In this document: positions 1 to 64,000 of the stretch, piece after piece
Position numbering within the stretch: the first letter of the stretch is position 1
Layout: the number at the start of each line of letters is the position of its first letter
Origin: Pristiophorus japonicus
Lineage: Eukaryota
Direction of reading: 5' to 3'
Length of the DNA: 64,000 nucleotides
Assembly (NCBI RefSeq): GCF_044704955.1
Contig: NC_091987.1
Span: 133,114,001 to 133,178,000 of the forward strand
The notes under the pieces: generated by a model
What the model was told of the DNA's origin: nothing
Databases searched by the model: none
What the model saw: the letters and a program-made list of their open reading frames with translations, nothing else
Translations under genes and position numbers: made by a program

Positions 1-330
1 CCCCTGCGCTGTGGGGGGGGGGGGGGCACCCCTGCGCTGTGGGGGGGGGCACCCCTGCGCTGTGGGGGGGGGGCACCCCTGCGCTGTGGGGGGGGGGGCA
101 CCCCTGCTCTGTGGGGGGGGGGGGCACCCCTGCGCTGTGGGGGGGGGGGCACCCCTGCGCTGTGGGGGGGGGGGGGGAAAGAGAGGGGGCACCCCTGCGT
201 TGGGGGCTGGCACCCCTGCACTGGGGGTGGGGGGGGAAGAGAAGAGAACCAAACCCTGCGCTGGGTGGGGTGGGGACGTCAAGACAACACCTGCGTCGAG
301 GAGACCCCTGCACTGGGCGGGGGGCCTGCT
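1..330. repeat. G-tract minisatellite (CACCCCTGCGCTGT + G9-15), degenerating towards ~330; lies in COG3 intron 1
   Basis: About 6 near-perfect units at 1-177, then degenerate ACCCCTGC(A/G)CTGGG units; runs off the window start. Confidence 0.9.
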
Positions 331-573
331 CTGGGGATCTGGGGATCCGGGGCTGAGCCTCCCCTCCCCCAGCTCCGGCTACGTGGCACCCACTCCGGGA
401 GCCGCTCGAGGCCCGGGCTCCGGCAGCGCGGCCCCCGCCAGCGGCGAAAGGCCGCCACCTCCCACGGACCCGTCTCCCGCCGGCCGGTGGATGCCCGAGC
501 CGCGGTCCCTGCTGCCGGGAGCTCCGGGGCCCGGGGCCTGGCGGCGCCTCGCTGCTCGTCCCGCTGCACTCAC

Positions 574-732
574 CTCGGCCGGTAATGGCGTGTTGTCGGC
601 GGCGGCCCGGAGCTCGGCCACGCTGTGCCGCTGGGTGTCGGTGAGCGGGGCGCTGGGCTCCGGGCCACGCTCCCACAGCGACAGCTTCTCCCGGGTGCGC
701 TGCTCACTCACATCCGCAGTCACCTCCGCCAT
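574..732 (-). CDS. COG3: COG3 (conserved oligomeric Golgi complex subunit 3), first coding exon, 53 codons; the gene continues leftwards beyond the window
   Basis: Translation MAEVTADVSEQRTREKLSLWERGPEPSAPLTDTQRHSVAELRAAADNTPLPAE matches the vertebrate COG3 N-terminus as I recall it (REKLALWDRRPDTTAPLTDRQTDSVLELKAAAENLPVPAE). It ends at a canonical phase-0 donor GAG|GTGAGT (568-573 on minus) in CpG-island context. Confidence 0.9.
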
Positions 733-828
733 TCTGTTCCGGGGCTCCCCGCCCCCCGGCCTGACCCCGGAAACACTGCTGCGACCCACAGCCCCGCCCT
801 CACCCGCGCCAGCCCCAGCAGCAGCACT
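733..828 (-). promoter_or_regulatory. Putative COG3 5' UTR / TATA-less CpG-island core promoter
   Basis: ETS cores TTCCGG (737-742) and CCGGAA (767-772) and GC boxes CCCCGCCC (~747-754, ~792-799) lie immediately upstream of the ATG. Confidence 0.55.
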
Positions 829-2990
829 GCATTCGCTCCGGGAGCAGGGGCATTGGCGTCAGGAGCATTGGCACTGGGGTCAGAGACACTGTCTCTGGGA
901 GCAGGGGAATTGGCTCCTCCAGGAGCAGGGGCATTGGCTCCGGGAGCAGGGGCGTTGGCTCCGGGCTCAGAGGCATTGGCTCCGGGAGCAGGGGCATTGA
1001 CTCTGGGCTCAGGTGAATTGGCTCCGGAAGCAGGGGCGTTGGCTCCTGGAGTAGGGGCATTGGCTCCTGGAGCAGAGGCATTGACTCCCAGATCAGGGGC
1101 ATTGGCTCCGGGAGCACGGGCATTGGCTCTGGGATCAGGGGCATTGGCTCCGGGATCAGGGGCATTGCTCCGGGAACAGGGGGAGTGGCGTCAGGGTCAT
1201 TGGCTCCGGGAGTAGGGGCTTTGGATCTGGGAGCAGGGGCATTGGCTCCGGAGGCAGGGGCTTTGGGATGGGGCATTGGCTTCGGGAGCAGGGGCATTGG
1301 CTCCGGGGTCAGGGGCATTGGTTCTGTGAGCAGGTTCATTGGCTCCGGGAGCAGGGGCATTAGCTGCGGGGTCAGGGGCATTGGCTGCGGGGTCAGGGGC
1401 ATTGGCTCCGGGGTCAGTGGCATTGGCTCCGGGGTCAGGGGCATTGGCTCCAGGAGCAAGGGTATTGGCTCCGGGTTCAGGGGCATTGGCTTCGGGAGCA
1501 GGGGCATTGGCTCCAGCATCAGGGGCATTGGCGTCAGGGGCATTGGCTCCGGGAGTAGGGGCTTTGGCTCTGGGAGCAGGGGCATTGGCTCCGGAAGTAG
1601 GGGCATTGGCTTTGGGATGGGGCATTGGCTTCGGGAGAAGGGTCATTGGCTCCGGGAGCAGGGGCATTGGCTCTGGGGTAAGGGTCAATGGCTCCGGGAG
1701 CAGGGGCATTGGCTCCGGGAGCGGGGCCATTGGCTCCGGGATCAAGGGCATTTGTTCCGTGATCAGGGGCATTAGTTCCGGGATCAGGGGCTTCGGCTCC
1801 GGGAGTAGGGGCATTGGCTCCGGGGTCAGGGGCATTGGCTCCAGGAGCAGGGGCATTGGCTCCGGGGTCAGGGGCATTGGCTCCCGGATCAGGGGCATTG
1901 GCTCCGGGATCAAGGGCATTGGCTCCGGGAGCAGGGGCATTGGCTCTGGGAGCAGGGGCATTGGCTCCGGGATCAGGGCCATTGGCTCCGGGGTCAGGGG
2001 CATTGGCTCCGGGATCAGGGGCATTGGTTCCGGGGTCAGGGGCATTGGCTCCCGGATCAGGGGAATTGGCTCCGGGATCAGGGGCATTGGCTCCGGGATC
2101 AGGGACATTGGCTCCAGGAGCAGGGGCATTGGCTCCGGGATCAGGGGCATTGGCACCGGGATAAGGCGCATTGGCTCCCGGACCAGGGACATTGGCTCCA
2201 GGATCAAGGGCATTGATTCTAGGATCAGGGACAATCGCTCTGGGAGCAGGGGCATTGGCTGCGGGGTCAGGGGCATTGGCTCCGGGAGCAGGTGCATTGA
2301 CTCTAGGATTAGGGGCATTGGCTCCTGGATTAGGGGCATTGGCCCCTGGAGCAGGGGACATTGGCTCCTGGAGCAGGGGCATTGGCTCCTGGAGCAGTGG
2401 GATTGGCTCCGGGAGCAGGGGTATTGGCTCCGGGTTCAGGGACATTGGCTCCGGGGTCATGGGCTTTGGCTCCGGGAGCAGGGGCATTGGCTCCGGGTTC
2501 TGGGGCATTGGCATCAGGGTCAGGAACATTGGCACCAGGGGCATTGGCACCAGGGTCAGGAACATTGGCACCAGGGTCAAGAACATTGGGAGTAGGAACA
2601 GAAACATTGGCACCAAGATCAGGAGCATTACACCAGGGTTAGGAACATTGGGAGCAGGATCAGGTGCATTGGGAGCAAGATCAGGAACATTGACACCAGG
2701 ATCAGGAAGATTTGCACTTGGGTCAGGAGCATTGAGCATTGGGAGCACGATCAGCACCATTGAACCGGCACCAGCAGCATTGGTGCATTGGCACCAGGAT
2801 CAGGAGCATTGGGAGTAGGATCAGGAACATTGCCGTCGGGAGCATTGGGAGCAGAATCAGCATTGGGAGCAGGATCAGCCAAGGGAACATTGGCACCAGG
2901 ATCAGGAGTATTGGGAGCAAGGTCAACATTGGGAGCACGATCAGCATTGGCACCAGGATCACGACCAACTGCACCAGGAGCACCATCAAG
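829..2990. repeat. 21-bp minisatellite, consensus GGCATTGGCTCCGGG(AG/GT/AT)CAGG, drifting to A(A/G)CATTGGCACCAGGATCAGG after ~2500
   Basis: Clear 21-bp periodicity (roughly 100 units by length), mirrored in 7-aa repeats (GALAPGA / GIGSGSR / PEPMPLL) in the ORF track. Confidence 0.95.
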
Positions 2991-3573
2991 AACCAAAATC
3001 AAAACAATTTCCACCAGGAGCACCATCATCAGGATCACTTTTAGCAGCACCAGGACCAGCACGACCTGCACCAACACCAGCATCACTCACTTCAACACCA
3101 ACAGCAGCATCAGCCACACCAACACCAGTATCACCCGCACCAACAGCAGCATCAGCCACACCAACACCAGTATCACCCGTACCAACCGCAATGTCACCCA
3201 CACCAACGGAAATAGACGGTTTCTTGAACGATAAGAGGTTATGGGGAGCGGGCGAGGAAGTGGAGCTGATTCCATGATCGGATTTGCCATGATCTTATTA
3301 AATGGCGGAGCAAGCTCGAGGGGCCATATGGCCTACTCCTGCTCCTATTTCTTATGTTCTAACACCAGTATCACCCACACCAATACCAGCATCACCCACA
3401 CCAACACCAGTATCACCCACACCAACACCAGGCGAAGGATCACCCGCACTAACACCAGGACCAATACTACCTGCACTGTCACCAGTGTCACCTTCACCAG
3501 TATCACCTTCACCGTCAACAGTATCACCTTCACCATTATCACCCGTACCAGTATCACCAGCACCTTCAACAAC
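2991..3573. repeat. Transitional 21-bp repeat (AG(C/T)ATCA(G/C)CCACACCAACACC) grading into the TCACCTTCACCAGTA satellite at ~3480-3565
   Basis: Units are visible at 3079-3207 and 3361-3430; satellite-type units ACCTTCACCAGTATCACCTTC appear at 3490-3510. Confidence 0.85.
3208..3360 (+). mobile_element. Short 3'-terminal CR1 LINE fragment (or CR1-tailed SINE remnant)
   Basis: GCCATGATCTTATT...GAGGGGCC..ATGGCCTACTCCTGCTCCTATTTCTTATGTTCT is homologous to the CR1 3' end at ~30060-30237; it is embedded in the repeat. Confidence 0.85.
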
Positions 3574-3696
3574 AACAAGAACTTGTATTTATATAGCGCC
3601 TTTAATGTAGTGAAATATCTCTAGGTGCTTTACAGGAGAAATATGCAATAAAAATTTGCCACTGAGCCGCATAAGTAGAAATTAGCGCAGGTGACT

Positions 3697-4265
3697 CATA
3701 GGCAGTCCCTCGGAATCGAGGAAGACTTGCTTCCACTCTAAAAGTGACTTCTTAGGTGGCTGAACAGTCCAATATGAGAAGCACAGTCCCTTTCACAGGT
3801 GGGACAGATAGTCATTGAAGGAAAGGGTGGGTGGGACAGGTCTGCCGCATGCTCTTTCCGCTGCCTGCGCTTGATTTCTGCATGCTCTCGGCGATGAGAC
3901 TCGAGGTGCTCAGCACCCTCCCGGATGCACTTCCTCCACTTAGGGCGGTCTTTGGCCAGGGATTCCCAGGTGTCGGTGGGGATGTTGCATTTTATCAAGG
4001 AGGCTTTGAGGGTGTCCTTGAAACGTTTCCTCTTCCCACCTGGGGCTCGCTTGCCGTGTAAGAGTTCCGAGTAGAGCGCTTGCTTTGGGAGTCTTGTGTC
4101 AGACTCCCGAACAATGTGACCCGCCCAACAGAGCTGGTCGAGTGTGGTCAGTGCTTCGATGCTGGGGATGTTGGTCTGATCAAGAACACTGACATTGGTG
4201 CGTCTGTCCTCCCAGAGGATTTGCAGGATCTTGCGGAGACATCGCTGGTGGTATTTCTCCAGCAT
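3697..4265 (-). mobile_element. 5'-truncated RTE-clade (BovB-like) LINE fragment
   Basis: RTE ORF C-terminus (HQRCLRKIL..W.DRRTN, RLPKQ.LY.EL..GKR..GG..KRFKD.LK, terminal C2H2 CPTC..HLRSH), short 3' UTR ending GCCTATG, flanked by ~55-bp diverged direct repeats. Confidence 0.85.
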
Positions 4266-4580
4266 TATGAAATAAAGATTTGTCACCGAGCTGCGTAAGT
4301 ACAAATTAGCGCAGGTGATTAAAAGCTTGGTCAAAGAGGTATGTTTTAAGGAGCGAATGAAGGAGGAAAGATAGGTAGAGAAGCGGAGAGGTTTAGGCAG
4401 GGAATTCCAGAGCTTGGGGCCTAGGCAACAGAAGGCACGGCCACCAATGGTTGAGTGATTATAATCAGGGATGCTTAGGAGGGCAGAATTAGAGGAGCGC
4501 AGACATCTCAGGGGTTGTGGGGCTTGAGAAGATTACAGAAATAGGGGATTTGAAAATAATGCGAATTTTGAAATCAAGGT

Positions 4581-4792
4581 TGTTATATATGTGGACTTAT
4601 ATTTACTCTGTACAGCCACCAGAGGGCTCATCCCCTGGAGTCCCAAGGGATCCCATTATCCCTTGTGAGCACAGGTATTTAAGGAGGCTTCACAGTTTGG
4701 AGAGGCACTCTGGAGACCTGCAATAAAAGACTACGGTCACACTTTACTTTGAGCTCACAGTGTTCAGTCTGACTCTTTCTCCATACACAACA
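4581..4792 (+). repeat. 5' LTR of Gypsy A
   Basis: TGTTATATAT...CATACACAACA with AATAAA; about 11 mismatches in 212 bp versus the 3' LTR (manual count). Confidence 0.93.
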
Positions 4793-4794
4793 AC

Positions 4795-4804
4795 TGGCGA
4801 CGAG
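4795..4804 (+). other. Primer-binding site TGGCGACGAG, complementary to the 3' end of tRNA-Ser(GCU)
   Basis: Lies 2 nt after the 5' LTR; Gypsy B has the CpG-decayed form TGGTGATGAG at 6103-6112. Confidence 0.75.
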
Positions 4805-4825
4805 ATACAGATAACAAACCCAAAG

Positions 4826-5867
4826 ATGCAGAGAACAGTGGGCATCCTGGAGAAATTTTCAGAGGGAGATGATTGGGAAACTTTTGTGGAGCGACTCGAC
4901 CAATACTTCGTGGCCAACGAGCTAGATGGGGAAGAGAGCGCTGCCAAACGAAGGGCGATCCTCCTCACCGTCTGTGGGGCACCAACGTATGGCCTCATGA
5001 AGAATCTGCTCACTCCAGTGAAACCCACGGAGAAATCGTACTCCGATTTGTGCACACCGGTCCGAGAGCATTTGAACCCGAAGGAAAACGTTCTGATGGC
5101 GAGGTACCGGTTCTACACCTACAAAAGGTCTGAAGGCCAGGAAGTGGCGAGTTATGTCACGAAACCATACTTCGCAAACTTTTGACTATAGAGACCCCAA
5201 CCTTGAGTAAGGCCATAGCGATAGACCAGGCGTTCATTGCCAACAGTGACAATACGAAGCAAATCTCTCAGCACACAAGTGCTGCTACAAGTACTGTGAA
5301 CAAAGTGATTTGAATCGTAACATACAGGGCAGGTCACACATACCTGCAGCTGCACATCCACAGATGACTCAGAGTCCACCATCAAGGGTGATGAATGCAA
5401 GGCCATTAACACCCTGTTGGCGCTGCGGGGGTGATCATTCTTTCTATTCATGCCGATTGAAAGAGTACGTTTGCAAGGGCTGTGGAACAATGGGACACCT
5501 CCAACGAGTGTGCAGGCGAGCTACAAAGCCTATTGAACCTGCAAACCACCATGTTGCAGAGGAGGACAGATCCATGGAGGATCACAACGAACCAGAACCT
5601 CAGATAGAGGAGGCAAAGGTACATGGGGTACACACATTTACCACGAATTGTCCCCGGATAATGCTGAATTTTGAACTAAATGGACTGCCGGTGTCAATGG
5701 AGATGGACACAAGCGTGAGCCAGTCCACCATGGGCAAAAAGACTTTCGAAAGGTTGTGGTGCAACAAGGCCTCAAGGCCAGTCTTAACTCCAGTTCGCAC
5801 GAAACTAAGAACTTACACGAAAGAACTGATTTCTGTAATCGGCAGTGCTACCGTAAAGGTCTCCTAC
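4826..5867 (+). pseudogene. Gypsy A gag-protease remnant (frameshifted, internally deleted)
   Basis: DWETFVERLDQYF gag N-terminus, knuckles CWRCGGDH and CKGCGTMGHLQRVC, protease-like MEMDTSVS. Confidence 0.85.
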
Positions 5868-6101
5868 TGTCATGTATGTAATCTTTATGTAACAACACTG
5901 CAATACTGTACATACGCAAGAAATGCACACCTTGACCACAGGGGGTGAACTTGTGGGAGACACTCCTCACCTGGTCATCCAGGTATATAAAGGGAGGTCC
6001 CATGCAGGTCATCACTTCTTGGTCCTGTGAATAAACGTTCAGGTCATGGAGTGACCTTGTCCATAGAATGTGGATTTGTGGTATTGTGTAAGGACTCTAC
6101 A
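5868..6101 (+). repeat. 5' LTR of Gypsy B
   Basis: TGTCATGTAT...GGACTCTACA containing TATATAAA and AATAAA; aligns to 10681-10922 with ~11 substitutions and small indels. Confidence 0.93.
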
Positions 6102-6137
6102 TTGGTGATGAGAAACGGGAATCAACGACCCATGAGA

Positions 6138-9100
6138 ATGGCCACCGGCAGCACAGATGAACCCTACTGTGTTGGTGAGGACTGGGATGATTTCATTGAG
6201 AGGCTCCAGCAGTTTTGTCACGAAGGACTGGCTGGGAGACGCAGCGGCTGACAAGCGAAGGGCTCATCTGCTGACCAGCTGTGGACCCAAGACTTACACG
6301 CTCATGAAAGACCTGCTAGCACCCGAAAAGACGGCGGACAAAACCTTTGAAGAGCTCAGCAAACTAATCGGTGAGCACCTCAAACTGGCGAGCAGCGTAC
6401 ACATGGCCCGACACAGATTCTATACACACTGACGTCGGGAAGGACAGAGCATTTCGTTGCGGACCTCCGGCGCTTGGCCAGCCTCTGTAAGTTCACAGAC
6501 GCCTGCAGGGGCGAGATGCTAAGGGATTTCTTTATTGAGGGCATCGGTCATGTTGGGATTTTCAGAAAGCTAATTGAGACCAAGGACTTGACCTTGGAAG
6601 CGGCGGCGTTGATGGCTCAGACTTTTATGGGGGGGGAGGAGGAAACCAAGATAATATACGCGCGTAATTCTGCTTCCAACGTGGCGATGGATCAGGGAGT
6701 CAATATCATAAATGCGACACAGAGCCCCGCTGGCAGGCAAGGGCAGTTCGACATGCCCCAGACAGCAATAGACCCAAGAGTAAGTCTCCAACAGAGACAA
6801 TGGCAGGCTGAACAGATATTTACGCCCCCCCAATGGACAATGCGGATGGGGCCATTGACACCCACTAACAGGGTGCTCAAGAGCAGTCAAAGGGACAATC
6901 AGCGAGGAATGCCTTGTAACAGCTCTTTTGTTTACAACAATGGGAATCTTAGTTCATGCTGGAGGTGTGGGGCAGACATGCTGCTAGCACTTGCAGGTTT
7001 CAACAGTTCGCCTGCAGAAATTGTAACCTCAGTGGCCATTTAGCCAGAATGTGCAACCAGGCTAATATATGAGGCGGATGAACCAGATGAGGGGTCTGCG
7101 AGGTAGAATGACGCTTGGGGCAAATCAATGGACGCTGAAGTTCAGCGGGTTCATGTGGCAAACATTCACAGCTCATATAGCAAAACGCCACCTATGATGA
7201 TGAAAGTCTTATTTAATGGCATCCCTGTACGCATGGAGCTGGACATGGGGGCCAGCCAGTCACTCATGAGTGTTCAACAATTTGAAAAGCTGTGGCCACA
7301 CAAAGCCAGCAGACCCAAACTAGAACGCATTGAGATGCAATTACGGACGTACACCAAAGAAATCATTCCAGTGCTAGGCAGTGCAATGTTGGCGGTCACA
7401 CACAATGGATCAGTGAACTGTCTGCCGCTCTGGATTTTCCCGGGCAATGGTCCCGCACTGTTGGGGAGGAGCTGGTTAGCTGAGGTGAACTGGAAATGGG
7501 GGGATGTGCACGCCATGTCATCTGTGGAGCGAAGTTCATGCTCACAGGTCCTACAGCAATTTGAATCACTATTTCAACCTGGCGTCGGGACGTTCAAAGG
7601 TACCGAAGTAGTGATACGCATCACCCCGGACGCCAGACCAGTGCACCACAAAGCCAGAGCTGTGCCGTATGTGATGCGGGAGAAAATTGAAAGCGAGTTG
7701 GACCGGTTGCTGAGAGAGGGCATCATCTCGCCCGTTGAATTCAGCGACTGGGCGAGCCCCATCGTTCTCGTCCTAAAAGCGGATGGCTCGGTCAGGATCT
7801 GTGGCGACTACAAGGCCACTATCAACCGGGTGTCCCTACAAGACTAATACCAGCTCCCGAGAGCGGAGGACCTTTTTGCCATGCTGGCAGGCGGCAAGCT
7901 GTTCACCAAGTTGGACCTCACTTCAGCCTACATGACCCAAGAACTGGCCGACAAATCTAAACTACTGACCACCATCACCACGCAGAAAGGACTGTTTGTT
8001 TACAACAGGTGTCTGTTTGGCATTCGATCAGCGGTCGCGATTTTTCAAAGAAACATGGAAAGCCTGCTCAAATCCATTCCCGGAACAATCGTATTTCAGG
8101 AGGACATCCTCAGCACGGGTTGTGACACCGAGGAACACCTCCACAACCTGGAGGAGGTGCTCCGCCGACTGGACCGGGTAGGCCTGCGACTCAAGAAGTC
8201 TAAATGTGTTTTTGACTCCTGAGGTTGAGTTCCTGGGCAGGAGGGTTGCTGTAGATGGGATTCGGCCCACCGAATCCAAAACAGCAGCGATTCGACGAGC
8301 GCCCAGGCCCTCCTTTCTGGGACTCTTGAACTATTTCAGGAACTTTCTGCCAAACTTAAGCACATTGTTGGAGCCGCTACACATGCTCCTGCGTAAGGGT
8401 TGCGATTGGTTTTGGGGGGACTGTCAGGAACGGGCTTTCAATCGGACGCGGAACCTACTTTGTTCAAATAAGTTGTTGACCTTGTACGACCCCTGTAAGA
8501 AATTGGTTCTGACATGTGATGCATCGTCCTATGGGGTTGGGTGCGTGTTGCAGCAGGGTAACGCTGAGGGCCAACTACAACCTGTGGCTTATGCCTCCAG
8601 GTCACTCTCTCAAGCTGAACGGGGATATGGGATGGTTGAGAAGGAAGCACTCGCATGTGTCCATGGGGTGAAAAAGATGCATCAGTACCTTTTTGGCAGG
8701 AGATTCAAATTAGAAATGGACCACAAGCCATTAACATCCCTGCTGTCAGACAGCAAGGCTGTCAATGCCAACGCATCAGCTCGCATACAGTGATGGGCTC
8801 TCACGCTGGCTGCGTATGACTACTCCATCCGGCACCGGCCCGGCACCGAAAACTGCGCTGACGTGTTCAGCAGGCTTCCACTGGCCACCACTGAGGGGGC
8901 AGCAGAGCAAAGCGCTGAAATGGTCATGGCTGTCAATGCCTTTGACAGCGCAGGCTCCCCCATCACAGCCCGCCAGATCAAAATCTGGACCAACAGAGAT
9001 CCCCTCCTATCTCTGATTAAGAAATGTGTCCTGACTGGGGATTGGGCGCCCGCACACGGAGCATGCCCTGAGGAGGTCAGACCGTTTCACAGATGGATGG

Positions 9101-10652
9101 ATGAGCTCTCCATCCAAGCCGACTGCCGGGTAGTTATGCCCCAGAGGGCAGGGAAGCATTCATCAGGGAATTCCACAGCGTGCACCCAGGTATCGTGCTG
9201 ATGAAGGCCATTGCCCGGTCACATGTGTGGTGGCTGGGAATTTTTTTTTTTTTTTTTAATTTAAATTTGTAGCCAATCTTTCCAATTCTTTGTCAAATCA
9301 CAAACGCCAGAGGTCACCTTGCACACATCAAGGATCACTCTGCGCCAATGCTCTTAGCCAAAAGGCCTAGAGCCACTGCACCGTTCCTGGAAGTACTGCA
9401 ATACCAGGTTCGTGCCATGGAGGTGGATGGGTCAGGCCCCCCACACACCTCCATGGAGGTGGATGGGTCAAGCCACCCCACCCACCTCCTATTTCCAAAA
9501 AGCATAGGAGAACCACCTTCCTGATCCAGGGAGAACCACTTTGGGGTCATGGTTACTCCCCTGTCAGGTCAGTTACGCATGATCTTAGCCAAAAGGCCGA
9601 GAAGCGATGTGGTGGCTGGGAATTGACTCAGACCTGGAACACTGAGTTCGCAAGTGCACGATGTGTGCCCAGCTAGGTAATGCCCCCAGGGAGGCCCGCT
9701 CAGCCAGTGGTCCTGGCCCACCAGGCCATGGTCACGTATTCACGTAGACTACGTGGGCCCGTTCATGGGAAAAGAAATTCTCATTGTGGTTGATACGTAC
9801 TCGAAATGGATCGAGTGCATCATTTTGAATTTGTGCACGACATCCACCACCGTGGAGAGTCTGCGCGCGGTCTTTGTGACCCACAGCTTGCCGGACATCC
9901 TTGTTAGCGATAATGGCCCATGTTTCACAAGCTACGAATTCCGGGAGTTCATGTCTGGTAATGGCAATAACCATGTCAGGACAGCACCGTTCAAGCCGGC
10001 CTCCAATGGCCAGGTGAAACGTGTGGTCCAAATCATAAAACAAGGCTCCGGATTCAAGGACCCTCCCTTCAGTGCCACATATCGCGCCTCCTGCTGGTCT
10101 ATAGCTCCCGACCGCACTCACTCACAGGGGTCCCGCCCGCAGAGCTACTCATGAAACGAACACTCAAAACTCGGCTGTCCCTCATTCATCCAGTCCTGTC
10201 CGACATTGTTGAGGGCAAGCGCCAGTCTCAAAACGAGTACCATGACCAAAATTCAAGGGGGAGATGTATAGAAATTGATGACCCCATATTTGTTCTCAAT
10301 CACGCTTTGGGGCCCAAATAGCTTGAGGGCACTGTAATAGACAAAGAGGGAAATAGGGTCATAGTGGTTGAACTTAACAATGGGCAGATATGCCGCAAGC
10401 ATCTGGACCAAGTAAAAAAAAAAGGTTCAGCATTGACACTGAGGAACCTGAGGAAGATCATGAGACGGTATTCACACCACCGCCAGTGAACGAGCAACAA
10501 GAACATTCAGCAGTGTGCACAGTCCTTGCGGTCAGCCCGGACAAGCCAGAATTACCATGGTGACAGACACGCAGACCAAGGCTCAACAACCAGAGCCGCA
10601 ACTGCGGCGCTCCATGAGAGAGCGCAGACCACCCGAGAGACTTAACCTATGA
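6138..10652 (+). pseudogene. Gypsy B gag-pol (PR-RT-RNaseH-IN) with multiple stops and frameshifts
   Basis: MELDMGAS protease, WASPIV / RICGDYK / KLDLTSAY RT, CDASSYGVG RNase H, VVDTYSKW / SDNGPCF integrase in successive ORF fragments. Confidence 0.92.
9243..9608 (-). mobile_element. SINEU-like retroposon built from U2 and U1 snRNA fragments, with poly(A) tail and ~16-bp TSD
   Basis: Minus strand starts ATCGCTTCTCGGCCTTTTGGCTAAGATCA (U2 nt 1-29), then U1-like ACTGACCTGACAGGGGAGTAACCATGA..., U2 Sm/SLIII/SLIV-like CCTGGTATTGCAGTACTTCCAGGAACGGTGCA, and an A15-17 tail. TSD GTGGTGGCTGGGAATT at 9227-9242 and 9609-9624. Confidence 0.88.
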
Positions 10653-10680
10653 TCCCAATAAGATGCTGAGGGGGAGGTGA

Positions 10681-10922
10681 TGTTATGTATGTAACCTTTA
10701 TGTAACAACACTGCAATACTGTATATACGTAAGAAATGCACACCTTGACCACGAGGTGAACTTGTGGGAGACACTCCTCACCTGGCCACCCAGGTATATA
10801 AAGGGAGGTCTCACGCAGGGTCATCACTTCCTGGTCCTGTGAATAAAGGTTCAGGTCATGGAGTGACCTTGTCCATAGAATGTGCCTCGTGTGGATTTGT
10901 GGTATTGTGTAAGGACTCTACA
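10681..10922 (+). repeat. 3' LTR of Gypsy B
   Basis: Direct repeat of 5868-6101, followed by TSD CCTAC. Confidence 0.93.
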
Positions 10923-10954
10923 CCTACGACACCCGGTACATAAAGGTTACATAA

Positions 10955-11635
10955 AGTTGGCGAGAGGCGGGAGCAGCATCGGAGCAGCCTATAAAAGGCC
11001 CAGCGGGTGTTCCACAGGCAGCGGCAGTTGGTGAGAGGCGGGAGCAGCGTCGGAGCGGCCTATAAAGGCCCAGCGGGTGTTCCACAGGCAGCGGCAGTTG
11101 GTGAGAGGCGGGAGCAGCGTCGGAGCGGCCTATAAAGACCCAGCGGGTGTTCCACAGGCAACGGCAGTTGGTGAGAGGCAGAAGCAGCGTCAGAGCGGCC
11201 TATAAAGGCCCAGCGGGTGTTCCACAGGCAGCGGCAGTTGGTGAGAGGCGGGAGCAGTGTCGGAGCAGCCTATAAAGGCCCAGCGGGTGTTCCACAGGCA
11301 GCGGCAGTTGGTGAGAGGCGGGAGCAGTGTCGGAGCAGCCTATAAAGGCCCAGCGGGTGTTCCACAGGCAGCGGCAGTTGGTGAGAGGCGGGAGCAGTGT
11401 CGGAGCAGCCTATAAAGGCCCAGCGGGTGTTCCACAGGCAGCGGCAGTTGGTGAGAGGCGGGAGCAGCGTCGGAGCGGCCTATAAAGGCCCAGCGGGTGT
11501 GCCACAGGCAGCGGCAGTTGGTGAGAGGCGGGAGCAGCGTCGGAGCGGCCTATAAAGGCCCAGCGGGTGTTCCACAGGCAGCGGCAGTTGGTGAGAGGCG
11601 GGAGCAGCGTCGGAGAGGCCTATAAAGGCCCAGCT
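10955..11635 (+). repeat. 70-bp tandem monomers in the CR1 5' UTR, each containing a TATAAA box (consensus GGCCTATAAAGGCC)
   Basis: TATAAA at 10990, 11061, 11131, 11201, 11271, 11341, 11411, 11481, 11551 and 11621. Confidence 0.95.
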
Positions 11636-11818
11636 TGTGCAGCTGCAGCGGGGAGAGAAAGCAAAAAAGAAGTAGAAAGGAATCAAAAGGTGACGTCACA
11701 GCCAAGGGGGTAAGTGATTGGCTGGTGATTGGTGAGTAGCTTTTCTTTTTATTTTTTATATCAGTAAGTAAACTGTAACATTGTTGTTACCAATTTAAGG
11801 GTATCTAAGGGTTAAGGC

Positions 11819-12767
11819 ATGGCAGTAGAGCTCGGTCACGTGATATGCTCCTCCTGTACCATGTGGAAACTCAGGGACGCTTCCGGTGTCCCTGACGCCT
11901 ACGTGTGTGAGAAGTGTATCCGCCTCCATCTCCTGACGAACCGCGTTGCGGAATTGGAGCTGAGGGTGGATTCACTCTGGAGCATCCACGATGCTGAGAA
12001 TGACTTAAGTGGCATGTGTAGTGAGTTGGTCTTACCGCATGAGAAGGATCCACAGCCAGCTAGGGAATGGAAGACCAGCAGGAAGAGTAGTACAAAGAAA
12101 GTAGTGCAAGGGTCCCATCTGGTCATCCCCCTGCAAAACAGATACACTGCTTTGAGTGCTGTTGAGGGAGATGACTCATCAGGGGAGAGCAGCAGCAGCC
12201 AAGTTCATGGCACCGTGGCTGGCTTTGTTGTACAGGAGGGCATGAAAAAGAGTGGGAGAGCGATAGTGATGGGGGATTCAATCATAAGGGGAATAGATTG
12301 GCGTTTCTGCGGCCGCAATCGAGATTCCAGGATGGTATGTTGCCTCCCTGGTGCAAGGGTCAAGGATGTCTCCGAGCGAGTGTAGGACATTCTAAAAAGG
12401 GAGGGAGAGCAGCCAGTTGTCGTGGTGCACATTGGTACCAACGACATAGGTAAAAAAAAGGGATGAGGTCCTACGAGACGAATTTAAGGAGCTAGGAGCT
12501 AAATTAAAAAGTAGGACCTCAAAAGTAGTAATCTCGGGATTGCTACCAGTGCCACGTGCTAATCAGAGTAGGAATCGCAGGATAGCACAGATGAATACGT
12601 GGCTTGAGCAGTGGTGCAGCAGGGAGGGATTCAAATTCGTGGGGCATTGGAACAGGTTCTGGGGGAGGTGGGACCAGTACAAACTGGACGGTCTGCACTT
12701 GGGCAGGACCGGAACCAATGTCCTAGGGGGAGTGTTTGCTAGTGCTGTTGGGGAGGAGTTAAACTAA
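11819..12767 (+). pseudogene. CR1 ORF1 (CxxC/CxxC finger, leucine zipper, SGNH esterase) with a premature stop (12383-12385) and a frameshift (~12455)
   Basis: GDS, VVVHIGTND and DGLHL motifs; aligns with the intact ORF1 at 50579-51526. Confidence 0.9.
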
Positions 12768-12844
12768 TATGGCAGGGGGATGGGAACCAATACAGGGAGA
12801 CAGAGGGAAACAAAAAGGAGACAAAAACAAAAGACAGAAAAGAG

Positions 12845-15161
12845 ATGAGTAAAAGTGGAGGGCAGAGAAACCAAAGGCAAGAAACAAAAAAGGCCACTGA
12901 ATATAAAAGGGCTGCAAGAGGGATCAAAACTAAAAATCATGGTTTAAAAACTAGGATGAAAACACTCTACCTAAATACACGCAGCATTCGAAATAAAGTA
13001 AATGAGTTGACGGCACAAATCATTACAAATGGGTATGATTTGGTGGCCATTACAGAAACATGGTTGCAGGGTGGCCAAGACTGGGAATTAAACATACAGG
13101 GGTATCTGACGATTCAGAAAGATAGGCAAGAAGGGAAAGGAGGTGGGGTAGCTCTGTTAATAAAAGATGATATCAGGGCACTTGTGAGGGATGATATTGG
13201 CTCCAATGAAGAAAATGTTGAATCATTGTGGGTGGAGATTAGAAATAGTAAGGGGAAAAAGTCACTGGTCGGCGTAGTTTATAGGCCCCCAAATAATAAC
13301 TTCACGGTGGGGAAGGCAATAATCAAGGGAATAATGGAGGCATGTGAAAAAGGAACGGCAGTAGTCATGGGGGATTTTAACCTACATATCGATTGGTCAA
13401 ATCAAATCGCACGGGGTAGCCTGGAGGAGGAATTCATAGAATGCATACGGGATTGTTTCTTAGAACAGTATGTTACAGAACCTACAAGGGAGCAAGCTAT
13501 CTTAGATCTGGTCCTGTGTAATGAGACAGGAAAAATAAACGATCTCCTCGTAAAACATCCTCTCAGAATGAGTGATCACAATATGGTGGAATTTGTAATA
13601 CACATTCAGGATGAGGAAGTTGTGTCAGAAACGAGCGTACTATGCTTAAACAAAGGGGACTACAGTGGGATGAGGGCAGAGTTGGCTAAAGTAGACTGGA
13701 AACAAGGACTAAACAGTGGCACAATTGAGGAACAGTGGAGGACTTTTAAGGAGCTCTTTCATAGTGCGCAACAAAAATATATTCCAGTGAAAAAGAAGGG
13801 CGGCAAGAGAAGGGATAACCAGCCGTGGATAACCAAGGAAATAAAGGAAAGTATCAAATCAAAGACCAATGCGTATAAGGTGGCCAAGGTTAGTGGGAAA
13901 CTAGAGGATTGGGAAAATTTTAAGCAACAGCAAAGAATGACTAAAAAAGCAAAAAAGAAAGGGAAGATAGATTACGAAGGTAAACTTGCGCAAAACATAA
14001 AAACAGATAGTAAAAGCTTTTACAGATATATAAAACGGAAAAGAGTGACTAAAGTAAATATTGGTCCCTTAGAAGATGAAAAGGGGGATTTAATAATGGG
14101 AAATGTGGAAATGGCTGAGACCTTAAACAATTATTTTGCTTCGGTCTTCACAGTGGAAGACACAAAAACAATGCCAAAATTTGCAGGCCACAGGAATGTG
14201 GGAAGGGAGGACCTTGAGACAATCACTATCACTAGCGGGGTAGTGCTGGACAGGCTAATGGGACTGAAGGTAGACAAGTCCCCTGGTCCTGATGAAATGC
14301 ATCCCAGGGTATTAAAAGAGATGGCGGAAGTTATAGTAGATGCATTCGTTATAATCTATCAAAATTCTCTGGACTCTGGGGAGGTACCAGCGGATTGGAA
14401 AGCAGCTAATGTAACGCCTCTGTTTAAAAAAGGGGGCAGGCAAAAGGCAGGTAACTATAGGCCGGTTAGTTTAACATCTGGAGTGGGGAAAATGCTTGAA
14501 ACTATCATTAAGGAAGAAATAGCGGGACATCTAGATAGGAATAGTGCAATCAAGCAGACGCAGCATGGATTCATGAAAGGGAAATCATGTTTAACTAACT
14601 TCCTGGAATTCTTTGAGGATATAACGAGCATGGTAGATAGAGGTGTACCGATGGATGTGGTGTATTTAGATTTAAAAGGCATTCGATAAGGTGCCACACA
14701 AAAGATTACTGCAGAACATAAGGGTACGCGGAGTCAGAGGAAATGTATTAGCATGGATAGAGAATTGGCTGGCGAACAGAAAGCAGAGAGTGGGGATAAA
14801 TGGGTCCTTTTCCGGTTGGAAATCAGTGGTTAGTGGTGTGCCACAGGGATCAGTGCTCGGACCACAACTGTTTACAATATACATAGATGACCTAGAAGGG
14901 GGACAGAGTGTAGTGCAAGAAAATTTGCAGATGACACTAAGATTAGTGGGAAAGCGGGTTGTGTCGAGGACTCAGAGAGGCTGCAAAGAGATTTAGATAG
15001 GTTAAGCGAATGGGCTAAGGGTTTGGTAGATGGAATACAATGTCGGAAAGTGTGAGGTCATCCACCTTGGGAAAAAACACAGTAAAAGGGAATATTATTT
15101 GAATGGGGAGAAATTACAACATGCTGCGGTGCAGAGGGACCTGGGGGTCCTTGTGCATGAA
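12845..15161 (+). pseudogene. CR1 ORF2 5' part (APE endonuclease + most of RT), with frameshifts near 14675 and 14900
   Basis: ITETW, VYRPP, GDFN, SDH, KSPGPD, NYRPVSLTS and [10 protein letters not shown] motifs. Confidence 0.92.
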
Positions 15162-15374
15162 ACTCTTTTGAGTTTACCTGCAAAAACATAAACATTAAAA
15201 CCATGCCACCCGACCTGGGTGACACAGCAGCCATTTTCAAGGCCCCTTTTTTTTTTTGTTTTTTTGGGTTTTTTTGGGGCGCTAAAATCAAATTTTTCCA
15301 GTGCCCCCTATAAAAGGGGAGGGGGACACTAAAAGCACCGGCAATGAAAACAAATTAAACTTTAAAACGTAAAA

Positions 15375-18300
15375 TCAAATTAAAATTTGGTTGCCGGGCG
15401 TGATGATGCACTCCAGTCCCTCCGGTGCCCACCTCTCGCGGAAGGCCGCGAGCGTACCGGTGGACACCGCGTGCTCCATCTCCAAGAACACCCTGGACCG
15501 GATGTAAGAGCGGAAGAGAGGCAGGCAGTCAGGTTGAACGACCCCCTCGACCGCCCGCTGCCTGGACCGGCTGATGGCACCCTTGGCCGTGCCCAGGAGC
15601 AGTCCTACGAGGAGGCCTTCGGACCTACCCGCTCCCCTCCGCACAGGGTGCCCAAAGATCAGGAGAGTGGGACTGAAGTGCAGCCAGAATTTCAGGAGCA
15701 GCCCCTTCAAATAATGGAACAGGGGCTGCAACCTCGTGCACTCAATAAAAACATGGAACACGGACTCCTCCAGACCGCAGAAATTGCAGGCGGCCTGGGA
15801 GTCCGTGAACCGGCTTAAAAATTTGTTGCACGGCACTGCTCCGTGCACCACCCTCCAGGCCAAGTCCCCGATGAATAGTGGGAGGACCCCTGCGTAGAGT
15901 GCCCTCCATCGGGGACCCCCGCCTCCTCCGGACGGCAAGATGGTACGCCATGGCGTGTCCGGACGGCCGGCGAGGATGGCAAAGTTGAGGGTGTGCAGGA
16001 GCAGCCCATACAGGAAAACCCTCCGCGCGGAACTGAAAGGCACGGAGGGGATTTCTCCGAGGTGGCTCAAGTTGTGAGGCGCCGGCCCCCGAGGGAGGTT
16101 CCGGGGTTTGGCGCCGATGAGGAATTCCGTCCGGACGGGGGTCAGTTCGGACGGGATCTCCCCACGTGCTTGAGCCTCCTCGATGCACCTAACGGAGTCA
16201 GGGCCCAGAGCTGTTTTTAGCGGCTCGATGGCATCGGCCGCGTGGCGGACGTTGGCAGAGTTTAGGCGCCGCGCCAGCGTGTCTGGCGCCATCCAGCCCG
16301 CTCCTCCGCCATCGAGCAGGTCCCTGACCCTGGTCACCTCACCAGCCACAGCCCTCTCTTCCGACCGCCACATGAAACCTCGGCCGTGGAGGTACGGATT
16401 CCCGAGCAGCGGCTCCTGCAGGACGGCCGCCACTCCAGCCGGCGGAGAGCTGCGCTTGGTGGAGACTTTGTTCCAGACCCTGATGAGTTCCCTGTAAAAG
16501 ACAGGCAGCTCCCGGAGGGCGGTCCTGGCACCCCCCAAGTTCACAAACAGGAGCTGCGTGTCATAATTGAGGTCGCGCTGCTGGCGGAAGAAATACCTCA
16601 CCAGAGCACACCACCTAGGAGGGGGCTCGACGAAAAGGTATCTCTGCAGGGTCTGAAGACGGAAAGTCGCGAGCTGGGCGCTGACGCACACCAACGACTG
16701 ACCGCCCTCCTCAAGCGGGAGACTCAAGACCGCGGCAGAGACCCAGTGCTTCCTGTTGTTCCAGAAGAAGTCCACCAGCTTCTTCTGTATCTTGGCGACA
16801 AACGCAGGGGGAGGGGTCAAAGTGACCAGCCGGTACCACAGCATTGCGGCCACCAGCTGGTTTATGACTAGCGCTCGACCCCTGTAGGACAGCACTCGGA
16901 GCAGTCCTGTCCAGCGCCCTAGGCGAGCGGCGACCTTGGCCTCCAGCTCCTGCCAGTTCGCCGGCCAGGCTCCCTCGTCGGGGCTAAGGTAGACTCCCAG
17001 ATAGAGGAGATGGGTCGTGCTCCAGGCAAAAGGCCTGAGCTCCTCCGGCAGGGAGTCCACCCGCCACTGACCCACCAGGAGTCCGGAACATTTCTCCCAG
17101 TTGATCCTGGCGGAGGACGCGGCCGAGTAAATCTCCTGGCACTCACGCATTCTCCGCAGGTCAGCGGGATCTTCTACCGCGAGGAGCACGTCATCGGCGT
17201 AAGCCGAGAGGACGACCTCCACACCCGGCCCTTGCAGAGCCAGTCCCGTCAACCTCGTCCGCAAGAGGCGCAAGAAAGGCTCCACGCAAACGGCGTATAA
17301 CTGGCCGGACATGGGGCATCCCTGGCGCACCCCTCTCCTAAAGCGAAGCGGCGCCGTCAAGGACCCGTTAACCTTAATCAGACACTCCGCGGCGGCGTAC
17401 AAAAGTCGGATCCGGGCGACGAAATGCGTCCCGAACCCGAAAGCGCGCAGAGTTCCGAGCAGATAGTCATGATCCACCCTGTCGAACGCCTTCTCTTGGT
17501 CGAGGGATAGGAAGGCGACCGACAGACCAGCCTCCTGGGAACAATGGATGAGGTCCCGGACCAGATGGATGTTATCGTGGATTGTCCGGCCCGGGACCGT
17601 GTAGGACTGGTCGGGGTGGATCATGTGGTCCAGCACGGCACCAAGGCGAGCAGACATCGCCCTGGCGAAGATTTTGTAGTCCGTGCTGAGGAGGGAGACC
17701 GGGCGCCAGTTCTTAAGGAGGCGGAGATCGCCCTTCTTAGGCAGCAGGACGATGACTGCCCTGCGCCAAGAGAGGGGCATCTCACCGGTCGCCAGACTTT
17801 CCCCCAGGACCCGCGCGTAGTCGCTCCCCAGGACGTCCCAGAACGCCCTGTGGAACTCCACGGTCAGCCCGTCCAGCCCCGGGGATTTTCCCCTCGAGAG
17901 CCGGTCGAGGGCACCGGTCAGCTCCGCCAGGCTTAGCGGAGCTTCCAGATTTTCGGCGCCCTCCGGGCCGACCTGCGGCAGGTCCTCCCACAAAACTCTA
18001 CGCGCTTCCTCGCTGGACGGATCCGGAGAGAACAGAGCCCCGTAATATTCACGGGCCCTGTTGTTGACGCCCTCCGGATCCGAGACGAGAGAGCCGTCGT
18101 CGGCCAGCAGCGTCAAGAGCTGCTTACGGACACTCTGCCTTTTTTCCAGCGAGTAGAAGAAGGGGGAGCCGCGGTCCAGATCCCGCAGGATCCGGATCCG
18201 CGACCTCACGAACGCGCCTCGGGACCCGACGAGCTGCAGGTCCTTCAGCGCGGCCTTCTTCGCTTCGTACACCGTCCGCAGGGCCGGGTCCTGGACGACT

Positions 18301-19274
18301 TGACCGAGACGGGCTTCCAGGTCGAGCACCTCTTTTTCTAGGCGCCCGACTCTGGCCGCCCGCCTCTTGGTCGACCCCCTCGCGTACTCTTGACAGAAGA
18401 CGCGGACGTGAGCCTTGCCCACGTCCCACCATAGCCTCAAGGAGGGGAAGCCCCCCTGCTTCCTTCTCCAGTCGGACCAGAATCGACGGAACGAGTCCTG
18501 GAACCGCACTTCCTCCAGCAGCCGGTTGTTAAAGTGCCAGTACGTGGACCCCGTCCTCGCGCGGAGCGAAGCGAGCTCCGCCCACACCAGGTGGTGGTCC
18601 GAACACGGCACCGGCCGCATGGAGGCCGCCGGGACGCAGGAAACGTACGCCCGAGACACGTAAAGGCGGTCGACTCTAGACCACCCTACTCCAGGCCTCA
18701 CCCAAGTAAAGGCGCTGGAGTCGGGGTGGAGATTTCGCCAGACGTCCACCAAGTCGAAGGACCCGACCAGGTCCCTCAACTTCTCCATCGCCGTCATGCA
18801 CTGCGGGGCACCGGAGCGGTCCCTCGCCTCGAGGGTGCAGTTAAAATCCCCCCCGAGGACAATGCAGTCGCCGACGTCGACGGAGCCAAGAAGAGCGGAC
18901 ACCTCTTCAAAGAAGCGCGTTTGCTGCGGGCCGGGCTGAGGGGCATACACGTTCACGAGATGGAGCGGCACGTCCCCCAGGCGAACCGTTACGTGCAGCA
19001 AGCGGCCTGGCACGGGCTCCTCGACCCCCAAGATCTCCGGCTGAAAATGCGGGCCCAGTAAGGTGGCCACCCCACTAGAAATGGCGGTGAGGTGGCTCAT
19101 GCAGACCTCTCCTTGCCATTCCAGGAGCCACGTGGCTTCGTCTCCCGGAACGGTGTGGGTTTCTTGCAGGAAGCACACAGCATATTTCCCCTCCCGCAGG
19201 AGCGAAAAATTGTCAAATCTACGGCGTGCCCCTCTGCCGCCGTTGATGTTGAGGCTGGCTATGGTTATCTTCAT
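15375..19274 (-). CDS. Tx1 ORF2 (APE endonuclease - RT - C-terminal CCHC), apparently intact, 1299 aa from MKITIASLNING
   Basis: FLQETH, GGDFN, RVDRLY, SDH, LDQEKAFDRV, RQGCPMSG, YADD and CNFCG..ESVFHVFIEC motifs; no stops. Confidence 0.93.
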   Translation of the reverse strand: MKITIASLNINGGRGARRRFDNFSLLREGKYAVCFLQETHTVPGDEATWLLEWQGEVCMSHLTAISSGVATLLGPHFQPEILGVEEPVPGRLLHVTVRLGDVPLHLVNVYAPQPGPQQTRFFEEVSALLGSVDVGDCIVLGGDFNCTLEARDRSGAPQCMTAMEKLRDLVGSFDLVDVWRNLHPDSSAFTWVRPGVGWSRVDRLYVSRAYVSCVPAASMRPVPCSDHHLVWAELASLRARTGSTYWHFNNRLLEEVRFQDSFRRFWSDWRRKQGGFPSLRLWWDVGKAHVRVFCQEYARGSTKRRAARVGRLEKEVLDLEARLGQVVQDPALRTVYEAKKAALKDLQLVGSRGAFVRSRIRILRDLDRGSPFFYSLEKRQSVRKQLLTLLADDGSLVSDPEGVNNRAREYYGALFSPDPSSEEARRVLWEDLPQVGPEGAENLEAPLSLAELTGALDRLSRGKSPGLDGLTVEFHRAFWDVLGSDYARVLGESLATGEMPLSWRRAVIVLLPKKGDLRLLKNWRPVSLLSTDYKIFARAMSARLGAVLDHMIHPDQSYTVPGRTIHDNIHLVRDLIHCSQEAGLSVAFLSLDQEKAFDRVDHDYLLGTLRAFGFGTHFVARIRLLYAAAECLIKVNGSLTAPLRFRRGVRQGCPMSGQLYAVCVEPFLRLLRTRLTGLALQGPGVEVVLSAYADDVLLAVEDPADLRRMRECQEIYSAASSARINWEKCSGLLVGQWRVDSLPEELRPFAWSTTHLLYLGVYLSPDEGAWPANWQELEAKVAARLGRWTGLLRVLSYRGRALVINQLVAAMLWYRLVTLTPPPAFVAKIQKKLVDFFWNNRKHWVSAAVLSLPLEEGGQSLVCVSAQLATFRLQTLQRYLFVEPPPRWCALVRYFFRQQRDLNYDTQLLFVNLGGARTALRELPVFYRELIRVWNKVSTKRSSPPAGVAAVLQEPLLGNPYLHGRGFMWRSEERAVAGEVTRVRDLLDGGGAGWMAPDTLARRLNSANVRHAADAIEPLKTALGPDSVRCIEEAQARGEIPSELTPVRTEFLIGAKPRNLPRGPAPHNLSHLGEIPSVPFSSARRVFLYGLLLHTLNFAILAGRPDTPWRTILPSGGGGGPRWRALYAGVLPLFIGDLAWRVVHGAVPCNKFLSRFTDSQAACNFCGLEESVFHVFIECTRLQPLFHYLKGLLLKFWLHFSPTLLIFGHPVRRGAGRSEGLLVGLLLGTAKGAISRSRQRAVEGVVQPDCLPLFRSYIRSRVFLEMEHAVSTGTLAAFRERWAPEGLECIITPGNQILI

Positions 19275-19300
19275 GGCAAAAGCATAGTGCAACCTCTACC

Positions 19301-21399
19301 TTAACCTATTGTGGGGGAGGGAGCGGAGTCTTTTGTTGAACTCTGCTCCCTCCGCAGCCCAGCGAGGAGTCCCTCGAGCTCGCGCAGCTCAAGGTGTTGC
19401 GCCTTTGTCAAGGGCCCGCCCGCGGCCAAGGTTTTGACGGCGGCGCGGACGGACCCCTTGATCAGCTCTGGCTCGGACCATTTTTCCAGGGCCAGTCGGG
19501 CTTGGTTGCAGCGACCCCGGCTCTGGACCAAAAAGTCCCGGAGTTCCTTTGCAGGAATGAGGATGGTCTCGGCGGCGGCCGCGAGCAGATCCACCGCCTC
19601 GCTGGCGGTGGTCTCTAGGTCTTCACCCGCGTCCCCCACCGAGTCCCCGTCCTCCTCCGGGAGGTGGCCGCCAGCAGCCGGCCCATCGACCGCACAAGGT
19701 ACGGCAAATGAACCGGCCGCTCCAACCGGCCCTGGCTCTGCCCCGATCCCACCCCCAGGATCGTCGGCAGAGGAGTCCCCACTGGGCTCTTTTAAAAATG
19801 GTGCTGGGTCGGGAAATGACAGCGGAAGGGGTTCCCCCTCCGCCCCAGGAACTGGGGAACAAGGAGAGACCCGGCCATAGGAAATCCCCAGGCTCCCCAA
19901 GTGCACCAGCTCCAAAGTAAGGGGCGAGGGTGGGTGTTCCTCCCCCTCCCCGCTGCCACCCCCCGGCCCAGCATCTACAGTGTCATAAAAAACATTTGTT
20001 TCATTTTCTGCCGGGTCGAGCGACTCCCGGGGGAAGTTATGTATTGGCTGGGCGGGCTCAGGTTCGGCCTTTTCGGCCCCGCCCGCCTCAGTCCCCGGGA
20101 CGCCCGGCCCGGCGGCAATGCATTCCTCCGCGATCCCCATGCCCCCCACGACAGGCAGATCTTCCACGCCATCCCCGGGAGGCAGAGGCTGGGCAGCCTC
20201 GACTGTCTCACCCTCCCCGGGGACAGACTCCTCTCGCCTACGGCGCAGCTTGGGGGCGCTGGTGGGGGACGCGGGACACGCGGCGGGCACCGACTCCTCC
20301 GCGGAGGGATGTTGTTCCCCCTCCGCCTCAACGGAGCGGCGCCTCCTTTTGTTGCTGGAGGTGCGCTGAGGCAGGGAGACCTCCATGTCTGCCGAGGCCT
20401 CCCGCACCACCCCCCCTTTTCCTTTTCTTGCCCGCGCCCGAGCCCCTCTGTGGTATTGGTCAAGGGCTCAGGCACGGGCTCGGGGCACCCCGCGCTCGCC
20501 GGTGACTGGGTTGGGCTGAGCGCGGTGGTCAAATTGTCTGGCGCACTGAGGGGACCCGCCTCTGGATGTTTTGCCTTCTTCCGCGCCTTCTTTCCGGTCG
20601 GACGCTCTCCCTCCCCCCCTCCGGAGGCCCTGAAAACAAAGGCCTCCGGCGATGCCCGCGCACCCATGGCTCCCGGCACGCGGACGCAACTAGGGAGAGG
20701 GGTGGCGGCGGCGCCAGCCTTGGCCGCCTTCGGTGGTTTGGCGGCCTTGGAGGCGGGGCAGTTCTTGCGAATGTGCCCCACCTCCCTACAGGCATGGCAC
20801 CGCACGCCGTCCGACGTCCAGAAGACGCGGTAGGCAGTCCCCTCGTGCACCACATTAAAGTGCCCTTCCGTCATGTCCTCCCGCGCCAGCCGGACAAAGA
20901 GCTGGCGGCGGAAGGAGAACACGTGGCACAGGCTGTTCTCCCTGAGGCCGAGCGGTATGGGGTTGATCCCCGACCTTACCTCCCCCAGTTGGTGTAGGTG
21001 AGGGAGGAGGAGCTCAGCGGAAACAAATGGCGGGACGTTTGACACGATGACCCTCTGCGCGGTGGCCTCGAGAGAGTCCACCGGCAGGAACGTCCCGCCC
21101 ACCGTGAGCCCCTTTTCAAGGGCCAGGGACACCGCCCGCTCCGACCCCAGGAAGAAAACAGCCTTCCCAGACATCTTGGAGGCCGCGACAATGGCCGAGG
21201 GGCCGACTACCCCAGCCATCGCCCGCACGCACTCCTCAATGCTCATTGTGGGGTGAGTGTAGCTCTTGACCCCGTGTTTCCTGGTTATAAGTTGAAAAGG
21301 TGGCAGGGCAGCGGGTGGCGCAGGAGGTGCCGTGGAAGCGGTTGCCACCTGCGCATATGTCTTCGCTGGCCCTGCCACCGGCGTGGATGGGGTCGCCAT
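19301..21399 (-). pseudogene. Tx1 copy 1 ORF1 (CCHC knuckle, long Pro/Glu-rich C-terminal region) with one frameshift at ~20410
   Basis: CHACREVGHIRKNC knuckle; ORFs 19975-21402 and 19301-20410 join by a frameshift in a homopolymer run when compared with copy 2. Confidence 0.85.
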
Positions 21400-22596
21400 C
21401 ACGGGGTCCCTTAAGGGCTACACCCACCCCAAAGTCACAGGCCTTAATGGTCTTTATTGGCCTTGTATATTTAACTGAGCAGAGGAGCCCTTAACGAGGC
21501 ACCACTCCCCTAGTTGGCAATTGGGGAGGGGCCTTGCTCCCTCTGCTCAGTTGTCTTAATTGTTTTATCTTTTTTTTTAAATTAGAAGAAAGGGGTCTCA
21601 GAGAGAGAGGGGAGAAACAGAGTAACAGAGAAGGAGAGAGGGGGGGGGGGTGGGAAGGGGGGATGGGGGGACTGCGAGGGCAGGTCTCCCCTCGCAGCTG
21701 TGGGTGGGTGCAATCCCCAGATGGCAAAACACAAACACAGTCTTTGGGGTGGTCTTCAGGTGAGGGGAGAAGATGTCTTCACCTGGGGCAGCTAGAGCCA
21801 CCAGGCACACACTCCTAACGATGTTTAATTAGGTGATTAAGAAAAAATCTTCAGCCTGGTAGCTCCAGCTATCCCAGGCTAGGCAATTGGGGGGGGGGGG
21901 TTCAATTGTGGGGGGGGCCTAGTTGCAAGCAAGGCCCCCACACACACTACCACACACACACACCCCCCGCGATGTTCCGGCCCTCAGTGGTCTTCTTTCC
22001 TCCCCCCACCGATATAACAAAGTCTTTTTGGGAAATGCACCCACACCCACCTGTAGAAATGTAGAGTCTCCCTCCTTCCACACTGGATGTTGTTGTTGTT
22101 GGTCTTTTCCCCCTCTCTCCAACACCTTGCAGAAATGGTAAAGAGTTGTTTAAAGTTTTCTGCTTTTTCCTCCTCTCCCTCTGGGTGAAAGTTGGTGGTG
22201 AAGCCCCTTCCTTCCTTCTCTTCCTGGGCTGGTCTCAGGGCTCTCCAGGCAGGGGCAAAAGTTGATAGCTGCTCCTCTCACAGCAGCTCAGCTCCTCTGA
22301 GCAGGACACGCCTCCACTGCTCCACAATTGGTCCTTGTGCATGAAACTCTTTTAGAGTCTACCTGCAAAACATAAACATTAAACTGTGCCACCCGACCTG
22401 GGTGACACACCAGACATTTACAAGGCCCTTTTTTTCCTTTTTTTGGTTTTTTTTTGTGTTTTTTTTTTGTGTTTTTTTTTGTGTTTTTTTTTTTTTTTGG
22501 GCACTAAAATCACAATTTCTCCGGTGCCCCCTATAAAAGGGAAGGGGACACTAAAAGCACCGGCAATTAAAACAAATTAAACTTTAAAACGTAAAA

Positions 22597-25500
22597 TCAA
22601 ATTAAAATTTGGTTGCCGGGCGTGATGATGCACTCCAGTCCCTCCGGTGCCCACCTCTCGCGGAAGGCCGCGAGCGTACCGGTGGACACTGCGTGCTCCA
22701 TCTCCAAGGACACCCTGGACCGGATGTAAGAGCGGAAGAGAGGCAGGCAGTCAGGTTGAACGACCCCCTCGACCGCCCGCTGCCTGGACCGGCTGATGGC
22801 ACCCTTGGCCGTGCCCAGGAGCAGTCCTACGAGGAGGCCTTCGGACCTACCCGCTCCCCTCCGCACAGGGTGCCCAAAGATCAGGAGCGTGGGACTGAAG
22901 TGCAGCCAGAATTTCAGGAGCAGCCCCTTCAAATAATGGAACAGGGGCTGCAACCTCGTGCACTCAATAAAAACATGGAACACGGACTCCTCCAGACCGC
23001 AGAAATTGCAGGCGGCCTGGGAGTCCGTGAACCGGCTTAAAAATTTGTTGCACGGCACTGCTCCGTGCACCACCCTCCAGGTCAAGTCCCCGATGAATAG
23101 TAGGAGACCCCTGCGTAGAGTGCCCTCCATCGGGGACCCCCGCCTCCTCCGGACGGCAAGATGGTACGCCATGGCGTGTCCGGACGGCCGGCGAGGATGG
23201 CAAAGTTGAGGGTGTGCAGGAGCAGCCCGTACAGGAAACCCCTCCGCGCGGAACTGAAAGGCACGGAGAGGATTTCCCCGAGGCGGCTCAAGTTGTGAGG
23301 CGCCGGCCCCCGAGGGAGGTTCCGGGGTTTGGCGCCGATGAGGAATTCCGTCCGGACGGGGGTCAGTTCGGACGGGATCTCCCCACGTGCTTGAGCCTCC
23401 TCGATGCACCTAACGGAGTCAGGGCCCAGAGCTGTTTTTAGCGACTCGATGGCATCGGCCGCGTGGCGGACATTGGCAGAGTTTAGGCGCCGCGCCAGCG
23501 TGTCTGGCGCCATCCAGCCCGCTCCTCCGCCATCGAGCAGGTCCCTGACCCTGGTCACCTCACCAGCCACAGCCCTCTCTTCCGACCGCCACATGAAACC
23601 TCGGCCGTGGAGGTACGGATTCCCGAGCAGCGGCTCCTGCAGGACGGCCGCCACTCCAGCCGGCGGAGAGCTGCGCTTGGTGGAGACTTTGTTCCAGACC
23701 CTGATGAGTTCCCTGTAAAAGACAGGCAGCTCCCGGAGGGCGGTCCTGGCACCCCCCAAGTTCACAAACAGGAGCTGCGTGTCATAATTGAGGTCGCGCT
23801 GCTGGCGGAAGAAATACCTCGCCAGAGCACACCACCTAGGAGGGGGCTCGACGTAAAGGTATCTCTGCAGGGTCTGAAGACGGAAAGTCGCGAGCTGGGC
23901 GCTGACGCACACCAACGACTGACCGCCCTCCTCAAGCGGGAGACTCAAGACCGCGGCAGAGACCCAGTGCTTCCTGTTGTTCCAGAAGAAGTCCACCAGC
24001 TTCTTCTGTATCTTGGCGACAAACGCAGGGGGAGGGGTCAAAGTGACCAGCCGGTACCACAACATTGCGGCCACCAGCTGGTTTATGACTAGCGCTCGAC
24101 CCCTGTAGGACAGCACTCGGAGCAGTCCTGTCCAGCGCCCTAGGCGAGCGGCGACCTTGGCCTCCAGCTCCTGCCAGTTCGCCGGCCAGGCTCCCTCGTC
24201 GGGGCTAAGGTAGACTCCCAGATAGAGGAGATGGGTCGTGCTCCAGGCAAAAGGCCTGAGCTCCTCCGGCAGGGAGTCCACCCGCCACTGACCCACCAGG
24301 AGTCCGGAACATTTCTCCCAGTTGATCCTGGCGGAGGACGCGGCCGAGTAAATCTCCTGGCACTCACGCATCCTCCGCAGGTCAGCGGGATCTTCTACCG
24401 CGAGGAGCACGTCATCGGCGTAAGCCGAGAGGACGACCTCCACGCCCGGCCCTTGCAGAGCCAGTCCCGTCAACCTCGTCCGCAAGAGGCGCAGGAAAGG
24501 CTCCACGCAAACGGCGTATAACTGGCCGGACATGGGGCATCCCTGGCGCACCCCTCTCCTAAAGCGAAGGGGCGCCGTCAAGGACCCGTTAACCTTAATC
24601 AGACACTCCGCGGCGGCGTACAAAAGTCGGATCCGGGCGACGAAATGCGTCCCGAACCCGAAAGCGCGCAGAGTTCCGAGCAGATAGTCGTGATCCACCC
24701 TGTCGAACGCCTTCTCTTGGTCGAGGGATAGGAAGGCGACCGACAGACCAGCCTCCTGGGAACAATGGATGAGGTCCCGGACCAGATGGATGTTATCGTG
24801 GATTGTCCGGCCCGGGACCGTGTAGGACTGGTCGGGGTGGATCATGTGGTCCAGCACGGCACCAAGGCGAGCAGACATCGCCCTGGCGAAGATTTTGTAG
24901 TCCGTGCTGAGGAGGGAGACCGGGCGCCAGTTCTTAAGGAGGCGGAGATCGCCCTTCTTAGGCAGCAGGACGATGACTGCCCTGCGCCAAGAGAGGGGCA
25001 TCTCCCCGGTCGCCAGACTTTCCCCCAGGACCCGCACGTAGTCGCTCCCCAGGACGTCCCAGAATGCCCTGTGGAACTCCACGGTCAGCCCGTCCAGCCC
25101 CGGGGATTTTCCCCTCGAGAGCCGGGCGAGGGCACCGGTCAGCTCCGCCAGGCTTAGCGGAGCTTCCAGATTTTCGGCGCCCTCCGGGCTGACCTTCGGC
25201 AGGTCCTCCCACAAAACTCTACGCGCTTCCTCGCTGGACGGATCCGGAGAGAACAGAGCCCCGTAATATTCACGGGCCCTGTTGTTGACGCCCTCCGGAT
25301 CCGAGACGAGAGAGCCGTCGTCGGCCAGCAGCGTCAAGAGCTGCTTACGGACACTCTGCCTTTTTTCCAGCGAGTAGAAGAAGGGGGAGCCGCGGTCCAG
25401 ATCCCGCAGGAACCGGATCCGCGACCTCACGAACGCGCCTCGGGACCCGACGAGCTGCAGGTCCTTCAGCGCGGCCCTCTTCGCTTCGTACACCGTCCGC

Positions 25501-26495
25501 AGGGCCGGGTCCTGGACGACTTGACCGAGACGGGCTTCCAGGTCGAGCACCTCTTTTTCTAGGCGCCCGACTCTGGCCGCCCGCCTCTTGGTCGACCCCC
25601 TCGCGTACTCTTGACAGAAGACGCGGACGTGAGCCTTGCCCACGTCCCACCATAGCCTCAAGGAGGGGAAGCCCCCCTGCTTCCTTCTCCAGTCGGACCA
25701 GAATCGACGGAACGAGTCCTGGAACCGCACGTCCTCCAGCAGCCGGTTGTTAAAGTGCCAGTACGCGGACCCCGTCCTCGCGCGGAGCGAAGCGAGCTCC
25801 GCCCACACCAGGTGGTGGTCCGAACACGGCACCGGCCGCATGGAGGCCGCCGGGACGCAGGAAACGTACGCCCGAGACACGTAAAGGCGGTCGACTCTAG
25901 ACCATCCAACTCCAGGCCTCACCCAAGTAAAGGCGCTGGAGTTGGGGTGGAGATTTCGCCAGACGTCCACCAAGTCGAAGGACCCGACCAGGTCCCTCAA
26001 CTTCTCCATCGCCGTCATGCACTGCGGGGCACCGGAGCGGTCCCTCGCCTCGAGGGTGCAGTTAAAATCCCCCCCGAGGACAATGCAGTCGCCGACGTCG
26101 ACGGAGCCAAGAAGAGCGGACACCTCTTCAAAGAAGCGCGTTTGCTGCGGGCCGGGCTGAGGGGCGTACACGTTCACGAGATGGAGCGGCACGTCCCCCA
26201 GGCGAACCGTTACGTGCAGCAAGCAGCCTGGCACGGGCTCCTCGACCCCCAAGATCTCCGGCTGAAAATGCGGGCCCAGCAAGATGGCCACCCCACTAGA
26301 AATGGCGGTGAGGTGGCTCATGCGGACCTCTCCTTGCCATTCCAGGAGCCACGTGGCTTCGTCTCCCGGAACGGTGTGGGTTTCTTGCAGGAAGCACACC
26401 GCATATTTCCCCTCCCGCAGGAGCGAAAAATTGTCAAATCTACGGCGTGCCCCTCTGCCGCCGTTGATGTTGAGGCTGGCTATGGTTATCTTCAT
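22597..26495 (-). pseudogene. Tx1 copy 2 ORF2, single 1-bp deletion near 23105
   Basis: 3899 nt versus 3900 nt in copy 1; ORFs 23082-26567 and 22597-23409 together give the full protein. Confidence 0.88.
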
Positions 26496-26521
26496 GGCAA
26501 AAGCATAGTGCAACCTCTTCC

Positions 26522-28612
26522 TTAGCCTATTGTGGGGGAGGGAGTGGAGTCGTTTGTTGACCTCCACTCCATCAGCAGCCCAGCGAGGAACTTTTTGAGC
26601 CGGCGCAGCTCAAGGCCTTGAGCCTTTGATAAGGGCCCGCCCGCGGCCATGGTTTTAGCGGCGGCGCGGACGGACGCGACGAGCAGCCCCGGCTCGGACC
26701 ATCTTTCCAGGGCCAGACGGGCTTGGTCGCGGCGACCCCGGCACTGGACCAAAAAGTCCCGGAGTTCCTCTGCGGGAATGAGGAGGGTCTCAGTGGCGGC
26801 CGCGAGCAGATCCACCGCCTCACTGGCGATGGACTAGAGATCTTCACCCGCGTCCTCCACCGAGTCCCCGTCCCCCTCCGGGAGGTCGCCGCTAGCAGCC
26901 GGCCCGTCGACCGCAGGAGGTACGGCAAACGGCCCGGCCGCTCCATTTGGCCCTGGCTCTGCCCCGATCCCACCCCCAGGATCGTCGGCAGAGGAGTCCC
27001 CACTGGGCTCTTTTAAAATTGGTGCTGGGTCGGGAAGCGACAGCGGAAGGGGTTCCCCCTCCTCCCCAGGAACCGGGGAACAGGGAGAGACCTGGTCAAA
27101 GTAATGTTCCAGGTCCTCCAATTCCCCCAGCTCCACAGTAGGGGGCGAGGGTTGTTGTTCTTCTCCCTCCCCGGCGCCACCCCCCAGCCCAGCGTGAACG
27201 GATTCCATAAAATTGGCATTTTCAGAGTCGAGCGACTCCCGGGGGAAGTTGGATAATAGCTGGGCGGGCTCAGGTTCAGCCTTTTCGGCCCCGCCCGCCT
27301 CAGTCTCCGGGACGCTCGACCCGGCGGCTACGCATTCTTCCACTGGCCCCACGCCCCCCACGACAGGCAGATCTGCCACGCCCTCCCCAGGAGGCAGCGG
27401 CTGGGCAGCCTCGACTGCCTCACCCTCCCCGGGGACAGACTCCTCGCGCCTGCAGCGCAATTTGGGGGCGCTGGTGGGGGACGCGGGACACGCGGCGGGC
27501 ACCGCCTCCTCCGCAGAGGGACGTTGTTCCCCCTCCGCCTCATCGGGGCGGTGCCTCCTTTTGTTCCTGGGGGTGCGCGGAGGCAGGGGGACCTCCATGT
27601 CTGCCGAGGCCTCCCGCTCCGCCCCCCCCTTTTCCTTATCTTGCCTTCGCCTGAGCCCCTCTGCGGTATTGGTCAAGGGCTCGGGCACGGGCGCAGGGCA
27701 CCCCGCGCTCGTCGGTGACTGGGTTGGGCTGAGCGCGGTGGTCAAACTTTCCGGCGCACTGAGGGGACCCGCCTCTAGATGTCTCGTCTTCTTCCGCGCC
27801 TTCTTTTCGATCGGACGCTCTCCCTCCCCCCCGCCGGAGGCCGTGAAAACAAAGGCCCCCGACGATGCCCGCGCACCCATGGCTCCCGGCACGCGGACGC
27901 AACTAGGGGGAGGGGTGGCGGCGGCGCCAGCCTTGGCCGCCTTCGGTGGTTTGGCGGCCTTGGAGGCGGGGCAGTTCTTACGAACGTGCCCCACCTCCCT
28001 ACAGGCATGGCACCGCACGCCGTCCGACGTCCAGAAGACGCGGTAGGCAGTCCCCTCGTGCACCACATTAAAGTGCCCTTCCGTCATGTCCTCCCGCGCC
28101 AGCCGGACAAAGAGCTGGCGGCGGAAGGAGAACACGTGGCGCAGGCTGTTCTCCCTGAGTCCGAGCGGTATGGGGTTGATCCCCGACCTTACCTCCCCCA
28201 GTTGGTGTAGGTGAGGGAGGAGGAGCTCAGCGGAAACAAATGGCGGGACGTTTGACACGATGACCCTCTGCGCGGTGGCCTCGAGAGGGTCCACCGGCAG
28301 GAACGTCCCGCCCACCGTGAGCCCCTTTTCAAGGGCCAGGGACACCGCCCGCTCCGACCCCAGGAAGAACACGGCCTTCCCAGACATCTTGGAGGCTGCG
28401 ACAATGGCCGAGGGGCCGACTACCCCAGCCATCGCCCGCACGCACTCCTCGATGGTCATTGTGGGGTGAGTGTAGCTCTTGACCCCGTGTTTTTTAGTAA
28501 TAAGTGTAAAAGGTGGCAGGGCAGCGGGTGGCGCAGGAGGTGCCGTGGAAGCGGTTGCCACCTGCGCATATGTCTTCGCTGGCCCTGCCACCGGCGTGGA
28601 TGGGGTCGCCAT
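26522..28612 (-). pseudogene. Tx1 copy 2 ORF1 with an in-frame TAG at 26834-26836
   Basis: EDL* where copy 1 reads EDLE; the frame continues to ...SPTIG* at 26522. Confidence 0.85.
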
Positions 28613-29522
28613 CACGGGGTCCCTTTAAGGGCTACACCCACCCCAAAGTCACAGGCCTTAATGGTCTTTAATGGCCTCGTATATTAACTGAGCAGAGGAG
28701 CCCTTAACGAGGCACCTCTCCCCTCGTTGGATTGGGGAGAGGCCTTGCTCCCTCTGCTCAGTTGTCTCAATTGTTTTTTTTTTAAATTAGGAAGAAAGGG
28801 CTCTCAGAGAGAGAGGGGAGAAACAGAGTAACAGAGAAAGAGAGAGGGGGGTGGGAAGCGGGGGGGGGAACTGCGAGGGCAGGTCTCCCCTCGCAGCTGT
28901 GGGTGGGTGCAATCCCAGATGGCAAAACACAAAGTCTTTGGGGTGGTCTTCAGGTGAGGGGAGAAGATGTCTTCACCTGGGGTAGCTAGAGCCAACCAGG
29001 CACACACTCCCAACGATGTTTAATTAGGTGATTAGGAGAAATTCTTGAGCCTGGTAGCTCCAGCTATCCCAGGCTAGGCAATTGGGGGGGGGGGGGTTCA
29101 ATTGTGTGTGGGGCCTAGTTGTAAGCAAGGCCCCCACACACACTTCCACACACACACACGATGTTCCGGCCCTCAGTGGTCTTCTTTCCTCCCCCCACCG
29201 ATATAACAAAGTCTTTTTGGGACTGCACCAACACCCACCTGTAGAATGGTAGAGTCTCCCTCCTTCCACACTGGATGTTGTTGGTTTTTTCCCCCTCTCT
29301 CCAACTCCTTGCAGAAATGGTAAAAAGTTGAAATGTTTTCTGCTTCCTCCTCTCCCTCTGGGTTAAAGTTGGTGGTGAAGCCCCTTCCTTCCTTCTCTTC
29401 CTGGGCTGGTCTCAGGGCTCTCCAGGCAGGGGCAAAAGTTGATAGCTGCTCCTCTCACAGCAGCTCAGCTCCTCTGAGCAGGACACGCCTCCACTGCTCC
29501 ACAATTGGTCCTTGTGCATGAA

Positions 29523-30125
29523 TCCCAAAAGGTTAGTTTGCAGGTGCAGCAGGTAATCAGGAAGGCGAATGGAATGTTGGCCTTCATTGCGAGAGGGATG
29601 GAGTACAAAAGCAGGGAGGTCCTGCTGCAACTGTATAAGGTATTGGTGAGGCCGCACCTGGAGTACTGCGTGCAGTTTTGGTCACCTTACTTAAGGAAGG
29701 ATATACTAGCTTTGGAAGGGGTACAGAGACGATTCACTAGGCTGATTCCAGAAATGAGGGGGTTATCTAATGATGATAGATTGAGTAGACTGGGTCTTTA
29801 CTCGTTGGAGTTCAGAAGGATGAGGGGTGATTTTATAGAAACATTTAAAATCATGAAAGGGATAGACAAGATAGAGGCAGAGAGGTTGTTTCCATTGATA
29901 AGGGAGACTAGAACTAGGGGGCACAGCCTCAAAATACGGAGGAGCCAATTTAAAACCGAGTTGAGAAGGAATTTCTTCTCCCAGAGGGTTGTGAATCTGT
30001 GGAATTCTCTGCCCAAGGAAGCAGTTGAGGCTAGCTCATTGAATGTTTTCAAGTCAAGGATAGATAGATTTTTAACCAATAAGGGAATTAAGGGTTACGG
30101 GGAGAGGGCGGGTAGGTGGAGCTGA
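29523..30125 (+). pseudogene. CR1 copy 1 ORF2 C-terminal part, resuming after the Tx1 pair
   Basis: QRDLGVLVHE|SQKVSLQVQQ...LVRPHLEYCVQFWSP...TRGHSLK...FFSQRVVNLWNSLP. Confidence 0.92.
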
Positions 30126-30237
30126 GTCCACAACCAGATCAGCCATGATCTTATTGAATGGTGGAACAGGCTTGAGGGGCTAGATGGCCTACTCCTGTTC
30201 CTAATTCTTATGTTCTTATGTTCTTATGTTCTTATGT

Positions 30238-32191
30238 CTCAGTACACTACTAGAACCACTACATGTCTTACTATGAAAAGAGGGCGAATGGGTTTTGGGC
30301 AAAAGCCAAGAAAATGCCTTTGTAAAAGCGAGAAAATTGTTATGCTCAAACAACTTGCTTGTGTTGTATGATCCATGTAAGCGTTTGGTACTAGCATGTG
30401 ATGCGTCGTCATATGGCGTCGGGTGTGTATTGCAACAAGCTAATGATTTTGGGAAACTGCAACCGGTTGCTTATGCATCCAGGAGTCTGTCTAAGGCTGA
30501 GAGAGCCTACAGCATGATTGAAAAAGAAGCGTTAGCATGTGTCTATGTGGTAAAGAAAATGCATCAATACCTGTTTGGGCTAAAATTCGAATTGGAAACT
30601 GACCATAAGCCACTTATATCCCTGTTTTCCAAGAGTAAAGGGATAAATACCAACGCATCGGCCCGCATCCAGATATGGGCGCTCATGTTGTCCAAATACA
30701 ACTACGCCATCCGCCACAGATCAGTCACAGAAAACTGCGCCGATGCTCTCAGTAGGCTGCCATTGCCCACCACGGGGGTGGAAATGGCACAGCCCACAGA
30801 TCTATCCATGGTTATGGAAGCATTTGAGAGTGAGCAATCATCCGTCACTGCCCGGCAGATCAAAACCTGGACAAGCCAAGACCCCTTATTATCTCTAGTC
30901 AAAAGCTGTGTTCTTCACGGGAGCTGGTCCAGTGTCCCAGTGGAAATGCAGGAAGAGATAAAGCCGTTCCAGTGGCGCAAAGGTGAAATGTCGATACAGG
31001 CAGACTGCCTTCTGTAGGGCAATCGAGTAGTGGTCCCCAAGAAGGGCAGAGGTACCTTCATCAATGACCTATGCAGTACCCATCCAGGCATCGTAATGAT
31101 GAAAGCGATAGCCAGATCCCACGTGTGGTGGCCTGGTATCGATGCGGACTTAGAGTCCTGCGTTCACAGATATAATACATGCTCGCAGTTAAGCAATGTA
31201 CCCAGGGAGGCGCCGTTAAGTTTATGATCTTGGCCCTACAAACCGTGGTCTAGGGTACACATCGACTATGCAGGCCCGTTCTTGGGTAAAATGTTCCTTG
31301 TGGTTGTAGACGCGTACTCCAAGTGGATTGAATGTGAGATAATGTTGGCTAGCACGTCTGCTGCCACTACTGAAAACCTGCAGGCCATGTTTGCCACACA
31401 CAGCTTACCCGATGTCCTGGTGAGCGACAACGGACCATGTTTTACCAGTGCTGAGTTCAAAGAATTCATGACCCGTAACGGGATCAAACATATCACATCT
31501 GCCCTGTTTAAACCAGCGTCCAATGGTCAGGCAGAGAGAGCAGTGTAAACCATCAAGCAAGGCTTGAAGAGGGTAACTGAAGGCTCACTGCAGACTCGCC
31601 TATCCCGAGTCCTGCTTAGCTACCGCACGAGACCCCACTCACTCACTGGGATCCCACCTGCAGAACTGCTCATGAAAAGAGCACTTAAGACAAGGCTCTT
31701 GTTTGTTCACCCTGATCTACAGAGCAGGCGGCTTCAACAAAGTGCATATCATGATAGTGCAAATGTGTCACGCGAGATTGAAATCAATGATCCTGTATTT
31801 GTATTAAATTATGGACAAAGTCCCAAGTGGTTTCCCGGCACTGTCGTGGCCAAAGAGGAGAGCAGGGTGTTTCGGGTCAAACTTTCAAATGGACTCATTC
31901 ACCGGAAACACTTGGACCAAATCAAACTCAGATTCACAGACTATCCTGAGCAACCCACCTTGGACCTTACCTTTTTTGATTCCCCACACAGTGGCAACCG
32001 GCACCACGGTTGACCATGAAACAGAACCCATCATCCACAGTAGCCCTGCAGAGCCAAAAACACCAGGCAGCCCAACAAGGCCAGCTGCACAGCAGCCCAG
32101 CGAGGGCCCAACAAATGATTCAACAACACCAGCTTTCACACTGAGACGATCAACCAGGGCAAGAAGGACCCTAGATCGACTCACATTGTAA
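30238..32191 (+). pseudogene. Gypsy A pol 3' part (RNase H + integrase), decayed
   Basis: LACDASSYGVG, ETDHKPL, RSHVWWPGID, VVVDAYSKW, SDNGPCF and SNGQAERAV motifs. Confidence 0.92.
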
Positions 32192-32214
32192 ATAGTGACT
32201 TTGGGGGGGAGCGT

Positions 32215-32426
32215 TGTTATATATGTGGACTTGTATTTACTCTGTACAGCCACCAGAGGGCTCATTCCCCGGAGTCCCAATGGATCCTATAATCCCTTGG
32301 GAGCACAGGTATTTAAGGAGGCTTCACAGGTTGGAGAGGCACTCTGGAGACTTGCAATAAAAGACTACGGTCACACTTTACTTTGAGCTCACAGTGTTCA
32401 GTCTGATTCTTTCCCCATACACAACA
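32215..32426 (+). repeat. 3' LTR of Gypsy A
   Basis: Direct repeat of 4581-4792 preceded by a polypurine tract. Confidence 0.93.
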
Positions 32427-35400
32427 GAGGTGTTGCTTAACCTGGAAGCCAATGTAAGTCAGTGAGCACAGGGGTGATGGATGAACATGACTTGGTGCGA
32501 GTTAGGAAATGGCAGCCGCGTTTTGGATCACTTCAAGTTTATGTAAGGTAGAATGTGGCAGGCCAGCCAGGAGTGCATTGGAAAAGTCGGTCTAGAGGTA
32601 ACAAAGGCATGGATGAGGGCTTTAGCAGTGGATGAGCTGAGGCAAGGGTGGAGACGAGCGATGTTACGGAGGTGGAAATAGGCGGTCTTAGTTATGAGGT
32701 CGAAAGCCCATTTCAGAATCAAATATGACACCAAGGTTGCGAACAGTCTGGTTCAGACTCAGACAAAAGTTGGGGAGAGGGATTGAGTCAGTGGCTAGGG
32801 AATGGAGAGGGATTGAGTCAGTGGCTAGGGAATGGAGTTTGTGGCTGGGACTGAAAACAATGGCTTCGGTCATCCCAAAATTCAATTGGAGAAAATTTCT
32901 GCTCATCCACGGACAAGCAGTCTGACAATTTAGAGACCGTGGAGGGATCGAGAGAAGTGGTGGTGAGGTAGAGCTGGGTGTCATCAGCATACATGTGGAA
33001 ACTGACGCTGTGTTTTCAGATGATGTCGCCAAAGGGCAACATGTAGATGAGAAATAAGAGGGGGCAAAGGATAGATCCTTGGGGGGACACCAGAGGTAAC
33101 GATGCGGGAAGAGAAGCTGTTGCAGGTGATTCTCTGGTTATGATTAGATAGATAAGAATGGAACCAAGCGAGTGCAGTCCCACCCAGCTGGACGATGGTG
33201 GAGAGGTGTTGGAGAAGGATAGAGTGGTCAACCGTGTCAAAGGCTGCAGACAAGTTAAGAAGGGCGAGGAGGGATAGTTTGCCTTTGTCACAGTCACAAA
33301 GGATGTCATTTATGACTTTGATGGGAGCCGTTTCGGTACTGTGGCAGACGCGGAAACCAGATTAGAGGGATTCAAATATGGAATTGCAGGAAAGATGGGC
33401 ACAGATTTGGGAGGTGACAACATGTTCAAGGACTTTGGAGAGGAAAGGGAGGTTGGAGATGTGGCGGTAGTTTGCAAGGATGGAGGAGTCGAGGGTTGTT
33501 TTTTTTGAGGAGAGGTGATGACAGCAGATTTGAGAAAGAGGGGGACAGTACCTGAGGAGAGAGAACCGTTAACAATGTTGGCTAACATGGGAGCCAGAAA
33601 AGGAAGTTGGGTGGTCAGCAGTTTGGTGGGAATAGGGTCAAGGAGCAGGAAGTGGGTCTCATGGACAGGATGAGCTTGGAAAGATCATGAGGGGAGATTG
33701 GAGAGAAACTGGAGAAAGATGTGAGGTCAGGGCTAGGGCAGGGGGCTTCCTTAGAGGAAGTTTGGCCCGGTGGGCTAGGGGAAGGAAGAGACGAGGTAGA
33801 GGCGGCCAAATGGATGGTCTCCATCTTAGAGAGAAAGAGGTCCATGAGCTCCTCACACTGTCGGAGGTGAGGGTGGAGACTGTGGAGACAGGTTTAAAAA
33901 GACGGTTAGCCATGGAGAATAGAAGCCGGGGTTTATCTTTACAACCAGAATGAGCGATTTTGGCATATGTGGCCCAGCCAGATCTGGCAGTGAATGGCTA
34001 AATCAATTGTCCACCTTATCCATTCAAGTCTGCATCCCTTGGACTTAACGGAGTGAAGATCAGGACTATACTAGGGGGAACGGCCAGGGTGAGCGAGAGT
34101 AATAGGGACTAGGTGGTGGTGAGGGTGTGATTGAGCAGATCGGTAGCTGCAGAGATGTCATAGTGAATGGAGGGCCAAAGGCTGGACAGTTGGGAGTTCA
34201 TAAGTGCAGTTGTAAGAGAGTCAGGAGAGAGTTTTTTCCAGGGGCAGACACAGAAGGAATTAGGGTTGGGGGTGGGTCAAAGGGGGATGTGGTTGGAGAG
34301 CGATACGAGGATGAGAAGTTGTCTGGTGCAGAGGCAGAGGGAGGAAAGTAGTGAAGAAAAATCGTTAATAACATTTTTATAGTGCTTGGGTGGGTGGTAA
34401 TGAGAATTTTAAATGAGAGTTGAGAGGGGTGGAATAAGATGAGATGCTCAAAGGAGGAGAAAGTGCTGGAGGAGTAGGGGGACAGACCAAGGTACGATTT
34501 AGTGATAAGAACCACACTGCCACCACGGAGGTCTGAGTGGTGCAAGTGGTGGAAGGTATAGCCAGGTGGGGAGGCTTCGTTTAAGGATAAGGTGTCATCG
34601 CTCCTCAACCAGGTTTCCATCACGGCCATGATGTCGATGCCATCATCCACGATAAGCTCATGGATGGGAAGGACCTTGATCGCAAGTGAACGGACGTTCT
34701 AGAGGGAGATGTGGAGACACTGCCCCTTTGCCTGCATCCACAGGGTCAGCCCTGGGGGGGAATGAGTTGAACGGGGAGGAGATTGGCCAGATTAGCCCCC
34801 AGTGGGCATGCTGGGCGGGAAGGTCGGCGAGAGAGTAGGTTGGGACAGTTGGGGTTGCTGCTCATGAGGCAGTGACGAGTGTCTTGATGGGCTCTTCGTA
34901 GAATGCCAAGAGAGACACAGAGGGAAGCTGCGGGCTTATCTCAGAGGGAGTCAAGCCTGAGACGGCGGCAGGAGAGTAGGAAGGTTGAAGAGTAATGAAG
35001 GATGGGGTAATGATTTGGGAGGGCAGAGTATCCGAGAGAGGAGAGATGAAAGGAGGCATGACAACAGGAGACAACGGTCTGGGAGGGACAGAGAGAAAGA
35101 GGGAAGGGGGCAAAGTGAAAAAGTATTGAATGGCTCGGGTCCGGAGCGGCAGCCAAAGTGTGCACGCGGATGGACAGGGTAAAAGCACAGGTTACATAGG
35201 CCTCTTTAAATGTAGTAGTTAATGGGATACAATAGTGTGGAGACCAAGGTCAAAGTCAGAGATCCCATGGAAGGACGAAGTCGACATGAACAGGATGGGC
35301 CAGCACGGAGCATCGACGAACCGCTGTCCGAAGCAGGCGAATGAAGTCCAGCAGCTATTTGAAATGTAGCGAGATCAAGGCTGCGCTATAGGAAGGAGGT

Positions 35401-36107
35401 TCGGTGGCGGTGCAGAAAAATGATGACACATTGACACAAGTTTGTGGACCGCAGTAAATCACCGTAAAAACTGCAGCCAGCGATTAGCAACGTTGAAAAC
35501 TGGTAGAGCAGTGAACCGGCAGTTGCTCGCAGAGGGTCAGCAGAGCTCAAAAACCAGAAGAACGAGTTCAGCAGAGACACAGCCGCGCCTAAAAGGAAAA
35601 ATTATTTTTGCAGCAGAGATGGAGGAGCAGAAGATAGTCTTACGGTATAATCCAATGTAGTCCAGTGCAGAAACATAGTAGGGTAATCCAGTGTAGTTCA
35701 AAGCAGAAATGTAGTCGAGCGAAGTCCAGAAGATCGGAAACCAATTAGACAGAAGAATTCAGAGCGAAGACTTGAAGTGACTGAAGCAGAGCAAAGCCAC
35801 AGCCAATGAATCAATGTAGTCGGTGAAGCAACAAAGTCCTGTTCACGAGTGAAGGAAATCAAGTTTCTTCAGCCTATGCAAGCACCGAGGCAAAGAACAA
35901 AAGGATTGGGTGATACTGGCGAAGGATGGGCAGTGGGCCCTGCAGACATTGAACTTGGAGCTTGTAGCTTTAAACTTGCAGGTTTGCAAGGAGTGGAAGA
36001 CAATAGATTTGGGGTACAAGAGCAGAGGATGGCCATAGATGACCACAGATACAGTTGAGCAGGTCAGAGAGCAGTTTCTACCCCAGGAGCCATTTTGACT
36101 CAACAAC

Positions 36108-39100
36108 CTTCACCATAATGCATGCAGTTTCATCAGTATCACCTTCACTAGTATCACCTTCACCAGTTTCACCTTTACCAGTTTCACCTTCACCAGTATC
36201 ACATTCAGCAGTATCGCCTTCACCAGTATCACCTTCGCCAGTTTCACCTTCACCAGCTTCACCTTCACCTTCACCAGTTTCACCTTCACCAGTTTCACCT
36301 TCACCAGTATCACCTTCACCAGTTTCACCTTCACCTTCACCAGTTTCACCTTCACCTTCACCAGTATCACCTTCACCAGTATCACCTTCACCAGTTTCAC
36401 ATTCACCTTCACCAGTATCATCTTCACCAGTATCACCTTAACCAGTTTCACCTTCACCTTCACCAGTATCACCTTCACCAGTTTCACCTTCAATAGTATC
36501 ACCTTCACCACTTTCACCTTCACCTTCACCAGTATCACCTTCACCAGTTTCACCTTCACCATCACCAGTATCATCTTCACCAGTTTCACCTTCACCAGTA
36601 TCACCTTCACCAGTTTTACCTTCACCAGTATTACCTTCACCAGTATCATCTTCACCAGTTTCACCTTCACCAGATTCACCTTCACCAGTATCACCTTCAC
36701 CTTCACCAGTTTCCCCTTCACCAGTTTCACCTTCACCTTCACCAGTATCACCTTCACCAGTTTCACCTTCACCAGTTTCACCTTCACCTTCACCAGTATC
36801 ACCTTCACCTTCACCAGTGTCACCTTCATCAGTTTCACCTTCACCATCACCAGTTTCACCTTCACCAGTATCACCTTCACCAGTTTCACCCTCACCTTCA
36901 CCAGTATCACCTTTACCAGTTTCACCTTCACCTTCACCAGTTTCACCTTCACCTTCATCAGTATCACCTTCACCATCACCAGTATCACCTTCACCAGTTT
37001 CACCTTCACCAGTATCACCTTCACCAGTATCACCTTCAACTTCACCAGTATCACCTTCACCAGTTTCACCTTCACCTTCACCAGTTTCACCTTCAGCAGT
37101 TTCACCTTCACCTTCACCAGTTTCACCTTCACCTTCACCAGTATCACCTTCACCAGTATCACCTTTACCAGTATCACCTTTACCAGTTTCATCTTCACCT
37201 TCACCAGTATCACCTTCACCAGTATCACATTCACCTTCACCAGTTTCACCTTCACCTTCACCAGTATCACCTTCACCAGTATCACCTTCACCTTCACCAG
37301 TTTCACCTTCACCTTCACCAATATCACCTTCACCAGTATCACCTTCACCTTCACCAGTATCACCTTCAACTTCACCAGTATCACCTTCACCAGTATCAAC
37401 TTCACCAGTTTCACCTTCACCAACACCAGTATCACCTTCACCAATATCACCTTCACCTTCATCAGTATCACCTTCACCTTCACCAATATCACCTTCACCA
37501 GTATCACCTTCACCTTCACCAGTATCACCTTCACCAGTTTCACCTTCACCTTCACCAGTATCACCTTCACCAGTATCACCTTCACCTTCACCATTATCAC
37601 CTTCACCAGTTTCACCTTCACCTTTACCGGTATCACCTTCACCAGTATCACCTGCACCTTCACCAGTATCACCTTCACCAGTATCACCTTCACCAGTTTC
37701 ACCTTCACCTTCACCAGTTAAACCTTCACCTTCACCAGTATCACCTTCACCAGTATCACATTCATCAGTTTCACCTTCACATGCACCAGTATTACCTTCA
37801 CCAGTTTCACCTTCACCTGCACCAGTATCACCTTCACCAGCATCACCTTCACCTTCACCAGTATCACCTTCACCTTCACCAGTATCACCTTCACCAGTAT
37901 CACCTTCATCAGTTGCACACCTTCACCAGTTTCACCTTCACCTTCACCATTATCACTTTCACCAGTATCACCTTCACCTTCACCAGTATCACCTTCACCA
38001 GTCTCACCTTCACCAGTTTCACCATCACCTTCACCAGTTTCACCTTCATCTTCACCAGTATCACCTTCACCAGTATCACCTTCACCAGTTTCACCTTCAC
38101 CTTCACCAGTATCACCTTCACCAGTTTCACATTCACCAATTTCACCTTCACCTTCACCAGTTTCAGCTTCACCTTCACCAGTATCACCTTCACCAGTATC
38201 AGCTTCACCTTCACCAGTATCACCTTCACTTTCACCAGTATTACCTTCACCATTATCACATTCACCAGTTTCACCTTCACCTTCACCAGTATCACCTTCA
38301 CCAGTATTAACTTCACCTGTATCACCTTCACCAGTATCACATTCACCAGTTTCACCTTCACCTTCACCAGTTTCACCTTCACCAGTTTCACCTTCACCTT
38401 CACCAGTATCACCTTCACCAGCTTCACCTTCACCTTCACTAGTATCACCTTCACCTTCACGAGTATCACCTTCACCAGTATCACCTTCACCGACACCAGT
38501 TTCACCTTCACCAGTATCACCTTCATCAGTTTCGCCTTCACCTTCACCAGTTTCACCTTCACCTTCACCAGTATTACCTTCACCAGTATCATCTTCACCA
38601 GTTTCACCTTCACCAGATTCACCTTCACCAGTATCACCTTCACCTTCACCAGTTTCCCCTTCACCAGTTTCACCTTCACCTTCACCAGTATCACCTTCAC
38701 CAGTTTCACCTTCACCAGTTTCACCTTCACCTTCACCAGTATCACCTTCACCTTCACCAGTGTCACCTTCATCAGTTTCACCTTCACCATCACCAGTTTC
38801 ACCTTCACCAGTATCACCTTCACCAGTTTCACCCTCACCTTCACCAGTATCACCTTTACCAGTTTCACCTTCACCTTCACCAGTTTCACCTTCACCTTCA
38901 TCAGTATCACCTTCACCATCACCAGTATCACCTTCACCAGTTTCACCTTCACCAGTATCACCTTCACCAGTATCACCTTCAACTTCACCAGTATCACCTT
39001 CACCAGTTTCACCTTCACCTTCACCAGTTTCACCTTCAGCAGTTTCACCTTCACCTTCACCAGTTTCACCTTCACCTTCACCAGTATCACCTTCACCAGT

Positions 39101-42100
39101 ATCACCTTTACCAGTATCACCTTTACCAGTTTCATCTTCACCTTCACCAGTATCACCTTCACCAGTATCACATTCACCTTCACCAGTTTCACCTTCACCT
39201 TCACCAGTATCACCTTCACCAGTATCACCTTCACCTTCACCAGTTTCACCTTCACCTTCACCAATATCACCTTCACCAGTATCACCTTCACCTTCACCAG
39301 TATCACCTTCAACTTCACCAGTATCACCTTCACCAGTATCAACTTCACCAGTTTCACCTTCACCAACACCAGTATCACCTTCACCAATATCACCTTCACC
39401 TTCATCAGTATCACCTTCACCTTCACCAATATCACCTTCACCAGTATCACCTTCACCTTCACCAGTATCACCTTCACCAGTTTCACCTTCACCTTCACCA
39501 GTATCACCTTCACCAGTATCACCTTCACCTTCACCATTATCACCTTCACCAGTTTCACCTTCACCTTTACCGGTATCACCTTCACCAGTATCACCTGCAC
39601 CTTCACCAGTATCACCTTCACCAGTATCACCTTCACCAGTTTCACCTTCACCTTCACCAGTTAAACCTTCACCTTCACCAGTATCACCTTCACCAGTATT
39701 AACTTCACCTGTATCACCTTCACCAGTATCACATTCATCAGTTTCACCTTCACATGCACCAGTATTACCTTCACCAGTTTCACCTTCACCTGCACCAGTA
39801 TCACCTTCACCAGCATCACCTTCACCTTCACCAGTATCACCTTCACCTTCACCAGTATCACCTTCACCAGTATCACCTTCATCAGTTGCACACCTTCACC
39901 AGTTTCACCTTCACCTTCACCATTATCACTTTCACCAGTATCACCTTCACCTTCACCAGTATCACCTTCACCAGTCTCACCTTCACCAGTTTCACCATCA
40001 CCTTCACCAGTTTCACCTTCATCTTCACCAGTATCACCTTAACCAGTATCACCTTCACCAGTTTCACCTTCACCTTCACCAGTATCACCTTCACCAGTTT
40101 CACATTCACCAATTTCACCTTCACCTTCACCAGTTTCAGCTTCACCTTCACCAGTATCACCTTCACCAGTATCAGCTTCACCTTCACCAGTATCACCTTC
40201 ACTTTCACCAGTATTACCTTCACCATTATCACATTCACCAGTTTCACCTTCACCTTCACCAGTATCACCTTCACCAGTATTAACTTCACCTGTATCACCT
40301 TCACCAGTATCACATTCACCAGTTTCACCTTCACCTTCACCAGTTTCACCTTCACCAGTTTCACCTTCACCTTCACCAGTATCACCTTCACCAGCTTCAC
40401 CTTCACCTTCACTAGTATCACCTTCACCTTCACGAGTATCACCTTCACCAGTATCACCTTCACCGACACCAGTTTCACCTTCACCAGTATCACCTTCATC
40501 AGTTTCGCCTTCACCTTCACCAGTTTCACCTTCACCTTCACCAGTATCACCTTCACCAGTATCACCTTCACCAGTTTCACCTTCACCTTCACCAGTTTCA
40601 CCTTCATCTTCACCAGTATTACCTTCACCAGTATCACCTTCACCAGTTTCACCATCACCTTCACCAGTATCACCTACACCAGTATCACCTTCACCAGTTT
40701 CACCTTCACCTTCACCAGTATCACCTTCACCTTCACCAGTTTCAACTTCACCTTCACCAGTTTCACCTTCATCTTCACCAGTATCACCTTCACCAGTTTC
40801 ACCTTCACCAGATTCACCTTCACAAGTATCACCTTCATCAGTTTCACCTTCACCTTCACCAGTATCACCTTCACCAGTATCACCTTCACCTTCACCAGTT
40901 TCACCTTCATCTTCACCAGTATCACCTTCACCAGTATCACCTTCACCAGTTTCACCTTCACCAGTATCACCTTCATCAGTTTCACCATCACCTTCACCAG
41001 TATCACCTTCACCAGTATCACCTTCACCTTCACCAGTTTCACCTTCACCTTCACCAGTATCACCTTCACCAGTATCACCTTCACCTACACCAGTTTCACC
41101 TTCACCAGTATCACCTTCACCAGTTTCACCTTCACCTTCACCAGTTGCACCTTCACCTTCACCAGTATCACCTTCACCAGTTTCACCTTCACCAGTTTCA
41201 CCTTCACCTTCACCAGTATCACCTTAACCAGTTTCACCTTCACCTTCACCAGTATCACCTTCACCAGTTTCACCTTCAATAGTATCACCTTCACCACTTT
41301 CACCTTCACCTTCACCAGTATCACCTTCACCAGTTTCACCTTCACCATCACCAGTATCATCTTCACCAGTTTCACCTTCACCAGTATCACCTTCACCAGT
41401 ATCACCTTCACCAGTTTCACCTTCACCAGTATTACCTTCACCAGTATCATCTTCACCAGTTTCACCTTCACCAGATTCACCTTCACCAGTATCACCTTCA
41501 CCTTCACCAGTTTCCCCTTCACCAGTTTCACCTTCACCTTCACCAGTATCACCTTCACCAGTTTCACCTTCACCAGTTTCACCTTCACCTTCACCAGTAT
41601 CACCTTCACCTTCACCAGTGTCACCTTCATCAGTTTCACCTTCACCATCACCAGTTTCACCTTCACCAGTATCACCTTCACCAGTTTCACCCTCACCTTC
41701 ACCAGTATCACCTTTACCAGTTTCACCTTCACCTTCACCAGTATCACCTTCACCTTCATCAGTATCACCTTCACCATCACCAGTATCACCTTCACCAGTT
41801 TCACCTTCACCAGTATCACCTTCACCAGTATCACCTTCAACTTCACCAGTATCACCTTCACCAGTTTCACCTTCACCTTCACCAGTTTCACCTTCAGCAG
41901 TTTCACCTTCACCTTCACCAGTTTCACCTTCACCTTCACCAGTATCACCTTCACCAGTATCACCTTTACCAGTATCACCTTTACCAGTTTCATCTTCACC
42001 TTCACCAGTATCACCTTCACCAGTATCACATTCACCTTCACCAGTTTCACCTTCACCTTCACCAGTTTCACCTTCACTAGTATCACGTTCACCAGTTTCA

Positions 42101-45100
42101 CCTTTACCTTCACCAGTAGCACCTTCACCAGTAATACCTTCACCTTCACCAGTATCACCTTCACCAGCATCACCTTCACCTTCACCAGTTTCACCTTCAC
42201 CTTCACCAATATCACCTTCACCAGTATCACCTTCACCTTCACCAGTATCACCTTCACCTTCACCAGTATCACCTTCACCAGTATCAACTTCACCAGTTTC
42301 ACCTTCACCTTCACCAATATCACCTTCACCAATATCACCTTCACCTTCATCAGTATCACCTTCACCAGTATCACCTTCACCAGTTTCACCTTCACCTTCA
42401 CCAGTATCACCTTCACCAGTATCACCTTCACCTTCACCATTATCACCTTCACCAGTTTCACCTTCACCTTTACCGGTATCACCTTCACCAGTATCACCTT
42501 CACCATCACCAGTATCACCTTCACCAGTTTCACCTTCACCAGTATCACCTTCACCAGTATCACCTTCAACTTCACCAGTATCACCTTCACCAGTTTCACC
42601 TTCACCTTCACCAGTTTCACCTTCAGCAGTTTCACCTTCACCTTCACCAGTTTCACCTTCACCTTCACCAGTATCACCTTCACCAGTATCACCTTTACCA
42701 GTATCACCTTTACCAGTTTCATCTTCACCTTCACCAGTATCACCTTCACCAGTATCACATTCACCTTCACCAGTATCACCTTCACCAGTAATACCTTCAC
42801 CTTCACCAGTATCACCTTCACCAGTATCAACTTCACCTTCACCAGTTTCACCTTCACCTTCACCAATATCACCTTCACCAGTATCACCTTCACCTTCACC
42901 AGTATCACCTTCACCTTCACCAGTATCACCTTCACCAGTATCAACTTCACCAGTTTCACCTTCACCAACACCAGTATCACCTTCACCAATATCACCTTCA
43001 CCTTCATCAGTATCACCTTCACCTTCACCAATATCACCTTCACCAGTATCACCTTCACCTTCACCATTATCACCTTCACCAGTATCACCTTCACCAGTTT
43101 CACCTTCACCTTCACCAGTATCACCTTCACCAGTATCACCTTCACCTTCACCATTATCACCTTCACCAGTTTCACCTTCACCTTTACCGGTATCACCTTC
43201 ACCAGTATCACCTGCACCTTCACCAGTATCACCTTCACCAGTATCACCTTCACCAGTTTCACCTTCACCTTCACCAGTTAAACCTTCACCTTCACCAGTA
43301 TCACCTTCACCAGTATTAACTTCACCTGTATCACCTTCACCAGTATCACATTCACCAGTTTCACCTTCACCTTCACCAGTATTACCTTCACCAGTTTCAC
43401 CTTCACCTGCACCAGTATCACCTTCACCAGCATCACCTTCACCTTCACCAGTATCACCTTCACCTTCACCAGTATCACCTTCACCAGTATCACCTTCATC
43501 AGTTGCACACCTTCACCAGTTTCACCTTCACCTTCACCATTATCACTTTCACCAGTATCACCTTCACCTTCACCAGTATCACCTTCACCAGTCTCACCTT
43601 CACCAGTTTCACCATCACCTTCACCAGTTTCACCTTCATCTTCACCAGTATCACCTTCACCAGTATCACCTTCACCAGTTTCACCTTCACCTTCACCAGT
43701 ATCACCTTCACCAGTTTCACCTTCACCAATTTCACCTTCACCTTCACCAGTTTCAGCTTCACCTTCACCAGTATCACCTTCACCAGTATCAGCTTCACCT
43801 TCACCAGTATCACCTTCACTTTCACCAGTATTACCTTCACCAGTATTACCTTCACCATTATCACATTCACCAGTTTCACTTTCACCTTCACCAGTATCAC
43901 CTTCACCAGTATTAACTTCACCTGTATCACCTTCACCAGTATCACATTCACCAGTTTCACCTTCACCTTCACCAGTTTCACCTTCACCAGTTACACCTTC
44001 ACCTTCACCAGTATCACCTTCACCAGCTTCACCTTCACCTTCACTAGTATCACCTTCACCTTCACGAGTATCACCTTCACCAGTATCACCTTCACCTACA
44101 CCAGTTTCACCTTCACCAGTATCACCTTCACCAGTTTCGCCTTCACCTTCACCAGATTCACCTTCACCTTCACAAGTATCACCTTCACCAGTATCACCTT
44201 CACCAGTTTCACCTTCACCTTCACCAGTTTCACCTTCACCTTCACCAGTATCACCTTCACCAGTATCACCTTTACCAGTATCACCTTTACCAGTTTCATC
44301 TTCACCTTCACCAGTATCACCTTCACCAGTATCACATTCACCTTCACCAGTTTCACCTTCACCTTCACCAGTTTCACCTTCACTAGTATCACGTTCACCA
44401 GTTTCACCTTTACCTTCACCAGTAATACCTTCACCTTCACCAGTATCACCTTCACCAGTATCACCTTCACCTTCACCAGTTTCACCTTCACCTTCACCAA
44501 TATCACCTTCACCAGTATCACCTTCACCTTCACCAGTATCACCTTCACCAGTATCAACTTCACCAGTTTCACCTTCACCAATATCACCTTCACCTTCATC
44601 AGTATCACCTTCACCTTCACCAATATCACCTTCACCAGTATCACCTTCACCTTCACCAGTATCACCTTCACCAGTATCACCTTCAGCAGTTTCACCTTCA
44701 CCTTCACCAGTATCACCTTCACCAGTATCACCTTCACCTTCACCATTATCACCTTCACCAGTTTCACCTTCACCTTTACCGGTATCACCTTCACCAGTAT
44801 CAGCTGCACCTTCACCAGTATCACCTTCACCAGTATCACCTTCACCTGTTTCACCTTCACCTTCACCAGTTAAACCTTCACCTTCACCAGTATCACCTTC
44901 ACCAGTATTAACTTCACCTGTATCACCTTCACCAGTATCACATTCACCAGTTTCACCTTCACCTTCACCAGTATTACCTTCACCAGTTTCACCTTCACCT
45001 GCACCAGTATCACCTTCACCAGCATCACCTTCACCTTCACCAGTATCACCTTCACCTTCACCATTATCACCTTCACCAGTATCACCTTCATCAGTGGCAC

Positions 45101-48100
45101 ACCTTCACCAGTTTCACCTTCACCTTCACCATTATCACTTTCACCAGTATCACCTTCACCTTCACCAGTATCACCTTCACCAGTCTCACCTTCACCAGTT
45201 TCACCATCACCTTCACCAGTTTCACCTTCATCTTCACCAGTATCACCTTCACCAGTATCACCTTCGCCAGTTTCACCTTCACCTTCACCAGTATCACCTT
45301 CACCAGTTTCACCTTCACCAGTTTCACCTTCACCTTCACCAGTTTCAGCTTCACCTTCGCCAGTATCACCTTCACCAGTATCAGCTTCACCTTCACCAGT
45401 ATCACCTTCACTTTCACCAGTATTACCTTCACCAGTATTACCTTCACCATTATCACATTCACCAGTTTCACCTTCACCTTCACCAGTATCACCTTCACCA
45501 GTATTAACTTCACCTGTATCACCTTCACCAGTATCACATTCACCAGTTTCACCTTCACCTTCACCAGTTTCACCTTCACCAGTTTCACCTTCACTAGTAT
45601 CACCTTCACCAGCTTCACCTTCACCTTCACTAGTATCACCTTCACCTTCACCAGTTTCACCTTCACTAGTATCACCTTCACCAGCTTCACCTTCACCTTC
45701 ACCAGTATCACCTTCACCAGTTTCGCCTTCACCTTCACGAGTTTCACCTTCACCTTCACCAGTATCACCTTCACCTTCACCAGTTTCAACTTCACCTTCA
45801 CCAGTTTCACCTTCATCTTCACCAGTATCACCTTCACCAGTTTCACCTTCACCAGATTCACCTTCACCTTCACCAGTATCATCTTCACCAGTTTCACCTT
45901 CACCAGTATCACCTTCATCAGTTTCACCTTCACCTTCACCAGTATCACCTTCACCAGTATCACCTTCACCTTCACCAGTTTCACCTTCACCTTCACCAGT
46001 ATCACCTTCACCAGTATCACCTTCACCTACACCAGTTTCACCTTCACCAGTATCACCTTCACCAGTTTCACCTTCACCTTTACCAGTTGCACCTTCACCT
46101 TCACCAGTATCACCTTCACCAGTTTCACCTTCACCAGTTTCACCTTCACCTTCACCAGTATCACCTTCACCAGTATCACCTTCACCAGTTTCACCTTCAC
46201 CTACAACAGTTTCACCTTCACCAATATCACCTTCACCAGTTTCGCCTTCACCTTCACCAGTTTCACCTACACCTTCACCAGTATCACCTTCACCAGTATC
46301 ACCTTCACCAGTTTCACCTTCACCTTCACCAGTTTCACCTTCATCTTCACCAGTATTACCTTCACCAGTATCACCTTCACCAGTTTCACCTTTACCAGAT
46401 TCACCAGTTTCACCTTCAACAGTATCTCCTTCACCAGTTTCACCTTCACCAGTTTCACCTTCAACTTCACCAGTCTCACCTTCACCAGTTTCACCGTCAC
46501 CTTCACCAGTTTCACCTTCACCTTCACTAGTATCACCTTCACCAGTATCACCTTCACCAGTTTCGCCTTCACCTTCACCAGTATCACCTTCACCTTCACC
46601 AGTACTACCTTCACCAGTATCACCTTCACCAGTTTCACCTTTACCTTCACCAGTATCACCTTCACCAGTTTCACCTTCACCAGTTTCACCTTCACCTTCA
46701 CCAGTATCGCCTTCACCAGTTTCACCTTCACCTTCACCAGTATCACAATCACCAGTATCACATTCACCAGTTTCACCTTCAACTTGACCAGTATCACCTT
46801 CACCAGTATTACCTTCACCAGTATCACCTTCACCAGTATCACATTCACCAGTTTCACCTTCAACTTCACCAGTATAACCTTCACCAGTATTACCTTCACC
46901 TGTATCACCTTCACCAGTATCACATTCACCGATTTCACTTTCACCTTCACCAGTATCACATTCACCAGTTTCACCTTCACCTTCACCAGTATCACCTTTA
47001 CCAGTATCACCTTCACCAGTATTACCTTCACCAGTATCACCTTCACCAGTTTCACCTTCACCTTCACCAGTATCACCTTCACCAGTATCACCTTCACCTT
47101 CACCATTATCACCTTCACCAGTTTCACCTTCACCTTTACCGGTATCACCTTCACCAGTATCACCTGCACCTTCACCAGTATTACCTTCACCAGTATTACC
47201 TTCACCAGTATCACCTTCCCCAGTATCACATTCACCAGTTTCACCTTCACCTTCACCAGTATCACCTTCACCAGTATTAACTTCACCTGTATCACCTTCA
47301 CCAGTATCACCTTCACCAGTTTCACCTTCACCTTCACCAGTATCACCTTCACCAGCTTCACCTTTATCACTTTCACCAGTATCACCTTCACCTTCACCAG
47401 TATCACCTTCACCATTATCACCTTCACCAGTTTCACCTTCACGTTCACCAGTTTCACCTTCATCTTCACCAGTATCACCTTCACCAGTATCACCTTCACC
47501 AGTTTCACCTTCACCTTAACCAGTATCACCTTCACCAGTTTCACCTTCACCAATTTCGCCTTCACCTTCACCAGTTTCAGCTTCACCTTCACCAATATCA
47601 CCTTGACCAGTATCACCTTCACTTTCACCAGTATCACCTTCACCAGTATTAACTTCACCTGTATCACCTTCACCAGTATCACATTCACCAGTTTCACCTT
47701 CACCAGTTTCACCAGTTTCACCTTCACCAGTTTCACCTTCACCTTCACCAGTATCACCTTCACCAGCTTCACCTTCAACTTCACCAGTATCACCTTCACC
47801 TTCACCAGTATCACCTTCACCAGTTTCACCTTCACCTTCACCAGTGTCACCTTCACCAGTATCACCTTCACCAGTTTCACCTTCACCTTCACCAGTTTCA
47901 CCTTCACCTTCACCAGTATCACCTTCACCAGTTTCACCTTCACCAGTTTCACCTTCACCTTCACCAGTTTCACCTTCACCTTCACCAGTATCACCTTCAC
48001 CAGTTTCACCTTCACCTTCACCAGTTTCACCTTCACCGTCACCAGTATCACCTTTACTTTCACCAGTACTACCTTCACCAGTATCACCTTCACCAGTTTC

Positions 48101-50218
48101 ACCTTCACCTTCACCAGTATAACCTTCACCAGTATCACCTTCACCAGTATCACATTTACCAGTTTCACCTTCACCTTCTCCAGTATCAATGTCCCCAGTA
48201 TCACCTTCACCAGTTTCACCTTCACCTTCACCAGTATCACCTTCACCAGTATCACCTTCACCAGTTTCACCTTCACCAGTATCACATTCACCAGTATCAC
48301 CTTCACCAGTATAACCTTCACCAGTATCACATTCATCTTCACCAGTATCACATTCACAAGTTTCACCTTCATCTTCACCAGTATTACCTTCACCTGTATC
48401 ACCTTCACCAGTAACACATTCACCAGTTTCACCTTCACCTTCACCAGTATCACCTTCCACTTCACCAGTACTACCTTCACCAGTATCACCTTCACCAGTT
48501 TCACCTTCACCTTCTCCAGTATCACCTTCCCCAGTATTACCTTCACCTGTATCACTTTCTCCAGTATCACATTCACCAGTTTCACCTTCACCTTCACCAG
48601 TATCACCTTCACCAGTATAACCTTCACCAGTATCACCTTCACCAGTTTCACCTTCACCTTCACCAGTATCACCTTCACCAGCTTCACCTTCACCAGTTTC
48701 ACCTTCACCTTCACCAGTATCACCTTCACCAGTATCACCGTCACCTTCACCAGTTTCACCTTCACCTTCACCAGTTTCACCTTCACCATTATTACCTTCA
48801 CCAGTATCACCTTCACCAGTTTCACCTTCACCAGATTCACCTTCACCTTCACCAGTATCACCTTCACCAGTTTCACCTTCATCTTCACCAGTATCACCTT
48901 CACCAGTATCACCTTCACCAGTTTCACCTTCACCAGTTTCACCTTCACCTTCACCAGTATCACCTTCACCAGTATCACCGTCACCTTCACCAGTTTCACC
49001 TTCACCTTCACCAGTTTCACCTTCACCATTATTACCTTCACCAGTATCACCTTCACCAGTTTCACCTTCACCAGATTCACCTTCACCTTCACCAGTATCA
49101 CCTTCACCAGTTTCACCTTCATCTTCACCAGTATCACCTTCACCAGTATCACCTTCACCGGTTTCACCTTCACCTTCACCAGTATCACCTTCACCAGTAT
49201 CACCTTCACCAGTTTCACCTTCACCAGTATCACATTCACCAGTATCACCTTCACCAGTATAACCTTCACCAGTATCACATTCATCTTCACCAGTATCACA
49301 TTCACAAGTTACACCTTCACCTTCACCAGTATTACCTTCACCTGTATCACCTTCACCAGTAACACATTCACCAGTTTCACCTTCACCTTCACCAGTATCA
49401 CCTTCCACTTCACCAGTACTACCTTCACCAGTATCACCTTCACCAGTTTCACCTTCACCTTCTCCAGTATCACCTTCCCCAGTATTACCTTCACCTGTAT
49501 CACTTTCTCCAGTATCACATTCACCAGTTTCACCTTCACCTTCACCAGTATCACCTTCACCAGTATAACCTTCACCAGTATCACCTTCACCAGTTTCACC
49601 TTCACCTTCACCAGTATCACCTTCACCAGCTTCACCTTCACCAGTTTCACCTTCACCTTCACCAGTATCACCTTCACCAGTATCACCGTCACCTTCACCA
49701 GTTTCACCTTCACCTTCACCAGTTTCACCTTCACCATTATTACCTTCACCAGTATCACCTTCACCAGTTTCACCTTCACCAGATTCACCTTCACCTTCAC
49801 CAGTATCACCTTCACCAGTTTCACCTTCATCTTCACCAGTATCACCTTCACCAGTATCACCTTCACCAGTTTCACCTTCACCAGTTTCACCTTCACCTTC
49901 ACCAGTATCACCTTCACCAGTATCACCGTCACCTTCACCAGTTTCACCTTCACCTTCACCAGTTTCACCTTCACCATTATTACCTTCACCAGTATCACCT
50001 TCACCAGTTTCACCTTCACCAGATTCACCTTCACCTTCACCAGTATCACCTTCACCAGTTTCACCTTCATCTTCACCAGTATCACCTTCACCAGTATCAC
50101 CTTCACCGGTTTCACCTTCACCTTCACCAGTATCACCTTCACCAGTATCACCTTCACCGGTTTCACCTTCACCTTCACCAGTATCACCTTCACCAGTATC
50201 ACCTTCACCAGTTTCACC
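36108..50218. repeat. Complex satellite of 15-bp TCACCAGT(A/T)TCACCT and 6-bp TCACCT units with kb-scale higher-order repeats
   Basis: Uninterrupted ~14-kb array; variant landmarks such as CAGTTAAACC recur at ~37715, 39658, 43276 and 44867. Confidence 0.97.
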
Positions 50219-50578
50219 AGAGGCCTATAAAAGGCACAGCAGGGAGTCCGGGGCTAGCGTCGGCGGCAGTCGGGAGCAGCGTCGAGGAGGTCCATTGGAG
50301 AGGACTATAAAAGGCACAGCAGGGATTCCGGGGCCCAGCGTCGGCACAGTCGGGAGCAGCGTCGAGGAGGTGCGTGGAGAGGCCTATAAAAGGCGTACTT
50401 GTGCAGCTACAGGGGGAAGGCAAAAAAGAAGTAGAAAGAAATCAAAAGGTGACGTCACAGCCAAGAGGGTAAGTGATTGGCTGGTGATTGGTGAGTAGTT
50501 TTTCTTTTTTCTCTTCTATATCAGTGAGTAACTTTTAACATTGTTGTTGCCAATTTAAGTGTATCTAAGGGTTAAGTC

Positions 50579-51526
50579 ATGGCAGGAGAGCTCGGTCGGG
50601 TGTTATGCTCCTCCTGTACCATGTGGGAACTCGGGGACGACACCAGTGTCCCTGACGACTACATCTGCGGGAAGTGTATCCACCTCAAGCTCCTGACGGT
50701 CCGCGTTGCGGAGTTGGAGCTGAGGGTGGATTCACTCTGGAGCATCCACGATGCTGAGAATGACATGAGTATCACGTGTAGCGAGTTGGTCGTACCGCAG
50801 GGAAAGGGTCCACAGCCAGATAGGGAATGGAAGACCAACAGGAAGAGCAGTGCAAGGAAGGTAGTGCAGGAGTCCCCTGTGGTCATCCCCCTGCAAAACA
50901 GATACAATGCTTTGGGTACTGTTGAGGGGGATGACTCATCAGGGGAGGGCAGCAGCAGCCAAGTTCATGGCACCATGGCTGGCTCTGCTGCACAGGAGGG
51001 CAGGAAAAAGAGTGGGAGAGCAATAGTGATTGGGGATTCAATGGTGAGGGGAATAGATAGTCGTTTCTGCGGCCGCAACCGAGACTCCAGGATGGTATGT
51101 TGCCTCCCTGGTGCAAGAGTCAAGGATGTCTCGGAGCGGGTGCAGGACATTCTAAAAAGGGAGGGAGAACAGCCAGTTGTCGTGGTGCACATTGGTACCA
51201 ACGACATAGGTAAAAAAAGGGATGAGGTCCTACGAAACGAATTTAAGGAGCTAGGAGCTAAATTAAAAAGTAGGACCTCAAAAGTAGTAATCTCGGGATT
51301 GCTACCAGTGCCACGTGCTAGTCAGAGTAGGAATCGCAGGATAGCGCAGATGAATACGTGGCTTGAGCAGTGGTGCAACAGGGAGGGATTCAAATTCCTG
51401 GGGCATTGGAACCGGTTCTGGGGGAGGTGGGACCAGTACAAACCGGACGGTCTGCACCTGGGAAGGACCGGAACCAATGTCCTAGGGGGAGTGTTTGCTA
51501 GTGCTGTTGGGGAGGATTTAAACTGA
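50579..51526 (+). CDS. CR1 ORF1 protein (zinc finger, leucine zipper, SGNH esterase), intact, 315 aa
   Basis: CSSC..CGKC, LQNRY, GDS, GTND and DGLH motifs. Confidence 0.9.
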   Translation: MAGELGRVLCSSCTMWELGDDTSVPDDYICGKCIHLKLLTVRVAELELRVDSLWSIHDAENDMSITCSELVVPQGKGPQPDREWKTNRKSSARKVVQESPVVIPLQNRYNALGTVEGDDSSGEGSSSQVHGTMAGSAAQEGRKKSGRAIVIGDSMVRGIDSRFCGRNRDSRMVCCLPGARVKDVSERVQDILKREGEQPVVVVHIGTNDIGKKRDEVLRNEFKELGAKLKSRTSKVVISGLLPVPRASQSRNRRIAQMNTWLEQWCNREGFKFLGHWNRFWGRWDQYKPDGLHLGRTGTNVLGGVFASAVGEDLN

Positions 51527-52523
51527 TATGGCAGGGGGATGGGAACCAATGCAGGGAGACAGAGGGAAACAAAAAGGAGGCAAAAGCAAAAGACAGAAAG
51601 GAGATGAGGAAAAGTGGAGGGCAGAGAAACCCAAGGCAAAGAACAAAAAGGGCCACTGTACAGCAAAATTCTAAAAGGACAAAGGGTGTTAAAAGAACAA
51701 GCCTGAAGGCTTTGTGTCTTAATGCAAGGAGTATCCGCAATAAAGTGGATGAATTAACTGTGCAAATAGATGTTAACAAATATGATGTGATTGGGATTAC
51801 GGAGACGTGGCTCCAGGATGATCAGGGCTGGGAACTCAACATCCAGGATTATTCAACATTCAGGAAAGATAGAATAAAAGGAAAATGAGGTGGGGTAGCA
51901 ATGCTGGTTAAGGAGCAAATTAAGGCAATAGTTCGGAAGGACATTAGCTTGAATGATGTGGAATCTATATGGGTAGAGCTGCAGAATACCAAAGGACAAA
52001 AAACGTTAGTGGGAGTTGTGTACAGACCTCCAAACAGTAGTAGTGATGTTGGGGAGGGCATCAAACATGAAATTAGGGGTGCGTGCAATAAAGGTGCAGC
52101 AGTTATAATGGGTGACTTTAATATGCACATAGATTGGGTTAACCAAACTGGAAGCAATACGGTAGAGGAGGATTTCCTGGAGTGCATAAGGGATGGTTTT
52201 TTAGACCAATATGTCGAGGAACCAACTAGGGGGGAGGCCATCTTAGACTGGGTGTTGTGTAATGAGAGAGGATTAATTAGCAATCTTGTTGTGCGAGGCC
52301 CCTTGGGGAAGAGTGACCATAATATGGTGGAATTCTGCATTAGGATGGAGAATGAAATCGTTAATTCAGAGACCATGGTCCAGAACTTAAAGAAGGGTAA
52401 CTTTGAAGGTATGAGGCGTGAATTGGCTAGGATAGATTGGCGAATGATACTGAAGGGGTTGACTGTGGATGGGCAATGGCAGACATTTAGAGACCGCATG
52501 GATGAACTACAACAATTGTACAT

Positions 52524-55500
52524 AGAAACATAGAAACATAGAAACATAGAAACATAGAAAATAGGTGCAGGAGTAGGCCATTCGGCCCTTCTAGCCTGCA
52601 CCGCCATTCAATGAGTTCATGGCTGAACATTCAACTTCAGTACCTCATTCCTGCTTTCTCGCCATACCCCTTGATCCCCCTAGCAGTAAGGACCTCATCT
52701 AACTCCTTTTTGAATATATTTAGTGAATTGGCCTCAACAACTTTCTGTGGTAGAGAATTCCACAGGTTCACCACTCTCTGGGTGAAGAAGTTCCTCCGCA
52801 TCTCGGTCCTAAATGGCTTACCCCTTATCCTTAGACTGTGACCCCTGGTTCTGGACTTCCCCAACATTGGGAACATTCTTCCTGCATCTAACCTGTCTAA
52901 CCCCGTCAGAATTTTATATGTTTCTATGAGGTCCCCTCTCATTCTTCTGAACTCCAGTGAATACAAGCCCAGTTGATCCAGTCTTTCTTGATAGGTCAGT
53001 CCCGCCATCCCGGGAATCAGTCTGGTGAACCTTCGCTGCACTCCCTCAATAGCAAGAATGTCCTTCCTCAGGTTAGGAGACCAAAACTGTACACAATACT
53101 CCAGGTGTGGCCTCACCAATGCCCTGTACAACTGTAGCAACACCTCCCTGCCCCTGTACTCAAATCCCCTTGCTATGAAGGCCAACATGCCATTTGCTTT
53201 CTTAACCGCCTGCTGCACCTGCATGCTAACCTTCAATGACTGATGTACCATGACACCCAGGTCTCTTTGCACCTCCCCTTTTCCTAATCTGTCACCATTC
53301 AGATAATAGTCTGTCTCTCTGTTTTTACCACCAAAGTGGATAACCTCACATTTATCCACATTATACTTCATCTGCCATGCATTTGCCCACTCACCTAACC
53401 TATCCAAGTCGCTCTGCAGCCTCACAGCATCCTCCTCGCAGCTCACACTGCCACCCAACTTAGTGTCATCCGCAAATTTGGAGATACTACATTTAATCCC
53501 CTCATCTAAATCATTAATGTACAGTGTAAACAGCTGGGGCCCCAGCATAGAACCTTGCGGTACCTCACTAGTCACTGCCTGCCATTCTGAAAAGTACCCA
53601 TTTACTCCTACTCTTTGCTTCCTGTCTGACAACCAGTTCTCAATCCATGTCAGTACACTACCCCCAATCCCATGTGCTCTAACTTTGCACATCAATCTCT
53701 TGTGTGGGACCTTGTCGAACGCCTTCTGAAAGTCCAAATATACCACATCAACTGGTTCTCCCTTATCCACTCTACTGGAAACATCCTCAAAAAATTCCAG
53801 AAGATTTGTCAAGCATGATTTCCCTTTCACAAATCCATGCTGACTTGGACCTATCATGTCACCTCTTTCCAAATGCACTGCTATGACATCCTTAATAATT
53901 GATTCCATCATTTTACCCACTACCGATGTCAGGCTGACCGGTCTATAATTCCCTGTTTTCTCTCTCCCTCCTTTTTTAAAAAGTGGGGTTATATTGGCTA
54001 CCCTCCACTCCATAGGAACTGATCCAGAGTCAATGGAATGTTGGAAAATGACTGTCAACGCATCCACTATTTCCAAGGCCACCTCCTTAAGTACTCTGGG
54101 ATGCAGTCCATCAGGCCCTGGGGATTTATCGGCCTTCAATCCCATCAATTTCCCCAACACAATTTCCCGGCTAATAAGGATTTCCCTCAGTTCCTCCTCC
54201 TTACTAGACCCCCCGACCCCTTTTATAACCGGAAGGTTGTTCGTGTCCTCCTTCGTGAATACCGAACCAAAGTACTTGTTCAATTGGTCCGCCATTTCTT
54301 TGTTCCCCGTTATGACTTCCCCTGATTCTGACTGCAGGGGACCTACGTTTGTCTTTACTAACCTTTTTCTCTTTACATATCTATAGAAACTTTTGCAATC
54401 CGTCTTAATGTTCCCTGCAAGCTTCTTCTCATACTCCATTTTCCCTGCCCTAATCAAACCCTTTGTCCTCCTCTGCTGAGTTCTAAATTTCTCCCAGTCC
54501 CCAGGTTCGCTGCTATTTCTGGCCAATTTGTATGCCACTTCCTTGGCTTTAATACTATCCCTGATTTCCTTGATAGCCACGGTTGAGCCACCTTCCCTTT
54601 TTTATTTCTATGCCAGACAGGAATGTACAATTGTTGTAGTTCATCCATGCGGTCTCTAAATGTCTGCCATTGCCCATCCACAGTCAACCCCTTAAGTATC
54701 ATTCGCCAATCCATCTCAGCCAATTCACGCCTCATACCTTCAAAGTTAGCCTTCTTTAAGTTCTGGACCATGGTCTCTGAATTAACTGTTTCATTCTCCA
54801 TCCTAATGCAGAATTCCACCATATTATGGTCACTCTTCCCCAAGGGGCCTCGCACAACGAGATTGCTAATTAATCCTTTCTCATTACACAACATCCAGTC
54901 TAAGATGGCCTTCCCCCTAGTTGGTTCCTCGACATATTGGTCTAAAAAACCATCCCTTATGCACTCCAGAAAATCCTCCTCCACCGTATTGCTTCCAGTT
55001 TGGTTAGCCCAATCTATGTGCATATTAAAGTCACCCATTATAACTGCTGCACCTTTATTGCACGCACCCCTAATTTCCTGTTTGATGCCCTCCCCAACAT
55101 CACTACTACTGTTTGGAGGTCTGTACACAACTCCCACTAACGTTTTTTGCCCTTTGGTGTTCTGCAGCTCTACCCATATAGATTCCACATCATCCAAGCT
55201 AATGTCCTTCCTAACTATTGCCTTAATCTCCTCCTTAACCAGCAATGCTACCCCACCTCCTTTTCCTTTTATTCTATCCTTCCTGAATGTTGAATACCCC
55301 TGGATGTTGAGTTCCCAGCCCTGCTCATCCTGGAGCCACGTCTCCGTAATCCCAATCACATCATATTTGTTAACATCTATTTGCACAGTTAATTCATCCA
55401 CCTTATTGCGGATACTCCTTGCATTAAGACACAAAGCCTTTCGGCTTGTTTTTTTAACACCCTCTGTCCTTTTAGAATTTTGCTGTACAATGGCCCTTTT

Positions 55501-56526
55501 TGTTCTTTGCCTTGGGTTTCTCTGCCCTCCACTTTTCCTCATCTCCTTTCTGTCTTTTGTTTTTGCCTCCTTTTTGTTTCCCTCTATCTCCCTGCATTGG
55601 TTCCCATCCACCTGCCATATTAGTTTAACTCCTCCCCAACAGCACTAGCAAACACTCCCCCGAGGACATTGGTTCCGATTCTGCCCAGGTGCAGACCGTC
55701 CGGATTGTACTGGTCCCACCTCCCCCAGAACCGGTTCCAATGCCCCAGGAATTTGAATCCCTCCCTGCTGCACCATTGCTCAAGCCACGTATTCATCTGA
55801 GCTATCCTGCGATTCCTACTCTGACTAGCACGTGGCACTGGTAGCAATCCCGAGATTACTACTTTTGAGGTCCTACTTTTTAATTTAGCTCCTAGCTCCT
55901 TAAATTCATTTCGTAGGAACTCATCCCTTTTTTTACCTATGTCATTGGTACCAACGTGCACCACGACAACTGGCTGTTCTCCCTCCCTTTTTAGAATGTC
56001 CTGCACCCGCTCCGAGACATCCTTGACCCTTGCACCAGGGAGGCAACATACCATCCTGGAGTCTCGGTTGCGGCCGCAGAAAAGCCTATCTATTCCCCTT
56101 ACAATTGAATCCCCTATCACTATCGCTCGCCCACTCTTTTTCCTGCCCTCCTGTGCAACAGAGCCAGCCACGGTGCCATGAACTTGGCTGCTGCTGCCCA
56201 CTCCTGATGAGTCATCCCCCTCAACAGCACTCAAAGCAGTGTATCTGTTTTGCAGTGGGATGACCACAGGGGACCCCTGCACTACCTTCCTTGCACTACT
56301 CTTCCTGCTGGTCTTCCATTCCCTCGCTGGCTGTGGACCCTTCTCCTGCGGTAAGACCAACTCGCTACACGTGATACTCACGTCATTCTCAGCATCGTGG
56401 ATGCTCCAGAGTGAATCCACCTTCAGCTCCAACTCCGCAACGCGGACCGTCAGTAGCCGGAGGTGGACACACTTCCCGCACATGTAGTCGTCAGGGACAC
56501 TGGTGTTGTCCCCGTGTTCCCACATG
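52524..56526 (-). mobile_element. CR1 LINE (copy 3), 5'-truncated in early ORF1, inserted antisense into copy 2
   Basis: (CATAGAAA)5 tail on plus at 52521-52560; ORF2 52637-55611 with one frameshift (~54570); ORF1 55620-56526; TSD GTACAT at 52518-52523 and 56527-56532. Confidence 0.95.
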
Positions 56527-58603
56527 GTACATTCCTGTCTGTCGTAAAAATAAAAAAGGGAAGGTGGCTCAACCGTGGCTATCAAGGGAAATCAGGGATA
56601 GCATTAAAGCCAAGGAAGTGGCATACAAATTGGCCAGAAATAGCAGCAAACCCGGGGACTGGGAGAAATTTAGAACTCAGCAGAGGAGGACAAAGGGTTT
56701 GATTAGGGCAGGGAAAATGGAGTACGAGAAGAAACTTGCAGGGAACATTAAGACGGATTGCAAAAGTTTCTATAGATATGTAAAGAGAAAAAGATTAGTA
56801 AAGACAAACGGAGGTCCCCTGCAGTCAGAATCAGGGGAAGTCATAACGGGGAACAAAGAAATGGCGGACCAATTGAACAAGTACTTTGGTTCGGTATTCA
56901 CTGAGGAGGACACAAACAACCTTTCGGATATAAAAGGGGTCGGAGGGTCTAGTAAGGAGGAGGAACTGAGGGAAATCCTTATTAGTCGGGAAATTGTGTT
57001 GGGGAAATTGATGGGATTGAAGGCCGATAAATCCCCAGGGCCTGATGGACTGCATCCCAGAGTACTTAAGGAGGTGGCCTTGGAAATAGTGGATGCATTA
57101 ACAGTCATTTTCCAACATTCCATTGACTCTGGATCAGTTCCTATGGAGTGGAGGGTAGCCAATGTAACCCCACTTTTTAAAAAAGGAGGGAGAGAGATAA
57201 CAGGGAATTATAGACCGGTCAGCCTGACATCGGTAGTGGGTAAAATGATGGAATCAATTATTAAGGATGTCATCGCAGTGCATTTGGAAAGAGGTGATAT
57301 GATAGGTCCAAGTCAGCATGGATTTGTGAAAGACAAATCTTCTGAAATTTTTTGAGGATGTTTCCAGTAGAGTGAACAAGGGAGAACCAGTTGATGTGGT
57401 ATATTTGGACTTTCAGAAGGCTTTCGACAAGGTCCCACACAAGAGATTAATGTGCAAAGTTAAAGCACATGGGATTGGGGGTAGTGTGCTGACATGGATT
57501 GAGAACTGGTTGTCAGACAGGAAGCAAAGAGTAGGAGTAAATGGGGACTTTTCAGAATGGCAGGCAGTGACTAGTGGGGTACCGCAAGGTTCTGTGCTGG
57601 GGCCCCAGCTGTTTACACTGTACATTAATGATTTAGACGAGGGGATTAAATGTAGTATCTCCAAATTTGCGGATGACACTAAGTTGGGTGGCAGTGTGAG
57701 CTGCAAGGAGGATTCTATGAGGCTGCAGAGCGACTTGGATAGGTTAGGTGAGTGGGCAAATGCATGGCAGATGAAGTATAATGTGGATAAATGTGAGGTT
57801 ATCCACTTTGGTGGTAAAACAGAGAGACAGACTATTATCTGAATGGTGACAGATTAGGAAAAGGGGAGGTGCAAAGAGACCTGGGTGTCATGGTACATCA
57901 GTCATTGAAGGTTGGCATGCAGGTACAGCAGGCGGTTAAGAAAGCAAATGGCATGTTGGCCTTCATAGCGAGGGGATTTGAGTACAAGGGCAGGGAGGTG
58001 TTGCTACAATTGTACAGGGCCTTGGTGAGGCCACACCTGGAGTATTGTGTACAGTTTTGGTCTCCTAACCTGAGGAAGGACATTCTTGCTATTGAGGGAG
58101 TGCAGCGAAGGTTCACCAGACTGATTCCCGGGATGGCGGGACTGACCTATCAAGAAAGACTGGATCAACTGGGCTTGTATTCACTGGAGTTCAGAAGAAT
58201 GAGAGGGGACCTCATAGAAACGTTTATAATCCTGACGGGGTTAGACAGGTTAGATGCAGGAAGAATGTTCCCAATGTTGGGGAAGTCCAGAACCAGGGGA
58301 CACAGTCTAAGGATAAGGGGGAAGCCATTTAGGACCGAGATGAGGAGGAATTTCTTCACCCAGAGACTGGTGAACCTGTGGAATTCTCTACCACAGAAAG
58401 TTGTTGAGGCCAATTCACTAAATATATTAAAAAAGGAGTTAGATGAAGTCCTTACTACTAGGGGAATCAAGTGGTATGGTGAGAAAGCAGGAATGGGGTA
58501 CTGAAGTTGAATGTTCAGCCATGAACTCATTGAATGGCGGTGCAGGCTAGAAGGGCCGAATGGCCTACTCCTGCACCTATTTTCTATGTTTCTATGTTTC
58601 TAT

Positions 58604-61600
58604 CACCTTCACCAGTATCACCTTCACCAGTTTCACCTTCACCTTCACCAGTATCACCTTCACCTGTATTATCTTCACCAGTATCACCTTAACCTTCACC
58701 AGTATCACCTTCACCAGTTTCACCTTCACCTTCACCAGTATCAACTTCACTAGTTTCACCTTCACCAGTTTCACCGTCACTGTCACCAGTATCACCTTCA
58801 CCAGTTTCACCTTCACCAATTTCACCTTCAGCTTCACCAGTATCACCTTCACCTTCACCAGTATCACCTTCACCAGTATCACCTTCACCAGTTTCACCTT
58901 CACCAATTTCACCTTTACCTTCACCAGTATCACCTTCACCAGTTTCACCTTCACCTTCACCAGTATCACCTTCACCTGTATTATCTTCACCAGTATCACC
59001 TTCACCTTCACCAGTATCACCTTCACCAGTTTCACCGTCACCTTCACCAGTATCACCTTCACCAGTATCACCTTCACTAGTTTCACCTTCACCAGTTTCA
59101 CCTTCACCTTCACCAGTATCACCTTCACCAGTTTCACCTTCACCTTCACCAATATCACCTTCACTAGTTTCACCTTCACCAGTTTCACCGTCACCTTCAC
59201 CAGTATCACCTTCACCAGTTTCACCTTCACCAGTTTCACCTTCAGCTTCACCAGTATCACCTTCACCAGTATTACCTTCACGTTCACCAGTTTCACCTTC
59301 ACCTTCACCAGTATCACATTCGCCAGTATCACCTTCACCAGTTTCACCTTCAGCTTCACCAGTATCACCTTCACAAGTATCACCTTCACCTTCACCAGTA
59401 TTACCTTCACCAACATCACCTTCACCTTCAGCAGTTTTACCTTCACCAGTATCACCTTCACCAGTATCACCTTAACCTTCACTAGTTTCACCTGCACCTT
59501 CACCAGTATCACCTTCACCAGTATCACCTTCACCTTCACCAGCATCACATTCACCAGATTCACCTTCACCTTCACCAGTATCACCTTCACCAGTTTCACC
59601 TTCACCTTCACCAGTATCACCTTCACCAGTATCACCTTCACCTTCACCAGTATTACCTTCACCAGTATCACCTTCCCCAGTTTCACCTTCACCAGATTCA
59701 CCTTCACCTTCACCAGTATCACCTTCAACTGCACCAGTTTTACCTTCACCAGTTTCAATTTCACCTTCACCAGTTTCACCTTCACCAGTATCACCTTCAC
59801 CAGTTTCACCTTCACTGTCACCAGTTTCACCTTCACCTTCACCAGTATCACCTTCACCAGCATCACCTTCACCAGTTTCACCTTCACCTTCACCAGTATC
59901 ACCTTCACCAGTTTCACCTTCACCAATTTCACCTTCACCTTGACCAGTATCAGCTTCACATTCACCACTATCACCTTCACTTTCACCAGTATTACCTTCA
60001 CCAGTTTCACCTTCACCTTCACCAGTATCACCTGCACCAGTATCACCTTCACCAGTTTCACCTTCACCTTCACCAGTATCACCTTCACAAGTTTCACCTT
60101 CACCAGTTTTACCTTCACCTTCACCAGTATCACCTTCACCAGTTTCACCTTCACCTTCACCAGTATCACCTTCACCAGCATCACCTTCACCTTCAGCAGT
60201 TTCACCTTCACCAGTATCACCTTCACCAGTATCACCTTCACCAATATCACCTTCTCCTTCAGCAGTTTCACCCTCACCTTCATCAGTATCACCTTCACCA
60301 GTTTCACCTTCACCTTCACCAGTTTCACCTTCACATTCACCAGTATCACCTTCACCTTCACCAGTATTACCTTCACCAGTATCACCTTCACCAGTATCAC
60401 CTTCACCTTCACCAGTATCACCTTCACCAGTATCACCTTCACCTTCACCAGTATCACCTTCACCAGTATCACCTTCACCTTCACCAGTATCACGTTCACC
60501 AGTATCACCTTCACCAGTTTCACCTTCACCTTCACCAGTTTCACCTTCACCTTCACCAGTATCACCTTCACCAGTTTCACCTTCACCTTCACCAGTATCA
60601 CCTTCCACTTCACCAGTACGACCTTCACCAGTATCACATTCACCAGTTTTATCTTCACCTTCACCAGTATCACCTTCACCAGTATCACCTTCACCTTCAC
60701 CAGTATCACCTTCACCTTCACCAGTATTACCTTCACCAGTATCACCTTCACCTTCACCAGTATCACCTTCACCAGTATTAGCTTCATCAGTTTCACCTTC
60801 ACCTTCACCAGTATCACCTTCACCAGTATCACCTTCACCAGTTTCACCTTCACCTTCACCAGTATCACCTTCACTAATTTCAGCTTCACCTTCACCAGTT
60901 TCACATTCACCTTCAGCAGTATCACCTTCACCAGTATCACCTTCACCTTCACCAGTATCACCTTCACCAGTATCACCTTCACCAGTTTCACCTTCACCTT
61001 CACCAGTTTCACCTTCACCAGTTTTAACTTCACCTTCACCAGTTCCACCTTCACCTTCACCAGTATCACCTTCACCAGTTTCACCTTCACCAATTTCACC
61101 TTCACCTTGACCAGTATCAGCTTCACATTCACCACTATCACCTTCACTTTCACCAGTATTACCTTCACCAGTTTCACCTTCAGCTTCACCAGTACCACCT
61201 TCACCAGTATCACCTTCACCTTCACCAGTATCACCTTCACCTTCACCAGTATCACCTTCCCCTTCACCAGTACTACCTTCACCAGTATCACCTTCACCAG
61301 TTTCACCTTCACTTCACCAGTTTCACCTTCAGCTTCACCAGTATCACCTTCACCAGTATTACCTTCACCTTCACCAGTTTCACCTTCACCTTCACCAGTA
61401 TCACCTTCACCAGTAGCACCTTCACCAGTTTCACCTTCAGCTTCACCAGTATCACCTTCACCAGTATCACCTTCACCTACACCAGTATTACCTTCACCAA
61501 CATCACCTTCACCTTCAGCAGTTTCACCTTCACCAGTATCACCTTCACCAGTATCACCTTCACCTTCACTAGTTTCACCTGCACCTTCACCAGTATCACC

Positions 61601-64000
61601 TTCACCAGTATCACCTTCACCTTCACCAGTATCACATTCACCAGATTCACCTTCACCTTCACCAGTATCACCTTCACCAGTTTCACCTTCACCTTCACCA
61701 GTATCACCTTCACCAGTATCACCTTCACCTTCACCAGTATTACCTTCACCAGTATCACCTTCCCCAGTTTCACCTTCACCAGATTCACCTTCACATTCAC
61801 CAGTATCACCTTCAACTGCACCAGTTTCACCTTCACCAGTTTCAATTTCACCTTCACCAGTATCACCTTCACCAGTATCACCTTCACCAGTTTCACCTTC
61901 ACCTTCACCAGTGTCACCTTCACCAGTTTCACCTTCACCAATTTCACCTTCACCTTCACCAGTTTCAGCTTCACCTTCACCAGTATCACCTTGACCAGTA
62001 TCAGCTTCACTTCACCAGTATCACCTTCACTTTCACCAGTATTACCTTCACCAGTTTCACCTTCACCTTCACCAGTATCACCTGCACCAGTATCACCTTC
62101 ACCAGTTTCACCTTCACCTTCACCAGTATCACCTTCACAAGTTTCACCTTCACCAGTTTTACCTTCACCTTCACCAGTATCACCTTCACCAGTTTCACCT
62201 TCACCTTCACCAGTATCACCTTCACCAGCATCACCTTCACCTTCAGCAGTTTCACCTTCACCAGTATCACCTTCACCAGTATCACCTTCACCAATATCAC
62301 CTTCTCCTTCAGCAGTTTCACCTTCACCTTCATCAGTATCACCTTCACCTTCACCAGTTTCACCTTCACCTTCACCAGTATCACCTTCACCAGTTTCACC
62401 TTCACCAGTATCACCTTCACCAGTTTCACCTTCACCTTCACCAGTTTCACCTTCACCTTCACCAGTATCACCTTCACCAGTTTCACCTTCACCAATTTTA
62501 ACTTCACCTTCACCAGTTTCACCTTCACCTTCACCAGTATCACCTTCACCAGTTGCAGCTTCACCTTCACCAGTATCACCTTCACCTTCACCAGTATCAC
62601 CTTCACTTTCACCAGTACTACCTTCACCAGTATCACCTTCACCAGTTTCACCTTCACCTTCACCAGTACCACCTTCACCAGTATCACCTTCACCAGTATC
62701 ACCTTCCCGTTCACCAGTACTACCTTCACCAGTATCACCTTCACCGGTTTCACCTTCACTTCACCAGTATTACCTTCACCAGTATCACCTTCACCAGTTT
62801 CACCTTCACCTTCACCAGTATCACCTTCACCTTCACCAGTATCACCTTCACTTTCACCAGTACTACCTTCACCAGTATCACCTTCACCAGTTTCACCTTC
62901 ACCTTCACCAGTATCACCTTCACCAGTATCACCTTCACCAGTTTCACCTTCACCAATTTCACCTTTACCTTCACCAGTATCACCTTCACCAGTTTCACCT
63001 TCACCTTCACCAGTATCACCTTCACCAGCATCACCTTCACCTTCAGCAGTTTCACCTTCATCAGTATCACCTTCACCAGTATCACCTTCACCAATATCAC
63101 CTTCTCCTTCAGCAGTTTCACCTTCACCTTCATCAGTATCACCTTCACCTTCACCAGTTTCACCTTCACCTTCACCAGTATCACCTTCACCAGTTTCACC
63201 TTCACCAGTATCACCTTCACCAGTTTCACCTTCACCTTCACCAGTTTCACCTTCACCTTCACCAGTATCACCTTCACCAGTTTCACCTTCACCAATTTTA
63301 ACTTCACCTTCACCAGTTTCACCTTCACCTTCACCAGTATCACCTTCACCAGTTGCAGCTTCACCTTCACCAGTATCACCTTCACCTTCACCAGTATCAC
63401 CTTCACTTTCACCAGTACTACCTTCACCAGTATCACCTTCACCAGTTTCACCTTCACCTTCACCAGTACCACCTTCACCAGTATCACCTTCACCAGTATC
63501 ACCTTCCCGTTCACCAGTACTACCTTCACCAGTATCACCTTCACCGGTTTCACCTTCACTTCACCAGTATTACCTTCACCAGTATCACCTTCACCAGTTT
63601 CACCTTCACCTTCACCAGTATCACCTTCACCTTCACCAGTATCACCTTCACCAGTATCACCTTCACCAGTTTCACCTTCACCTTCACCAGTATCACCTTC
63701 ACCAGTATCACCTTCACCAGTTTCACCTTCACCAATTTCACCTTTACCTTCACCAGTATCACCTTCACCAGTTTCACCTTCACCTTCACCAGTATCACCT
63801 TCACCTGTATTATCTTCACCAGTATCACCTTCACCTTCACCAGTATCACCTTCACCAGTTTCACCGTCACCTTCACCAGTATCACCTTCACCAGTATCAC
63901 CTTCACTAGTTTCACCTTCACCAGTTTCACCTTCACCTTCACCAGTATCACCTTCACCAGTTTCACCTTCACCTTCACCAATATCACCTTCACTAGTTTC
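58604..64000. repeat. Continuation of the TCACCTTCACCAGT(A/T) satellite to the window end
   Basis: Same units as 36108-50218; includes an 800-bp internal duplication (ACCTTCCCGT at 62701 and 63501). Confidence 0.97.

Follow-up and report, generated by a model that had tools for sequence, protein, structure and literature searches.

The window analysed here, 64,000 nucleotides of the Pristiophorus japonicus genome, carries one copy of a short retroposon built from pieces of U2 and U1 snRNA, and it is near certain that this copy belongs to a real and young family of the SINEU type. In the explanation that we favor, with a probability of roughly 0.65, the family is moved by a LINE of the U2-targeting Keno type and its source copies sit inside U2 genes, where they would use the host's upstream promoter. 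The observations underneath are the family itself, its TSDs and poly(A) tracts, a U2 site and a secondary site that it has in common with the LINE, and copies that lie seamlessly behind U2 flanks; the course of events that would connect them is reconstructed from sequence.

Parts of the element in the window

The copy spans 9608-9243 on the minus strand, with U2 +1 at 9608, and consists of 352 nt plus poly(A). It lies antisense within the zinc-binding domain of a Gypsy integrase region (Table 1). An earlier sequence-only reading of this stretch had named a series of U2 and U1 parts on the minus strand in a set order, headed by an exact piece of U2 and bounded by poly(A) and a TSD of about 16 bp. 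When the pieces were aligned to the genome's own U2 and U1 genes all of the named parts were found in that order, and the exact head, the A-tract and the repeats were confirmed; a possible 17th base of the TSD is ambiguous with U2 +1. Within the outer head the stretch that pairs with the branch point (nt 33-38) is altered and cut, and the Sm-site-like U-run lies at 9501-9497. The second SLIII-like hairpin is a duplication missing in the oldest copies, and the inner U2 head extends to nt 38 in the oldest relative, family B. The element reads as a U2 mimic in which nt 36-96 would have been swapped for two U1 stem-loop-I pieces, with an inner U2 head and a duplicated tail.

Table 1. The SINE copy, its parts and its host element (positions in the window)
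Feature	Position	Strand	Evidence
Broken Gypsy-type LTR element, integrase region	9105..10154	+	PF17921 piece E 2e-4 (below cut-off); PF00665 E 2e-11
TSD, 5' copy	9609..9624	-	16 nt
Outer head, U2 nt 1-35	9574..9608	-	33/35 to genome's own U2; nt 1-29 exact
U1 nt 3-52 piece (stem-loop I, changed loop)	9525..9573	-	42/50 to genome's own U1
Second U1 piece, nt 28-47	9507..9526	-	19/20 to genome's own U1
U2 Sm-site-like U-run and first SLIII-like hairpin (U2 97-145)	9454..9504	-	37/51
Second SLIII-like hairpin and U2 stem-loop IV	9376..9453	-	U2 124-186, 53/65 at 9440-9376
Inner U2 head, nt 7-29	9349..9371	-	21/23 to genome's own U2
Tail, internally duplicated derivative of 45-nt sequence	9258..9348	-	compared with older copies
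Poly(A) tract	9243..9257	-	sequence
TSD, 3' copy	9227..9242	-	16 nt

All pieces beat shuffles of the whole element, with none of 1000 reaching the local score of five pieces and 4/1000 reaching that of the Sm/SLIII piece. The Rfam check that had been proposed came out differently for the two snRNAs: the U2 match is above its cut-off of 46 (61.6 bits, E 3e-11), while the U1 match is below its cut-off of 69.5 (22.5 bits, E 0.004). The predicted fold of the element RNA is better than that of 100/100 shuffles (z -3.8).

The tail had been called unique, and this description has to be dropped, since the tail goes back to 45 nt that family B already has, of which it is an internally duplicated version. 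A suggested comparison with LINE 3' ends gave no match to Keno or to the Tx1 element of the window, and an Rfam search with the ancestral 45 nt returned nothing at E up to 10. We also considered a U6 origin for the tail. A 12-nt exact match in one variant beat all but 8/2000 shuffles, compared to 19/2000 for the reverse-strand U6 control, and the window's own variant was matched or beaten by 63/2000. Given that the reverse control is nearly as good and that older copies show the stretch to have arisen by duplication, this origin was rejected. Rfam matches to the prion pseudoknot and mir-1003 fall on the duplicated hairpin, are under their cut-offs and were taken as chance.

Family size, subfamilies and insertion sites

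A 28-nt word from the tail has 4,150 exact matches in the assembly searched (5.9 Gb, 4,318 contigs) and its reversed control has 0. The family therefore has at least 4,150 copies, in several subfamilies that are 1-4% apart; the claim of a multi-copy snRNA-headed SINE family outside crocodilians holds, and the alternative of a single-copy chimera fails. The variant tail of type C adds 197 matches. The best 40 copies are 97-100% identical, save one older copy at 82%. Copies of one head-defined group differ pairwise by 1.1-2.7% on average, or by 4.4% for the oldest A copies, in a sample that leans young because it includes best-hit copies. Junctions are common to the copies within each subfamily, which makes them a unit with shared structure and not independent chimeras.

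The structure of individual copies was followed in a sample of 97, taken from the first 100 listed places on contig C1. The U2 head is kept in 48 of them (start at U2 nt 1-18), the other 49 are 5'-truncated, and 25 adjoin another family copy. A TSD of at least 9 nt (median 15) was called in 57 of the 97 and in 18 of 30 type-C copies. From these 75 sites we used 70, leaving out 5 that lie behind poly(A). C precedes the TSD at 43, and 46 fit the tentative pattern [A/C/G][C/T]|A[A/T], whose A behind the bar is in part a consequence of the poly(A). The L1-type consensus TT|AAAA occurs at 1 of the 70. The sequence-only reading had proposed machinery of the L1/Tx1 type; the Tx1 part of this stands, with Keno as the likely partner, and the L1 part does not.

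Natural copies form a graded series from family B to subfamilies A-D, ordered here by closeness to U1/U2 and not from a tree. Family B begins with an almost complete U2 of the C19-array type that carries 5 nt of 3' flanking sequence; U2 7-38, the 45-nt sequence and poly(A) come after it. In old A copies U2 36-96 is replaced by the two U1 pieces and parts of the tail are duplicated, and in A (the window's subfamily), A2, A3, D and C there is a second SLIII-like hairpin and a progressively decayed U1 part. Subfamily D carries a fresh, perfect U2 1-38. The U2 heads end at about nt 35 in A, at nt 38 in D and at nt 38 in the inner head of the oldest B. T-runs of 4-6 are found inside the element in every subfamily, at nt 15-18 and at the Sm-like site, which would argue against Pol III by the reasoning in the available text of PMC4494074. 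The copies of family B (L059 2200-2900, L104, L300, L306, L309) belong to an older SINE with a whole U2 in which the Keno site is preserved, and they serve as a landing pad for younger copies and for family B itself.

U2 arrays, the Keno-type LINE and common target sites

The U2 genes come in two kinds of array, with units of ~765 bp (contigs C19, C1003, C1832, C1868 and C4309) versus 18-21 kb (C9). At 84 places U2 sequence from nt 38/39 onward stands behind a poly(A) tract. Over 120 kb of C19, 11 upstream flanks lead into a Keno-type LINE, 5 into a type-C SINE and 1 into an intact U2. The counts of intact U2 and type C are 24 and 5 on C1832, 26 and 4 on C1868, 40 and 0 on C1003, and 2 and 1 in 60 kb of C9. 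At 69.62-69.72 Mb of C19 (G000), 16/17 array units are taken by Keno or SINE. Tandem Keno junctions in the C19 array use a degenerate target within Keno's own 5' end, and the Keno 5' UTR has an octamer word near nt 57.

The LINE measures 5.7 kb and has an ORF1 of 581 aa and an ORF2 of 1147 aa that has APE, RT and zinc domains. Its 15 array copies are 99.2-100% identical and have their 3' junction at U2 nt 38/39. Keno itself is said to have been presented as a U2-specific LINE of the Tx1 clade by Kojima and Fujiwara in 2004. The 3' flank of our LINE agrees with that given for Keno, which starts at U2 nt 39 (PMC6136364; PMC4640811; these and the other papers cited are taken from the portions of their text that were available), and its APE + RT ORF2 is Tx1-like. 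The name Keno rests on site and domains as no protein match is labelled Keno; the LINE's best named matches are RT proteins of newt (47%) and pufferfish (39%). The 3' end has 1,960 exact matches, nearly all dispersed (the first 30 listed all are), which points to a relaxed family, and in a sample of dispersed 3' ends most reach no more than ~75-90% likeness to the array copy. One Keno is inserted into a type-C head within the array, at the equivalent position. Within the TSD of an older Keno subfamily (L395, L305, L002; ~87% to the array copy) lie ~60 nt of a U2-like upstream flank of a third kind, and this subfamily may have captured part of a U2 promoter region.

The SINE uses the same U2 site. 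We found 34 dispersed copies that end at nt 39 of U2-like sequence, none of them inside arrays by coordinates, and those whose flanks were seen sit in family-B copies or short U2-like pieces. Set against ~4,150 tails these are <1% of copies. A second hot spot, one site in the Gypsy pol region that is hit in antisense (L311-L380), has 134 poly(A) junctions, of which 71 (70 loci) were classed: 58 are SINE A-D (56 by script, 2 by eye), 7 family B, 2 Keno and 4 other (3 bare A-tracts and 1 unidentified). No CR1, L2 or L1 tail was recognised among the 71, and two further Keno copies lie in trains at this spot, one of which begins at U2 +1 and is 99% like the array copy. At the U2 junctions and the hot spot the only LINE ends seen are of the Keno type, and the SINE and a Tx1 LINE have a target preference in common. 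We regard Keno as very probably the partner LINE of the SINE.

Some observations at the Gypsy sites stand apart from this. The 3 bare poly(A) insertions have a TSD, and L392 1363-2222, part of a train at the hot spot, has a full A3 SINE head joined directly to nt 1-860 of a young Keno. A second site in the Gypsy integrase region (L384, L387, L197, L198, L216) holds several older Keno copies and apparently one SINE; the site lies in an element of the kind that the window's SINE interrupts, ~190 nt from where that SINE went in.

Candidate sources, competing explanations and known systems

With sources inside U2 genes the cycle would run as follows. An element whose first 28-38 nt are those of U2 would insert at nt 38/39 and have its 5' end joined by homology, leaving a locus made of the flank, a full-length SINE, poly(A) and U2 39-191. 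Pol II would start at U2 +1 and yield an RNA of ~520 nt, and the Keno ORF2p would prime on its internal A-tract, a step we propose because SINE and Keno have no tail in common. Most new copies would go to loose sites and have no promoter there, and the few insertions into U2 genes would renew the source pool and could refresh the head, as the perfect head of subfamily D suggests. The sources of the window's subfamily A would since have been lost or would lie in sequence that was not assembled. The outer head would then have come from a host U2 gene, whose 5' end was captured when the element inserted at nt 38/39. The sequence-only reading had seen layered 5' additions; the layers are there, and such a capture explains the outer one better than a free addition by template switching does. 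In favor of this, three U2 heads end at nt 35-38, which is the Keno site. Against the cycle as a whole, the 5' end of the older Keno subfamily lies ~60 nt upstream of U2 +1, which shows that +1 is not a necessary start for elements that come from U2 loci.

A check for a source locus with an upstream snRNA promoter had also been suggested, and the outcome depends on the subfamily. Type-C heads lie directly behind a U2 upstream flank, with no TSD, in 18 matches on five contigs and in two array types. The window-type head gave 0 matches at the two flanks tested, for which the 18 of type C are the positive control; the third flank was outside the search. All 30 dispersed type-C copies are 98.8-100% identical to a resident copy, 25/30 start at U2 nt 1-12, and 0/30 include array flank upstream of U2 +1. 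Array markers occur in 3/30 and the other 27 have neither marker: L280 is identical to the main array variant, L289 has its marker and L278 has the minor one, and the A tails of these three (27, 45 and 75) are the longest or near-longest. Among the resident copies 13/15 are identical, and that of C9 has a private change. These data fit sources in U2 genes with turnover, and they also fit arrays that are sinks.

The latter is the core of the strongest competing explanation, which we consider unlikely. In it Keno is also the mover, the sources are dispersed copies that have chance flanking promoters, copies in U2 arrays are sinks multiplied by homogenisation, and heads are added by template switching onto abundant U2 or U1 RNA, as modelled for crocodilian SINEU. 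The lack of window-type copies behind the tested flanks and the 27 dispersed C copies free of array markers speak for it, and identical resident copies are what homogenisation would produce. Additionally, the U1 pieces and the whole-U2 addition of family B do need template switching, and mammalian retropseudogenes include U2 fragments that end near nt 35-39. However, 67 listed copies starting at nt 1-2 have no common 5' extension by eye, barring TSD, tandem or target context, L280 and L289 have array-specific markers, and heads end three times at the Keno site.

Both U1 types have an octamer ~205 nt upstream. Of the U2 flanks, that of C9 has only an octamer with one mismatch, at -437; the C19 type lacks an octamer even when one mismatch is allowed and, read by eye, shows no clear PSE, in which it differs from the U1 flanks. 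These flank results, together with the third flank in the older Keno, weaken the promoter argument. The only signs that the C19-type U2 is transcribed are indirect ones, namely family B and L310, a retrocopy of this U2 type with a poly(A) tail. Words of the element were found in sequencing runs, 69-97% of them in seven runs of one organism and 23% in one run of another, none listed as RNA, which weighs neither for nor against transcription. Taken together, we consider sources in U2 genes that use the host promoter to be probable for type C and less so for the window's subfamily A.

It is very unlikely that the element instead has an internal promoter, either Pol III or an undefined Pol II element, with any full-length copy able to be a source. 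Heads kept in 48/97 copies and several subfamilies active at similar times would agree with this, but the two T-runs stand in every subfamily and the available text of PMC4494074 gives no reported internal promoter for U1/U2 genes. Still less can be said for another LINE (L1, Utopia or a different Tx1 family) as the main partner, since insertions mostly away from U2, the lack of a common SINE and Keno tail, the divergence of most dispersed Keno 3' ends and the use of the same U2 site by Utopia (PMC4640811, in the text available) are set against the near absence of TT|AAAA, the Keno-type ends alone at both shared sites and the different target and missing poly(A) of the window's Tx1.

The 5'-truncated copies add a further feature. 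In 32/49 the sequence ends 0-25 nt 3' of the Sm-like U-run, as it does 12-21 nt after it in 4/5 truncated type-C copies, and only 6 copies end at a near-identical hairpin that the reverse transcriptase meets earlier. One reading of this peak is a protein block at the Sm site; others are G-rich microhomology or RNA cleavage. The canonical Sm-site consensus is purine-A-U5-G, a form that subfamilies C and D retain; in A-type copies the base before the U-run is a C. We offer as a tentative extension that the SINE may be a self-renewing parasite of snRNA genes, which would re-enter U2 genes seamlessly and regain a promoter, and whose RNA would be a disarmed snRNP mimic that rides snRNP export and import with Keno ORF2p. 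Such an RNA, with Sm site, SLIII and SLIV kept and the branch-point pairing stretch lost in most subfamilies, would be loaded with an Sm ring, whose footprint would account for the truncation peak. The same target-capture cycle would underlie crocodilian SINEU.

SINEU-1, -2 and -3 are known only from crocodilians in the available text of Kojima 2015 (PMC4494074), where they are linked to Tx1-Mar, of a group clustering with Keno. How an element whose U1/U2 head brings no internal promoter is transcribed is left open there, and flanking promoters are suggested. PMC5786205, PMC5753468 and PMC4758252 mention SINEU, in the text available, only by reference to that paper, and in a search mostly of open papers, seen in part, with Repbase and Dfam outside it, we found no shark SINEU or Keno-dependent SINE. 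The shark family is like SINEU in being a short non-coding poly(A)-tailed retroposon (<500 bp) with U1/U2-derived 5' parts, structural subfamilies, tandem insertions with a TSD between, internal T-runs, no tail in common with a LINE, a weak preference for another transposon and a partner from the part of Tx1 related to Keno; family B is built much like SINEU-3, which has a U2 with an internal deletion and ~40 unique nt. It differs in its elasmobranch host, in its youth, in a partner that is apparently the U2-targeting Keno itself where SINEU has the Mariner-targeting Tx1-Mar, and, compared to what is reported in the available text of PMC4494074, in copies within U2 gene arrays behind an upstream flank that offers a promoter. 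An origin independent of crocodilian SINEU is likely, as the heads match this genome's own U1/U2 variants and intermediates are present in this genome, SINEU being known here by description. With Keno the SINE has in common the 3' junction at U2 nt 38/39, tandem insertion and a U2-derived 5' end; unlike Keno it is non-coding and lacks a common 3' sequence, and the shark Keno-type family is relaxed.

R2 and the SIDEs derived from it offer another comparison. R2 is co-transcribed with 28S rDNA (cited in PMC4494074, in the text available), and the SINE would likewise be a promoter-less element that depends on the transcription of a multicopy target gene. Unlike R2, the target is a Pol II snRNA gene versus Pol I rDNA and most SINE copies are dispersed, and unlike R2 or its SIDEs the SINE is made of target RNA plus U1 and not of LINE ends. 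In the shark genome a young family occurs together with a candidate partner LINE that is intact and with loci behind U2 flanks that may be its sources, and markers that separate array from dispersed copies make the question of SINEU transcription testable. If promoter borrowing is true it would answer how snRNA-headed SINEs are transcribed. It would also suggest a general route to new SINEs, in which the 5' end of a small-RNA gene becomes a head through a LINE that has this gene as its target.

The rest of the window has repeats of its own. On the minus strand, 15161-29522 holds a CR1-type element interrupted by two tandem full-length copies of a Tx1-type LINE. A single target word of 15-16 nt occurs there three times, poly(A) is missing and one ORF2 is open over 1306 aa; the two LINE copies possibly belong to a CR1-targeting Tx1 family. 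This Tx1 was rejected as partner of the SINE for its other target, its lack of poly(A) and of a tail match, and an ORF2 at 32% to that of Keno. For a CR1-type frame of the window the best named matches come from elasmobranchs, at 92% over half its length to a protein labelled sawshark and 67% to catshark and ray, compared to ~37-42% for other vertebrates; this one repeat-derived protein fits an elasmobranch host. A repeat tract at 586-2800 produces spurious open frames, and 38000-50000 and 58000-64000 are a long strand-skewed minisatellite with units of 6-9 nt and a GC skew of about -0.73.

Follow-up and report, generated by a model that had tools for sequence, protein, structure and literature searches.

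Relation to known target-specific elements

Among the closest described systems is Tx1L of Xenopus laevis, which uses a single insertion site within a different transposon (PMC4494074 and PMC1950540, excerpted texts). The shark family described here shares this habit, and its ORF2 matches that of Tx1L at 49% identity across the full length (100%) and at 62.6% in the RT region, has the same APE motifs, YADD, and CCHC in corresponding places, and falls on the same branch of the RT tree. The two differ in that Tx1L targets a DNA transposon (Tx1D), whereas the target of the shark family is a LINE; in addition, the shark family has a specificity loop with a shorter tip, lacking RDGH. Crocodilian Tx1-Mar, Tx1-8_Crp, Tx1-4_AMi, and Tx1-9_AMi likewise have transposon targets, are partly antisense, and often lie in tandem, the crocodilian targets being Mariner, LTR retrotransposons, and Harbinger (Kojima 2015, PMC4494074, excerpted text). 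These families are old (85–87% to the consensus) and have two target regions, whereas the shark family is young and uses one base-exact site; the same excerpts name no non-LTR target for them and report no shared 5′ joints.

R1 in the 28S rDNA of Drosophila is also an APE element with a 14-bp duplication and head-to-tail stacks (Stage and Eickbush 2009, PMC2718515, excerpted text). According to these excerpts, R1 stacks grow at the duplication on the 5′ side of the resident, and annealing of the cDNA to upstream DNA was proposed to account for precise 5′ joints. R1 differs in its clade (R1), in its rDNA target, and in its annealing partner, which is target sequence on the RNA, and a truncation point inherited from a neighbour is not described in the excerpts.

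The CR1 target differs from every target named for known Tx1 families in the excerpted text of PMC4494074; the named families considered were Tx1L, Keno, Dewa, Mutsu, Kibi, Koshi, and Tx1-Mar, and a shark entry in Repbase or Dfam is possible. In the freely accessible article texts searched, no Tx1 family aimed at CR1 or another LINE was found, and none described the inheritance of truncation points. What appears to be new is the choice of a LINE as target and the way in which the stacks form; elements of this class, Tx1 families with transposon targets, and stacks of the R1 type were already known.

Two Tx1 copies in one CR1 of the window

The window, i.e., the whole 64,000-bp stretch of Pristiophorus japonicus DNA that was analysed, contains a CR1 on the plus strand that is split by two inserts. 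Its 5′ part (10955..15161) comprises a 5′ UTR with 70-bp repeats, an esterase-type ORF1 (from about 11819) with an in-frame stop at 12383-12385 and a frameshift, and an APE/RT ORF2 with breaks at about 14689 and 14888. The 3′ part (29523..30237, plus strand) comprises the end of ORF2, a short 3′ UTR, and four copies of an 8-bp terminal repeat. The ORF1 region matched window positions 50219-52334 at 80.5%, and the ORF of the latter matches the Pfam GDSL lipase family. A terminal repeat is a trait of CR1. The host thus has the CR1 traits of an esterase ORF1, an APE-RT ORF2, no poly(A), and a short 3′ UTR with a terminal simple repeat. An esterase ORF1 and the lack of poly(A) are reported for CR1, and the L2 elements of sharks, rays, and chimaeras are reported to lack ORF1, in the excerpted text of PMC13343379; for the latter reason, assignment of the host to CR1 is favoured over L2. 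A host-CR1 duplication was looked for and not found.

A 16-mer occurs at 15146, 22330, and 29507, flanking both elements as first noticed; these are all its occurrences in the window, where no further match with up to 3 mismatches was found on either strand. Taking out both inserts (7168 bp for copy 1 and 7161 bp for copy 2, ~7.17 kb each) recovered the CR1 reading QRDLGVLVHESQKV, confirming the restored ORF2. Both copies are full length, antisense within CR1 ORF2, and carry damaged ORFs. Copy 1 (15162..22331, minus strand) has no poly(A) at its 3′ junction and an A-rich tract about 100 nt internal to it; its ORF2 (15375..19274, minus strand) is intact at 1299 aa, and its ORF1 (19301..21399, minus strand) is frameshifted, the intact form in other copies having about 700 aa. 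Copy 2 (22346..29508, minus strand) has a 3′ UTR and an ORF1 subfamily unlike those of copy 1, and on the minus strand its ORF1 reading (28612-26834) contains a premature stop and its ORF2 reading (starting at 26495) a late frameshift.

The two copies are 95.9% identical (6826/7116). The strong divergence described in the earlier note was reproduced, with 80–88.5% identity in the C-terminal part of ORF1 and about 88% in the 3′ UTR, vs. 97.5–100% in each 200 bp of ORF2. The termini were said there to be the same; at the 5′ ends the first 142 nt are indeed identical (22188..22329 and 29365-29506, minus strand). Among the best 40 genomic matches by score, only the two window copies had 100% identity to the tract. 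Private variants numbered 20 vs. 13, from which copy 1 is probably older and copy 2 the later arrival.

Copy 1 ORF2 contains an APE endonuclease, an RT (YADD at 692), and a C-terminal CCHC, which is the layout of the Tx1 clade, and its best named full-length match was YTX2_XENLA (P0004). An intact ORF1 from another copy matched the "Transposon TX1 82 kDa protein ORF 1" (E 2e-15, 21% coverage) and turtle proteins. In the RT tree, which has a CR1 outgroup on a very long branch and leaves out one truncated Takifugu row, the family branched with Tx1L and with turtle, sturgeon, and ray proteins (support 86/99 and 82/70, not starred). The tree placement and the ORF2 match to Xenopus Tx1L support membership of the Tx1 clade, and variable 5′ truncation with target duplication was observed, as for that clade.

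Target specificity across the genome

Exact junctions of the target and the 3′ end of the element numbered 15,910 (reversed control, 0), and 7,586 of 10,084 intact 3′ ends (75%) adjoined the target motif genome-wide, a share above the 20% of flanks of one sequence type by which Kojima defines a target-specific Tx1 family (PMC4494074, excerpted text). The flanks of other copies, which the earlier note had proposed to tabulate, were therefore non-random and lay mostly at the CR1 target motif. These counts support its candidate, a site-specific Tx1 LINE family, and place the family antisense at the same position of CR1 ORF2 in thousands of loci. In samples, 5′ ends were at the target in 30/30 cases, of which 24 ran into another copy, and 3′ ends in 23/30 and 26/30, with 7/30 and 4/30 off target. 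The exact motif was absent before about a quarter of 3′ ends, and the specificity is supported as strong yet not absolute. One off-target site was struck three times with a shared breakpoint. Among exactly matching CR1 sites, 6,255 were filled vs. 23,634 empty, corresponding to at most about 21% filled. Another CR1 family, the most frequent of the others nearby, has no GAA at the target position and was found empty there.

Read on the sense strand of CR1, the 3′ junction is fixed and follows ...GTGCATGAA. Among 78 distinct truncation junctions, 54 fit a 14-bp duplication (37 exactly), 6 fit 16 bp, and 19 had no recognisable duplication. The repeated site of the earlier note is real, and its length of 16 bp was rejected on these junctions in favour of 14 bp; the leading GG of the 16-mer most likely belongs to the 5′ end of the element. 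In the window, the 14-bp duplications lie at 15148..15161, ending at the putative first-strand nick after GAA, and at 22332..22345 (between the elements) and 29509..29522, both within 16-mer matches, all on the plus strand. The 14-bp duplication was present at off-target sites too.

In runs of organisms B, C, and D, CR1 was present with the same site unoccupied, as were fragments of the element or a relative, and no junction-bridging contigs were among those listed for these organisms. Contamination is possible for the signals of B and C. Run X14 was searched and gave no element or target signal.

Independent insertions and shared 5′ joints

The 50 host CR1s examined differed by a median of 5.0% (0/1,225 pairs under 1%), and Tx1 ORF2 divergence was about 1.5%, vs. 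about 5% among hosts. With ~3 times the divergence among hosts that is seen among the Tx1 ORF2s, most hosts were probably already dead when hit. The suggestion that insertion inactivates CR1 is unsupported, since the window host has its stop and frameshifts away from the insertion. As a sign of activity, 11 of 32 full-length copies have an intact ORF1 (698–700 aa) and ORF2 (1299 aa), three of them being near-identical duplicates. Unstacked truncated copies had 13 different breakpoints (n = 13). The scattered truncations, together with hosts about 5% apart and ORF2s about 1.5% apart, exclude hitchhiking. Amplification of a single CR1–Tx1 composite by hitchhiking or segmental duplication, or stacks created in assembly, is accordingly hard to credit: L061-L063 and L196/L197 resemble segmental duplicates, but many distinct breakpoints come with fresh 14-bp duplications, hosts diverge more than inserts, and single stacks hold different subfamilies. 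Against an artefact, the joint of target and 3′ end occurs in public-run contigs, and one contig of a second sample bridges a 5′ joint. Independent stacking is supported genome-wide. Simple tandem duplication or later recombination accounts for some members of the stacks.

Stack sizes at 73 loci (first 100 junctions) were 58 single, 9 double, 5 triple, and 1 of nine copies; 20.5% of loci had at least two copies, vs. 11.3% under a one-site Poisson model and 20.9% under a model in which every copy adds a site. Stack sizes fit the latter and alone are therefore no proof that residents attract newcomers.

The stacks came from hits that cluster, most of them on a single contig, and pairs in one stack are non-independent; with this sampling, 30 of 38 neighbouring truncated pairs had the exact 5′ breakpoint in common, mostly with different 3′ ends. 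At least three differences in the last 62 nt were found in 23/27 truncated neighbour pairs and in 11/14 pairs found by junction pattern. One breakpoint was seen 22 times over 17 loci, including 5 adjacent repeats, and odd junction bases were likewise common to stack neighbours. For full-length copies, the median run of identical 5′ nt was 63 in neighbours vs. 3 in unlinked pairs, and at least 140 identical nt were found in 6/21 neighbour pairs vs. 1/648 unlinked pairs. The shared 5′ termini of neighbours exceed family similarity, and unlinked copies share far less, a pattern that the earlier note did not pick up. For most of the truncated pairs, the distance from the junction to the first lineage difference did not exceed that of unlinked pairs, so that the copied tract is only bounded as short.

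With real targeting, 5′ joints could also have become shared after insertion, a newcomer that had a 5′ end of its own undergoing unequal crossover or conversion with the single-copy allele of the homologous or sister chromatid. Such a route can yield a terminal shared junction, the copies are highly mosaic, and whole-copy duplications (A2-A4, E2-E3, one four-copy unit in stack I, and L191) and long shared tracts (A1-A2, about 5 kb; A8-A9, about 4 kb) were observed. It would, however, have to affect about 80% of truncated neighbours, including copies of 240–300 bp. Evenly spread crossovers predict that half of the length is shared, whereas the first lineage difference fell in the first 15% for 6 of 12 testable pairs (pairs of at least 900 bp, KS p 0.0004; 5 pairs with under 3 lineage differences, 3 possibly with long tracts, were left out). 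We regard this explanation as unlikely.

The copy at the 5′ side of the resident tends to be younger, a modest signal: the left copy had more private variants at 10 loci and the right at 1, with 3 ties (p 0.012), and first vs. last stack copies gave 18 vs. 6 of 26 (p 0.023). Nearest unlinked relatives as indicators of donor and recipient gave no direction, the copies being too mosaic. The age polarity is opposite to that expected (10 vs. 1 loci, 18 vs. 6 stacks) if newcomers used the intact target at the 3′ side of the resident and copied the remote 5′ junction of the copy lying behind. Entry on that side would account for the stacks without an intact duplication at the shared junction (Y173, V167, L147, and L133). 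In three of these (Y173, V167, and L147), the shared junction has a destroyed duplication; for these stacks, 5′-side growth would have required a degenerate target, and growth at the intact 3′-side site fits better. Stack L175, with a tiny extra copy at every junction, is simpler under 5′-side growth, and 3′-side entry is improbable as the general course. Internal insertions apparently also occur (stacks I and Lx).

Proposed course of insertion

Because breakpoints are shared, 3′ ends mostly differ, and the 5′-side copy tends to be younger, newcomers likely finish on the 5′ end of the resident. The ORF2 endonuclease would nick after GAA and then 14 nt away on the other strand. The RNA, lacking a poly(A) tail, probably reads through into the target and may pair with the primer, adding specificity. 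A newcomer would likely integrate by target-primed reverse transcription, starting at the duplicated target next to the 5′ end of the resident. The newcomer's cDNA, a direct repeat of the adjacent resident, could pair with the resident's 5′ end by strand invasion, a longer-staggered second nick, or sister-chromatid repair. The 5′ end of the newcomer would then be completed across the resident's junction. As a whole, we consider it probable that this is a Tx1 family antisense at the CR1 site with 14-bp duplications and head-to-tail stacks, in which the 5′ joint of newcomers is likely copied from the resident.

Implications

The joining of LINE 5′ ends and the start of second-strand synthesis are still poorly resolved, and thousands of stacks preserve what results from a nick at which a homologous copy is present. 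With intact ORFs and a defined 14-bp target, the question of 5′ joining is directly testable. The transposon targets of Tx1 are extended to another LINE, and 15,910 or more insertions shape the 5.9-Gb genome. On a tentative reading, a still-active LINE may be a base-exact hyperparasite of another LINE, in which a resident draws in the following insertion and serves as the template for its 5′ end during integration. If true, the stacks would be thousands of natural records of the priming of second-strand synthesis, and the family would provide a compact vertebrate enzyme whose homing site recurs tens of thousands of times in junk DNA.

Structure of the stacked elements in the window

The 16-mer described in the earlier note as standing before, between, and after the two Tx1 copies was recovered exactly at 15146, 22330, and 29507, with no other match within three mismatches in the window. 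By alignment, the elements between its occurrences are 7168 bp and 7161 bp long, lie on the minus strand, and are 95.9% identical. Their ORF2, containing APE, RT, and zinc-knuckle domains, is nearly identical, while the C-terminal part of ORF1 and the 3′ UTR are only 80–88% identical, in line with the strong divergence reported for these regions. Joined together, the sequences flanking the stack make up a single CR1-type element that has an esterase-type ORF1 and an APE-RT ORF2 and ends in an 8-bp repeat; this host CR1 carries its own stop and frameshifts at positions distant from the Tx1 insertion. RNase H domains of the LTR-retrotransposon type (8182–8790 and 30277–31014, plus strand) flank it on both sides.

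A 21-bp GC-rich minisatellite of about 80–100 copies occupies 829–2980, and a large satellite built of 15/36/51-bp units, with a strong strand skew, occupies 36129–50218 and 58603–64000. CR1 copies at about 50219–58598 interrupt this satellite, comprising three further pieces (50219–52334, plus; 52525–56531, minus; 56710–58598, plus), two of them with a GDSL-esterase ORF1. The two of these pieces that span the homologous site belong to a family without the target motif, and both are empty there.

Genome-wide targeting of CR1

Flanks of Tx1 termini were examined across the 5.9-Gb genome, and most copies were located at the CR1 target, as had been proposed. All 30 5′ ends fetched among 40 scored from 2,364 candidates (two being the window's own) ran into the target, and 24 continued into another Tx1 copy. 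The 3′ ends were on target in 23 of 30 cases when picked by similarity and in 26 of 30 when picked by position on contig C1, where some members were in the same stack or duplicated. Exact target/3′-end junctions numbered 15,910 genome-wide, against 0 for the reversed control, and the last seven target bases directly preceded 7,586 of 10,084 intact 3′ ends. Because of these genome-wide counts, it is near certain that this is a real CR1-targeting Tx1 family.

In one exact CR1 context, 6,255 sites were filled versus 23,634 empty; the filled fraction is at most about 21% of exact-context sites, the empty count covering this single context. Older CR1 subfamilies carrying the same motif were also filled (loci L070, L143, and L150). 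Of the other CR1 families in the DNA retrieved, the most common lacked the motif, and its homologous position was empty.

The expected target duplication of about 16 bp was not borne out. Among 78 distinct truncation junctions, 54 fitted 14 bp (37 exactly), six fitted 16 bp, and 19 had no recognizable duplication. Five of 11 off-target copies had 13–15-bp duplications of unrelated sequence, every one ending in GAA; together with the 14-bp fit, this points to the enzyme as the likely determinant of the stagger length. The window's additional GG is likely part of the Tx1 element rather than of the duplication, and other Tx1 subfamilies have three different bases at its position. Off-target sites outside CR1 (L051 1450–2300 and L136) were inserted into two or three times, one off-target site holding three stacked copies.

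Family identity, probable activity, and host age

The assignment to Tx1 held: ORF2 is 49% identical to Xenopus Tx1L ORF2 over its whole length, an RT tree groups it with Tx1L and turtle, sturgeon, and ray proteins with moderate support (the closest relatives being from a ray), and an intact ORF1 from another genomic copy matches the TX1 82-kDa protein. Both ORFs were kept in 11 of 32 full-length copies examined, and therefore the family is young and likely active. The target is also shared by stacks of a divergent subfamily (L034, L196, and L197), whose 5′ part is 77–84% identical.

Among known systems, Mutsu targets 5S and Dewa targets tRNA arrays. Tx1L inserts in Tx1D, crocodilian Tx1 families insert in Mariner, Harbinger, and LTR elements (PMC4494074), and in vitro the Tx1L endonuclease shows sequence specificity (PMC1950540). 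A literature search covering listings and abstract openings, outside Repbase and subscription papers, retrieved no LINE-targeting Tx1 family, and a term search and one section of a vertebrate-CR1 paper (PMC13343379) contained no mention of Tx1.

Passive spread of Tx1 by hitchhiking on amplified CR1 was ruled out, as 13 unstacked 5′-truncated copies had 13 different breakpoints and the hosts were more diverged than their inserts (median of 5.0% for 50 host CR1s versus 1.5% for Tx1 ORF2). This divergence suggests that most host CR1s were already decaying when Tx1 inserted. The proposed inactivation of CR1 by the family is therefore unsupported.

Stack growth and proposed templated 5′ completion

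Stacks of two to nine or more Tx1 copies were common. Stack loci were chosen from clustered matches, mostly on contig C1, and pairs inside one stack are not independent. Truncated neighbors shared the same terminal 5′ base in 30 of 38 pairs (one of the eight exceptions being a split alignment), often with identical extra or missing junction bases. Their 3′ termini were distinct in 23 of 27 pairs. Independent stacking at one site was supported genome-wide. Two junction patterns counted across the genome gave 22 matches at 17 loci and 75 matches, respectively; adjacent repeats of both far exceeded their roughly 0.1–0.5% share of junctions, and 11 of 14 such neighbor pairs differed at the 3′ end. 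Full-length neighbors had a median of 63 identical 5′ bases versus 3 for unlinked pairs, and the window pair had 142.

Stacks also contained smaller units. At L183–L185 (G000:C4:98.49–98.52 Mb), five mini-copies of roughly 290 bp, each with a target duplication, consist of the 5′ 280 nt fused to the last 14 or so nt of the element, possibly a non-autonomous derivative. Stubs of 4–15 nt from the 3′ end, each with its own duplication, lie inside stacks at L191, L194, L206, L210, L175, and L201.

With variants private to a locus as an age proxy, the older copy was the one closer to the 5′ half of CR1 at 10 loci and the one farther from it at 1, with 3 ties, and a comparison of first and last copies pointed in the same direction (18 versus 6 of 26). 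Most newcomers therefore likely land at the duplication next to the 5′ end of the resident. Similarly, growth at the duplication on the resident's 5′ side was proposed for R1 arrays (PMC2718515). At that site, the cDNA of a newcomer would repeat the neighboring resident in direct orientation. As in the annealing model for R1 5′ joints (PMC2718515) and as with annealed 5′ joints (PMC11371274), it may pair with the resident, and the newcomer would be finished across the resident's junction. Among the 12 long pairs that could be tested, with five others excluded for too few differences, six had the first lineage difference inside the first 15%, and the copied tract is usually short.

In stacks Lx and 132x, the internal duplication has the common sequence and both outer ends have a host variant, a hint that the RNA may have carried target sequence along. 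Plain duplications also occur, and the target is not intact at some shared junctions, both of which argue against a single mechanism for all stacks. Templated 5′ completion during insertion is the likeliest reading of how the stacks of this family arise.
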